A DNA stretch of 64,000 bases from the NCBI GenBank assembly GCA_973895155.1, contig OZ316899.1, positions 16,085,974-16,149,973 of the forward strand, written 5' to 3'. Below, piece after piece: positions 1-64,000 of the stretch. How positions within the stretch are numbered: position 1 is the first letter of the stretch; each line of letters starts with the position of its first letter. The notes under the pieces were generated by a model. It did not search any database, was not told the DNA's origin, and saw nothing but the letters and a program-made list of their open reading frames with translations. Both the position numbers and the translations under genes were made by a program. Source of the DNA: Marsupella aquatica (Eukaryota > Plantae > Marchantiophyta).

Positions 1-840
1 GGCTACGGTGAAGGACGACGCCGCAACCAGCGCCAGGTTCTTATATGAACAGATTTTCACCCGGTTCGGCCCACCCTTAGAATTGGTAAGCGACCGTGGA
101 ACCCACTTCCTCAATGACACTGTAGCCCAGTTTACGGAGCGTTACCTAGTCAAGCACCGCAAGACTACCCTGTATCATCCTAAGGCCAACGGGATGACAG
201 AGAGAGCCAATGGTATCATTGGGAAAATCCTCAACAAGACGGCAGCGGCGCACAAAACGGATTGGGATGATAAGTTGTACGCAGCGGTGTACTTGTATAA
301 TCTCGCTTACAAAACTACTACGAGTCACAGCCGTACTTTCTCGTGTTTGGCCAACATTCGTTGGTACCCGTCGAGTTTGAAGTACACACTCCACGAGTCA
401 GTATTCACGATCGCTTACCCGAACCTGAAAGTTCGTCAGACCGAGCTTATCAAATTGAAGCCCTAGAAGAAGCACGGCTACTAGCAGCTGGACACGCCGT
501 GAAGAATCAGGCAACTTCGAAGAAGCAACACGACAAAGGACTACGGAGGGTCGACGTCGTGGTAGGCGATCTAGTCCTTCTGTACGATAGTAGGTACATG
601 CAGTTTCCAGGGAAGCTTCATACCCGGTGGTTAGGGCCCTTCCTTGTCAATCAGATCTACCATAACGGATCTTTGGAGCTTGCGACGTATGCCGGCGATT
701 TACTCCCCACGCGAATCAGCTACGATCGTGTAAAAAAGTACCACCATCAAGATGACGACGCCGAGAGTGATGTTTGCGAGGACGCTTCACAATTAAGCAG
801 GGAGCTATGTGACGCCGCCGGTACGGCGGTTAATGAGTGA
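1..840 (+). pseudogene. Gypsy family A integrase, C-terminal half (frameshift near 330)
   Basis: ORFs 8-466 and 343-840 give RFGPPLELVSDRGTHF, YHPKANGMTERAN and the GPY/F-type WLGPF; very similar to the integrase at 59940-60743; no chromodomain; frame runs into the LTR. Confidence 0.93.
795..807 (+). other. Polypurine tract of family A element
   Basis: aagcagggagcta directly before TGTGAC at 808; preceded by gcgaggacgcttcaca, which also precedes the family C PPT. Confidence 0.75.
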
Positions 841-1166
841 TTCGGTCTAACTGCGCTCAGCACGCGCGTTAGGAGTGTCTTAGGCCGCTATTATTAGCAT
901 AACGACAGTATTTAGGTAATCATTATGGGTAGGACATCATTAGGCAATAAGGGGGAATTCAGGTTCGGACTGGCGACGGGTCGCTATTCGCACACCCGGG
1001 TTACAAGCGTGGAGGGGCCCCTCCCTCGGGTCCGTATAATGAACTTAAGGAAGCGGCCACTGACACGCGCTGACTCAGACCGGCGGAGTGGCCGGTACAC
1101 CACAAGCGTGAGCGGTTCAGCCTATGGGCGTCGAGGAGATGTCGGGGGATCGGCAAGCCCTCAAGG

Positions 1167-1173
1167 TATAAAA
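1167..1173 (+). promoter_or_regulatory. Candidate TATA box for the LTR-borne ORF of family A
   Basis: TATAAAA ~100 nt upstream of ATG 1275; conserved in solo copy (46624-46630, minus strand). Confidence 0.5.
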
Positions 1174-3286
1174 AGGGAGCCGACCCTTTGGAGTGCACCA
1201 GTCCATCAGTCCACGCGCCAGCTTCGACCCCAGCTCTCTCGTTCGCTCTAAGTTGCCACTACTATCTCCTCTGAATGTCGCACACGATCCTCTCCAGCTC
1301 GGCCATTCGATTCTGGACGCAGTTCCTATCTACCGGAAGGCACTTGGCCGACTCATTGAAACACGCCAACCCGCCCCGATACGAAATCAAACGCGAGTAT
1401 GAGAGAGCCATCCGCCTAGCAGGATGACACCACTACATCCTTAACTTTGACTACCCGTCTCAAAGCGAGCTTTACCGACCAGCAGAGGTATCTGGGTACT
1501 TCTTCAACGGAGACAAATATATCGGTTTCTGGGAAGCATTGCTTCGGCTTCCGGATGAGGTCTTCAATATCCCGGGTACGATCGACTTGCAACGACATCA
1601 CTTCGACCACATCCCTGCTCAGGTTCGGGCTATCATCAACAGCGAGTCCACCACTACCCGTTCGACAAGATCGTCCGCACTTGCTTCGAAGAACTTCTAC
1701 CAGCACCTGCAGAGCTTCATGGGAACTAGACCCGCAACCACCGACGCCAGCCCAGTGGACCCCATACCCGTACCCGTACCAACGCAGACTCAGGCTCAGG
1801 CTTAGCTTCAGTCTCAGCCTCAGCCTAGCCAACCCCCACCGCCGATCGCCCCGCCAGCAGTACAAGTACGCTCCGTCATCAACGTTGTGGACCTTAGCGA
1901 CGACGACGAGGCTACCCCACCCTTGCTCAGGCGGCCCAGAGGAGTAAACACTCAGGGGGCCGACACTGCATCGTCCCCTCCCCATGCTCGGACCCAAGGA
2001 GCGGCTCCAGCAGACAACATGGTGACCGTGGCCGCCCTGGGACCAATACTAACGGCGGTAGTACTACCTATGCCCGATCGAGAGGATGGGGAGGTGTCAC
2101 CTTCCCCGAGCCAGTCACGGGGGAAGAAGAGGAAGGAACCCGCCACTGCATCCGGGTAACCATTGGCCACGGTAGCCGTGGCCAAGGTAACAATGCACCG
2201 CATGGGGGAAAACGTGCATAAGAACATCCTCCATCCCAAGCATGCGGTGTACCTGAAGACTCAGGGATTCGAGCACCTCGCCGCTCTGCCCTGGAACACT
2301 TGCAGGTACTATGGAGAGGACATGACAGAATTCGTCAAGAATTATGATGATACACGTCAGCATATTCGACTGCGGGGAAGGAATATGTCCCTCACGGAAG
2401 AACGGCTCAGGATGATCTTCGGATTACCCGAAGGTGACCATCAAGTCGAATCACGGGCTCCTGGGGGCAAGGGAGCCAAGTACCAATCCTCAAGTTTTCC
2501 CTCGGAAGGAGCAGTGGACAACGGGTTTGTGATGAGGACCTGCCTCATCCTCGAGATAGCTGAGCGACTGGAGTTCCAGAGGTACGCCCTCCACATGATG
2601 GAACCCCGGGGGGAGATCTCCGTCGCCCAGGTTATCCAGGTCGAGAACTATCGACCTAGGAAGTGGGCGTCGTACTTCGCTAAGAAATTCCATGAAGAGA
2701 TGGAGCGGCGAAGGAAGACGCTGTACATTGGCGGGAAGGCGTATTTCGCTAGCCACATCGAGATCATTCTTGAGTGGTACGCTCGGTTTGATCGACAAAC
2801 CCTTCCCCGTGTCAACGTTACAAAGCTGGTCCCAGCTAGGTGGGTTTTTCCGGCCTTGGAGAGACGGCCCCAACCCAAGGCCCGAAGTCCAGCGGACACG
2901 CCAGCTTCACCCACCCCACCTCCACAAGTAGCTGTAGTCGTAACCGAGGAGGTACCGGATGGGTCGGTTGTCGCAACCGTTGATGCGATCCAACAGGCCA
3001 GGCTAAGTACAGAAGTCGGTACGGCGGAGGTCTTACCCGAGCCCGGGTCTCCCAAAGACCCACCGGTGGCTATTCCGGAGAACCGACATTGCTGCAGGAG
3101 GACACTCCAGCCCCTTCCAACATTACGTCCCCAGGGCTGGACGTCACTGCCCCGGCCCCCGCGCGTGTTGACGTCTGCCCGTGCCCAACTCCGGACAGGC
3201 ACAACCTGGACCACTTGGAACTCTTCGTACCGGGTACATTTCTGAACGGTCTTCTGGGAGATTTCTCTCATCAAATTGCCCGGGAT

Positions 3287-6200
3287 TGTGGTGCGTCCCA
3301 TGGCTCCCTAAACCAAGAAACCCCCCAGCTCAAGCCGATTCCCGCAAGTTTCGAGCTTGGCGAGGCCGTTTCCGCGGCTTAGCGGCATGGGACGCTGCTA
3401 ACCTTCTACTACTACTATTAACATTTTACACACATATACTGGACAGATCCTTCATCGGGTCATGAGATACGTAGCCGGCCTAATCTAGGCCTTCCCTCGT
3501 CTTCCCCTCCGTCTTGTTAGGTATGTTTGGATTCCGCCGCCGGAATGATCCCCAATAGGCTTGGTTAAGCCGCTAAGACCTCTCTCAGCTCGACACATCC
3601 AACTCTCACTCCCCTGCTTACTTTCCTTCCTTCTGTTGGTTGATGTGGGCACTCTTCACACAAGTTAATGCGACACACAAATAGCAAAATGACTCCTTCT
3701 GACTGAGCCATACCATGCACTTGCCATACAAACAGTACATCTCATACACAAGCTCTGCGAACTAAGCCGTGAGGCCAACTCTATTCAGCTCTTAGGCATG
3801 ACGAAACATGAATATACACAAGGGTCACTGTATGACTAACCGAGAGCTTCCCTTACTACTTGATCCCAGCCCGGCTGGTGCAAACTAAAAACTTGCTAAA
3901 GAAGAGGCCCTGAGCTCCCCGCTGCCCAGGTACTTATACTGGTAGTGGATCCGCCTAATTCTTTGCAGCGTAAGCCTAATCTACCTAACAGTAATCTACT
4001 TGCCCGGATCTACCTATGTACAGCAAGGCAGGAGCACAAGTGTTGCTCCTACCAGTGGAACCGCAATCCCACTAAGCGAAGTGTCAGGGCCGCTCCTGGT
4101 CCTGATCCTAATCCTAAACTTGGAGATCAGCGCCCGCCCTACCCACTCACGCCTCCTCCCTCCACGTCCGCCCTTCCTAAAAGGAACGGCGCCGTTGCAC
4201 CGTCACGACACCGGTGGTGGATCCTCAATGGACGCCCCCAACGCTTCCTCCTCAGCCACTGCCGTAGGTTCGTTTTCTGACAGATTACCTGCCCTTGACT
4301 GAGTCAACTCTCTATCGGCCTGACTGGGTCCACCATCGGCGTCGGCATTGGCTCGGGAGTCATTCTCGGCTACGGCCTCAGCCTCGGCTATGGTCTCACC
4401 GGCCTGCTCAAGAGGCGGATCTGGGATACCGGCCTCATTACTGAGTAGTTCGGCTTGGGCCGCACCATCCCCACCCTTGATGATAGCGGAATCTATTGCC
4501 GTATTCATGCCGGAGGATGGTGCTGGGTCTACCTCCTTGGTCACCACGGCCTGTGGGGTCGGATTACTCCTTGACCCTGAAGGTTTCCGCTTCTTCTTCC
4601 TTTCTGGTTCGGCAGCTGGTCCTTTCCCCTTCCCACTTACTTCCGGCACTGGTGCAGGTGGCGCGGCTTTTTCTTCGGCCAGTACCACTCCTGGTAACTT
4701 GGTTGCCCCAATTGGAGTTGGGCCTGATGAAGACAAGCACTTAAATACTGCGGCTTGTTTCTTCAGCCGCTCCGTTTGGTTGTCGGCCCGCCGTTGGAGG
4801 TTCTCCATCTTCCTTGTGATTTCCTCCAACTCCTCCTAGGTCTCATCCAGGTCCTTGCGCGCCTCCTCTAGTTCCTTCTGGGCTTCCTCCCGTTCTTGTT
4901 TCAAGGTAGTCCTCTCCTCCCGGGTTGCTCTTAGCTCCTTGTCGAGCTCTGCAATGATGACAGACTCCATCTGGTTCATCTTGGCGTAAGTCTGATCGAG
5001 CATCTCGTCCTTCTCCCTTAGGTCGGCCTTGAAGCTGGCCATCAGGGACGCAAGCTCCTGCTGTAGCGCCATAATCCCTTGATAGGATTTCGCTAACTCG
5101 GCCTCCTTCTGCTCAAGGGCTCCGCGGATTTTCTCGAGCTCCCCCATCAACGCCCATTTCTTTCTTTGGGTCTCCGCCATGGCCCGGCTGTTGGCTGTTA
5201 TGTGGGCCTCCTCTGTATTCTTCAGCTCTCGCTTCCACTTCTCCCTCTCTTTGATTGTATCGGCCAACTCTCCCTGCGTCTGAGTCAGTTTATCCTTGAT
5301 ATTCCGATTATCAGCCTGCGCGGTGTCCAACTGCCCCTGCATGATGTTCAGCTCATGCCGTTTAATCCGCAGTTCATCTTGGGCTTTCTTGGCCGCCCTT
5401 AGGTCTTCAATCTCGGCTTCCATTTTCCTGAGCCGCCGAATGACCTCGTCCTTCTTGCTTCTCTCTAAAGCCACCGCTTCTTCTAATTGGTGCTTCTCCA
5501 ACTGCTCCCTATGGAAAAAGGGTCCTACCTCCAACTCCTCTCCAAAGATGCCGAGCGCAAGTTCCCCACACATCTCACCATACTCCATGGCTCTATTCTT
5601 AGCGTAGGTGGAGTAAGTAGGAGTGATCGGCATCGCCCATCGCGGCCTCTGCTCCCAAGCCGTCTTGCGGATCTCTTCAATCGTGGCTAGAGGTTTGCTT
5701 CCTTTTTCAGCTAGCCGCCTGATGTCCTCCGGCCAATCTCCTCCTGGTAAATCCTTTTCCCTAGCCAGGGCTGCCTCCTCTTCCTACCTGATTTGCTCCT
5801 GAAATTCCTGCGCCGTCTGTTTTATGCCGTCAAAGCTCGGGGGAGCAACATCTGGTGGGGGAGACTCAGGGCTACTCTGCTGGTTGGGGTCCCCTCGTAC
5901 TACCCTTGGAAGCGTGGGGACAAACCGGCCACAGGTCCTTACTCCTGGAACGTGATGGTCCGACCCATAGCCGGAATTATCATGGCTGCAGTCCTCCACT
6001 GCCTCCTGTACTTCTTGGACGTCCGGCTTCTCCCTCTCCTCTTCGTCGGTAGGAGCTTCAGGCAATTCTGCCTCAGATTCAGAGCTTGAGACTCCCACAT
6101 ACATTCGAACACCTGGCTTGGATTCCGGCCTGATTCTCTCCTTGTCTCCAGCAAAGGGGTTTTCTCTTGTGAGCCGGTGTAGGCCTACCTCTGGAGTAGT

Positions 6201-7965
6201 GTCCTGCATTGTTGCCGTTGCCGTTGTCGTTGCCGATGCCGATGCCGATCTCTTTTCTTTCTCCAGTAGTTTCAGCAGACTCTGCATGCCTGGTTGCTGC
6301 ATTGGCAAGTCCTCCGTCCTTGGCCTAAACACCTGCTCGATCGTAGGGCTAACAAGTGGTTGAGGCTTCTCTACTAACGGCCTCGGCGTTGGAGCTTCCT
6401 CGGGTGCACTTACCTGCAGGGGAAGTACTGGGGCAAAAGTCTGACCTCTGGCATACCGGCACAACAGTGGCATGTGATAGCCAAGCCGCGACACGCTCCC
6501 CATGCCGATTACCTGCTGCTCCTCCTTTAAGATCTTCTTCAATTGGTTGAGGAGGTACCCGTTGTAGTCCCGGCTTGGGTCTGGCCTCTCTGCCAGATAG
6601 ACCTGTGCTTTGCCGATCTCTGCCCTCGGCAAGTTACAATGCATGGTCACCCGCAAGAAGTCGATCATCTCTCCTATGTGCGGGTTGGTGCAGGTGTTCC
6701 GGAAGAAGCCATTCTTCGTTGATGGCCCGGGGAACGACCGGAACTCCTTGTCAGGCAAGGTCTTCCTGGTATCAACTTTGGTCTTATTGCCTATCGGCAA
6801 GCCAAATACTTCGGCAATCACTTTGGGAGTAAGATAGAAATCCTTCCCATATATCCTCGTGCAATTGGTCTCGGGTTCCCATGACCCCACGAATTCTAAT
6901 AGGTCTGACTCCGGTACCTCCGGCTTCAGCCATGGTAATCTTACAAAGGCCTCTAAGCCGGATCCGGCCATGAAGCCTTGGTACTTCTTGGTCTGCATGG
7001 CCGTAAAGCATGCATCCTCCTCCCGTGCAAAATGTAGTTGCACCTCCATCGGTAGGGTTGCCGCCCAGCCCTTCCAGGTGTCATCCCTGGTTGGAATGGC
7101 CTTGATGGGATCGACCTCCTCCTCTTCGGCTTCTCCCTGCCTCCTGCTCTACTGCTCGGCTGGCTTCTTTGGTGCCGCCGACCTCATTCTTTTTGCCGGG
7201 GTGGCTTCATCGTTGACGGCTCCCTTCCTCTTCATCTCTGCTGCCGTGGAGGTTTCTCCTAGCACCGTTGCTTGGGTCCACCTTTCCGTGCTACCCTTTA
7301 ATTCCCAGTGTATGTCGTTGCAGTTCTTGATGGCCTCTCGGATGCCGACGACGCTGTCTTTGCAAAACAGAAGATTGTCGAGTTGATTGGAAGTAGGAGT
7401 CCACAAGAACTCGTCCTTGATGAGTTTGCGTCCTAAGAAAGCCGTATTCTGCAGCTCCCACAATCGAGCGAGCTCCTGCCGTTCTCGAGCTGCCCTTTCT
7501 GATTCCTCATCCTCGTAAGTCTTGATGTACTCAGTTGCCCGTTCGAACAGGCATCCCCAGAAATGTGCCGCTTGATTGACGTTGCTCATACCCTCCTTAG
7601 GTCGATCGTCGATATCTACTCTCTCCCCGAGTGCTTCCCTAAGCAGCTGACAGTAGTTGGCCTCCCGTAGTCGTCTGCCTAGTTCATGCTCGCAAATGAG
7701 CCACCATCTCCTACAAGCGCTCCTTACCCCTCTCCTCTTCAGGTCCTTCCTCCCGTTGATCCTTCCTAGCCGCCGACGCTTAACGCGCCCTAACCCTAAT
7801 CGAGTTTTCTCCCCCAGCGTCCTTACCTCCGGCCTCGGCCCGGGTTCCATGGTCGCCCCTAATTGTTTATATTTTCCTTGTTTTGTCCCTATACTAAGGT
7901 GTTTCTAGGGTGCCTTCCTACTTTACCCACTTAACTGGCCGAGTGATTCCTGTCTAGGCATCACA
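3287..7965 (-). mobile_element. Solo LTR-like element, family B (B1, 4679 bp)
   Basis: Termini TGTGGTGC...GCATCACA; 5-bp TSD gggat at 3282-3286 and 7966-7970; empty site visible in copy A2 (~44505); no gag/pol inside. Confidence 0.92.
4203..7850 (-). pseudogene. Family B LTR-borne ORF (~1215 codons, three in-frame TAG stops)
   Basis: ORFs 7149-7850, 5784-7049, 4836-5633 and 4203-4829 are all in one frame; N-domain, conserved domain (LLEFVGSW...LTPKVIAEVFGLPIG), acidic/Pro linker, long coiled coil. Confidence 0.85.
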
Positions 7966-9488
7966 GGGATACCGGGGAGTTCATGGCCCGGAAGGTAGCC
8001 TGTTTCTTCAATCAGGAGTTAGTTGCCGCAGTAAAGGCAGGTCGGGCCCAGTCAGAGGCCCTTCAGAGGATAGAGCGGTACCGGGTGGAGTCCGTCTACT
8101 TAAAGAATGAAGTTGCGGCTCAAGAGGCTGAGCTTCTGCAACTACAACCCAAGGTTGCAGCCGCCGATGATTTGTTAGCAAAGGCGCACGCCCTTACTGC
8201 CCTAGCCGAGCAGGCCAAAGCTGGGAACGAGGCCGAGATTGCACCACTCCGGAACCAGATTGACAGTTTGAAGAATCAAACTGTCATCTGGCAGAAGGAC
8301 CTGGAGGAGGCCGAAGAACGGGCTCAGCGGGACACTACGGAGATAGCCACGCTGCAGGCCGAGGTGGCGCGGCTCCAAACCGAGGCTGAGAAGCAAGACC
8401 AGTTGGCGGGTAAACTGATGAGCGACGCCCAGCAGCTGGAGGAGGCATGTCAGGAGGCAGCAGAGGAGACGGACGCGGCGAGGTGAGAGAACAAATCTCT
8501 GTTGGACCAGGTCCAGCTCCTCAAGGCGGACAATGACAGGCTTCGAAGGCAGCGGGATGGCCGCTCCCATTCGGGCGGCTCTGGCAAGCGTGCCAGGCAT
8601 TAGCAGCGGAGCAAGAATAGATTAGGATTAGGACTAGCTTAGTCAGGCTCTTGGGAGAGGCACCTGCCTTAGGTACAGCAGCGCTGCCATGCTGTCCAGC
8701 CTGCGTAGATTAGGATCTTCTAATAAGACACAGCCATTTTCCGGCCTGACTGTCAGCTTAGTTAGGACCTTAGTCAGTGAATCTTCGGCGAGAGGACACC
8801 CCGTCCCTCGGCCCTTAGTATTTAGTGCACCCCTCGGTAGAGGTAGGGGGGTTTTTAGTCTCAGAGTTGGACATCTGTGGTATGTGCGGGGAGTCCCGGC
8901 CTCTGGGAGTGAAAGAGTACCAAGGGGAGGGGGTAGGACTAAGCTCGCCGGGGGAGTGCAGAGCCGGGCTCCGTTGTAGTATACTCTCTCGGCCTTGAAC
9001 CTAATCATTCCGGAGCTATCGGGTCAACCAAGTGTATGCACATGTCCCCTATGTAGTAAAATCCTTTCCCATTATTTCCTTGTAAATCGAGATTGTATGC
9101 TTGTGCGCGTGTATGTGTGTGTGAATCTCGTGTATAGGTGACAACGCCGGGCCGAACGCACTACCTAAACGAGGTGCAGCTTGTGGGGATGTGGTTGCGA
9201 GCACGGGTTGAGGACCTGTATCATGGAATCCGGATCGAAGGCGGACCACACAAAGGCTTAGAAGTCCTTAAGCCGGGGTCGATCCTGTTATCGACTAAGG
9301 TACGTTCCGGCGGCGGAACACAAACCATACCTAGGAGATGTCCGTATCTAACAGTAGGCGCACTTAGCGCTAGTTTACGTGAATTAGGTGCATTACGCGC
9401 TTCCCTCCCTGCCCGAACCCTCAGATTTATGAGGGATGTGCCCGTCTAAGCTGAAGTCTGAGTTAAGGCCGAAGCCGACGACGTGACA

Positions 9489-10409
9489 GATGACTGAGAA
9501 ATGATTCTGAGAGGATTCTGAGAGCGAACCGGAAGTAGGAATAGAGGTGTTGGCCGGTTGAACCGGATTCCCTCCTAAAGTTAACTTACGGCGCTTGGGA
9601 GGTTCAACAACTTGTACCTTTGCTTCCTCTTCGTCCTCCTCTGTGTCCTCTACCTTAACAATCTCTGGATCTGGGACTCCATAAAGGACATAACTGTTCT
9701 TTGTCCCCAAAAGATTCTTCTCCTGTTTGAACAGGACTCCTGCTTGGGCATACAAATGAATCACATAGGAAGACAAGGGGGTGGCCGATTTCCCATTGAG
9801 ATTAGTTGCCAGCTTCTGTATCACATCATACAGGATGGTAGCCCAAGAGATAGTCTTCCCCTTGTAGAGGGCAGCAATGATAGTGCTCCCTACTCTCTGG
9901 ATGACTCGTTTTGGTTTCTCTGGGTATAACAGGGGAACCAGGAAAGCCAATACCCTTCTCAAGTCTCCATCTATGCACTGATTAACACTCCATCCTTCTT
10001 TCTCGTCCATCTTTCCTGCAAAGTAATCTATGGTGAGGTTCTCTCCTTGGGGAAGTAGACCAGAGCCCTCTGTATGCACTTGGTAAGCTTTGCCAATAGC
10101 CTCTTTGGTCCAAAGCTTAGGTTGGGCTCTGATGGTATTAGAAAACTCACTTGGGACTTCTCCAGTGAGTATCTCTCGGATAACATCTTCACTCTGCCAT
10201 GCCCAGGTCATCAGAAGTAGGTTGTGGCATCCCATCCTCTCTAGATCAATCCGCAACCTCTCCTTCTCTTCTGGTCCGGTTGGTAGTACAAGTCTTAGAG
10301 GCTTCAAAGCAATAGGTAAATCCTTCCTCTTAGACCTTCGAACCTCGCTCTTGACAGGGGTAGTGTCCGCCTTCGCCTTCTCAGCAGATTGGGGTCTTTG
10401 GTTCCTCAT
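9489..10409 (-). pseudogene. Family D LTR-borne ORF, N-terminal ~307 aa (truncated by A insertion)
   Basis: Matches 51330-52577 up to ...QNHFSVI; the rest of the called ORF (9393-9488) reads into LTR A. Confidence 0.85.
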
Positions 10410-11090
10410 GGTGGCTCAACCGGTTCTCGTTAAGGTGAAATCCGGTTCAGAGCGGAAGCCGGTTCAGAGCGGAAGCCGGTTCAGAGCGGAAGCCGGGTCA
10501 AACGTCTGGCCTTCCTTCTCCAAGATCGAAGCCTATTTACTTCCCCAGCCTTCCCTCCCTCTACAGGAGTAGGCTGCCACCTTACACGATTCAGTCAATT
10601 CTCTCCTATACCATGCACTCACAGAGTTATCAAGAATGGTCCTCTCATCCGGACCAAAGACCCTCAACCAGACGGAAGAGATTCCTCACACTACAGCATC
10701 GTCGCATCACTATTCGCTCGGGAGCTCAAGACTTACTTCGTTCAGCCTTGAGAGGTGTGAGGAGAGGTTCAGCCGGTTTTGGTCTCAGATTTGGCTATAG
10801 GCTGATCCAAGACTTATGGTTTAATGGTTAAGCCGCTCCTTGCATTGAGATCCTCCGGTGGAATGGACCGGACTTAGATCATTAGGGAAACCGGTTCCAT
10901 GGGTTGGGGAGGTTAAAACGGCTTTCTTCTGTCGAACCGGCCATCTCAACCAAGCAACTTTTCCGGTTAGCACCTTAAAGTGCTCATAGGAGGCTAATAG
11001 GTCTAAAAGGTCATAAGAGTTAGTGTTTCCAAGGGTTAAAATTTTAAAATTTCCCTTTTTCTCCTTTTACCAAATAAACATCATCTCACA
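9489..11090 (-). mobile_element. Family D LTR, 5' part (D1), interrupted by the family A element
   Basis: Near-identical to 51657-53250; terminus ...CATCATCTCACA at 11090. Confidence 0.9.
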
Positions 11091-11756
11091 CTTTGCGTAT
11101 TTGTTGGGCTCGGCTTAGGTGATCATTGGCCGCTGTACTCATGGCGTCCTCATGTTTCTCCTGCATGGCCTCCAGCCGATCAAGTAGCTTTTCATGCTTC
11201 CCTTGGGCTGCGGCCAAGGCCTTCTCGCTCTGAGTGGTCTGGTCTTTAGCCGCCTTCCTAAGCCTATCGACTTGCCGATTAAGACCCTGTACCTCTTCCT
11301 TTGCATCGGGTAACTCCAGCTGCACCTTTGTCAATTTCTCTTTAATCTGCTGGTTATCCAATTGGTAGTTTTCCAATTGGTTGTTCGCCACCTCTAATTC
11401 CTGCTGCTTAGCCAAGAGATCCTGTTGTGCTTGTTGATCCACCCTTGATTTAGCCACCTTTGCTTCCATGCCGCGAAGCCAAGTGATCACTTCCTCCGTA
11501 TCTACAAATGCCTTTTTGTGAATTCCCCACAATCGCGCAAGCTCCGCTCGTTCTCTAGCTGCGCGCTCCGGCTCAACATCTTCATACGTAGGTACAGCTG
11601 CCTTGCTTCTTCAAGCAAACAGCCCCAAAACTTCCCTGCCTGATTCACCGTGTTCATTCCACCAAATGCCAAGAACTTGCGCAATCTCCCAATCCACCAC
11701 ATGCACTTGAATGACAGTCGCTCCTCAATGTCGAGACCGTGTACACGAGAATGCAA
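11091..11756 (-). pseudogene. Family E LTR-borne ORF fragment (B-type N-domain fused to coiled coil)
   Basis: GMNTVNQAGKFWGCLLE vs family B GMSNVNQAAHFWGCLFE; frameshift near 11585; coiled coil 11091-11532. Confidence 0.75.
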
Positions 11757-11994
11757 AATGGCAGAGTATTGGTCTCCTCACTCCGAAGCCGCCACTTAGT
11801 GGTCTTTGTGATCAAGCATGGATTAGGTCATAACTCAAATCCCGCCGGATCTCAACCATTGGATCCTTTCCCTTATCATCTAACACGTAGTAATCGGCAT
11901 CGGTCTTAATTGTTACCTTATACTCTCTATCTATCCTTATTTAGCCATTATTTTAGGCTTAATTATTACTTCGTAATCCTGGCAAGGCATCACA
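11091..11994 (-). mobile_element. Family E LTR 5' part (B-related), interrupted by D1
   Basis: Terminus ...GGCATCACA at 11994, as in family B; carries an ORF sharing the B N-domain. Confidence 0.75.
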
Positions 11995-13547
11995 AGGACT
12001 GTTGGGCTGGTTGGGTTTTATCTGTTGTCAGCCTCTGTTCCAGAACCTCCTCTTGTGCCCTTGCCTACAAGGGAAGTACTAGGGCAAAGATCTGACTCCT
12101 GGCATACCGGCACAACAACGGGATGTGATAGCCAAGCTGGAACACGCTTCCCTGGCCGATCACCTATTGTTCCTCCTTCAAGATCTTCTTTAGTTAGGTG
12201 ATGAGGTACCCGTTGTAGTCCCGGCTTGGGTCTGGCCTCTCCGCTAGGTAGACCTGTGCCTTGCCAATCTCTGGTCTTGGCAAGTTGCAGTGCATGGTTA
12301 CCCGCAAGAAATCGATCATCTCACCAATGTGCGGGTTGGTGTAGATATTCCAAAAGAAGTCATTCTTCGTTGATGGCCCTGGGAACAATCTGAACTCCTT
12401 GTCTGGCAAGGTCTTTCGGGTATCTATTTTGGTCTTATTGCCCATCGGCAAGTCAAACACTTTGGCAATCACCTGGGGAGTGAGATAGAAATCCTTCCCA
12501 TACACCCTTGTGGAATTTGTCTCGGGATCCCATGATCCCACAAATTCCAATAAGTCAGAATCCGGCACCCCAGGCTTCAGCCACGGTAATTTCACAAAGG
12601 CTTCCAAGCCGGATCCGGCCATGAAGCCTTGGTACTTTTGAGTCTGCATAGTCGTAAAGCATGCATCTTCTCTCGTGCAAAGTATAATTGCACTTCCTCT
12701 AGGAGGGTTGACGCCCAGCCCCTCCAGGTGTCATCCCTCGTTGGAACGACATTGATTGGGTCGACCTCCTCTTCTTCGGCTTCCTTGGTGCCGCCAACCT
12801 TGTTCTCTTTGCGGGGGTGGCCTCTTTGTTGTTTGGCCCTTTCCTCTTCATGGCGGCTGTTGTGGATATTTCTCCAAGCACGGTTGCCTTTGTCCACACC
12901 TCCGTGCTACCCTTTAGGTCCCAATGTACGTCGTTGCAACGGTTGATGGCTTCTTGGATGCCGACAATTCTGTTCTCACAAAACAGAAGGTTGTCGAGCT
13001 GATTGGCAGTAGGAGTCCACAAGAACTCAGCCTTGATGAGCTCCCCTCCAAGGAAGGTAGACTTCTGCAGTTCCCATAGTCGAGCAAGCTCCTGCTGTTC
13101 TCGTGCTGCCCTTTCCGATTCTTCATCCTCGTAGGTCCCAATGTAACTACTCAGTTGCCCGGTCAAACAGGCATCCCCAAAAATGAGTAGCTTGATTGAC
13201 GTTGCTCATGCCCTCCTTGAGTTGATACTTGGTATCTTCTCCCGCCCAGAGTGCTTGCCTAAGCAGCTGACAGTAGTTGGCTTCTCGCAATCCTCTGTTT
13301 GGTTTGTGCTTGCAAATGAGCCGCCATTCCTTGTGATCGGTCCTTAACCCCCCTTGCCTGGTCTCCCTTCCCGTTGGTTACCCCTAGCCGCTGGCACTTA
13401 GCGCGCCCTAACCCTAATTGCGTTCCCTGCCGTGGCGTCCTTACTTCCGGCCTCAGCTCGGGTTCCATATTTTCCTTGTTTTGTTACTACACTAATATGT
13501 TTTCAGGGTACACTCCTGGTTTTACCATTTAGCGGCTAGGCATCACA
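11995..13547 (-). mobile_element. Family B LTR 5' part (B2, diverged, ORF frameshifted), interrupted by E
   Basis: Colinear with ~6370-7965; ORF pieces 13259-13468, 12699-13166, 12194-12649 match B1; terminus CTAGGCATCACA at 13547. Confidence 0.88.
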
Positions 13548-14031
13548 GTCATGATGGTAGTGTTGTTTCAGATGTTGTGGGCATTGTGGCTGGGGCATAA
13601 TGAGCACATGTTCCAGGTTGTTGGGAGTAGGAAATTAGACTTCCGATTCATATTGTCTGAGGCAGCGGATCATGTCTCTGCTATTTTGATTTCATTGCCA
13701 GTGTGCAACCAAAAAACACAATTACTGAGGGCAAAGGAAATGATTAATAGGGAGAGGATTGCATGGCTGAAGCGTAGGGATGTATGGATCACTTCGGGAT
13801 AGGCAAATAGGATCTGGGGGAATTATGGTAAGATGATTGATAGACGGTTAGGTGGCATGCCTGGCTGAGTGGGTGGGCTGTTGGTGACCATGAACCGCCT
13901 TGGGGTTTGGGTCACCTGGTCTGGGCCTCAGAGTGGCCTTTTTTGTTGATGGATGTTTGGGTGTGTCTTTTGGCTATGTGTGTCTCCTCTGCCATGGGGT
14001 TTTCATGGCCACTATATTAAAAATATACAAA
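13548..14031 (+). mobile_element. 3' end relic of an L1-like LINE
   Basis: MLWALWLGHNEHMF resembles the WxxWxxRNxxxF motif at the end of plant L1 ORF2; followed by a GT-rich UTR and A-rich tail (~14012-14031). Confidence 0.55.
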
Positions 14032-14239
14032 ATGTTGTAAGGTAATAACTACAGACTACTAAGTCCCCTCCATGCGTGTTTGGCACAGATTAGGCCGGAT
14101 TACTCATTACCCACCGTGTTGGCGATGTCACAGCAAGTCGTGGTACTTTTAAAAAACCTCAAGTCTTAGAGATTCTGGAATGTTGAGCCGACTCTACTTG
14201 TATTGCCATAACTGGACATTATGCACAACATCCAACCCC

Positions 14240-14870
14240 AATGAAATGTGCCCAACCTTGCCTTGGCTTCCCCCATTCCTTTGCCATTGGCTAACTTGTC
14301 ATCCCCTTACGTTGCGGCCAAAACCTTTGGCCACTCATATTCAAGCATCATGATCCTGTTGACCCGATGATGGTCCATACGCAATAAATCGTCAACTAGT
14401 GTGTATGTCTTCCTAGGAACATGGAGGACTTTGATGTGATCCAATGATTTTCCAACTTACATGACTCAAAGGCCATAGGATGCATGTCTTGATGCAAGGA
14501 GGCACCAATGGCAAACTCACTTGCCTTTGTCCAAATTTTGAACAACTTCCCCATCTCAGGCAACTTCAGAACTGATGACATTACCATAAGTCGCTTATTT
14601 AAGTTCTAGGAATGCTAACTCGCAATCCTGTGTCCACACAAACACTTTGCTTTTCATAGTTAGCGCATTCAAGGGTCTCACAATCTTTGCTTAGTCCTTC
14701 ATGTATCTCCAATAGAACCCTATGAATCCCAAGAAGGCCCTAACTTGACCTCACATTGGACGGACGCTCCCATTATTTGATCTCTTTAAGCTTATCATGA
14801 CTAGGTGTGATCCCTTTCGAGGTAAAGGTATGGCCGAGTAACTGAATCTTATTCATTGCAAACTTGCACA
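14240..14870 (-). pseudogene. Highly degenerate Gypsy RT/RNase H relic
   Basis: VLKLPEMGKLFKIWTKASEFAIGASLHQDMHPMAFES is RNase H-like; upstream RAFLGFIGFY-like RT thumb segment; many stops and indels. Confidence 0.75.
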
Positions 14871-15317
14871 AGTGTTCAAGTTTCAGGTTAGAGTCAAGAA
14901 TCACCATTTTCAATTTTGATTTTCAAGAACTGGTCTGTTCAACTTCAACGTTGTCGTGCCAAATGATTTCGGCTCAGGAATGGCTTTTATAGGGGATGAT
15001 GGACGAGGCCTCCCGGTTGGGTTGCATGCATGCTGACTCGGAGGGGCTGCTTGGTTGGATGGATTGAGGTTTGGTGATTGGGTGACTCGTCGTCACCAGG
15101 TTTGGTGTTTGGGTGAGTCACCAGGCTTGGAGTTTGGATGAGCCTCGCTGATGGCAGCTGGCTCAGGCTGGATGGTTGGGTTTCTGATGCTACTTAAGAC
15201 TTGAGCCTCGGCTCATTGAGGTTGACGGTTGTCTATTGAGTCGGTTGAGTTACGTTCTGTGAGTTCCGCGTCATTCTGCGGGACTCGGCTGTCGTGCGTC
15301 GGTTTTGGAGTTCGGAG

Positions 15318-15435
15318 TGAGTTTTTGATCCAGGCAAGGAGTTTTTGATCCAGGCGGGGAGTTTCTCGAGTCTGGAGTCTCGTTCATCCAGGCGGGAATT
15401 TCTCGAGTTTGGAGCCTCTTTGGTCCAGGCCCGAG
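15318..15435. repeat. Short degenerate tandem repeat (gagtttttgatccaggc-type)
   Basis: tccaggc recurs four times, with gagttt motifs. Confidence 0.6.
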
Positions 15436-16296
15436 TTCCGTGCGAGCTGTTTTAGACTAGTGGAGTAGCTAGTCGAGTTTTGGTTTTGTGAGCTAAGGAG
15501 GATAGTTTTTCCGTCAGATTTTGAGTAGTTAGTCACTCGAGGAGTTCTACCCGACAAGTTAGAGGTAGCGGCCCGCCATAGGGCCAGCTACCAGACTCTT
15601 GCGAGCAAGCTCACTTGAGGGCACCTATTGTAACCTTTGTGAGAAAAGTAAAAAATTAAAAGGAGTGAGAGTTCGCTCTGAAAAGTGCTTGTCACCTGTC
15701 CTGATCGCAGCCAGAAGCGTGTAGTTTGCCCGAGGAGCCCCTAACTTAAAGTCCACGCGATAACGTCCAGTATGTGCAAAATTCATTGACTTGTACTGAG
15801 TAACCAAAAGTTGTAGTAGAACTCCGCCCGATGGACGTTGTGCCTTTTTGGTCTGTTTGATGTTGATTTGTTTACCCTGCCGCGGGGCTTTTGTGGTGTT
15901 AAAATTAGAAAAATCACCCTTTCAAGGAAAAGTTGTAGCCAAACTTCATAAAGTTAATGGTTGAAGGGATCTTTGATCATCTATGGGATATTTTGAGTAA
16001 TTGGAGGTTGTCTTGAGACTGGTTTCTACTGATCATTGTGCAAATGTCAACCTACACTAGCAAGACAAAACTTGAGACCCCGAGGCAAATACATTTTTGT
16101 AGCTTTGCACATGTATCCTTATCCTGAACAAGTTTATGGAGTTTATCTTGATGCAAGCTTAAGACAAATTACATAATGGAGTAAGGGAGTACATTGCCAC
16201 ATTTCTCCTTTCCAAATTTCCAAAGGGAGTTACACTCACAAGAATTCACTTAGGCTTTACATTATAACTCACTAGCTCAATAGCCGTGCGTTGCAC

Positions 16297-17140
16297 AAAA
16301 GATGTCATGTCAGCCAAGATGTTGTGTCGGCCAAGATTTGGTTGAGAAAAAAAATGTCGTGTCGGCCAAGAGGTCATTGAGAAAAAAGATGTTGTGTAGG
16401 CCAAGAAGTCGTTGAGACAAAGGATATTGTGTCGCGCAGCTAAGAAGTGGTCCAGGAAAAAAATGTCGTGTTGGCCAAGATATCATTGAGGAAAAAAATG
16501 TCATGTCGGCCAAGACGTCATTGAGAAAAAAATGTAGTGTCCGCCAAGGCGTTGTTGAGAGAAACGATGTCGTGTCGACCAAAACATCATTGAGGAAAAA
16601 TACCCGTGCGTTGCACAAAAGATGTCGTGTCGCCCAAGATGTTGTTATGTGAAAGATGTCATGAAGTAAACCAATGTCGCCAAGAGGTCATTGAGAAAAA
16701 AGATGTTGTGTAGGCCAAGAAGTCGTTGAGACAAAGGATGTTGTGTCGCGCATCTAAGAAGTGGTCCAGGACAAAAATGTCGTGTCGGCCAAGATGTCAT
16801 TGAGGAAAACAAATGTCATGTCGGCCAAGACATCATTGAGAAAAAAAATGTCGTGTCTGCCAAGGCGTTGTTGAGAGAAACGATGTCGTGTCGGCCAAAA
16901 CATCATTGAGGAAAAATACCCGTGCGTTGCACAAAAGATGTTGTGTTGCCCAAAATGTTGTTATGTGAAAGATGTCATGAAGTAAAATGATGTCGTGAAG
17001 AAAAAAGAAGTCATTTTGCCAAAGATGTCATTATGTGAAAGATGTCGTTAAGAAAAAGGTGTCATTTTGCCAAAGATATCGTGAAGTAAAAGATGTTACA
17101 AGGAAAAAGTTGTCGTTTCACCCAAGTTGTCGTTATGTAA
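16297..17140. repeat. Helitron subterminal minisatellite 1 (gatgtcgtgtcggccaa / gatgtcattgagaaaaa), with a ~316-bp higher-order duplication
   Basis: Visible periodicity; ccgtgcgttgcacaaaagatg recurs at ~16284, 16603, 16919. Confidence 0.9.
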
Positions 17141-17754
17141 AATTAGTTGGTAAGTAAAAATTCAAGGAGGGAAGGAGCAAGTCAACCAAGAGTCAGGGTT
17201 GTCACCACTCGATCCTGGGCTTGATGTTGTTGTCAGGGCCTGCATCCAAGGGGAAGCATGGTTTTTTTGGTCCTTTTCCTTTGTCCTTGTCTTTTTCTTT
17301 TTCTTGTTTTCTTTTGTTTTTTTACCCAAATTGCCCCTGCATTTGAATGATGGCCACTCTATAAATTGGCGCCTATTTGAATGACAATCACTCTATACTG
17401 GACGAGGGGCTGCCCTACATTGCGAGTGTGCCCCTCACTTGACACCTTGCCATCAACGCTCGTGCCATACATTTCACTATGTTTTTGGGCCTTATTATTT
17501 TTATTTTTTGACATTGAAAATGACAGTGCAAATGACTATAAAAATCACCACAAATATTGGAAGAATTTTTTTTTAATGATTAGTGTATGTAATACTCTAT
17601 TACACAAAACTTGCATGTGAGTATGTACAATACTTACTACCATGGATCATGGAGGGAGTATTAGAATTGATCCTCGTGCATTTGTGTTAAAGTCTTTCAC
17701 TTTTTGTTTTGTGTCTTATGATTATTTACTAGCCCCATGCCCGTGCATTGCACG

Positions 17755-18150
17755 AAAGATGTCGAGTGATAAAAAGATGTTGAGTGATATAAATATGTCG
17801 AGGTGGTAAAAGGATTTCCAGTGATAAACAAATGTCGAGTGATATAAATATGTCGAGGTGATAAAAGGATGTCAAGTGATATAAATATGTCGAGGTGATA
17901 AAAGGATGTCCAATGATAAACAGATGTCGAGTGATATAAATATGTCGAGGTGATACAAGGATCTTGAGGTGATAAAAGGATGTCCAGGGATAAACAAATG
18001 TCGAGTGATATAAATATGTTGAGATAAAAGGATGTTGAGTGATACAAAGAAGTCGAGTGATAAAACATGTTGAGATGAGCAAAAGATATTGAGATGAGTA
18101 AAACATGTCCATGAGAGAAAAAATGTTTGAGCGAGGCACAAATGTCATGG
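17755..18150. repeat. Helitron subterminal minisatellite 2 (~19-20-nt atgtcgagtgatataaat units)
   Basis: Many tandem degenerate units next to the inner 3' hairpin. Confidence 0.9.
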
Positions 18151-18241
18151 GATATGGGAAGCATGATGAAAATGAAATACATGCTTAAATACAAATTATA
18201 TGAAGACATTGATACCATACTCATGCCAACTTTATTCGCGT

Positions 18242-21200
18242 TCAATAAAGAACTTCATCATATACAACATTTTTGGTCAACCCTGCATGACCCTCCTCGG
18301 AATCTGGAAGCAAAACCTTAATACTTCTAGGCAATGTTGCTCTTGAGAATGCTACGTACAACTGGGCGTGACTAAAAACAGGTTTTGAAAGCTGCAACCC
18401 TACATGTTCTATAGTTTGACCTTGAGCCTTGTTGATGGTCATCGCATATGCCACTCGGATGGGAAACTGGACCATATGTAATATAAAAGGAAGTGATTCA
18501 TCAGACGTCAATGGAATGTGTGGGATGAACGTAATAGTTCCGGCATATTTTCCTGCAAGGACTCGTGCCTCAATGACACGACGATTCATGGATCTCACAA
18601 TGAGCCTTGTGCCATTACATAATCCAAGTGAGTGATCTATATTCCTTAGCAAGATTATAGGGCATCCAACCTTCAATACTAGCTTGTGAGGTGGTAAACC
18701 ACTCGGTGTTAGCGTATTCAAGAACTCCATAGGATAAAAATTCTCCCCTTCCAGTTGATCTGGACAATCAACGCTTAAAAACTCCTTTGACTCCCCAAGA
18801 AGTCCTTCTAGAATGCAATTGTTGATTTTGAGCGCCTCATTGTTGGTTGGCGCCAGGATAGTTCTCTTGCTTAAGAACTTATCATCCACGTTCAAAAGAG
18901 ATGGGTAGATTGCACTAATCAAAGATTCCACACGTCCTCCCTCCACCACCATAGACTCCGGACATGTAATAAGGTTATTTGAAGGTCCTTGCTTTGGGAG
19001 TTTGTCATCGCCCAATGCAAGAAGCCACTATGCAAATGTCAGATTGCCAAACTCAGGAGATGCCAAAGTTCCTCTTGCCCGCATATTTTTTGTTAGTTTA
19101 TACATTTCTATACTATTCCAGATGTAAGATTTCTTCAAACACGACCCCACAATCTCCGGACAATGTCATGTAGCGTTCTATCCAACGCCTCAACACCATG
19201 CCGATGGATCATGAGTGCTTCATCCCATAAGATAAAAGTTGCCCTCCGTAACAGTCCACCAAGGTTAGATTGTTTTTGAACAACACATGTTGATGTTGAG
19301 ATCGGTTTCAATGGAAGCTTGAATTGTGAGTGCGCCCTCCATTTAACAAAAGACCTACAATACCTGAGGAAGCCACAGCCAATGCCACATCCCCATCAGC
19401 ACTCACTCTCCTCAATAGAATATTCTCCACAAATGTTTTGCCTGTCCCCCCTGGCCCATCAACAAAAAATGTTCCTCCATCTCAAGCCCTCACTTCTGCA
19501 AGTATTGCAGTGTAGGCTGCCCTTTGGCCATTGTTTAACAACGGCTCTTGTTCTGCAAGTTGTTGAGGAAGTACATCAATCGGGTGGCATGTCTCCTCCC
19601 GTATCAAGCGATTCCTATTTTCCGGTTCTTCAAAAAATTGCACACTTGGAACCGGAAGACCAAACCCCAACAATGTTTTACCAATACTTTTCAAAGCCTC
19701 ATTGATCAAATATAGGGCAAAGCTTTGTTGTTGCTCCTCAATGGGATCCAAAAAACCCATTGAGCTCTGAAGACAATAACAACAATCATCGCTCAAATTC
19801 GATGCATGTTGGGTCCATAGGTCACACGGTCTAGCAACACCTCCACATAACATGATTGTGATGAATAGTTGTCAAAGTTGTGTGCCCGTCTGCATACCAG
19901 CCGCTTCTTGAAGACATCTATCCCATTCTTCATCGTTCTCGTACAAACCCCAAGCAAGAGCCGTTGCCTGAAAAGTTGGGTATACAATGCCCTCAAAAGT
20001 CCTAAGGTCAACGAATGATGTTGCACCTTTGATATGAAGTAGAAGTGCTTGCAAGTAGTATCGTTCCCCCGCAGCAGGTGGCACAAAATACATCCTTCCA
20101 ATGCTAAACCCCCTTCTTCGAGGAGTCCATGCACGCATTGTCGGATTCCATACAAAGCCATGAGGGAAGTTTGTATACAGAATCTGCCTAGGGTGTTCGT
20201 GCAAAGCATTTGCTTTGAACCACCCAGCTAGAGTTGTATCCCTATGAGATTCTTGTTGGACCACATCAATGATTTCAGAATCTTCATGAAACATAATTGA
20301 TTGTTCCCCCTCGCAATGCACCTACAGCCGTTGCACCAAAGTACTACTCTCCGACATTTCAAACTGATTAATCCGCCATACTCCTTCTGCAACAGACACA
20401 TACCTGGCATCTAAATGCTCTTTTATTTCATCACGTGCTCTACGGTCTCCATTGTTGCTTTATCATGCCCTTTGTAGCAGTACTTATATAATACTTAATG
20501 GTTTTGATAGAGCAACATATCTCCACGTTAATATGAGCGTTGTATTTCATGCTCAAATATGGACTATGAGGAACAACCCACCTATTATCAAACTTAAACC
20601 CACTTCTGTCCTTTGTGAAATTGCGCCCATCATCTTGATGCTGATACATGGGATACCCATCATCCCCCAAAACTGTTTCAATTGAAAATGGTCGAGGGTA
20701 GCCCTTGCTACATTGTCCGTCAACCACGCAAGGCGAGTTGGGGTACCCCCTACCACATGGTCCATGCATCATGCATTTTGTTATAGTCTGAAATAATTGC
20801 GGATACACCCTCACGTCCGGAATCTCTACAGAAACTAATTGGTCCACCAACTCCGGCGCGCATAGTTTATGGCGTTCAACCAATTTGATCAAAATGTGGG
20901 CATGCGGAAAACCCCTCTTTTGAAACTCGATGACATACATAGAGGCAACAGGTCTACCTAAGACCCTTGCACGAATGTCCGCCAAAACTACCTTCAACTT
21001 GAGTTTGAATACGCGAGCAACAATGTCATCCCGATCGGCCAGGGTTTGATAGGGGTAGCACTCCGCTCTGACTTCTGGCCATTCAGGATTGCATGTAAAT
21101 GTGGTAAAAAGGCCAGGGGGACCATACGGGCGTACAACGGCCATGGCATCTTGGTGTGCCTGCATCATTGCGGGCACTACCCCCATATGAGGACGGAAAA

Positions 21201-21330
21201 ATGTAGGTCCTACCCACATCACCTGCACGTGCATCTCCATCTTGAACTGCATCTTGAAGCCCTTGATATAGTTCCGTGCACAACTTTTTTTGATTGTTGA
21301 AAATGTAGGTCAGTCGCGTTTGATCTATAC
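18242..21330 (-). pseudogene. Helitron Rep-PIF1 helicase, fragmented
   Basis: FTTFTCNPEW; HUH motif IEFQKRGFPHAHIL; Walker A DGPGGTGKT (~19440-19465); LCNGTRL; QFPIRVAYAMTINKAQGQT; FSHAQLYVAFSRA; several frameshifts; N-terminus missing. Confidence 0.95.
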
Positions 21331-21730
21331 TTAAACGCGGCCTCCTCTCCCCAATGGAAGGCCCAATGCATGCTTGTCGTTTTGCATGTGGGGCTGTTTT
21401 TGAAAATATTGGATCATTTTGTTGGTCACATTTTTTGGGCGGTGATCCATTCTTGTGGCTATCACCAATGGTATGCCCATGCTCGTGGTCACCCCCCCAT
21501 CCGTGCCCTCCTCTCCCCAATGCTCGTCGTTTCCCATGCAGGGCTGTTTCTCACTCACCTATGGTCCCCTTACATATGTTTTTGGGGTCCTGCCACCCCC
21601 GGACCACCTCTGCCAATGCATTTTTGGCCCTCAACCCAAAAAATACACGTAAAATGATGCGTGGTGCTACGTGAGTGACTAACTTAAATTGGTGCGGCTT
21701 GACTACCACTGCCGCAATCCGTGCGTGGAC

Positions 21731-22094
21731 TGTTGGGATATGATCTAGACCGAACGAGACAGCGTCAACGCATGTGAACAACATCCATAGACTCCGACAA
21801 TTGAAGTACGTGGTTCACCCCGTCTGGGCTACGTCCATGGCCGTGAGAGAAATCCAGTAATACACACCTATTACATCCGCCATAGCCAGCGTGCTAGAGC
21901 TCCTCCTCTCACTCCCTCACTCTGTCTTCTAAGGAGTGAACCTTCAAATGTGAGCACAAGTTTGTGTTACCCTTGGGTATACCCCCTCCCATGGTCTATG
22001 GGAACCTGGAACTCAAACTAGTGCTATCCTAGTATAGTGAAGTCTAGCTAGTACTATGGAAGTATATAGGTTATACTAGAGGCATAACCTAACA
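21731..22094 (-). repeat. Copia 3' LTR (364 bp)
   Basis: tgttgggat...cctaaca; PPT (plus strand aactccccctt) at 22095-22105. Confidence 0.95.
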
Positions 22095-22435
22095 AACTCC
22101 CCCTTGACTCTAGTCCTCAGCTAACTACTTGGTAGTGTTACTTCTAACTATCCGTATGAATCTCCTCGAGAAGTTATAGAAGGTAAAACCAATGAGTTTT
22201 CCCTCTATACCTGAGAGCTAACTAGAACTAAACCATAGCTGACAAAGTGTTAGATAGAGCAGACATACTTAGAAATAAACTACCTACCTAATACTAGCTC
22301 TTGTTACCCATATGTATCTCCTCGGGAAATTCTAGACAGAAAACCTATGTTCCCCCCTTCTCCATGAGGGTTAACTAGAATTAGACCGTAGCCGGTACAT
22401 ACCGGATAGAGAATACGTATACAAGAAAACTAACA

Positions 22436-25400
22436 CTAAGCATCCTTGTGCAAAATTTGAAGCCTTGCACAATGCTCCGTGAAGTTAGCCAAAGGAATGA
22501 CTTTGGTTAACATATCAGCAGGATTGAGTTTTCCATCAATCTTGATTAACTCAATCTCTTTCTCAGCAACAGCTTGCCTGAGAAAATGATACCTGATATC
22601 AATGTGCTTTACCCTGCCATGCGTCACTTGGTTTGCCGCAATATGTATAGCACTGTTGCTATCACAATGAAGATCCACTTATTTTTGTGGAATCCCCAAA
22701 TCATGAGCCAACTTCCCCAACCAAATAGCCTCCTTTGCTGCCTCTGCTGCTGCTACATACTCAGCTTCAGTAGATGACTGAGATATGCACTTCTGCTTCA
22801 TGGATCTCCAACTTACACATCCTCTTGCCAACGTGAAAGAATACCTTGTAGTAGACTTTCGTTGATCCAAATCACCACCGTAGTCTGAATCCACATATCC
22901 AACAAGAGACATCGCATTGTTTGAATGTGCATCAAACAACAAACCAACCTTAGATGTGTCGTGTAAGTACCTTAGAATCCATTTGACTGCTTCCCAATGT
23001 ACCTTCCCTGGGTTAGCCATGTACCTACTCACCACACCCACAGCATGCGCTATGTCTGGTCGAGTACTAACCATAAGGTACATCAAACTGCCCACTGCAT
23101 TGTCGTAAGGAACCTTAGACATCAACCCCTTTTCAATTGCATCTGTGGGACAAGATGCGGTCGAAAGCTTGAAATGTGCAGCCAGAGGAGTAGTTACATC
23201 CTTAGCACTTGCCATGTTGAACTTAGCAAGTACCTTCTTCGTATACTTACTCTGCGTTAGCCACAATTTCCCCTTCTTCCTGTCTCTATGAATCTCCATC
23301 CCAAGTATGCGTCTGGCTGAACCTAAATCCTTCATACTAAACTCTGAGCTCAACTAAGTTTTGAGTTTAATAATCTCTGCCATATCCTTGGCAACAATGA
23401 GCATATCATCCACATAAAGGACCAGAATAATGAAACCAAACACTGCATTGCTTACCTTCTTCATGTAGACACAACAGTCATATTCACTCTGAACAAAGCC
23501 AAGTGACAACATAAAGGTATAAAACCTCTTGTTCCACTGCCTTGGACTTTGTTTCAGACCGTAAAGCGATTTCAACAGCTTACACACCAAGTGCTCCCTA
23601 CCCTTAGCCACAAATCCTTGTGGCTGCCTCATGAATATCAACTCATCTAGTAGTCCATACAAAAAAGCTGTGACTACATCCATCTGCTCCATGCACAGAT
23701 CAAACTGAACAACCAATGCCATAATCAAGCGCAAAGTAGCCATCGCTACTGCTGGTGATAAGACCTCATTATAGTCCACACCCTTCCTTTGGGTGAATCC
23801 CTTGGCCACAAGCCTGACCTTGTAGATCTTCTCTGCATGTTCAGAAGTGCCATCCTTCTTCTTGAACACCCACTTGCTGTCAATGACCTGTTTACCTTCA
23901 ACAAGCTCAACCAACTCCCAAGTCTTGTTCTTATGCAGTGACTGCATCTCTGTTTGCATGGCAGCACTCCATTGTGCTTTATCCATAGAAGACCTTCACC
24001 ATCTTCTGTAAACATAACGGCTCCAGAATCATCAATATCATCATCACTCTCCAACTGGTCTGAGGGAGACCATGTACCATACCTTTTTGGAGCTTGAATT
24101 GGCTGTGAAGATGACCGCCTAGATGACTCACCCACACCAGGAGCAACTGATTCTCCACTAACTATAGTTGCTGGTACTAGTGCCAATGGTACCGTCGGTG
24201 CTGGTGTTGGTCCATGAGCATACTCATGCTCAATCTCTCCCTCAATCGTGTCAACATCAGGACTATGTGGAATTTCTTCCCCCTCCTTCAATGATGGACC
24301 TTCATTGAAGGTAACATCCCTGCTGACTACCAACTTCTGCGCCTCTGGGTCCCAAAGACGATACCATTTTACTCCCTTCTGGTAGCCAAGAAACACACAT
24401 TTCACAGACTTTGGGTCAAGCTTATTCCGGGAAACTGGAGGCAACAACGCATATGCCTCACATCCAAACACACGCAACCTCGTGTAATCTGCAGGTCTCT
24501 TGTGCCACATCTCAAACGGAGTCTTAAGACCAATACTGCTAACTGGAGACAATGTTAGCAGGTAAGTTGCTGTGTTGACAGCTTCAGCCCAAAAGATCTT
24601 TGATAGACCTGCTTGGCTTAACATACTTCTGTACCTCTCCAATAGTATCATGTTCAGCTTCTCAGAAACACCATTCTGTTGAGGAGTATATGCATTGGTC
24701 AAATGTCGGGTAATGCCTTCACGCTCTAAATAGAGATGAAACTCATTAGAGATATACTCACCTCCATTGTCTGAATGAAAAAATTTCACCTTCTTCCCTC
24801 TTTGTGTCTCAACCTGCATCTTCCACTTCTTGAAGATTGAGAACACCTCAGACTTCTCACGCATAAAGTACACCTAGATCATCCTCGAATAATCATCAAT
24901 AAAAGATACGTAATACTTCATTCCTGACATTGAGAGCTCAGGTGATTCCCACACATAAGAATGTATGTAATCCAAAATATCTTTAGAGGTATGACTGGCT
25001 GCTGAGAAACTTACACAATGCTGCTTACCAAGGACACAGTGCTGACAAAATCCCAACTTGCACGATTTTGCATCTGGCAAGAGATTCTGTTTGCACAACA
25101 CATTCAGCCCTTTCTCACTCATGTGACCTAATCGTGCATGCCACAATCGTGTCTGATCCACCTCTGATGAAACTGCATTGGCACTACCAAGAATTGTGGT
25201 GCCTACCAAGATATATAGATTACCTTGCTTCCTACCTTCCATCACCGCTAGAGGACCATGTGTGACCCTCAAAACTCCATTGGTTGTACTCCATTGACAA
25301 CCAGATGTGTCCAATGCTCCCAAAGAGATCAAATTTCGCTTCAAATCTGGAATGTGACGAACGTTTGTCAATGTACGCACAATTCCATCAAACATTTGAA

Positions 25401-26364
25401 TGCACACTGTACCTATGCCAATGACTTGACAGGGTTGATCATTCCCCATCAAGACGTTCCCTGATTTTGGCTCATAGGTGCAAAAGACCTCCTTGTCATG
25501 GCACATATGAAAGGAACATGCAGAATCTAAAATCCACTCCGGTCTCCCACCTTGGGAATCGGTACATAAGGCAAAACCAGCATCATCATCAGTAGTAACA
25601 AAACTCGTCTGACTTTATATGCTACCACCACTCTTGCAATTCCTTTTAATGTGGCCCTTCTGACCACATTTCTAGCACTCAACACCCTTCGAGTCACGTG
25701 ACTTCGATCTAGCCTTGGTTTTACCAGAGGAGCCTGTAAAACGCTCTCGTGACCTGCCCCTGGTAACTGCTAGTGCTGATCCAGATGAAGAAGAAGAACC
25801 GTTGTGTATCTTCTTTCGCATTTTGTCTGACAGTAGAGTGTTCACTGTCTCATCATAGGTCAATGTAGTCTTGCCATACAAGATTGTCTGGACCAGGTTC
25901 TCATATGAGCGTGGCAAGGAAGTAAGCAAATGAAGGGCCTTTTTCTCATCCTCCACCTTCTCATTGAGACTCGCCAACTCTGCAACGATTAAATTAAAAC
26001 CATCAATATGTTCGTGCATAGTTTTACCTTCAGCCATCTTGAAGTTCATCAACTTCAAGCTCGTGTATAGTCGATTTGTCAATGACATCAGCTTCAGTCG
26101 ATCCCACAGCTTTGTAACTGTGTCCTCCGTCATAACCTGAAGTAAAACTTCAGGTGCCAAGTGGAGCCTAATCAAACTGAGAGCACGATTGCCAATCTCT
26201 TTCCACTCCTCATCGGTCATGGAGGATGGCTTGGTGCTGAATGCTGAACCCAAGCCCTGGGAAACAAGAACGTCCTTCATTTGTACTTTCCATAACGTGA
26301 AGTTATTGCGCCCGATGAATTTCTCCACTTCATACTTTGCACTGGTCACCTTCCGGGATGCCAT
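22436..26364 (-). pseudogene. Copia gag-pol polyprotein
   Basis: KYEVEKFIGRNNFTLWK gag; LWHARLGH; SDNGGEY; TPQQNGVSE; LYGLKQSPRQW; LYVDDML; SSTEAEY; KHIDIRYHF; stops at 25672, 24874, 23354, 22679; frameshift near 23990. Confidence 0.96.
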
Positions 26365-27549
26365 GACAATGTCCCCTACTCTTACATGCAATGTATTCAA
26401 TGTAAGCTACCAAGGTGCTTGTAAGGCTCCCAAACCGTATCGGACCCTCCAAGCAGTCTCACCCAAAAAATCACCAAAAAATGAAAGTAATCTAAATCAA
26501 TAACTGACTTCACCTTCCTGTAGCCTAGAAGATAACCTTTCCAGAACGCCAAACAGCTCCGCAAACGGACACTCGAGCTGAGAGTTATTAACCGTTGATC
26601 GCAAGGGGGTCAAAATGTTATTTCGGACCCCCTCAAGGAATCTTTTTAATAAAAAATTCCATGCACCTCAGTTTCCTAAACAGATTTTTCAGGCCCGTCC
26701 CTAACTCCCCCGTGAACACACCTACAAAAAATCTCATAAAACGGAACCCGTTTGCCTTGCCAAATCGCTTATTTATCGTTGAATTTTAACGTTCTGGAAA
26801 TTGAGAATATAGGGAATGAAAGTACAGGGGGCGTTTGGCCCTGCGCAGGGGGCGAAATGCCTTGTGGCACTTGCCACAAACAGGACAATGCCTGTTTGCG
26901 TCGCGCCTCCCCACCCCAAGCGCCCTGCCGCTCCCCCTTCTGCCCTGTCACCCTTCCCGTACCCGGCCGAACGCCCTTCCCGCGCCCTGCCACGCGGCCA
27001 AAGTCAAACCCACTTTGACTGCCCGTATCTCGGCCGTCCTATGTCCGATCTATCTATAATTTATATGGTTGGAACGAGCGCGACGAGATCTTTCCAACAA
27101 GCCTATGGGCGACCCAAGATCATGACTTTCGAAAATTGACCTAAATTCGTACCATCGTACGACCGTCACTTTGAGTTCACGGCTATGGCTGCCTGAGCTT
27201 AACAGCCAACTTCAAAATCAAGTTAGTGGCCGCACACACCACCAAAATGTTTCCCGTTCGTTGTAAATTGATCCTCTTGCCGTTTGTAACTCCCCGGATC
27301 AAATCAACAACAAAAATGAACAAGCAAAACCCGGATTGCGCTCACATTCAAGAAAACCGCCGAAAACCCGTCAAACACGAAGGAAATTCTTCCCACCTTC
27401 AAATTGGGCGCCATTTTCCGCCTAAACAACACAAGGACAGACCAAAGTCTGTGTTACTCCGCCTAGAAGATGATTCACACTCATATCCCGCACCGAATGC
27501 CACAAATCGGTCACGATGAGCCCAAGCGCTTCTCAATCTCGGTCCCCAA

Positions 27550-27561
27550 GCTCTGATACCA
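27550..27561 (-). other. Copia primer binding site (tRNA-iMet)
   Basis: TGGTATCAGAGC on the minus strand, 2 nt from the 5' LTR. Confidence 0.95.
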
Positions 27562-27563
27562 AT

Positions 27564-27918
27564 TGTTGGGATATGATCTAGACCGAACGAGACAGCGTCA
27601 ACGCATGTGAACAACATCCGACAATGAAAGCACGTGGTTCACCCCGTCTGGGCTACGCCCACGGCCGTGAGAGAAATCCAGTAATACACACCTATTACAT
27701 CCGCCATAGCCAACGTGCTAGAGCTCCTCCTCTCACTCCCTCACTCTGTCTTCTAAAGAGTGAACCTTCAAATGTGAGCACAAGTTTGTGTTACCCTTGG
27801 GTATACCCTCTCCCATGGTCTATGGGAACCTGGAACTCAAACTAGTGCTATCCTAGTATAGTGAAGTCTAGCTAGTACTATGGAAGTATATAGGTTATAC
27901 TAGAGGCATAACCTAACA
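27564..27918 (-). repeat. Copia 5' LTR (355 bp)
   Basis: Near-identical to 21731-22094 apart from a 9-bp indel and a few substitutions. Confidence 0.95.
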
Positions 27919-30900
27919 TAACTAAATTATGAGCTCTGCCACAGTTTTGCCTGCCTCGCTCTGGCACTTCCCATGGGTGCCTGCCTCACGCTGCCATGGC
28001 CTACCCATGCCTATATTGCCTGCCATGGCCCGTGGCCTCGCCTCGCCTCGCCGTGCCAGTCCAGGCGCGGCCGTGCTTGCCGTGCACAGTAGTCTTGCCA
28101 CTCACTTGCCTACCTCGCCCTGCCAGTCCAGGCGCGGCAGTGCCCAGTGTGCGCCCCTCACTGCCTTGCAGCCGTCCCTGTGGCCACTTTGCCTGCCTCC
28201 TAAACCCCTGCCAGTCCAGGCGCGGCGAGGGGCCGAGGAGTAGCCCCGGAAAGGGAGAGTCGGCAGCGTAAGGAGGAGTAGCGCCGGAGTGGGAGAGGCG
28301 GCGAGGGGGAGATGAGGTTGTGGGGGGGGGCACCCCGGTCCAGGTGCGGAGCGAGGCACCAAGGCGGTGAGGGGGACATGGGGCCGCGGGGGAAGCTGTC
28401 CCTGATCCAGGCGTGGAGTGAGGGCCCCAAGCGGCGAGGGGAAGATGAGGCGAGGCGTCCCCGGTCCAGGCGCTGAGCGAGGCCCCTAGGCGGCGAGGGG
28501 GCAATGAGGGCAAAGCGCCGGAGGGGGAGAGGAGGCCAAGTGCGGGGCTTGCCATCACTAGTCCAGGCGCGGAGCAGGGAGGGAGCCGGCGAGGAGCCGA
28601 GGAGGGGTGGGGTGGCCGCACCGAGGAGCATCAGCCCCTGGTCGAGGCATGGAGCAGGGAGGCAGCAAGCGCCGAGGACTGGAGGCGGCTAGGAGCCGAG
28701 GAGGGGGTGGGAGTGGCACCGAGGAGGGGCGGGCCGTTGAGCAGGGCCAGGGCGTCAAGCCGGGAGGGAGCGCCCACCATTGGCAGCGAGGAGGCGAGCG
28801 CCGAGGGGAGCGCTGAGGAGGGCAGGAGGGGGACTTGCACTAAAGAGGGGGTCAAGGGGCACAGTTTTGGTGAGAAGGGCAGCAGGGTCGGGGGATCAAT
28901 GGGAGGCCATGAGCGCAGGCGTGCGTGTTTGGGTCAGGGCGTCAGGGGCGCGTGTCAGGGTGGGGTTGTCACAGGCTCTCGTCCCGGTGGGGTGTCAACC
29001 TGACAAAACGCCTGGGGTGGATCCCCATTGGCAAGTGTGACATGGCACAACGCCTGGACCAAGGTGCGGGAGGCAGAACCGACCTGTCAGGTTTTCTGTG
29101 GCATGGGTCACAAAGAGGGAGTTGTCCGACGCCAGCCACGACACAATCATCCTTTCAAACAGGAGTCCAGGAACAGCAAGTTTTTGCATCCAACGGTGAC
29201 GAAAATATGGATTGAGATCGGACGGCCAATATTGAGTCCCGCCCATTCATGATTTCGTAAGTAGACTATCCTACAAAAGAAGCGGGATAGCATATTATAG
29301 TACTTAGATTGCTTGTTTTGGATAATGGAACAAGCTTTTTGTGAGTCAAGACTAAACTCAATTCACATTTTGGCTTTAATACTTATTTTTGACCAATTTT
29401 AAATTTTTTTTTGCCTGCGAATTTGAATGAGGACCAGTCTAAAGTGACGCACCCACTCTAAAGTGACGCAACCTTGTACTATAGTCTTTGCTTCCCACTT
29501 GGGAATAAGTGCCATGGGAGATTACATCCCATTATCCCTATTGGGGGGATGGGTTACTTTACACATCCACCTGGGTGATGAGTGCCGTACAGGTACTCCC
29601 TTTGTTTGAAGTACCTCTTATGGGCCCTCCACCCGCCTGCGAAACCATCACCACATTTGCTCGGTCCTAATTACTTCTCACTGGTCCCTGCGACAACGCT
29701 TTCTCTCTCTTGACTGCACTTCTCTCTCTAGAATTCGCCATCTTGGTCCATCTTTTGGCCGTTGTGGTCCCCCCTGACTGTACTGCATTACTTGCGTGCG
29801 CGCCGTCGGAACCATCCCCTCACCCACCAGCCGCTGGGTAAAGAGGTGATTGAGAGAGGGACGACTTGAACTCGGGCGACAAGCTTCCTGTAGCCATCGA
29901 TTTTGGTCGAGTGCGCGTCTGCGAGGGAGAGCCGGTGGTTGTCTGCGGTACTTCCTGTCGTAGAGTGTTATGGAATGAGCGTCCAGCATCGGCTAGACAG
30001 ACCTGCAAAATTGGGGAGTTGGGCTGTCTGTGCAGTCGGTCAGTCGTCCAGGACAAACCATCGCACCTTCTACCGCCTGCTTTTGAAATGATCTGTGATT
30101 ATTTTGATGTCTTTTTGTACCGACGACTCTCTAAACAGAATAGAAGAGTTAATCGTACAGGAGGCAGTCAACGTAGCCCTATTGAAAATGTTGCCAAGTA
30201 TTATTCGAGAGAAATGATGCAGCTCGCTGTTGCAATCAGTGTTTAGACTGTAGTGAGAGTGAAAGGAGTGCTGCGATTGACTGGGAGTTTGTGATGAGAT
30301 TTGGTCGATAGGACGTTGAAGTCATCGTCCGTCCCGAAGACAGCGAAAAGTTTCTTGTTGTGATGTACAACTACTTTGAAACAAATCTATGAGCTCGTTG
30401 AGAGTCGGGTCACCTCAACACAAGCAAAGAGTGCGATACACTGTAAGGCGGAGATTGATGTCCTGTCTGAAGGTCAGATAGTCTGGCATGATTGCAAATT
30501 TTCAGGTGGGGGTTTTACAGTAGGGCGCCGTATTCATTTGACCTGACCAAGATCAGGGTTGCTGTCATAGAAATAAAAAATATGTTTCTTAGGCTAGCCT
30601 AGGCGTCGCACTTGCAACTGGTATTAGGTGGGGGTGGATGTGATGGGAGACTCTCGCTGTGGTGAAGGCTTAAAGGGCGGCTCAGGGCGACTGAGACTGA
30701 GGTTGCGCAGGGACACACGGGACGGCTATCCTGGCTAGGAAATAACGGTTTGATGTCTTCATTTGGGAAGCAGCTGCAGTTCCAAGTTTTAAACTCTAGG
30801 TCATGAGGTTTCAGATATCGACCGTCGAGGATCAGGGGCTAATGAAGGCCGACAACAAGTATCTGTCATCGCATTGTCGAGCCTAATCTTTATCTCTACC

Positions 30901-32857
30901 TCATGTGAGAGCAAGATTTCATTTTTGTATTCTCCCTCGCTGCCACGATACTTACCGAATCCATTCGCCACCTTACATGCAATCTTTTGGTTTACTTTTA
31001 TGAAGATACGTTTCACTGATTGACCCAAATTTGGGCTGATACAGGCAGAGTCTTTAATTCCCTAGCTTTGTCATTGTCCTTTGATTATTGCCAATGGGAC
31101 TGTCGTTTATCTAGTCAGAGAGACGTAAGAGTTCCTCCTATGATCAGCGGACGATACGGTACTATCTTGCGCTGGAGGATTTAGGTATCTTTCCCATCTT
31201 TCTGCTTTGTTTTCTAGATTTTTGAGTATCTTGGAAACACTGTATAGCCTCCCGGTCTGTTGGTAGCTCTCAAGTTACTATCTTGTTTAGTCTCCCACCT
31301 GACGTCGGTATACTACGGATTAAAACGCCGCCTTCAGGTCAGATCGCCGCCTTCAGGTCAGATGCGGGATGCATACTTCCGTAGTGGAAACCTTGAAAAA
31401 CTCTTATAGTGATTTGTCGACATATGACAGAAAGGTTAAGGTGGCCCGTCGGTCCCGTCAGACTTCCCGTGCCTCTGCCAATCCTGGCTGTGCAAGGAGC
31501 CCAGGATATTTCGATCCACCCTTCTAGGTCTTGGTATATGTAATTGGCACTTGCAGAGTACGCGAGGGGGAAAGTCTGCAATTTGAATCCGGTTGCTGTC
31601 AGGACCAACTTAGACGAACATTGTATGGCCCATTTTAAACCAGCCATATTCATCTAATGCCTGTGTAATTGGTCTTCGAGATTAGAATTTCCACGCTCGT
31701 ACAGGTTGTGTTGAATAGCGGTGTTCGCGACCCTGAAGGCAGTCTTGATCTCACGTTAGAAAGGTCGTTGGACCGTAAGTCACTCTTCCTAAAGAAGTAG
31801 TCAAAGTAGGAGCCGTGGTCCAAGATCTGGTAGGGACAGCTAAAGCTTCATGAAGATTGCCCTCTCTTGCGCTTCTTAGTCCTTTGAGTTCATGTTGACT
31901 GTTCTGAAGAGACTTGAATGGAGGAACCCAGTAGTCTGGCCTAAGATGTATAGTAAGGTGTTGCTGTGGGTGAATTGGAATGTGTAAATGTGTACAGTCA
32001 TTAAGAACTACTCGGCTTTTTCGTTCTGCAATACAGTGACATCTAACTAAGTCTCCAAAGAGTTAAGCGCAATGGGCGCCTAGCCTTAGGCTCAAGGCAT
32101 CTGAGGACTTTTCTCCGTGGTTGTGTATGCAGCATGTGCTCGTAGTTTCACCACAGATAGCTGGGACACCGGTGCAAGGTTCAGCAAGTTTGTTTGAAGT
32201 CATTTTGCAAACGAAGTTTGTCGAGAGGAGAAGCCATGGGTCATGCAAACGCACCTAGCTGTCGTCGTTGCCTGGGTTGAGTTGCAAGTCTATTGGAGCA
32301 GGCTTGTTGTGAGCTTGATTTCCGTGTCCGTTGAACAGGCACATGTTTGGAGTCATTCCGTCTCTCGTTCGCTTCTGAGGTGCGGTTCGGTGAATCGAAG
32401 ATAATTGCGCGTTGAGAACATGTCGCAGCTGGGAGCTGGAGCAGAAACAAATTTCGTACGGCTTGGAAGACTGTTGTGATGGCTGAAAAGGCGTGAAGTA
32501 CACAACAGATAGTAGGTATCCTGTTGAGGGTGAGCAAGTCTTCATGTAAACCTCGCTTCAACCAACGACGCTGCACTGAAGTTCTGGTTGCTCTCCAGTT
32601 GTGTAATGATCCATTTGATCTTTTCATGAAGTAAGGTCGAATAAGGGGTTCTCCAGCTCAGCAGTGCACCGGGACTTTATGGTCTTCGGGCAATGTTCGT
32701 ATCGTAATCATCTTCAACTGGAGGTGTCATATCTTTGGGCCATCATCCTATGTAGTGATTGCGGTGAGGTTGCCTCTGTCGTATTGCTTAGGTTTTTTTG
32801 TCCAATTGGCCGTGGTAGAACTATTTTCTCCCTATTTACCCACTACTGGCATATGGG

Positions 32858-33678
32858 ATGAACTCGTCTGCTAGTACCTCGGAGCAGGAAGGGGAACCAA
32901 ATTGGGAAACTGGGAACTGGGATCAGTCGGGATCGGTAGCAGGTCTGGAAAGCAGTCGACCTTACGCTGGGAATCGGCTTGATTGGGACTGGGATAACCC
33001 AATGATTTTAGCGCAGCATCCAGGCGCTGGTGCTAATGATGGTGATTCTGACCGCAAGTCTCCTATAGTGGGATCAATGGCCTCCAGCCTTCGTGCCTAT
33101 ACAGGCATTCTGTCGTCTGGATTTCCATCCAACTTTTCACAGAACCCCATGGGAGTTTTCAGTTCATCGGGCATTCGGAGCTTCGCAGGTATGGATTCTA
33201 GTAGCATCACAACCTCCTCTGGATTGCATGGAGTTATGAGCACACCGAGCATTCCCGGTATTCCTGGCCTAGCTCCAACCAGTGGAGGCCACATTGACAT
33301 CCGATCAAGTTTCGAACAACGGCGGAGGCAGTATTTTGGGGTGATGGACCCTGACCAGAAAGGTCATAGTACTGATTTTCATGTCAAACGAGAAAATGAG
33401 ATATGTGGAGGTGATGGTCATGGAGGACGGATTGGTCTTAACCTTGGGGTACGCACCTATTTCTCAACCGAAGACACGGCTGCCGGGCGACTCGGGAAAA
33501 GGCACCGTGCAAATTCCCCCAGCTCACAGGTACCAATGTGTCAGGCCGAGGGCTGCAAGGCTGACCTGAGCGCTGCTAAACATTATCATCGTCGCCACAA
33601 GGTTTGCGAGTTGCACTCTAAAGCATCAAATGTGACTGCCGCTGGACATACCCAACGATTTTGTCAGCAATGCAGCAG
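32858..33678 (+). CDS. SPL: SBP-box (SPL) transcription factor, SPL8-like clade, coding exon 1
   Basis: [13 protein letters not shown] (SPL8-clade motif) then [28 protein letters not shown]...QRFCQQCSR; GT donor at 33679, the conserved SBP intron position; start codon choice uncertain. Confidence 0.93.
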
Positions 33679-34267
33679 GTGTGTTCAACTTCACTTGTTA
33701 TCTTTATCTTTTCGGGTTGTGCGATGCAACTGAAGGCGTGCACCTAGATGCAAGACCGGAGCGAACCGAGAGTGAGGGACTCGCTGTTTCGATTGGGTCG
33801 TCCTTAGCACATAGAGACTGTTTGTCTGGACTGACGTGGCTTGGTTCCCCGAGGTCTGTGGTGAAGCAGTCATTCTATTCTCTCAATGCTACTTCCCAAC
33901 TGCAGCTGGTGACGTGTTGCTACTCAAAGAAATTGAAGGAATGATGTACAGATTGTGTGAGCTGAAGAAGGTTGTTTTAGTGTAAGCACCTTAGAAGCTT
34001 CTGGGAAATTGAGTGAGGACTATGTAGGGCGATCCATCGTCATGGCGTATACAACTTGTGGCCTGAAAACTCGTGGAGATGTAGACGCCCTGGATACGTT
34101 TAGTTTGGTGTAACATTTCTTAATTTGAATTGCTGCAATGCTAGTCACTCTGCCCGGCTGTGCTGTCAACTTGCTTGTATTGACCCATTCGGCTGTTCGT
34201 TGCCGGTGGGTGACTTGTCGTATATGTTAATTTTATATTTAAGGGTTGTTCTAGTGCGCTCTGGCAG

Positions 34268-34407
34268 ATTCCATCTTTTGTCCGAATTCGATGAAGGCAA
34301 GAGGAGTTGCAGAAAGCGACTTGCAGACCACAATCGACGTAGGCGAAAGCCGCAGCCAATAGCTTCGTCGGGTGGAGGAACTACTGCTGAATCAATTGCT
34401 TTGAAGA
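34268..34407 (+). CDS. SPL: SPL coding exon 2
   Basis: ggcag|A TTC CAT: [29 protein letters not shown] (second Zn site and NLS); donor GTGAGG at 34408, alternative in-phase GTTAGA at 34441. Confidence 0.88.
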
Positions 34408-34729
34408 GTGAGGAGCTTGACTACCATACTTCTGTCAAGTGTTAGAAGCTTGGAGAGAAGTCAGCTTTTCAGCCCAAGGCGAAATCTTCTGGCATTCTGA
34501 CAGCATTGTAATTGCTGTCTCTCTTGATGGACCATGTTGTCACGTTTCTGATAGTTTTGCTGTCTTAATCTAGAGAATGTCTACGGATAGCTCCCAATTT
34601 TGATCTACTTAAACACTATAAAATACTATTTTCTGAGACTTTTATACTTGATTATAAGCTCATTTTCTGTCGTCGGTTTTATCATCTAAAAGGAAAAATT
34701 GCCGGGTTTTTCTGGTGTGCATACAACAG

Positions 34730-35676
34730 CATCCACAGATCCCAACAAATCAATGCTTATGCACCTGAAGAAGTCAGGCTCCCCAAGCTCGGCATCCCTC
34801 GACGAATCTGATGAGAAGACAGGGTCAGCTGGGAACCATTTGCAGCTGCGCACATCGGGTGGATTTGAAATTCCTCCTCAGGCTGTAGCCCTGAACTCAC
34901 AGGCTAGCTCAATATCCGGATCTGATGGACAAGTTTTGTTATCAGCTATGTCCATTGCGCCCCCAGTACCTCTTCTCATGCAAACTGCGAAGCGTCAGCT
35001 TTCAATTCTTCCAGGGAATTCCCAGGAGGCAGCAGTGTATCAGCAGTTTTTGCAAGGAGTTGGAGGCCAGACGGGCCCAAATTTGTCTCTGTCTTCTCTG
35101 GGTGGAGGTTTGGGACTTGGAAATCGAGGCCAAAGGAATTCTTCCGGGCAGCATTACAATGGAATGGAGCCACCCGTGCCTTGGTTAAGACCAAGGTCTG
35201 ATATCACACAAACAGTCAGTAGACCATCAATGAATATCCAAGTTGTCCCAGAGAAGAGGGGACCCAGATCAAGTCAGCAGATTACTTGTAATGCTACCAC
35301 GTCAGGACAGGTTTATCCAATTTCGATTCAGAACCTGCTCCCGAGTATGCAGTCGAGAGAAATCAGTGAAGCTGAATGGATCGTAGGAAGTCGAGATAGT
35401 GCCAGTCAGTTTGGTTCTACTTGTCTGAGTAACATGGCAAGTGGATCCTTAGATGGACATCAATTTGGAATGCTCGAGGACTCAGCAACAATAAGGGATA
35501 ATACTACTGGGGCTGGCCAGCAGGGCCGAGCAGTAGAATTCCTTCAGCAACATGGAGGCAACGGGACAAATGTTCCTTGTACTAGCGGAGCTGATTTGAA
35601 GTTCCCCGAGTTGCAAGCTTTGAGACCAGGGAGCTTTGGTCCCTCCATCTATGACTCTCACCATAACATTTTGTAA
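34730..35676 (+). CDS. SPL: SPL coding exon 3 (Ser/Gly/Gln-rich C-terminus)
   Basis: 325-codon open frame; phase-compatible acceptors cag|34730 or cag|34739; TAA at 35674-35676. Confidence 0.8.
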
Positions 35677-37443
35677 GAAGTAACTTGAAACGCATGTGAA
35701 TTGTTGTATCTGGTAATGCTCCTCTTTCTGACCTCTTTGCCCCTCCGGACCTAACTGAAAAAGTGGATACTTGGTTCTGTTTTTGTTTTTAATCTTGTGA
35801 TCGTGGTAAGTGCTACGGAAGATTATTCTACCAATTCGAGCAGGTGGTGGCTGTCTATGTTGCACTATTAGGACTATTTTGAACAGAAGATTGGGCTTTC
35901 AATGGCTCCAGTAATATTTAAATAGACGGCTCCAACTTCTGAAGCTTTTCTGTCGCTTAGGACTTTCTATCCATAGCATGTGTTTAGATCCTCCTCCCTG
36001 AAGACTTAATCAGCGCCAACCGAGGGATGCGTGGGCTTGTGCGTTTAGTTCGTACGCCAAGCGAAAACAGTGTCTCGTCAAGTGCATGAAGCTACTCGCT
36101 GGTGCCTGTCCAGTATTTCATTCTAGCAGTGTCCGTGAATGGTATCAAGAGTTTCCTTGAGGTTAAACTGTATCGGGTATTCGCCTAATCTGGCTTGTGT
36201 GCTTGTACTTTGTGTTGCAGGACTGGATTTTCTTATGCCCTGATATGAAAGACTACTTGGTGGAGTCCTCAACTTAAGACAGATTGGTTTTGCGCACCTT
36301 TGTGGGACTTTTTAGTATTGTCGAGGCATTGAGTGTGAAGTCTCCTTAAGAAAGGCAAGAAGGCACATCCAGATACTCTTCATACATCCTCGCTGATGTA
36401 GCGAGATTGAGTTGTTCCACATATGAACATGGTCCACTGATCTGCTGTTCTGCTAAAGATTTGCAGACATTGTACGATCGTCGAAACTGGAAATTTATCT
36501 TGATAAAATCATTTCAATAGCTGGAGTAAATGTGAAGCCTTAACGCCTGTACCAGACCTCACAGGAGGATGGTTAGTGATGCACTGGATAAAATTACAGG
36601 AATTCCAATTCAACACGAGCGGAGAGATGCGTTAAAGGACTTTTCGACTCCTGTTAATAGTAACTCCACGTATTGCGGCTGTATATTTTGATAACACTTT
36701 TCATAGACCCTCCGGTGATATTGCTTTCGGGATTAGTATTTGACGGCGGCACCTGCTTCAGTACCCATGCATGAGCTGAGCCTTAGTATGGGGACGTTTT
36801 TTGCTGTCTTTAAGTTGTTTGGAAAGATGGGCCGTGTCTCATCCTGAATCAGAAACAGATTTTGGAGCTAACAAAGCATTTTCAGACCAATTTGTCTGTC
36901 TTCTTGACTTTTTAAAACCGTCCGAGTTTCTGAATCTTTTCCTCGGACAGGTTTCAGGTCTTAACCCAGAACTTGCAATTCTGCGACATCTGATTTCATA
37001 CATTGTAATCATAGGCAGTATATTTGCCCGGTTGGAATTGTCAAGGGCATGTTTAATTTTGGGTGGTTAGAATCCTCCCATGTTTGGCAGCTTCTCTGTG
37101 CCACTTAAACGATGAGGTCCCATTCCTCGCAAGGTCTTTTGCTTGTATCCTTTCTTTTCCCCTACAGTTCATTTAATTCTTTGCAGATCTCTTTTATATC
37201 CCATGGCATTGTAACGCCAGGGGATGTGCACTATAACACTAATTGTTGTATATTTTTCAAAATATATATTTTTTCTCTATTTAGCTACTCTTAAGATCAC
37301 TGTAACACTAACAATTCATGTGCGTGAAAATAGTGTTAGGATAAAATTAGTGTGATTAACATGAATTTATAAATAAACCCTGAAAATGGGAGTTCTCGAG
37401 TCACACTAATTATGGTGAAGAGTGTAGGTCTTCCAAATGATGC

Positions 37444-37636
37444 TAATACAACAATACCAATATATCAAGATGACCTCTTGACTGCATCAATAAATCAAGA
37501 TGACCTTATCAAGATGCCCTAACACAACAATACCAATATATCAAGATGACCTCTTGACTGCATCAATAAATCAAGATGACCTAATCAAGATGCCCTCTTG
37601 ACCGCATCTAAAAATCAACATGACCTCTTGACCGCA
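37444..37636. repeat. ~76-bp tandem duplication built from tcaagatgacctcttga subunits
   Basis: Direct repeat starting at 37444 and 37520; subunit has TCAAGA/TCTTGA inverted arms. Confidence 0.85.
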
Positions 37637-37716
37637 GTAAGTAGTGCAAATAAAATTTACTCTTGATTACGTCTGACAATTGTGCCTTCAGAATGCTTTT
37701 AAGACCCTCGGCTGTG

Positions 37717-37888
37717 GAGGTATTTTCTTGATTAACCCCCAAAATGAAACTTGTTACTTGATCGACCCCCGGAGGTCTATCAACGGTCCAGATCTGAAAT
37801 CAAATCAACGGTCCAGATTGGGGAAAAGTATCGAGGGGGTTGATTAAGTAAACTTTTTCCAGAAAGGGGTCTACTAAGTATATCTCTC
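37717..37888. mobile_element. Mutator-like MITE (~172 bp)
   Basis: Flanking direct repeat ctcggctgtg (37707-37716, 37889-37898); G...C ends; imperfect nested inverted repeats (tacttgatcgaccccc / gggggttgattaagta). Confidence 0.75.
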
Positions 37889-39384
37889 CTCGGCTGTGCC
37901 TAGATCTTCTTTTCTGTGGCGAGGTCCCCATATACGTATGCATCACTCTAATGCAGGGATACTGTATGTATTGCCTTGTGATCTGATATTGCTACTACAT
38001 GTTCCCAATGTTCTCTGGTAGGAGAGGAGCTGGAAACTGGGATATATGGGACTGATGGTGAGTGGCTAGTACGTGTCCCAGTGTTCTGGCAGCAGAGAAT
38101 TAGGTGACTGTGAATATTAAGGAAGGAATGTAAGGGACTGACTGACTGGTAATTTCAACACTTCTCACAGACCCTCGTTCTAGATTTTCTGGGCCAGTTT
38201 ACAAGAGTGACCTGTCCAAAATCTCTACAGCCAGTTGGAAAGTTGCTTATCATTCAAATTAGGGAGAATTAAGTCCAGATTCAATTGGTGCTCCCTAGCC
38301 CAAACCTGATGAGCATGTCACTATGTATTCCTCTTTGTGAGTCTACTTGGTGCTATTTTGTTGTGATGATGTGATAACCCTAAACCCCTAAACCTTAAAG
38401 GCCTTCTTCCCGGGACACTGCCAAACTTGGTAATATTTACTTTCAATTGAATACTACCTTAACTATTAGAAGTGGAATGCAATATGTCAAACTTGGAGAA
38501 ATTTTACTAAAAATGAATACTCCCTTAATTATTAGAAGTGGAATGCGAAATAGTGTCACCATGGATCACATAACCTACAGCATTCCATCTGAAAACACAT
38601 AACCTAGTGCATTCCATCTGAAAATCTGTCGTCAATGTGTCATATTTCACAACCCACACACTTCCCCATAACTAAAAAATTTCCATTATGACAAGAATGA
38701 ACTAGTGTGATATACATCCTAGCACGTATGCACCTCAAATCCTATCTCTGCAGCGTAAGGTAACGGATGACGTCTCCATAGAGGTGTTATGGGTCACACA
38801 TTCTAGTGTATGCCATCTGAACCCCATGGTCCTTCCAGTTTACGGTAAAGGACAAACTCTTCATATTGGCCACACCATCTCGGAGCACCACTCAGGTTTA
38901 CTATGAAACCCTAAACCCTAAACCTAAAAGTTATTCAAATAGATTTATTAGCAAGCTATTCTTTCAAACTACAGATCACAACTAGGACCCCAGTTTGAGT
39001 TGAACTCTACTTGACTTTCCTATGCACTTTGGCTCTAGTCCATGAGAGGTCTCTTGCAAATTCTCTGCCACGAGGGTGCGCCACATCACCACAACCAGCC
39101 ACAAACAGGAATGATCCTACTTTTAACAATAACAAACATGCACATTCATGTTTGTGACAAAAGCAACGTAATTTTTGGGGCGCCATGCCGTAAATATTAA
39201 ACGTAAAAAAAACAGAATACAAAGGAAGAGATGTCATTTAGTAAAATAAAGTTACCATTCTGATGTTTGTCAAAGATATATCAGTGTTTTACATCAAAAT
39301 ACTTGTATCTTTTAATTGTTTACAAGTTTGAAAAAACCAATCGATAGAAATGTACATAGGTAAAAACCTCTTTGGCTTCACATT

Positions 39385-39885
39385 GTAAAACTAAATAATC
39401 TCCTTAGTACTTGATAAAATTTGTCAATGTTTGATTCATTGGAAAACTCAAGATCAAGATTTAGAAATTCATGACCTCTTTAGTAGTGTCTTGATAAAAT
39501 CTTTCAATGTCACACTCATTGGAAAGTAATAGTAAAATTAAAAACTCAACATCTCCTTAGTACTTAACAAAATCTATCAATGTTAGGTTCATTGGAAAGT
39601 TAGAGAAATTCAGATACTCATAATCTTTCTAATTCTTGACAAATAATCTCAATGTCACACATTAGTAAGCTAAAGAGATTGAAAACCGCATGATCTCTTT
39701 AGTACCGTGACAAAATCTGACATGAAATTTATCAATGTCGGACTCAATGTTGGAAAACTAACAGAATTCATGAACTCATGATCAAAATTTCTTATACTCA
39801 CACTCATTGGAAAGGCAAAGAAATTCAAAAACTCATTTGGAACTTGACAAAATTTGTCAATTTGATGCTCATTGAAAACCCTTTC
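39385..39885. repeat. Degenerate AT-rich ~65-75-bp tandem array
   Basis: Recurring tcattggaaa, atctc(c/t)ttagtac and aaaat..tcaatg. Confidence 0.75.
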
Positions 39886-41067
39886 TCGATTAAGAGATAT
39901 CACAATCTTGTCACCGTCACAAACTTAGCCGCTGCAAATTGATTTCTTTGATTACGTCGCCATCGTTGTCCACAATGTTTGCTTCCCGACTTGAATTGTT
40001 CGCATCCCTCTAGTCTTCAACTAAAGCTCACTCTGGACACAGGTTGACGCCAAATGCAGTCTCTATGTCAAAGAAACAATTGTTGGTCTCCCCCTCACAC
40101 CATATCTTTCTTAAATAAAAAAACTACAAATCCTTGGTGTGAAGCGATGGCTCGTTTGTTTTGTGTGTTCTTCCCACCGAATCAACAAACGATCTTTTGC
40201 CAACAGCTGAGTGTTGTCATCCCGTCTTTTTTGTGGCGGTAATGCTCAATGTAACTCACAAATGATTAATCAAGGATGGTAGCAAAATGATTTCTCCAAT
40301 GTGTAAGCAAAAATCGTCAAAAAACTCAATTCCTCCACATTCAACCTTTCGTTTGATAAATCTCCTATATCTTTTGAGCGTTTTCTATTGTACAAGCACA
40401 CACCAATACCATCGGGAGACTCAAAACCGTCGGTTACCACCTTGCTGAAAGTTGATTTCACTTCATCACACACACATTCCTTGGATGAACATGGGGGTCC
40501 ACGGATTAATTGGTGTTATCCAGAGTTATCTCAGGGTAGCATAGAGCACACATGAGAGTCAAATACCTAAACCCTAAACGCTATGCAATCAATACCAACT
40601 TACAATATGATTAGTCCTGTCTAGGCTACATCCACAACCAATATATTAATAAGGTTTCACTATGCACAAACCAGACCAATGCATTAGCCACAGCCTGGCA
40701 ATCCGCTTTGTGGCTACTTCTCTATCTCTCCTCTAGCCTCTCCTTAAACTGCAACTGCCTAGTGTTAGGAACTGATGTAGGTTCTTGACTGTAGTCAGTT
40801 TGGTCTTACCAAGGTTAGTCAACCCTTGATTAGACTGTGAGGATAAGATCCATTTATTTAGGCCCACATCTCTTATTCCACTTTGGATGGTATAGGTTGG
40901 AGGAAGAGCATTCCCTTCCTCATTCTTCACATGATTGTACTCTCTTATGCTATGCAACCTTCATGAGTTTCTCCATTGTGGTGTCTTGTTGGTTTAGTGA
41001 TTGAGATTGAATGCACTCTCATGTTCCGCATTCTTGCTCCCTATTTTGAGCCATCGTTTCTCACAAG

Positions 41068-41079
41068 TGGTATTAGAGC
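41068..41079 (+). other. Degenerate tRNA-Met PBS after a ...CTCACA LTR-like end (old LTR element relic)
   Basis: ctcaca-ag-TGGTATTAGAGC, one C>T from TGGTATCAGAGC; partner LTR not identified. Confidence 0.5.
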
Positions 41080-42985
41080 TTTCGGTGTTCATGGTTTGAT
41101 GGCCTGGGCAGTGGTGAGAGTGTTTGTTGTGTTGGATTGGGGTGAAAGATCAAATCATTGTTGGCAATTTTGTGATTGTTTCACTGGCTACTCTAGCTTT
41201 GTTGGAGGTTTTGTGTTTAGAAGAGGTGACAGTTTTCCAACTCAGATGTCAAATCAAAGTGTCAGAGAGGGTCAAATCAAAGAGACAGTCTGTTGTTTCC
41301 TTGTGCGCGTCAATGAGCACTATGTTTTGTTGAAGTTTTCATAAAATTTCATCATTTGAGTGCAGCGTAGTGTCAATTTGGATGTTGTTGTTTAGAGCTT
41401 GATTTGAAGTATGAATTACTTGTGGGGCCATGGGGACCTTTGTTTTCTTGTGAACAATTGAAGATTGTTTGGCCCAATGTTGTGTTTTTTCTTCGTGTTG
41501 GTAGTCGCTGTACTGCAACCATTTGCGGCGGCAAAGACAGATTCTAGGTAGCCAAGTACAATAGGTGGTGGCTGCATGTACAAAGAAACAATCCAAGAAG
41601 GAGAACGGGCGGATATGGGGTTGTACCACCCTATAAGGAGCAAAGAGGGAGGTGGTGCATATGCACTCCCCTCCTTTGGGAGGGTTGGCCTGAGCCCAGG
41701 TATGGTCATTCAAGAACAGCCTGAGGCCTTGGCATTAACCACAGGGAGTGGGGCGGGTGGTATGCATGCCCCAAGGCCCAAGGCACTCAATGCAGGACAG
41801 TACCAGCCTATGGTGCAGGTCCTGTACATGGCAGCAAGGAGCAAGGAGGGGCCAAGCCATTTTGGCTTCTGCAAAGGTATGGGAGTTAAGGGGTCTGCAG
41901 TAGGCCCTCTTAATTAAGAGGGAGAGGGAGGGACTAGGCTCTGGTCCCTTGAGAGCCCTTGATGCCCAAAGGCACAGTTATTAAGGGTTTTGAAGGCCCT
42001 GGTTGGTGGGCTCTGGGCCCTACGCACAAGAAAGAAGAGGGAGGGGAGGCCATCCGGATTCTCAAGAGGTACAATGGGCAAGATGGAGGGCAGCTCTACA
42101 TCAGGGGCAATTAGAAAAACTGGTGAACCAACATGAACAAGAAGGGGGTGTTTGGCCTTTTGTGTTTGATCTTCTTCTTTTTTGGATCAAGTTTATTCTT
42201 TCCTCTTTTCTTTTTGCTTAAAAGGCATTTTTTCCCTAGCCGGAAAGATGTCATTTTCTGATGCTTTTTATTCCCCTAGAAAGAGATGCTTTTAGAGAGC
42301 TTTGTTTTGGCCAAAATCTCCAAATTTGGTGGTCACTAAGGCAGAATTTTGACACTGGATTTTGCAAGGGGATACAAGTTGTGGACCTCCCCACAAAGTA
42401 AAGCTTCCTTACAAAGTGCCCTTGTCAAGCTCACTTCCTTCTCTTGGGATACAACTCAACCCTCAGCACTAACACCAAACTCTGAATAAGCTAACTTTTG
42501 TGACCTCCTTCACCACCCACAACAACTCCCATACAAGTCGCACCTGTTCCTCCAAGGTTGACACTCACAAACTCAACTCTGCCTTAGAAATGGCCTGCAT
42601 ACATATGGATCCTCGAGGTAAATATCCTCAAAGTAGCAAGGGTCAACTTAATGGTTTTGTTGTTTTAAGCTCAACAGTCGTAGTAAGTTGGTAAGCAAAT
42701 AGAACAAAGGGGGTATGACTACCATGCGAGGGAACAGGAAACAAATTGCTCGTAACAATAATGTTTTTGCTTTTACGAGTGTAATGGGTCATTTTTTCCT
42801 CATACCAAGGTTTGGACTTGTTGGCCACTAGTAACAGCAAGCCTTGCTCGCAAAAACCCTCCAACAATCTGTTCATATTTGAATAACTAATGTTTCATTA
42901 AGAAACCTTTCGAGTGAAGTAACAATGTAACAATTCACACAATCCAAAATAGACATGAAGATCATCACCAAAGCACTTGGCAAGG

Positions 42986-45900
42986 TGTCACGTCATCAGC
43001 CTTGACCTTAACTCGGGCTTCAGCTTTAAACGGGCACATCCTTCGTAAATATGAGGGTTCGGGCAGGGAGGGAAGAACGTAATGCACCTAATTCACATAA
43101 ACTAGCGCTAAGTGCGCCTACTGTTAGATACGTACATCTCCTAGGTATGGTTTGTGTTCCGCCGTCGGAACGTACCTTAGTCGATAACAGGATCGACCCC
43201 GGCTTAAGGACTTCTAAGCCTTTGTGTTTTCCGCCTTTGATCCGGATTCAATGATACAGGTCCTCAACCCGTGCTCGCAACCACATACCCGCAAGCTGCA
43301 CCCCGTGCACGACTCGGGTAGTGCGTTTGGCCCGGCGTTGTCACCTATACACGAGATTCACACACATATACACGCGCACAAGCATACAATCTCGATTTAC
43401 ACGAAGGAAATAATGGGAAAGGATTTTACTACATAGGGGACATATGCGGACACTTGGTTGACCCGACAGCTCCGGAATGAACAGGTTCAAGGCCGAGGGA
43501 GTACACTACAACGGAGCCCGGCTCCGCACTCGCCCGACGAGCTTAGTCCTACCCCCTCCCCTTGGTACTCTTTCACTCCTAGAGGTCGGGACTCCCCGCA
43601 CATACCATGGATGTCCAACTCTGAGACTAAAAACCGCCCCTGCCTCTACCAAGGGGTGCACTAAATACTAAGGGCCGGGGAACGAAGTGTCCTCCCGCCC
43701 GAAGATTTGCTGACTTAGGTCCTAACTAATCTGACTGTCAGGCCGAAAAACGGCTGTGTCTTATTAGAAGATCCTAATCTACGCAGGCTGGACAGCATGG
43801 CAGTGCTGCGGTAACTAAGGCAGGTGCCTGTCCCAATAGCCTGACTTAGCTATTCCTAACCCTATTCTATTCCTGCTCCGCCGCTAATGCCTGGCACGCT
43901 TGCCAGAGCCGCCCGAGTGGGAGCGGCCATCCCGCTGCTTATGAAGTCTGTCGTTGTCTGCCTTGAGGAGCTGGACTTGGTCCAGCAGAGATTCGTTCTC
44001 TCGCTTCGCCGCGTCTGTCTCCTCCGTTGCCTCCTCCAGTTGCTGGGCGTCGCTCGTCAGCTTGCCCGCCAGCTGGTCCTGCTTCTCGGCTTCGGTTTGG
44101 AGCCATGCCACTTTGGCCTGTAGCGTGGCTATCTTCGTAGTGTCCCGCTGGGCCCGTTCTTCGGCCTCCTCCAGGTCCTTCTGCCAGATGACAGTTTGAT
44201 TCTTCAAACTGTCAATCTGGTTCCGGAGTCGTGCAATCTCAGCCTGGTTCCCAACTTTGGCCTGCTCGGCTAGGGCGGTAAGGGCGTGCGCCTTTGCTAA
44301 CAAATCATCGGCGGCTGCAACTTTGGGTCGTAGTTGCAGAAGCTCATCCTCTTGAGCCGCAACTTCGTTCTTTAAGTATACGGGCTCCACCCGGTACCGC
44401 TCTATCCTTTGAAGGGCCTCTGACTGGGCCCGACCTACCTTTACTGCGGCAACTAACTCCTGATTGAAGAAATAGGCTACCTTCCCGGCCATGAACTCCC
44501 CGGTATCCCGGGCAATTTGATGAGAGAAATCTCCCAGAAGCCCGTTCAGAAATGTACCCGATATGAAGAGTTCCGGGTGGTCCAGGTTGTGCCTGTCCGG
44601 AGTTGGGCACGGGCAGACGTCAACATGCGCGGGGGGCAGGGCAGTGATATCCAGCCCTGGGGACATAATGTTGGAAGGGGCTGGAGTGTCCTCCTGCAGC
44701 AATGTCCGGTTTTCCGGAATAGCCACCGGTGGGTCTTTGGGAGACCCGGGCTCGAGTAAGACCTCCGCTCTACCGACTTTGGTACTTAGCCCGGCCTGTT
44801 GGATTGCATCTACGGTTGCGATAACCGACCCATCCGGTACCTCCTCGGTTACGACTACAGCTACTTGTGGGGGTGGGGTGGGTGAAGCTTGCGTGTCCGC
44901 TGGACTTCGGGCCTCGGGTTGGGGCCGTCTCTCCAAGGCCGGGAAAACCCACCTAGCTGGGACCAGCTTTGTAACGTTGACACGAGGAAGGGTTCGTCGA
45001 TCAAACCGAGCGTACCATTCAAGAATGATCTCGATGTGGCTAGCGAAGTACGCCTTCCCGCCAATGTACAGCGTCTTCCTTGGCCGCTCCATCTCTTCAT
45101 GGAATTTCTTAGCGAAGTACGACGCCCACTTCCTAGGTCGATAGTTCTCGACCTGGATAACCTGGGCGGCGGAGATCTCCCCCCGGGGTTCCATCATGTG
45201 GAGGGCGTACCTTTGGAACTCCAGTCGCTCAGCTATCTCGGGGATGAGGCAGGTCCTCATCACGAACCCGTTGTCCATTGCTCCCTTTGAGGGAAAACTC
45301 GAGGATGGTACTTGGCTCCCTTGCCCCCGGGAGCCTGTGATTCGACTCGATGGTCACCAGCGGGTAATCCAAAGATCATCTTGAGCCGTTCTTCCGTGAG
45401 GGACATATTCCTTCCCCGCAGCCGAGTATGTTGATGTGCGTCATCATAATTCTTGACGAACTCCGTCATGTCCTCCCCGTAGTACCTGCAAGTGTTCCAG
45501 GGGAGAGAGGCGAGGTGCTCGAATCCCTGAGTCTTCAGGTACACCTCATGCTTGGGATGGAGGATGTTCTTATGCACATTTTCCCCCATGCGGTGCATTG
45601 TCACCTTGGCCACGGCTACCGTGGCCAATGGTAACCCGGATGCAGTGGCGGGTTCCTTCCTCTTCTTCCCCCGTGACTGGCTCGGGGAAGGTGACACCTC
45701 CCCATCCTCTCGATCGGGGATAGGTAGTGCTACCGCCGTTAGTATTGGTCCCGGGGCGGCCACGGTCACCGTGTTGTCTGCTGGAGCCGCTCCTTGGGTC
45801 CGAGCATGGGGAGGGGATGATGTAGTGTCGGCCCCCTGAGTGTTTTCTCCTCTGGGCCGCCTGAGCAAGGGTGGGGTAGCCTCGTCGTCATCGCTAAGGT

Positions 45901-46989
45901 CCACAGCGTTGATGACGGAGCGTACTTGTACTGCTGGCGGGGCGATCGGTGGTGGGGGTTGGCTAGGCTGAGGCTGAGACTGAGGCTGAAGCTGAGCCTG
46001 AGCCTGAGTCTACGTTGGTGTGGGTATGGGTATGGGGTCCACTGGGCTGGTGCCGGCGGTTGCGGGTCTAGTTCCCATGAAGCTCTGCAGGTGCTGGTAG
46101 AAGTTCTCCGAAGCAAGTGCGGACAACCTTGTCGAACGTGTAGTGCTGGACTCGCTATTGATGATAGCCCGAACCTGAGCAGGGATGTGGTCAAAGTGAT
46201 GTCGTTTCAAGTCGATCGTACCCGGGATATTGAAGACCTTGTCCGGAAGCCGAAGCAATGCTTCCCAGAAACCGATGTATTTGTCTCCGTTGAAGAAGTA
46301 CCCAGATACCTCTGCTGGTCGGTAAAGCTCGCTCTGAGACGGGTAGTCAAAGTTAAGGATGTAGTGGTGTCGTCCTGCTAGGCGGATGGCTCTCTCGTAC
46401 TTGCGTTCGATTTTGTATCGGCGCGGGTTGGCATGTTTCAATGAGTCGGCCAAATGTCTTCCGGTAGATAGAAACTGCGTCCAAAATCGAATGGCCGAAC
46501 TGGAGAGGATCGTGTACGACATTCAGAGGAGATAGTAGTGGCGACTAAGAGAGAACGAGAGAGCTGGGGTCGAAGCTGGCGCGTGGACTGATGGACTGGT
46601 GCACTACAAAGGGTTGGCTCCCTTTTTATACCTTGAGGGCTTGTCGATCCCCCGACATCTCCTTGTTGCCTATAGGCTGAGCCGTTCACGCTTGTAGTGT
46701 ACCGGCCACTCTGCCGGTCTGAGTCACCACGTGTCAGTGGATGCCTCCCAAAGTTTGTTATACGGACCCGAGGGAGGGGCCCCTCCACGCTTGTAACCCG
46801 GGCGTGCGAATGGCGACGCGCCGCCAGCCCGAACATGAATTCCCCTTATTGACTAATGATTTCCTACTCATAATGGCTACCTAATTACTATCGTTATGCT
46901 AATCATAGCGGCCTAAGATACCCGTAACACGCATGCTAAGCACGGTTTAGACTGAATTACTCATTACTCGTCGTACCGGCGGCGTCACA
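42986..46989 (-). mobile_element. Solo LTR, family A (A2, 4004 bp)
   Basis: TGT...ACA termini; TSD caagg at 42981-42985 and 46990-46994; homologous end to end to LTR 808-9488. Confidence 0.95.
43884..46522 (-). pseudogene. Family A LTR-borne ORF, copy A2 (~880 codons; one TAG at 46010, one frameshift near 45305)
   Basis: ORFs 46010-46522 and 45260-45904 are in frame; 43884-45278 follows a 1-nt deletion relative to A1. Confidence 0.88.
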
Positions 46990-49736
46990 CAAGGAGTTTT
47001 ACTTGCAATTTCAATCATGGGCCTAGAGATTGGGAGTCATCAGTATCTCAGATAAACATACAAAATTGGCACCATAACCAACTTACAAGGTTGGCAGTGA
47101 TTTCAGAGAGACTTGCCAACTGTCAAAAAAGCCAAGTCTGTAAAGACACAATATCCGACCTTATCAGGGTATGTGACTGTGTCATTGACAATTTTCTCAG
47201 TGAGTAACAAACCAGGGTCCAAAACATCAACCTACAAACATTTTCAAAAATATAGCTAGCAACCTCGCTAGCAAAACTGATCAGCCAATATCTGGTGTTC
47301 TATAAATAAATTAAAGAGCACTCCATATGGAGTGTAAATAGAATCTCTCCCTACCAGCACACAAAAATGTCTACTTCCAATGATACTTACATATATATTA
47401 AAAACCAATGAAAACCTTAAATTAAAACCAAACCTCACTCTAAAGTGGACAATATCAAACCTCAACTCCCCTTTGGATCAGATTGGAAACTTCAGCGACA
47501 ATTAAAATAAGTCAACTACTTGACTACATCCAAAGTCTCTAGGTTCAAATGGTAAATATTCTTGTAACCCAAAGAATATGTTTGCAAGACATGTAAGGCT
47601 TTCCATGTGAATGTTGCTTATAGAAATCCTCATAGGAGCAACATTGGTGTGACACGGGCAACGTGTCACTTAACCAAACGCAGGTCCTAGATTAGGACTT
47701 ATACGGTCATTAGGACCGTAGCCATAGTGTAGAATAGCACAAATAGCCGTCTTTGCCATTATGAATAGATTAGGAGTAGGTTAGTTGACCAAATGATTAC
47801 AAATTAAGGAAGAGGATTATTACGCTTGACCGAAGTACGGTGGCGGCGGTGGAGTAAAAATCCATTAGGAGGATCACGCTTGGACCGAGACACCGACTTC
47901 AGCTCATTATCAACGACCAAAATGGCCTTGCCCTCTCACAATCGAGCTCACTCTGGCACCTCCATAAGAGCGGAGTCGATGGCGCTATGGGCCATTTTCT
48001 CATTTCTACCTTTCAAAATTCGCGGACGCTGCCATTCACTCTCGCCTTTTCTTGAATCAAGCTAACCTTTACGAGGAGATTATCGAGGGATGAGAGCGGA
48101 TTGTGGCAAGATTTAGTCAGGGCAAGTAAGGACGCCACCAGCAAGCGGACCGGCCGGGCGGGAACGCGGACTCGACGAACCAGACTACAAAGGTTAGTAT
48201 GACCCTTACAGCCTTGGGATTTTGGACCTTGTTTGGCGAGGTTGGTGCTAAGTTCTCCGAGACTTACTGGTACTCTTGCCCCGAGAAAGCCGCTCACGAA
48301 CAAAGATATGCAAAGCTGGTGACCAAGGTAGCAAAGGTTAACTGTGAGAAGAAGACAGCCGTCACCAAGGATTCCAGTTACAACGAGCTATGGGATTACA
48401 TCACCGTGCTATATATCAGTGAGAAAGGGTTCAGATCGGTGGCAGAGGCAATTCTTGAAGTTCTCGCGAAGTTTCTTTAGGCTGAGGGGCAGCCAGAGAC
48501 TGACTCCAACGGAGTTTGACAAGATTCCAGGATACATCAACCAGCAGATTACAGCCAAGAAGCGTGAAGAAGACATCAGCAGACAACGGGAAGTGGCGCG
48601 TAACCTTACGTTCCTCGGGGAAAGCTCCAACGCTTTCAACTGGGATATGGCTACCCTGACACCACCCCCAGCCCCTCAGCCGATGACCACCGGTGTACCA
48701 CCAAACCGGTCCCAAGTCCGTCCCGTGAACAACACCGAGTGTTCCTCGGGTTCCGAGCGTGCTAGTCCGCAGCTTGAGCAGCGTTCTTGGAAGCGGTCAA
48801 GGACGACGCCGGCCCCCGAATCGACAACAAAAACTAACGCCACCCTTGTACCTGCCCCGGCGAATCCCCCGACCAACTAGACCCAACGGCCCGCGGATAA
48901 TCCAAAGTCTAACTTATTACAGGTAATCCGCGTCCCTGAGGTAGTCTGGATCGTGATCAAGAAACTCGACCATGCGGACTATCTCAAGGAGCATCAGTTG
49001 GAGCAGTTTGCTCACTTGCTATGGAGACCGTGCGCAGCCGGGCCAAAGGAGATTTGTGAGTTCATCTCCAATTTTGACATTGACGCATCGACCACCAAGG
49101 TTTTAGGACAAACCTTATCACTCACGGAGCATCGGCTAGCACAGATCTTCTGCCTGCCAACTGGGCCGGTGTCAGTTGAACTCCAAATTCGGGATAAGGA
49201 GTATACACCTCGGCACTTCAAACCCAAGGGCAAGACAGACAACGGATACAAGCAGGGGTCATGCACCAACTTAATCTGTATGGAGCGGCTTAACTTCATA
49301 CGGACTACCCTACACATGATTGAGCCACGATCCGAGATCTCCCTCTGCACGATCGTACAGGTGGAACAGTACAAACGGCAGAACTGGGCCCAATTCTTTT
49401 ACTGGAGGTTCTCGGGGGAGCTTAAGCGGGCCCAGGGAGGTATGGCTATCGGGGGGAAAACTTACCTAGGAAGTCATATCGCCATCATCCTCGCCTGGTA
49501 CAAGGCACGGCGGGAGGCCAGGGGAAAGAATATGGCCACGTGAGCCCCGACTAATGTCACCCCCACTTCGGAGGAGGATACCCCGAGTGAGCGGACTACC
49601 GCGCCTCGGGCAAACCCCAAGCCGGAGGCCCCGACTAATACTCCGTCACCTCCCCGGGTTGAAATTCCGCCGCCCCCTTCCGTCAAGCCTCCGCTATCCT
49701 CGGTACAACCACCTCCAATCCCTCCACCACCTGAAG

Positions 49737-52700
49737 TGTAGAGTAGGGTTTAGAGTAAGAATAACTATTCTTCTCTTTAATAGCCTAGATTCGTTCCCGT
49801 TAAGAGCTATTGAGACCTAAAAGATTGTAATATTATACTTTGAGTACTTTTGAGTAACATACTCAGGTTACAAGCCTTTTTAACATGCTCAGGTTTATGG
49901 AAGGAATTTTATGATACTTCCATGAAAGGTATGACGTTTGTATCGTCCATAGTGCAATCAAAAAGGGGTAAAAAGTGTTAAACAAAACCAAAAGCCAGCG
50001 GCGTGAAAACTGATAGAAGGCGAGTTATAGATGGAAATACACCTTATCACTACATAGTAACTCATGACCAGCGGTAGTACATTAAGAATCATCGGTGTAA
50101 AAACTCATGTAAAACTGACGCCTACATATCCTCTTCAAACCAGCCATCTTTAGAAAATTATAAAAGATTAGCATAAGGTAGCCCGTATTGATTTTCTGAC
50201 CTATGTCAAAGCAAGGTGGTACTAATCACTCCGAACCAACTTATTCTTTTATTCAATCCATCAGATTGTTCTTTTGGATCTATGCAATTTGTGGAATTCT
50301 AGTGGTGAATTTGTATCAGCTCCTTATTGAATACAAGAGCTCTATAGTCAACACGAATCAATAGGCTTTTGCATGATCTCAAGCATGCGTTTCCAGTCAG
50401 CCTACAGGTCAACCAAGCATTACTAGTCACATCAAACAAATTTTTCTAGTAAGGGATAATCACACACTAAGATTGAATCACAAACCATAGATTACCAAAG
50501 ATTACTAAAATAGACTTCTCATTGATTAATTACTTCAAAGAGAAGGAGACTTAAAGTTGAAAGCTAATTTCATGAAAGTCATATTAAGTCTGAGGTTCAA
50601 GGAAGAATCTCTCCCTTATATATAAGAGAGATCCGCTTGAAAAACTACATGAAAAGACATGCCTTTTCATTATGTAAAAACTAATAAGGTTAACTAGATA
50701 AAAATAATTATACTGTGTGAAAGAGGAGGTCATATCACTTCCTTCCTTTCCTACAAAACATGGAAAATGGTCGGAACAAAGGCGGAAATCAAATTTCCGG
50801 TTCAACCTCCTTTTAAATATAAATTCCGGTTGAACCTGTTTTTACAGAATCCGGTTCATCCGTCTTGGTGTTTAACTATGGCTTCAGGAATTTCTGGCTC
50901 TTCAGGAATCTCTGGAGTGATATTGGGAGTAGGTGCTTGGCTTTGGAGGGGTTCTATAACATAGGTCACTCCTGTGGAGGTAGTAACAATGTTGCCAGGG
51001 GGAACCGGGTTGGTAGGATACTTGCTCATGAGGGAAGTCCAATCGAAAGGTCCGGGAGTGGTGGTACGAATGGTCCCTGAGGAAGAGGTGAAATCAGGAG
51101 CAGTAGTATCAAGAGTGGTAGGTTCTCCTGATAGAGGGGATGGAGAATACTGAACTGGTGTCTCCCCATCATCCTTAGCCCAGATCTGGTGTAACTCATT
51201 CATTTGGCCCAAAATCTCCTTCATTGCATTCAGGCAGTCCTCAAGTTTATCTCCATAGTCTTGAGAGATACGAATGACAGTAGCAAGGCAAGTAGGATTG
51301 GGTACTTTTACAAAGTACTCTCGAAAGAGTTATGTCTGGACCAAATCTCTACCTCTGGTGTTCAGGAAAGGGTCCAAACGATCCACTAAATCTTCCAGAC
51401 TCTCAATGGCTTCTTCCTCCTTCTTACTCCTCTGTCTTCTCTCTTTCAGCTGGTTTTCACAATCTGTGAGTCTAACAGACTTCTCCTTGAGGTCCTTTTC
51501 CATTCTCTCCACCTTCTCCTTGTTGCCAGCAGTCTGTATTACAGGCTCAAAGTTTGCTACTAATTCTGAGACTGGAACACCTGCTACTCGAGCCATCTTG
51601 GCCAGGTTCTGTTCCATGATACCCATCTTCACTTGTATTGCCTCCATCTCTCGCTGGATGACTGAGAAATGATTCTGAGAGGATTCTGAGAGCGAACCGG
51701 AAGTAGGAATAGAGGTGCTGGCCGGTTGAACCGGATTCCCTCCTAAAGTTAACTTACGGCGCTTGGGAGGTTCAACAACTTGTACCTCTGCTTCCTCTTC
51801 ATCCTCTTCTGTGTCCTCTACCTTAACAATCTCTGGATCTGGGACTCCATAAAGGACATAACTGTTCTTTGTCCCCAAAAGATTCTTCTCCTGTTTGAAC
51901 AGGACTCCTGCTTGGGCATACAAATGAATCACGTAGGAAGACAAGGGGGTGGCCGATTTCCCATTGAGATTAGTTGCCAGCTTCTGTATCACATCATACA
52001 GGATGGTAGCCCAAGAAATAGTCTTCCCCTTGTAGAGGGCAGCAATGATAGTGCTCCCTACTCTCTGGATGACTTGTTTTGGTTTCTCTGGGTATAACAG
52101 GGGAACCTGGAAAGCCAATACCCTTCTCAAGTCTCCATCTATGCACTGATTAACACTCCATCCTTCTTTATCGTCCATCTTTCTTGCAAAGTATTCTATG
52201 GTGAGGTTCTCTCCTCGGGGAAGTAGACCAGAGCCATCTGTACGCACTTGGTAAGCTTTGCCAATAGCCTCTTTGGTCCAAAGCTTAGGTTGGGCTCTGA
52301 TGGTATTAGAAAACTCACTTGGGGCTTCTCCAGTGAGCATCTCTTGGATAACATCTTCACTCTGCCATGCCCAGGTCATCAAAAGTAGGTTGTGGCATCC
52401 CATCCTCTCTAGATCAATCCGCAACCTCTCCTTCTCTTCTGGTCCGGTTGGTAGTACAGGCCTTAGAGGCTTCAAAGCAATAGGTAAATCCTTCCTCTTA
52501 GACCGTTGAACCTCGCTTTTGACAGGGGTAGTGTCCGCCTTCGCCTTCTCAGCAGATTGGGGTCTCTGGTTCCTCATGGTGGCTCAACCGGTTCTCGTTA
52601 AGGTGAAATCCGGTTCAGAGCGGAAGCCGGTTCAGAGCGGAAGCCGGTTCAAACGTCTGGCCTTCCTTCTCCAAGATCGAAGCCTATTTACTTCCCCAGC

Positions 52701-53250
52701 CTTCCCTCCCTCTTCAGGATTAGGCTGCCACCTTACACGATTCAGTCAATTCTCTCCTATACCATGCACTCACAGAGTTATCAAGAATGGTCCTCTCATC
52801 CGGACCAAAGACCCTCAACCAGACAGAAGAGATTCCTCACACTACAGCGTCGTCTCATCACTATTCGCTTGGGAGCTCAAGACTTACTTCGTTCAGCCTT
52901 GAGAGGTGTGAGGAGAGGAAAGCCGGTTCAGCCTATTTTGGTCTCAGATTTGGCTACAGGCTGATCCAAGACTTATGGTTTAATGGTTAAGCCGCTCCTT
53001 GCATTGAGATCCTCCGGTGGAATGGACCGGACTTAGATCATTAGGGAAACCGGTTCCACGGGTTGGGGAGGTTAAAACGGCTTTCTTCTGTCGAACCGGC
53101 CATCTCAACCAAGCAACTTTTCCGGTTAGCACCTTAAAGTGCTCATAGGAGGCTAACAGGTCTAAAAGGTCATAAGAGTTAGTGTTTCCAAGGGTTAAAA
53201 TTTTAAAATTTCCCTTATTTCTCCTTTTACCAAATAAACATCATCTCACA
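49737..53250 (-). mobile_element. Solo LTR-like element, family D (D2, 3514 bp)
   Basis: TGTAGAG...CTCACA; TSD tgaag at 49732-49736 and 53251-53255; empty site in the 3' LTR (~62782). Confidence 0.93.
50856..52577 (-). pseudogene. Family D LTR-borne ORF (~573 codons, single TAA at 51330)
   Basis: ORFs 51330-52577 and 50856-51224 share a frame and the gap translates openly (LFREYFVKVPNPTC...). Confidence 0.85.
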
Positions 53251-55042
53251 TGAAGAAACCTTCCCCTCCCCATTGCAGACTACGGAGGAGCTCACCACCC
53301 CACCCGAGGAACCATCGGTACCCGAGAGGATGGAGGACTACCAAGTAGCCCCGGGGACCATGGCCTACGACCTGGTCCAGAAGTTTAGTCAGACTCTGTT
53401 AGGGGAGCTGGCAACGTACATCGGACAATAAGTCTTGATGTACTTTCAACCAGCCTTCTTCATGTTAGAGCACCAACCACGGATTGTAAGCCGCTTGGAG
53501 GAAGAACTCATGGCGAAGGGGAACAAGATCGGGCGCCTCCAAATGCTGGTAGAACACCTCAAGGAGGAGGCCACTACCCGCCGTGAGGAGTTAGCCCGCA
53601 CCGTCAAACAGCGGGACGGACTAACCCACGAGTTGAGCGGGGCGCAAATGGATCTCAAGAAGCTGGACGATAGCATGCTTAAGCTACGCTCAGAATCCTC
53701 AGCTCGGGTTACCAGCCTGACCGACCTCAACAACCAATTCCTATAGGCAGCTCTACAGGTGGCTAGTCTCTCCGCCGAACGGGATAAATTGCTGGCGCAA
53801 GACCAGGCCTAGCGTGACTCCATTAACCAGCTCAACCTGGAGGTAGCACGGCTCCAAGCAGAGGCCGATGAGGCGGCAAACAAGGCAGAGGAGGCGGTAT
53901 GGGATAACAAGGCCTTGCAGGACCGCGTTACTCTGCTCGTCCTCCAGCGGGCAAGACCTGGGCCCACCTCTGATCAAGGCGGCTCAAGGTCTCGCCCCGA
54001 CAAGGGGAAAAACCCTGGCCCAACCACAACACGCACGTAAGGGGTGGTTATCAGAGGGTCTGAGCAGGCGCCGCACGGGGCAGTTGAGTCAGTAGCATCT
54101 GTCTGATTAGGCTTAATGACAGAAGGGTTGTCATTAGGCGCTGATTAGGGGCACAGTAGGAAGAATTAGGATAGGATCAGTTAGGATCAGCCAACGTAGG
54201 ATAGAGTCCATCAATGGACTAGATTTTGGTCAGTAGACTTAGCTGCTGCCACCCCAGTCAGCGTCCCTGCCGCCGAGGGTCAACCGGTCAGAGGAGTGCG
54301 GCCAGTTAGTCAGAAGGTAGTTAGTCAATAGGCATTACCCCGGAAGGTAGTATCTTCCGGTTCCCTTCCACAACCATAGTATTTAGGCTTCCCCTTCCAC
54401 TGTGGGAGGGGGGAGAGGGCTTAGTTATCTCAGCGCAAGAAAAGGCAAGGCACAGGGAGTCCCGGCCTGAGCAGGGTCAGAGTGCACTAAGGAGTGAGAG
54501 CCAGAGTCGAGCTTGTTGGGCAAGCACGGGGCGGGGCCTTGGAGAGACTGGGCATCGACTGCCGTTAGGCCTGCTGACCCCCTTAGAAGTCGAGTCAACT
54601 ATGTAAACTGATTTCTTGCTAAGTAAATGTAGTCTTTTCCCCCTGATTCTATCGGGTAGCTGGTGTTGTGTATGTTTTGTCTGGGCAAAGGCGTCATTTC
54701 AAGGGACGTACTGGGTGCGGACTAATGGTAGGGATTGCCACCCATTGCATACTACAAGGTTATGTCGCGTCGATGGCTTGAAAGCCCCAAGCCGGGAGTT
54801 AGTCCGAGTCACTAACTGTGGGAATATTCCAGCGGTGGAAAACAAACATACCTATGGCCAGTACGAGTTGTGTAAGTATTATACCGGTAAGTATATTGAC
54901 TTAGCCTGACTTAGGGCTAATCGAGGCCACTACACACCTCCTTGCCCAAACCCTCACCCCTACTGGTGGTCGAGATCGCCCCATGGAACTAAACTGGATT
55001 TAAGGCCCGGGTTAGGGGCGCGACATACGGCGACCGGTTTTT

Positions 55043-55059
55043 TGGCGCTAGATGGAGGG
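55043..55059 (+). other. Primer binding site, tRNA-Asn-like
   Basis: TGGCGCTAGAtGGAGGG, one mismatch to TGGCGCTAGAAGGAGGG (complement of the plant tRNA-Asn 3' end as recalled). Confidence 0.75.
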
Positions 55060-55139
55060 GGCACTCATTTCACCTTACGAGTGGAGCCGTGTAGTGAGCT
55101 ATTAACCTTCGATTTTGTCCTTGACGCGTAGCAAGGGGC

Positions 55140-58100
55140 ATGCCCCTTACCCGCTCGCATTCTGCGTATTTACAACGGAGCATCAAGTTTGGAAGGAAAT
55201 ACCGCATCTGGTGGGGCGGGGAGCTCGGCTTCCCAAGCAGGATCGCTTATTGTGATGGGAACCCAAGCACCAGCGGCGGGAGGAACTCCACCAGTTCCAC
55301 CAGCCCCGCAGGTACCAGGTGCATTGCGGCCTCCTGCAGCCCAGAATGTGTCGCAGTGATTCAGCCTAAGCCCGATGATTCCAACGCGCTACCTCAGAAG
55401 ATGGCATTCTCAGTGCTAGAAAAGAAGACCACCACTCTACAACAAGCAATTGATAGTGCCAAATCCTTCAGGGAATCGCACTACGCCTCTCAACTTAATA
55501 GGAGGACCAAGCATAAGAAGAGCAGGAGGTATCATACCTTCAGCGATTCCGACTCTGAGTATGACGAGAAGAAAAGGAAGAAAAGACAATGCCATAAAAA
55601 GAAGGGGCGGACAAGCTCTTTGTCAGACTCTGATTCAGAGTCTAGCAATTCCCTGTCCAGTAGCCCGACATCGACTGGCTCATCCTCCAGCGACACCGAG
55701 TCCAATTCTCGTAACCACCGAAGGAAGAAGGGATCATGGTCAGATACGGGTAAACATAAACCACGATCGAAGGTCATCGCCATGGATCCCAAGGCCGCGG
55801 AGGTAGAGAAACTGAATGAAATCACGGACCGGCTAAAAGCACTATCGGTGCATTTGGCGGAGAAACCACCTGACAAGAAGAAACCACCGGAAACCCAAGC
55901 GCATGCTTGGTGCTCCAAGTGTTATCAGTCTGGACACGTGGTGCAGGAGTGCCCAAGGTGGAACACTCGTGTACACCAGATAGAGTTGGAGCCTGGTCAA
56001 TCCAAGCCAGAAGGAAGCACAATGGAGTACTTTTTTGAAGATCCGGCTGAGGCAGTGTTCCAAATGAGTATGATGGGACCTCGCACTCTGAGCGGCCACA
56101 ATCCAGGGTTCCATACCCCGTATCCGTATCCGGGAAACGGGCGAGGCCCCCAGGTGGTCAGCAATCCAAGTATTCCACCCAAACTCGGAGTTTGGCGGAC
56201 CCCGGTTTGTTATAATTGCGAGAAACCTGGTCACTTTGCCCAAGAGTGCACGGAGCAACGGAAGCAAGGGGATGGGAGAGCGATTCCGTTGTGCCAGGTT
56301 TGTCAAACCAAAGCACATTCCATGTCAAACTGCCCCTTGGTCTTAGCTGCGAAGGCCGGAGCCGTCCGAGCTGCTCTACCTGCGGCCCCACCAACTACGG
56401 ATGCGGTAGTACAAATGGTAACGCTGGAATGGCAAGACAACTCCACCAGGTGGATCGATCTAATAGAAGCAGTCAAGCAAACGGGAGCGCATGCGGACGC
56501 CAAGTGCTACCGCGTCTCTACCCAATCATCCCGCAAGAAAGACAAGTATGAAGGACGGGCTCGGAAGGACGACAAGCAAAGAGACATCATCGCGTATAAG
56601 CATAGTCCGATGGAACCGAACGAGCAGGAAGACTACCAGCAAGATAACCCAAAGTTGTTTTACCCGCGAGTAGAGGAGCTGGTCAAAAAGCAATTGGAAG
56701 CCTACGAGGCCCAAGAGCACAAAAAAGCCATTAAAACGGATATTGCCGATGCTAAGGCAGCAGAAAGAGTCGAGGAAGCTAAGACTGCCTTGGAAGCTCA
56801 AGTCAAAGAAGCAAAAGCGTTAAAATCTGCGACCCCATTGACTAACCAATACGACATCAAAAAGGATGTTCAAAACTATGCAACCACGGCCACCGTCGAA
56901 CAACTGTTGCAGGATAACCCAAAGTATCGGCAACAACTCAAGGAGATGCTGATAGGGAAGAGACGGAGACGGCTCCCTTGGGTAAGCACCTTAGCCGACT
57001 ATATGATGATTTACCAGGACTTAGGGGCACCTGAGGTTTCTATCGAGATAGCGGGCTGTACTGTTTGGTTTGTACTGGTAGATGGTGGGTCCGGAGTAAA
57101 TATCATGGCGGAGGAAACTTCCCTGAGGTTGGGATATACGTCATATCAACCTACGGCCCGCGTCATTCAGTTAGCAAATGGCGCCCAAATCATGCCATTG
57201 GGAACGTTGACCAAGATATCCACGTGGATTGGGGGCCTCGAGTTTTTTCTAAATTACCTGGTGATGCGACCAGTCCGACCCTCATCTTATCTAGTACTGT
57301 TGGGCAGACCCTGGTTATACGGTGCCCGAGTCGTTACCGATTGGGGAAAGAAGGAGTTACGATTTGGTAACCCGACTATGACGGTGTCATGGAAGGAAGA
57401 GGACTATCAGGGTGAAACACCCCAGGGACCTGAAGAATATGACTCAGAGGAGGATATCTCAGACAAAGAGGTAAATATGGTGGAGTTAATCTCTTGGCTT
57501 GACAAAGAGGAAGTCTTTGGGGTAAATGCCACCCGAGAGTCCCATATTCTGAACCAAAACAGACTAGCGGCCCCGACTGAAGTGCCAGGGATGCCAGTAA
57601 GTGAAGAATCCCCCGTAATAGTAAGCACTATGGAGGTCGCTGGCCAGGGCACCTTGCCGGGTATACCCGAGGAGAACGCTACCAAAGCCACTACTCCTCC
57701 CAAAAGAAAGAAAGTTACATGGAGCCCCAAGGTGCCGTCCGTAATGGAGGAACCCAAGGAGCTCCCCAAAGAGCAGTTGACGGTCTGGGAACCCGTGGTC
57801 TATGATGGCACCCAACTCGAGGAATTGGAAGACCATCTCGACCGGGCCACCAGAGACCATGTGGAGGTAATCCGCAAGGAGCACTATAACAAGTACACCA
57901 CAAGGAGGGAGAGGACCTTCAACGTGGGTTATGGCCTACGAGCCCCGGAGGAAAAGGGTATCCAAGAACTCCTATCAGAATATGAGGACGTCTTTGCATG
58001 GAGTCATTGAGACCTAACCAGAATTTCACCGGCCTACAGTGAACACGTCATTGATCTGAACTTAGGTGCTCATGCTGTCCGAGAGAGACAACAAAGACTA

Positions 58101-60743
58101 AATCCAAGACATTCCATCTTGGTAAAGGAGGAGTTAGATCAACTGATCGTGGCGGATATCATCTACCCCGTCTTATCCAGTGAATGGGTGTCCCCCATTG
58201 TGGTGGTTCATAAGAAGGTAGGGCCCGATGGTAAACCCAAGATTTGAATATGCTAGGACTACCGGAAACTCAACGACGCTACTAAAAAAGACCATGACCC
58301 GCTGCCCTACACGGATATGGTTCTTGACATGGTAGCCCGAAATGAGGTATACACCTTCCTGGATGGATATTCGGGTTATAACCAAATTTGGATCAGACTA
58401 TCGGACCAGCTCAAAACCACGTTCATAACGGAGTGGGGAACCTATGCGTTTAGACGAATGCCCTTTGGCCTATGCAATGCTCCGGCTATGTTCTAGCGAA
58501 TCATTATGAATATTTTTCATGATTTCTTACGAGAATGTTTGGAGGTGTTCATAGACGATTTTGCCATCTTTGGAACAGTCGCCCATCACCCAAAACACCT
58601 GAGGCGGACTTTTGAGCGATGCCAAGAAGTAGGTTTGAAGTTACATCCGGGTAAATGCTTCTTTGGGGTAACAGAAGGACTGCTGCTAGGACACCAAGTA
58701 TCCAAACGAGGGATCAAGGTGGACCAAGAGAAGGTGGCCGTGTGGATGAATGTCCCTTACCCAAAGGACCAGAAGGCAATGCGATCCTTCTTAGGCTGCG
58801 TAGGGTACTACCGACGATTCATTCAGAATTTTGCTAAGATAGCCCTACCCCTCACATAAATGATGAAGCAAGACGCAGTCATAGAAATGACTCCTCGCCG
58901 AGTAGCAGCCTTTGACAAACTCAAAACACAGCTAACTATGGCTCTGATCTTGACTACCCCCGATTGGAACAAGGAGTTCCATGTGTATGTCGACGTATCT
59001 GGGTTTTGCATCGGGTCAGTCCTAAGCCAACTGGACGACAAAAAATGCGACCACCCCATTTACTATGCGAGCCGATAGCTGTTTGCAGCGGAGAAAAACT
59101 ATTTGCCCACCAATCGGGAAGCCTTGGGGATCATCTACTCGTGTAAAAAGTTTTGCCATTATCTATTGGGATATAAGGTAGTATTCTGACCGTATAAGGC
59201 TATTCTCCCCGTCAAGTCCGCTTTGTCAGGTTGGGTCCTGCTGCTCCAAGAATTTGACTACAAAGTCAGGGTACGACCTGCGAAGGCACACGTGAATGCG
59301 GACTTCTTCTCAAGGATTGAAGGGGAATTGGACAACGCAGCTGTCGATGATGCATTCCCTGATGAAGAATTATTTTGCGTGGAAACGGACCAACCAACGT
59401 GGTACGGGGACCTAATCACCTTTCTCTTAATTGCCCGCATTCCAAGTAACATTAACCAGGAGGCCGCGTCCATCTTCTTGCGCAAGGCAGCACCGTACAT
59501 GATGATACACGGACATCTACATAAGGAGGGCGTCGATGGGAAGATCCGCAGATGCCTAGATTATAACGAGACGATCATTGGCATGCAAGCTATGCATGAG
59601 GAGGAGACAGGGGGACACTTTGCCCCGGTCACCACGGCTCACAAAATCTTGGACGCAGGTTACTGGTGGCCTACGCTTCATCACGATGTAGCCAAGTTCA
59701 TCCGAGGTTGCAACTTATGCCAACGCGCGGGCAAACCCCGCTGATCGGGTAATCATCCTCTTACTCCGATCTTTCCTCTTGCCCCGTTTGAGAAATGGGG
59801 CATCGATTATATCAGACCATTCACCCCTATAACCCAAGGTCGGCGTTGCCAGTATATTCTTCTCGCTATCAACTATTCAACTAAGTGGGCAGAGGCCCGG
59901 CAAACGGTCAAAGATGACGCGGCCACCACCGCCAGGTTCTTGTACGAACAGATTTTCACCCGTTTTGGACCCCCCTTGGAGTTAGTCAGCCACCGCGGGA
60001 CTCATTTTCTGAACAAAACGGTAGAAAAACTGACTAACCGCTACCTTGTCAAACACAGAAAAACTACCCCTTACCACCCCAAATGTGACGGACCAGCCGA
60101 GCGGGCCAATGGCATTGTGGGAAAAATCCTTAACAAAACCGTAGCCGCCCACAAGACGGACTGGGACGACAAGCTTTTTGCGGTGGTCTATTCGTACAAC
60201 TTAGCATTTAAAACTACTACAAACCATAGTCCGTACTTCTTGGTCTTCGGAAAACATGCGCTCGTACCCGTCGAGTTCGAGGTCGAGACTCCGCGGGTAA
60301 GCATCTGCCATAGGTTACCGGAGGATGCTAGTTCATCCGATCGAGCATATAAGATCGACAGTCTAGAAGAAAAGAGACTGTGGGCATCGCGACGCGTGGC
60401 TGCCAAGCAGGAAGCAACGAAGAAACAACACGACAAAGGACTGCGCCAGGTGGACATTGCTACGGGAGATCTCGTCCTTCTGTACGACAGTAGGTACATG
60501 TACTTTCCAGGAAAGTTATACACACGCTGGCTGGGACCTTTTATTGTCCAGCAGATGTACCCAAATGGATCCCTGCAACTATCAACGTACACCGACGACC
60601 TATTTCCCAATCCAGTTAGTTACGATCGTGTGAAGAGGTACTTTCACCAGGATGACAAGCGTAATGATGTTCGCGAGGACGCTTCACACTTGAGTGGGGA
60701 TGTGACACGGGCAACGTGTCACTTAACCGAACGCAGGTCCTAG
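55140..60743 (+). pseudogene. Family C gag-pol (three CCHC knuckles, protease, RT, RNase H, integrase)
   Basis: CSKCYQSGHVVQEC, CYNCEKPGHFAQEC, CQVCQTKAHSMSNC; VLVDGGSGVNIM; FLDGYSGYNQI; VFIDDF; HVYVDVS; DDAFPDEELF (Athila-like); H..GGH...CNLC; WLGPF; many premature stops after 58008. Confidence 0.95.
60690..60700 (+). other. Polypurine tract of family C
   Basis: ttgagtgggga immediately before TGTGACAC. Confidence 0.75.
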
Positions 60744-63700
60744 ATTAGGACTTATACGGTCATTAGGACTGTAGCCGTAGCGTAGAATAGCACGAATAGC
60801 TGTCTTTGCCATTATGAATAGATTAAGAGTAGGTTAGTTGACCGAATGATTATGAATTAAGGAAGAGGATTATTATGCTTGACCGAGGTACGGTGGCGGC
60901 GGCGGAGTAAAAATCCGTTAGGAGGATCACGCTTGGACCAAGACGCCAATTTCAGCTCATTATCAACAACCAAAATGGCCTTGCCCCCTCTCACAATTGA
61001 GCTCACCCTGGCACCTCCATAAGAGCGGAGTCGATGGCACTGCGGGCCATTTGCTCATTTCTATCTTTCAGAATTTGTGGACGCTGCCATTCACTCTCGC
61101 CTTTTCTCGAATCAAGCTGACCTTTACAAGGAGATTATCGAGGGATGAGAGCGGATTGTGGCAAGATTTAGTCAGGGCGAGTAAGGACGCCACCAGCAAG
61201 CAGATCAGCCGGGCGGGAATGCGGACTCGACGAACCAGACTACAAAGGTTAGTATTACCCTTACAAAAGTGGGATTTTGGACCTTGTTTGGCGAGGTTGG
61301 TGCTAAGTTCTCCGAGACTTACAGGTACTCTTGCCCCAAGAAAGCCGCTTACGAATGAAGATACGCAAAGCTGGTGACCAAGGTAGCACAGGTTAACTGT
61401 GAGAAGACAGCCGTCACCAGGGATTCCAGTTACAATGAGCTACGGGATTACATCACCAAGCTATATATCAGTGAGGAAGGGTTCAGATCGGTGGCAGAGG
61501 CAATTCTTGAAGTTCTCGCAAAGTTCTTTAGGCTGAGGGGCAGCCAGAGACTGAATCCAGCAAAGTTTGACAAGATTCTGGGATACATCGACCAGCAGAT
61601 TACAGCCGAGAAGCGTGAAGAAGACATCAGAAGACAACGAGAAGCGGCGCGTAACCTTACGTTCCTCGGGGAAAGCTCCAACGCCTTCAACTGGGACATG
61701 GCTACCCCAACACCACCCCAGCCCCTCAGTCGATGACCACCGGCGTACCACCAAACCGGTCCCAAGTCCGTCCCGTGAACAACACCGAGTGTTCCTCGGA
61801 TTCCGAGCGTGCTAGTCCGCAGCTTGAGCAGCGTTCTCGGAAGCGGTCAAGGACGACGCCGGCCCCCAAACCGACAACGCAAACTAACGCCACCCCTGCA
61901 ACTGCCCCGACAAATCCCCCGACCAACCACACCCAACGGCCCGCGGATAATCCAAAGTCTAACTTATTACAGGTAATCCGCGTCCCCGAGGTAGTCTGGA
62001 TCGCGATCAAGAAACTCGACCACGCGGACTATCTCAAGGAGCATCAGTTGGAGCAGTTTGCTCACTTGCTATGGAGACCGTGCGCAGCCGGGCCAAAGGA
62101 GATCTGTGAGTTCATCTCCAATTTCAACATTGACGCATCAACCACCAAGGTTTCAGGACAAACCTTATCACTCACAGAGCATTGGCTAGCACAGATCTTC
62201 TGCCTGCCAACTAGGTCGGTGTCGGTTGAACTCCAAATTTGGGATAAGGAGTATACACCTCGGCACTTCAAACTCGAGGGTAAGACAGACAATGGATACA
62301 AGCAGGGGTCATGCACCAACTTACTCTGTATGGAGCGGCTTAACTTCATACGGACTACCCTACACATGATTGAGCCACGATCCGAGATCTCCCTCTGCAC
62401 GATCGTACAGGTGGAACAGTACAAACGGTGGAACTGGGCCCAATTCTTTTACCGGAGGTTCTCGGGGGAGCTTAAGCAGGCTCAGGGAGGTATGGCTATC
62501 AGGGGGAGGACTTACCTAGGAAGTCATATCGCCATCATCCTCGCCTGGTACAAGGCACGGCGGGAGGCCAGGGGAAAGAATATGGCCACCTCAGCCCCGA
62601 CTAATGTCACCCCCACTCCGGAGGAGGCTACCCTGAGTGAGCGGACTACCACACCTGGGGAAAACCCAGAGCCGGAGGCCCCGACTAATACTCCGTCACC
62701 TCCCCGGGTTGAAATTCCACCGCCCCCTTTCGTCGAGCCTCCGCTACCCCCGGTACAACCACTTCCAATCCCTCCACCACCTGAAGAAACCTTCCCCTCC
62801 CCATTGCAGACTACGGAGGAGCTCACCACCCCACCTGAGGAACCGCCGGTACCCGAGAGGATGGAGGACTACCAAGTAGCCCCGGGGACCATGGCCTACG
62901 ACCTGGTCCAGAAGTTTAGTCAAACTCTGTCAGGGGAGCTGGCGACGTACATCGGACAACAAGTCTCAACGTACTTTCAACCAGCCTTCTTCATGTTTGA
63001 GCACCAACCACGGATCGTAAGCCACTTGGAGGAAGAACTCATGGCGAAGGGGAACAAGATTGGGCGCCTCCAAATGCTGGTAGAACACCTCGAGGAGGAG
63101 GCCACTACCCACCGTGAGGAGTTAGCCCGCACCGTCAAACAGCGGGACGGACTAACCTAGGATTGAGCGGGGCGCAAATGGATCTCAAGAAGCTGGATGA
63201 CACCGTGCTTCAGCTGCGCTCGGAATCCTCGGCTCGGATTACCAGCTTGACCGACCTCAACAACCAATTCTTGCAGGCAGCTCAGCAGGTGGCTAGTCTC
63301 TCCGCCAAACGGGATAAATTGCTGGCGCAAGACCAGGCCTAGCGTGACTCCATTAACCAGCTCAACCTGGAGGTAGTACGGCTCCAAGCAGAGGCCGATG
63401 AGGCGGCAAACAAGCCAGAGGAGGCGGTATGGGATAACAAGGCCTTGCAGGACCGCGTTACTCTGCTCGTCCTCCAGCGGGAAAGACCTGGGCCCACCTC
63501 TGATCAAGGCGGCTCAAGGTCTCGCCCCGACAAGGGGAAAAACCCTGGCCCAACCACAGCACGCACGTAAGGGGTGGTTATCGAAGGGTCTGAGCAGGCA
63601 CCGCACAGGGCAGTTGAGTCAGCAGCATCTGTCTGATTAGGCTTAACAACAGAAGGGCTGTCATTAGGCGCCAATTAGCGGCACAGTAGGAAGAATTAGG

Positions 63701-64000
63701 ATAGGATCAGTTAGGATCAGCCAACGTAGGATAGAGTCCATCAACCGACTAGATTTTGGTCAGTAGACTTAGCTGCTGCCACCCCGGTCAGTGCCCCTGC
63801 CGCCGACGGTCAACCGGTCACAGGAGTGCGGCCGGTTAGTCAGAAGGTAGTTAGTCAATAGGCATTACCCCGGAAGGTAGTATCTTCCGGTTCCCTTCCA
63901 CAACCATAGTATTTAGGCTTCCCCTTCCGCTGTGGGAGGGGGGAGAGGGCTTAGTTATCTCAGCGCAAGAAAAGGCAAGGCACGGGGAGTCCCGGCCTGA
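60701..64000 (+). repeat. Family C 3' LTR (incomplete; ~555 bp predicted beyond the window)
   Basis: Colinear with 47648-49736 plus 53256-54470. Confidence 0.95.
61254..63570 (+). pseudogene. Family C LTR-borne ORF, 3' LTR copy
   Basis: ORFs 61374-61736 and 61733-63160 (475 aa) plus coiled-coil tail to TAA 63568-63570; frameshifts differ from the 5' copy; start approximate. Confidence 0.82.

Follow-up and report, generated by a model that had tools for sequence, protein, structure and literature searches.

Long terminal repeats (LTRs) of Ty3/Gypsy elements in Marsupella aquatica were found to carry a long accessory gene in sense orientation; the kind of gene is known, its arrangement new. 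The stretch analysed, referred to as the window, comprises 64,000 nt of contig OZ316899.1, and the coordinates of elements and LTRs are positions within it (Table 1). The full interpretation, that these are Athila-like elements whose LTRs of 3.5–4.7 kb contain a selected accessory gene with a VANC/PMD-type anti-silencing product, is one that we hold with about even confidence.

Table 1. Features of elements A–E in the window, with their strand and the basis of each assignment.
Feature	Position	Strand	Basis
Integrase 3' end, element A	1..840	+	Pfam rve; frame 301-840
Conserved pre-PPT motif and polypurine tract, TG of LTR adjoining	770..807	+	nhmmer profile
LTR A1, 3' LTR of element A, ~4.0 kb, interrupted by solo LTR B	808..9488	+	91-93% identity to A2, same ends
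LTR ORF of A1, ~880 codons	1275..8603	+	
Solo LTR B, 4679 bp, TSD GGGAT	3287..7965	-	
LTR ORF of B, 1215 codons, single frame with 3 in-frame stops	4203..7850	-	
LTR D1, 5' part (ORF start and core), interrupted by A insertion	9489..11090	-	96% identity to D2
LTR E2, truncated; B-like N-terminal part fused to coiled coil, without core	11091..11994	-	tblastn and tblastx to B
LTR E1, truncated, N-terminal part and core	11995..13547	-	~78% identity to B
Solo LTR A2, 4004 bp, TSD CAAGG	42986..46989	-	
LTR ORF of A2, 1 stop and 1 frameshift	46522-43884	-	
5' LTR of element C, 3859 bp excluding inserted D2; ORF end 54040	47648..55025	+	
Solo LTR D2, 3514 bp, TSD TGAAG	49737..53250	-	
LTR ORF of D2, 573 codons, 1 stop	52577-50856	-	
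PBS of C, 16 bases past LTR end	55042..55060	+	sequence
gag-pol of C: zinc knuckle, protease, RT-RH (stop-broken), integrase	55125..60743	+	Pfam, tblastn
3' LTR of C, same ORF (end 63570), runs to window end	60701..64000	+	

The boundaries of the LTRs were defined from element C, which contains two direct LTR copies (93–95% identical) around a primer binding site (PBS), gag, PR-RT-RH-INT and a polypurine tract (PPT), and from the solo LTRs A2, B and D2, which have TG..CA ends and a 5-bp target site duplication (TSD) each. No direct repeats of 30 bp or longer were found within B, D2 or A2, so none of the three is a small element bounded by its own short LTRs. LTR A1 starts immediately 3' of integrase and PPT, and in both A and C the PPT follows the integrase without a spacer, as the preliminary description had stated; the integrase frame even continues through the PPT to a stop approximately 41 bases into the LTR. 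Besides the tract at 770–807, the nhmmer profile of the pre-PPT motif and PPT gave matches at 60667 and in 10 loci. Solo LTR B is inserted within A1, and the A1 junction without B was found in contigs of 4/4 runs. Attachment of B, D or E to gag-pol was not seen within the 64-kb window, and Rfam gave no match in the window or in four loci. The LTRs of all five families begin with TGTGA when read along the ORF, as described previously; this start is not diagnostic, the LTRs of relatives beginning with TGTGG, TGTCA or TGAGG.

A sense frame of 573–1215 codons was present in each of the solo LTRs A2, B and D2, and both LTRs of C contained the same sense frame, confirming the earlier proposals that LTRs of approximately 4 kb hold a long sense ORF and that each element has two copies of the gene and each solo LTR one. 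The ORF occupies about two thirds of each LTR, with 0.9–1.1 kb of LTR behind it in A–D, and a core of ~195 residues, a linker and a coiled coil are common to all families. In family A the frame runs from an ATG at LTR +468 to a stop at +3106, and in A1 it encodes, in order, an N-terminal domain, a linker, the core (2193–2786), a Pro-rich linker and the coiled coil. The B frame has its ATG 116 bases from the LTR start and its core at 7073–6420, and is without frameshift; its three stops compare with a minimum of 27 in 1000 shuffles, and the single stop of D2 with a shuffle minimum of 15. Every copy of the ORF in the window carries one or more disruptions. The A1 frame has four stops, one frameshift and insertion B, and has no lesion in common with A2; in C, by contrast, both LTRs carry the same stop in the coiled-coil part and the same three near the 5' end. 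The earlier suggestions that lesions mostly differ between paired copies and that the consensus is essentially one open frame therefore hold for A and not fully for C. The layout attributed to B, D and E stands for the frames in solo LTRs B and D, while E resolved into two different truncated LTRs, E1 and E2.

The frames of the B/E and A/A pairs have evolved under purifying selection. The ratio of non-synonymous to synonymous substitution (dN/dS) for B against E1 was 0.22 (CI 0.17–0.29, 480 codons), falling to 0.12 in the core, and for A2 against A1 it was 0.37 (0.24–0.56, 648 codons) and 0.20 (0.10–0.36, 203 codons), in agreement with the ratio below 1 proposed as a test in the preliminary description. 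For comparison, the LTR pair of C, which started out identical, gave a value of 0.67 (0.39–1.25) that did not differ significantly from neutral, and the value of 0.49 for D2 against D1 was likewise not significant.

No homologue of the A2 frame was retrieved by word-index search; profile searches did retrieve homologues, giving 932 clusters at E ≤ 0.001; a scan of viral contigs gave no relative. The core lay 3' of integrase in 11 of 78 metagenome loci, with the whole frame open (632–853 codons) in four of the 11, and homologous open frames were present in relatives at saturated synonymous distance. Comparison by hhalign of the A/B/C/E profile with a D-type profile gave 89.5% (E 2e-6, 163 columns) against 0.2% for the reversed control; an earlier comparison with two D rows only had given 0.5%, which was not significant. 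By this profile evidence the A/B/C/E and D-type cores are one family. The LTR gene recurs in independent relatives.

The position of the LTR boundary varies between relatives. In loci L003 and L008 the core lies inside the LTR, the LTR end matching the sequence that starts after integrase at 9/9 and 10/11 bases, respectively. L002 was dropped as an example of an ORF within the LTR when a second PPT and TG were found 3' of the ORF; its core is internal and flanked by two purine tracts, so the boundary has shifted between L002 and the other two loci. The combined motif, PPT and TG signal follows integrase in A, C and nine loci and follows the ORF in L002, whose LTR of ~990 bp is comparable to the 0.9–1.1 kb behind the ORF in A–D. 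The loci L005 and L041, which are close to L002, have TG immediately after the post-pol tract, suggesting that L002 may be the derived state; in trees built from window, metagenome and liverwort rows the L002 branch, on which the direction of the shift depends, had a support of 83/85 and an AU p of 0.27.

On the combined characters of their sequences the elements are Athila-like Ty3/Gypsy and neither Phygy nor Tat. The 5-bp TSDs of A2, B and D2 agree with the Athila entry in a published lineage table (PMC6317226). Athila elements have a PBS for tRNA-Asp or tRNA-Asn, and the PBS of L002, L003 and L008 matches 17–18 of 19 bases of the published FIDEL tRNA-Asp PBS; the PBS of C differs and may be of tRNA-Asn type. 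In line with Athila, whose pol lacks both domains, no Pfam match to an aRH (E ≤ 0.01) or chromodomain was obtained in the three open pol frames of these loci, or to either domain in the gag-PR frame and integrase of C. Phygy, listed with a 4-bp TSD (NCGN), a tRNA-Trp PBS and no extra ORF (PMC6317226), was excluded by the 5-bp TSDs, the Asp-type PBS of relatives and the long ORF, and Tat (TatI–III, Ogre, Retand) by the failure to detect in L002, L003 and L008, at E ≤ 0.01, the aRH expected in pol. No assignment of the sister integrase clade to Phygy was obtained. The sense accessory ORF 3' of pol is a further likeness to Athila, as is an Atlas lead to ATHILA ORF-1. In Athila the extra ORF is internal, between pol and the 3' LTR, whereas here it lies within the LTR in A, C, L003 and L008 and is internal only in L002; there is also no pol-to-LTR spacer, the ORF product lacks a transmembrane segment, and the host is of bryophyte type.

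The structure of the core was predicted with high confidence for L010, a D-type relative (pLDDT 91). Among 48,161 chains the best match to this model was VANC21 bound to DNA (PDB 9LNK), with a Z of 7.6, within the typical range of the tool for a best match without Foldseek match, and an rmsd of 3.8; 185 of 197 residues were aligned at 15% identity, and the second-best chain had a Z of 4.0. The match comes from the core of L010 and not from that of A, whose own model, of low quality (pLDDT 47), failed to retrieve VANC21. Foldseek returned nothing at E ≤ 0.001 in the PDB or BFVD, re-examination of its 326 chains gave a Z of only 2.3, and a search by sequence for a solved structure gave none. Atlas scores for ATHILA ORF-1 (0.89) and Transposase_32 (0.88) fall below 0.9 and are leads only. 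Pfam DUF1985, PMD, ATHILA and Transposase_28/32 gave no match above cut-off, with sub-threshold Transposase_32 matches in 2/14 and 2/59 proteins (E 0.005–0.12). Basic NLS-like motifs occur in most frames. The core is likely to belong to the VANC/PMD-type fold group, with DNA binding predicted from the model; the preliminary description had proposed no function. The PMD and VANC domains are reported to be structurally alike (10.1101/2024.09.27.615353, PMC13547354), and host MAIN/MAIL proteins with the same fold promote silencing (PMC5418596), so that the fold does not settle the direction of the effect. The product resembles VANC21 of VANDAL21 in being element-encoded, in its coiled coil and in the superposition of the predicted core, and some families here are also rich in a short repeated word; VANDAL21 is a Mutator-like DNA transposon, in contrast to the present retrotransposons.

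The repeated words have a distribution different from that of the VANC21 motifs, which are mainly non-coding. AACCGG occurs 12 times in non-coding D2 against 0.6 expected, and TCCGGA 16 times in L010 and 27 times in L008, but CCGG words, which are strong in the D-type families, are equally enriched in gag-pol and LTR, so enrichment is not limited to non-coding DNA; the pattern could reflect methylation-driven decay. When 6-mers were tested against a null, none passed in A, B or L002 and C and D passed narrowly, while ATTAGG, a word picked post hoc, was weakly enriched in A, B and C. CpG retention was 0.80 in C gag-pol, 0.85 in A2, 0.70 in B and 0.44 in D2, compared with 0.39 in a neighbouring Copia element and up to 0.92–0.96 in loci without the gene.

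TATA-like boxes were found 3' of the ORF in B (265 bases past the stop, at 3938), D (in D2 ~234 bases past the stop) and L010, and 5' of it in A, D and L006. The box at 1167..1173 on the + strand, 108 bases 5' of the A ORF start, is a possible promoter of that ORF. The ORF may lie in U3, as first suggested, a placement favoured by indirect signs such as the B ATG at +116; the boxes upstream in A and D, together with the failure to find a downstream box in A or C, leave room for a position in R.

A plain regulator of its own LTR promoter, such as a Tas/Tax-like transactivator or a copy-number repressor that leaves silencing marks unaffected, is an unlikely but serious alternative. The DNA-binding-type fold and NLS-like motifs suit it, and this role has been proposed for the Retand TRP28 proteins (PMC11963269) and for other additional ORFs (PMC7264820). 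Against it, the sole solved match is an anti-silencing factor and A, B and C retain more CpG than the neighbouring Copia element, neither point being decisive. A protein acting in the particle or at integration, for example by tethering the pre-integration complex to the chromatin of related elements, is improbable: all five nested insertions in the window (5/5) fall in the LTR ORF of a related family and the coiled coil is long, but these are five events in one TE-dense window where the ORF makes up about two thirds of each LTR, and neither a chromodomain nor an integrase fusion was present. The sense 3' ORF of Athila has been proposed to have an env-like role, and the position of the ORF 3' of pol in an Athila-like element, its coiled coil and the ATHILA ORF-1 lead would agree with a membrane or movement protein here. 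This is very unlikely, since no transmembrane segment was found in the 12 frames scanned (top 19-residue hydropathy 1.45), viral structures gave no match and the best fold match is DNA-binding. It is scarcely credible that the frames are passengers evolving neutrally or artefacts of the composition of long GC-rich LTRs: all window copies are broken and the C pair has common stops, but dN/dS values of 0.12–0.37 with confidence limits below 1 and the open homologous frames of distant relatives refute neutral evolution for B/E and A, and shuffled B sequences never had fewer than 27 stops, against three in the real frame.

The arrangement was compared with other known systems. The extra ORFs of Tat, Ogre and Retand, with PMD or Transposase_28 and a coiled coil, have the same order of core, linker and coiled coil, likely a fold of the same PMD-related group, and predicted DNA binding; these ORFs lie in the internal region, before gag or in antisense orientation behind pol (PMC4408406, PMC7264820), while their elements carry the aRH undetected here. 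The gene is of a kind kept internally by other plant elements, as first suggested, and L002 keeps its copy internal. Retrosat2, RIRE3 and RIRE8 likewise combine giant LTRs with an extra ORF; these have LTRs of more than 3 kb, with ORF0 described as 5' of gag-pol (PMC3485330), and are Tekay chromoviruses (PMC6317226). The literature searched gave no description of the present layout; TatII ORFs, scored as 5' sense in 23% and 3' sense in 26% (PMC6317226), would be an unrecognised precedent if located in the LTR. Among retroviruses, MMTV sag, lentiviral nef and foamy virus bel/bet lie in or overlap U3. They too are protein genes that reverse transcription copies along with the LTR, but the proteins are unrelated and the genes shorter or merely U3-overlapping, whereas here 570–1215 codons lie wholly within the LTR of an intracellular plant element.

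In the anti-silencing reading the product would be a nuclear protein with a coiled coil and a DNA-binding core of VANC/PMD type, likely binding short words of its own element family and sustaining expression despite host silencing. Plus-strand priming has likely shifted to the PPT directly 3' of pol, whereby the gene and an ancestral 1-kb LTR would have become the repeat. The protein would work in trans, so that solo LTRs with intact frames would supply it and copies with broken frames would still be mobilised. A more specific form, in which such an upstream primer shift in bryophyte Athila-like elements made the LTR a self-contained cassette of promoter, ORF and poly(A) signal for VANC-like sequence-specific anti-silencing, is put forward tentatively, as possible though doubtful.

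What the extra ORFs of plant Ty3/Gypsy elements do has yet to be explained (PMC7264820, PMC11963269), and a confidently modelled compact core pointing to VANC21, together with candidate target words, makes the anti-silencing idea directly testable. The layout contradicts the working rule that LTRs are non-coding and turns the solo LTRs here into potential genes, with consequences for the annotation of TEs and genes in moss and liverwort genomes and for the interpretation of solo-LTR formation. The internal copy of L002 suggests a simple route for genes into or out of LTRs, by a change of the PPT used. If the anti-silencing reading is true, the protein would be the first of a plant LTR retrotransposon with an anti-silencing role, the extra ORFs of Athila, Tat, Ogre and Retand, long without explanation, would gain a function, and solo LTRs, normally a dead end of host purging, would keep supplying a trans-acting factor that protects the family.

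The LTR boundaries of the related Ty3/Gypsy families (A to E) were confirmed by self-comparison of the window and inspection of the ends. LTR A1 and solo LTR A2 were 91–93% identical, internal direct repeats were not found in units B or D2, and the B-free junction of A was present in contigs from all four public runs. Element C consists of two LTRs, a PBS and gag-pol, with a long sense accessory frame (LTR ORF) carried by each LTR. The integrase frames of A and C read across the PPT and stop approximately 41 bases inside the LTR. The frame lengths of A, B and D (~880, 1215 and 573 codons) matched those given in the preliminary description. The B frame contained 3 stops compared to at least 27 in shuffled sequence, and D2 contained 1 compared to at least 15. 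None of the seven stops or frameshifts of A1 and A2 was common to both copies, and at one A1 stop position nearly all the depth in 4/4 runs gave a different reading. The claim that lesions in paired copies mostly differ held for A but not fully for C, whose two LTRs share four stops, indicating that the parent of C was already broken at those positions.

Features located in the window, with positions in window coordinates
Feature	Position	Description
LTR A1	808–9488	Starts TGTGA directly after integrase and purine tract
Solo LTR A2	42986–46989	4004 bp, 5-bp target duplication
Unit B		4679 bp, TG..CA ends, 5-bp duplication
Unit D2		3514 bp, TG..CA ends, 5-bp duplication
GATGTC-containing repeat arrays	16300–18100	
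Helitron remnants	18242–21309	
Ty1/Copia element	21731–27923	368-bp LTRs, 95% identical
Host SBP-domain gene fragment	32819–35676	

The copies form a nested stack (808–13547 and 47648–55025) with B in A, A in D1, D1 in E2 and E2 in E1, while D2 lies in C. Each of the five nested insertions interrupts an LTR ORF belonging to a related family, and in four cases the site is the linker that follows the core, the ~195-residue shared domain; targeting to related LTR ORFs is possible on this small sample. In E2 (11091–11994) a B-like N-terminal part is fused to the coiled coil and the core is absent, which could represent a dominant-negative or parasitic form. Between LTR end and PBS there are 5–16 bases, an unusually long and variable spacing (window 55026–55041; metagenome loci L002, L003 and L008).

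Selection was estimated as dN/dS from pairwise codon counts. B versus E1 gave 0.22 (0.17–0.29), with 0.12 for the core and 0.33 for the N-terminal part, and the two halves of A gave 0.37 and 0.20; these fall below 1, the check proposed beforehand, while D at 0.49 (0.20–1.27) was not significant. The A and B values dropped further when CpG codons were removed. The LTR pair of C, which records divergence after insertion only, gave 0.67 (0.39–1.25) and 0.32 (0.13–1.00, 119 codons). Relatives gave 0.11 to 0.41 on short overlaps, synonymous sites being otherwise saturated. The gene was thus functional while the lineages were active, and decays once a copy has inserted.

Among integrase relatives with a named source, the best were from Calypogeia fissa (61–72% identity), followed by Marchantia and Riccia, which makes a liverwort the likely host. 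The 5-bp target duplication, the lack of aRH and chromodomain matches in three open pol frames of relatives and in the gag-PR frame and integrase of C, and the tRNA-Asp-type PBS of relatives are consistent with Athila, and under the definitions of PMC6317226 they rule out both Phygy and Tat. A tree built from 20 of the 41 available rows united C with nine metagenome elements in a single clade (support 100/100). Among 78 metagenome loci fetched by integrase, 11 contained the core downstream of integrase, four of these with whole open frames of 632–853 codons on contigs that could each represent many copies merged in assembly. A conserved word, PPT and TG followed integrase in A, C and nine loci. 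This pre-PPT word of ~18 bases is kept across elements with integrases only 50–60% identical (window 770–807, 60667–60700; L001–L010, L027), and probably serves as a priming, packaging or dimerisation signal.

The LTR end that precedes the PBS in L003 and L008 matches, in inverted orientation, the start after integrase (9/9 and 10/11 bases), which places the ORF inside the LTR in these loci too. The circular contig L002 has a purine tract without TG after pol and then a 745-codon frame, behind which lie the conserved word, PPT, TG, a 990-bp LTR, PBS and gag, so that its ORF is internal, like that of Athila. The two L002 tracts flanking the ORF lie at 3745–3770 and 6535–6575, and of these the second alone is accompanied by TG and by the conserved motif upstream; a stretch resembling the first type occurs in B right behind the ORF stop (~4170–4195). 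The simplest reading of the boundary variation is a shift of the plus-strand priming tract, which would move the 5′ boundary of the LTR across the gene. The shift may have run in either direction: the LTR-ORF clades grouped with support 83/85, the alternative is retained at an AU p of 0.27, and L005 and L041, beside L002, have TG behind the post-pol tract. The stretch behind the ORF spans 0.9–1.1 kb in A–D.

The ATG of B lies 116 bases into the LTR, and B, D and L010 have TATA-like boxes behind the ORF; both features favour placement in U3. TATA-like boxes also precede the ORF in A, D and L006, and a promoter of its own, or a location in R, is therefore possible for the gene.

The ORF is organised as an optional N-terminal domain, the core, a low-complexity linker and a coiled coil; basic motifs are present and no hydrophobic segment was found. 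The A, B, C and E cores align mutually at 24–41%, and profile comparison unites them with the D-type cores (D and relatives such as L010) at 89.5%, E 2e-6, compared to 0.2% for the reversed control. The first four outsiders retrieved by a D-only profile among 4699 frames were A1, C5′, B and C3′. The family comprises 932 clusters at 50% identity, and no Pfam family scored above cut-off in the 59 members scanned of 150 listed. The L010 core model was confident (pLDDT 91, pTM 0.89). When it was compared with 48,161 chains, the top hit was VANC21, the anti-silencing protein of the DNA transposon VANDAL21, on DNA (Z 7.6, next Z 4.0; rmsd 3.8 over 185/197 residues, 15% identity), although a Z under 8 can arise by chance. 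Foldseek returned no match for the core model at E ≤ 0.001 in PDB or BFVD, and the A core model was poor and gave no VANC21 match. The VANC21 match is made more credible by its coverage of the whole domain, by agreement with separate weak leads to ATHILA ORF-1 and Transposase_32, and by the reported resemblance of PMD, encoded by Tat-type extra ORFs, to the VANC domain (10.1101/2024.09.27.615353, PMC13547354).

VANC21 is described as binding a short motif dense in its own transposon, causing methylation loss across it (PMC5735166). By analogy, the chances appear about even that the LTR ORF protein has a similar role, in which a nuclear, oligomeric, family-specific DNA binder would sustain expression of its own element in trans. 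The DNA itself lends mixed support. CCGG words are abundant in D-type families, with single 6-mers up to z +30, but coding DNA is enriched too. ATTAGG, a word picked after looking, occurs 3, 5 and 8 times in A, B and C (expected <1). A, B and C retain CpG at a high level, D does not, and some gene-less loci are high as well. CCGG reaches 2–4x dinucleotide expectation over whole elements including coding parts, with CpG o/e of 0.8–1.1 (L003, L004, L006–L008, L010), in contrast to 0.07 in L002 pol.

A review of additional ORFs describes them in the internal region (PMC7264820), in agreement with the preliminary description, and moss Tat-like elements are reported in PMC4408406 without extra ORFs. 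In gymnosperm TatII, a supplementary table of PMC6317226 lists extra sense ORFs upstream of the polyprotein in 23% and downstream in 26%, similar rates of the kind that LTR-borne ORFs would give. Searches of openly accessible full-text literature turned up no description of plant Ty3/Gypsy elements with an ORF borne in the LTR. The LTR-borne gene is real, selected and widespread in the clade; the arrangement is new, while the kind of accessory gene is known, and the structural lead makes its function testable.

Follow-up and report, generated by a model that had tools for sequence, protein, structure and literature searches.

Do the long open reading frames (ORFs) that lie inside LTRs at this locus belong to the elements carrying them, and what might their proteins do? 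Plant LTRs are described as non-coding (PMC13192763), and whether proteins made by LTR elements influence the methylation of those same elements has been named as an uninvestigated question (PMC12844716). Extra ORFs are documented in non-chromovirus gypsy elements and include Transposase_32 (PF20167), ATHILA ORF-1 (PF03078) and, in Ogre, the plant mobile domain (PMD) (PMC6317226, PMC7264820, PMC11728184). We analyzed a stretch of 64,000 nucleotides from the liverwort Marsupella aquatica (contig OZ316899.1, positions 16,085,974 to 16,149,973; hereafter the window), for which a preliminary description had proposed that ORFs in the LTRs of four families, A, B, C and D, encode one conserved domain.

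Four LTR Families Carry an ORF inside the LTR

The features of the window are collected in Table I. Element C has two repeats flanking gag, protease (PR), reverse transcriptase (RT), RNase H and integrase, as Ty3/gypsy LTRs do; in family A a repeat follows the integrase, and a solo copy (A2) carries a target duplication and is skipped exactly by a contig joint. The LTR status of B and D rests on TG..CA ends and duplications, their internal regions lying outside this window. The LTRs holding the ORFs measure 4.0 kb in A (808-3286 plus 7971-9488 for the 3' LTR), 3.9 kb in C (3859 bp for the 5' LTR), 4.7 kb in B and 3.5 kb in D, and in each unit a single sense frame takes up between half and three quarters of the LTR. 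Self-comparison and junctions placed all four ORFs inside LTRs, those of A and C also being downstream of the integrase of a chromodomain-less Ty3/gypsy element. The remainder of the family-A element, upstream of position 1, is beyond the window edge.

All eight ORF copies in the window were damaged by stops, frameshifts, insertions or truncation: B1 holds a single reading frame of ~1,200 codons with three in-frame TAG stops, the A2 ORF (46522-43884) has one stop and one frameshift, and the D2 ORF (52577-50856) has one in-frame stop. Three ORF-bearing solo units (A2, B1 and D2) are bounded by 5-bp target duplications. Junctions showed B1 nested inside A and D2 inside C, and truncations point to further nesting, of A into D1 and of D1 into B2. 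In public runs, a contig joint omitted exactly 4009 bp at A2 (4 of 4 runs) and joints omitted 3519 bp at D2 (1 of 2 runs); summed contig depth was ~100-fold higher inside the A2 edges, a ratio that is not a copy number. Within B2, a second stretch like the N-terminal part of B precedes the coiled coil (11500-11660(-); 64% DNA identity to 7433-7592), which suggests an internal duplication or recombination.

The LTR pair of element C differs by a K2P distance of 0.05-0.07. A Pfam/domain scan of its pol region detected neither a chromodomain nor an extra RNase H, and the RT carries what we take to be an Athila-like motif; the best named RT matches came from Calypogeia fissa (72%). A primer-binding-site-like TGGCGCTAGA word, presumably a tRNA match, was seen 17 bp beyond the point where the C 5' LTR appears to end (55026-55062), and the gap contains TACGGCGACCGG. 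The corresponding distance in REXdb is 0-5 bp, versus 17 bp in element C. The gag region (55125-56400) has zinc knuckles, and no capsid-domain Pfam match was obtained in its long frame; the capsid domain has possibly been deleted. The 5-bp target duplications are consistent with Athila rather than with Phygy/Selgy, for which 4 bp is given (PMC6317226).

Elsewhere in the window we observed a Helitron remnant with Rep and Pif1 helicase domains (16279-21309) adjoining 35-bp and 18/55/92-bp tandem arrays, a Ty1/copia element with 0.36-kb LTRs that are 95% identical (21731-27923(-)) and, amid the transposon-dense DNA, an intron-containing host gene for an SBP-box (SPL) transcription factor (32819-35676(+)).

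Table I. Features of the ORF-bearing LTR families, in window coordinates
Feature	Position	Strand	Evidence or remark
Family-A Ty3/gypsy integrase end	1..760	+	Pfam rve E 2.1e-5; 70% DNA identity with element C integrase
Short purine-rich tract abutting family-A LTR	795..807	+	Likely plus-strand primer site
Family-A 3' LTR, left part	808..3286	+	Begins TGTGAC; 93% identical to solo LTR 42986-46989
TATA-like word ~110 bp upstream of family-A LTR-ORF start codon	1167..1173	+	Sequence; putative promoter function
N-terminal helical domain of A LTR-ORF, copy 1	1275..1670	+	In-frame stop 1425-1427
Family-A core domain, copy 1	2202..2801	+	~190 aa; in open frame 2160-3245
Family-B solo LTR copy B1, 4679 bp	3287..7965	-	TG..CA; target duplication GGGAT; within A LTR
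Family-B core domain, copy 1	6435..7022	-	dN/dS 0.10 versus copy 2
Family-A 3' LTR, right part	7971..9488	+	ORF coiled-coil end (putative), ~0.9 kb non-coding, terminus GTGACA
Family-D LTR copy D1, 5' 1.6 kb	9489..11090	-	Cut where element A ends; core domain 9684-10283
17-bp tandem (x3.5) in D1	10442-10500
Diverged family-B LTR B2, 5' part	11091..13547	-	Cut at D; core domain 12098-12670; 78% DNA identity to B1
Family-A solo LTR copy A2, 4004 bp	42986..46989	-	Target duplication CCTTG; core domain 45003-45598
Element C 5' LTR, left part	47648..49736	+	Core domain 48932-49519; 93-95% identical to 3' LTR
Family-D solo unit D2, 3514 bp	49737..53250	-	TG..CA; target duplication TGAAG; core domain 51852-52451; within C 5' LTR
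AACCGG cluster including 17-bp tandem (x2.5), just upstream of D2 start codon	52586..52651	-	Putative role in recognition
Element C 5' LTR, right part	53256..55025	+	Right end placed by CA motif only
Element C gag (zinc knuckle)-protease-RT-RNase H-integrase	55125..60743	+	Stop-broken; integrase frame extends to LTR edge
Element C 3' LTR	60701..64000	+	Continues past window edge; N-terminal domain 61254-61625, core domain 61982-62569

The Core Domains of A, B, C and D Are Homologous

The motifs quoted in the preliminary description proved real, and each family has them twice in the window, the first motif lying at 2250(+) and 45541(-) in A, 48980(+) and 62030(+) in C, 6974(-) and 12625(-) in B, and 52412(-) and 10244(-) in D. 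Smith-Waterman comparisons, with significance taken from 1000 shuffles, indicated that A, B and C share one domain, with z scores of 62-73 (A-C), 21-31 (A-B) and 20-32 (C-B); none of the 1000 shuffles reached any of the A-C, A-B or C-B scores. Amino-acid identity was 38-41% between A and C, 28% between A and B and 23% between C and B. Third codon positions were near random across families (0.32-0.34 identical) although the protein is conserved.

Pairwise Smith-Waterman comparison of D with A, B or C was not significant (z -0.9 to 0.7), and a five-sequence A/B/C profile did not detect D. A 71-row profile of database relatives recovered it as a distant member, with E values of 8.3e-8 and 1e-6, the next value among the 807 window ORFs being 1.6. 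After removal of the Transposase_32-type rows, the remaining 48-row profile still gave 2.9e-7 and 4.4e-6 (best reversed-ORF control, 0.87), and HHalign gave 94% and E 1.4e-7 over 142 columns. These comparisons confirmed the homology of the four core domains, D being joined only via the deeper profile.

The low DNA similarity between families was also borne out. Sensitive blastn of the six family pairs, limited to the ORF-bearing parts, returned only A-C matches: 220 bp at 58.6% inside the domain and an extra 29 bp in the coiled-coil part.

Anatomy of the LTR Proteins and Selection on Them

The LTR proteins of A and C run in the order N-terminal helical domain, low-complexity linker, core, Pro/acidic linker and putative coiled-coil region; in D the core is nearly at the N terminus. 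The helical domain is a second conserved unit of ~125 aa, present in A (46130-46522(-) in A2; other positions in Table I), in C and weakly in B (E 5e-4), and it was also found in 10 of 105 relatives, including Calypogeia and unnamed ones. It had no Pfam match. A model built from the A2 copy reached a pLDDT of 82; the fold search on it gave a best Z of 4.9, to generic helical bundles, and Foldseek returned nothing, so that no clear structural match was obtained. As for the linker and coiled coil proposed to follow each core domain, the Pro/acidic linker is present, and the coiled coil rests on weak matches to Pfam coiled-coil families and on composition. No transmembrane helix had been evident at first, and in 12 of 12 ORF pieces the top 19-residue Kyte-Doolittle mean was indeed at most 1.45. 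Basic clusters occur in the A, B and D proteins.

The ratio dN/dS between the B1 and B2 domains was 0.10 (0.05-0.17) and that of the upstream part of B was 0.21 (0.11-0.35). In A, we obtained 0.18 (0.04-0.79) for the C-terminal half and 0.20 (0.09-0.41) for the coiled coil; C gave 0.40 (0.18-0.99). The value for D, 1.06 (0.30-4.37), comes from only 14 changes and is uninformative. Two sets of values were discarded: that for the N-terminal half of A, which was misframed and had 8 codons, and those for A against C, in which dS was saturated. Because the two C LTRs should drift neutrally and CG decay may inflate dS, it is the B ratio that carries weight.

Relatives of the Core Domain

When 1.84 billion proteins were scanned by HMMER with the A/B/C profile, 85 matched at E <= 0.001. 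Twenty were looked up: four are from Calypogeia fissa, one from Riccia sorocarpa and one from Orobanche minor, and 14 have no species name. The C and D domains, used as queries in word-index protein searches, gave no match, a result of little weight since the full HMMER scan did find relatives. PDB sequence searches returned neither a core-domain match nor a VANC21 match, only coiled-coil noise.

The domain had been likened to the group of PMD, Transposase_32 and Athila ORF1. Transposase_32 was detected in 7 of the 85 relatives (best E 1.6e-7, 31.8 bits), in every case below the 45-bit Pfam cut-off, and the same seven rows matched a profile built without them at E values of 3e-20 to 5e-4; the best window ORF against PF20167 was D1, at E 0.12. 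By these comparisons, the core domain is a remote relative of Transposase_32 and not a member of it. The other two names found no counterpart at the sequence level: Plant mobile domain (PF10536) and ATHILA ORF-1 (PF03078) matched none of 43 window ORFs and none of the 85 relatives at E <= 0.01. DUF1985 and DUF287 likewise had no Pfam match in window ORFs, and a DUF1985 link through the Orobanche protein P0061 was rejected, being a sub-threshold match, in 1 of 85 relatives, with an E value that became 7.5 once the profile was improved. An ESM Atlas query with relative P0007 returned a Transposase_32 cluster (0.84) and a cluster in which 17% of members are ATHILA (0.83), which we regard as a lead only.

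In the gene models of two of the relatives, P0071 (Riccia sorocarpa) and P0082, the core domain is joined to a DDE_Tnp_4 fragment; either the annotation may have fused the two or a transposon of another class may carry the domain. In a domain tree made by a quick method from 52 rows of at least 150 aa, D, Riccia and the Transposase_32-type rows were on long branches.

Predicted Fold of the Family-A Core

The core was folded for family A only, from an alignment of 76 rows, and the AlphaFold model reached a pLDDT of 95.3 and a pTM of 0.90. Among 48,161 PDB representatives, the only chain at Z >= 5 was 9lnk, VANC21 with its target DNA (Z 7.8, rmsd 4.2, 189 of 200 residues aligned over model positions 1-200, 12% identity); the next chain had Z 2.7. 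Foldseek also ranked VANC21 first, at a non-significant E of 0.73 with a TMq of 0.49, the other rows listed being at 0.17 or below. The match is isolated and domain-wide, yet its Z lies below 8, the threshold of the tool for more than a common arrangement, and we hold the predicted VANC21 fold with moderate confidence. Against a viral structure library, none of 71 matches reached E <= 0.001 for the A core.

VANC is reported to resemble MAIN structurally, and in models both VANC and the Athila domain oligomerize via coiled coils (PMC13547354). The LTR proteins, in which a globular domain is paired with a putative coiled coil, have a layout parallel to that of these two. The VANC21 match and this reported likeness together point to a link with PMD, by an indirect route only; the three names first proposed for the domain would thus be tied together indirectly, through VANC, MAIN and Athila likeness. 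MAIN, a host silencing factor, has the same fold (PMC13547354), and the fold therefore leaves the direction of any effect unfixed. As to the suggested role, an anti-silencing or chromatin function rather than Env, the rejection of Env is upheld by hydropathy, the viral library and the VANC21 match; the VANC21 match lends some support to the anti-silencing part, which stays a putative role. By its predicted fold the core domain would act in a VANC-like manner, yet it is not classed as a member of VANC, Transposase_32 or PMD.

Candidate Target Words and Traces of Methylation

VANC binds short motifs that stand in tandem in non-coding DNA of the element encoding it (PMC5735166, PMC10398659). The sense strand of D contains 12 copies of AACCGG, where 1.6 would be expected (corrected p 4.5e-4). 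Counting both strands, the 3.5 kb of D hold 18 copies; the density in the other three families is 0.2-1.0 per kb. Sixteen of the 72 CG sites of D fall within AACCGG, and 11 of those 16 are non-coding, lying in clusters upstream of the start codon and downstream of the stop codon; the copy number of a 17-bp tandem is 2.5 in D2 versus 3.5 in D1. AACCGG is a candidate self-recognition motif of D, on counts from one or two copies per family.

In the non-coding parts of A, B and C, neither a target word nor a tandem array was convincing. CACTAC was considered for A (8 in A2, p 0.009) and rejected, being mostly coding and with 5 remaining in A1; a richness of TTAGG in A/B/C non-coding parts was not significant. 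Observed CG in the 5' non-coding parts reached 0.99 (A) and 0.97 (C) of the expected value, compared with 0.39-0.69 for five other regions of the window, a weak hint. In each of the five pair comparisons made for A, C and D, C-to-T change amounted to 12-21% at CG, 7-14% at CHG and 1-5% at CHH, and this excess at CG and CHG over CHH indicates that the window copies were likely methylated.

Discussion

The reading that we prefer, with a probability of about 0.5, is that the core domain is part of an LTR-borne gene encoding a nuclear, family-specific DNA-binding factor that would counter host silencing of its own family. The confinement of the ORFs to TG..CA units, the homology of their domains, dN/dS below 1 in A, B and C, and the lack of a membrane helix support an LTR gene. 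Several results weigh against this reading: the structural match stays below Z 8, no sequence link to VANC21 was found, A, B and C have no convincing target word, the folded family is A and the motif-bearing one is D, whose dN/dS is uninformative, and the window copies are all broken or cut and were likely methylated.

A plus-strand primer site sets the left edge of an LTR. Plus-strand priming directly behind the integrase would turn an Athila-type 3' extra ORF into LTR sequence, probably U3; with the primer site in that position, the former 3' ORF would be copied to both ends and retained in solo LTRs. A promoter at the 5' end of the LTR, where A has its TATA-like word, could then drive the ORF in both LTRs of an element as well as in solo LTRs. 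The protein would oligomerize via its putative coiled coil and bind short words in the non-coding LTR parts of its own family, AACCGG being the candidate in D, and the bound protein would lower methylation at LTRs of that family, both in cis and in trans.

That the frames are passengers, or open by chance and functionless for the element, would agree with every window copy being broken. This reading is largely refuted by dN/dS of 0.10-0.40 in A, B and C and by a protein conserved between families whose third codon positions are near random; 85 relatives and a confident predicted fold also stand against it, and we consider it very improbable. An Env-like, movement or particle protein is the classic proposal for Athila 3' ORFs, and the sense orientation 3' of pol, the long putative coiled coil and the weak Transposase_32 link would suit it, as the sunflower Athila 3' ORF with Transposase_32 has a membrane helix (PMC11728184). 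None of the 12 pieces here has a hydrophobic stretch above 1.45, however, and VANC21, the best fold match, is a nuclear protein that binds DNA, which makes such a role improbable.

Two other alternatives carry more weight, although we think both unlikely. The likelier of them is an adaptor to chromatin or a host protein, either similar to MAIN/PMD or tethering the integration complex, that favors insertion or persistence in transposon-rich chromatin without family-specific demethylation. Three of the four families lack a target word, MAIN is reported with the same fold (PMC13547354), and the junctions are consistent with four nested insertions among ORF-bearing LTR families; the window is transposon-dense, however, so nesting among families is expected, while VANC21 was matched in its DNA-bound structure and D has a private motif. 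The protein might instead transactivate the promoter of its own LTR in a sequence-specific way, by a direct effect on transcription that leaves DNA methylation largely unchanged. The location in the LTR beside the putative promoter, the motif clusters on both sides of the D ORF and the methylation-type decay in all copies would fit this; against it, activity has been tested for just one structural relative, and that protein works via loss of methylation (PMC5735166, PMC10398659).

The closest counterpart of the factor that we favor is VANC of the Arabidopsis VANDAL (Mutator-like) DNA transposons (9lnk/9lnj), likewise a transposon-encoded accessory gene, with which the LTR proteins share the predicted core fold and a putative coiled coil (PMC5735166, PMC10398659, PMC13547354); the short CG-containing candidate word of D, in non-coding parts and partly tandem, may also parallel VANC targets (PMC5735166). 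Unlike VANC, the genes described here are carried not by VANDAL/MuDR elements but by LTR retrotransposons, inside the LTR (Ty3/gypsy in A and C). Their core is 12% identical with no sequence-level link, motif arrays are absent in A, B and C, and an extra N-terminal domain is present in A, C and weakly B. With the 3' extra ORFs of Athila/OTA elements they share the sense ORF downstream of pol, the chromodomain-less gypsy context and the 5-bp target duplication (PMC6317226, PMC7264820). Those papers, however, describe internal ORFs, between pol and the 3' LTR, whereas the window ORFs are inside the LTR, duplicated and able to survive in solo LTRs. They differ from the sunflower Athila ORF (PMC11728184) in having no membrane helix and a Transposase_32 similarity below the Pfam cut-off.

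A protein gene in the LTR is known from sag of MMTV-type betaretroviruses, for which U3 promoters are described and which lies mostly in solo LTRs (PMC4667437); protein and host are unrelated to those described here, and the window ORFs occupy half to three quarters of LTRs of 3.5-4.7 kb. The likeness to MAIN/MAIL1 (PF10536) is indirect, via the reported VANC likeness (PMC13547354); those are host silencing factors, and none of the 85 relatives matches PF10536. Our survey of the literature, which covered few subscription journals, found no plant LTR-internal VANC-fold gene, and the parts seen of PMC13468544 and PMC12885004 do not mention one; REXdb supplementary files 1 and 3 may list such elements. 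Extra ORFs of non-chromovirus gypsy elements and a U3 gene in MMTV were thus known. What appears new is a gene of predicted VANC fold within plant LTRs, in four diverged families, together with the common second, N-terminal domain (A, C and weakly B) and the candidate target motif of D.

Extra ORFs are common in plant gypsy elements, and a predicted VANC21 fold gives a testable hypothesis of what they may do. Four diverged families in one genome form a natural specificity matrix, in which each protein can be set against each LTR, and for D a candidate word is at hand. Such LTR genes are annotated as host "unnamed proteins," as the Calypogeia fissa gene models among the looked-up relatives illustrate. 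With the gene inside the LTR, solo-LTR formation, the usual means by which a host disposes of retrotransposons, would leave it in place.

More tentatively than the reading preferred above, we propose a liverwort retrotransposon clade whose LTR is a self-contained anti-silencing cassette of promoter, VANC-fold gene and family-specific words, each family having its own protein-motif pair and solo LTRs de-silencing their relatives in trans. VANC has been called dicot-specific and considered to have arisen from MAIN in dicots (PMC13547354). If the proposal is true, it would challenge that origin, as the VANC fold would have been present in land-plant transposons long before the dicot VANDALs.
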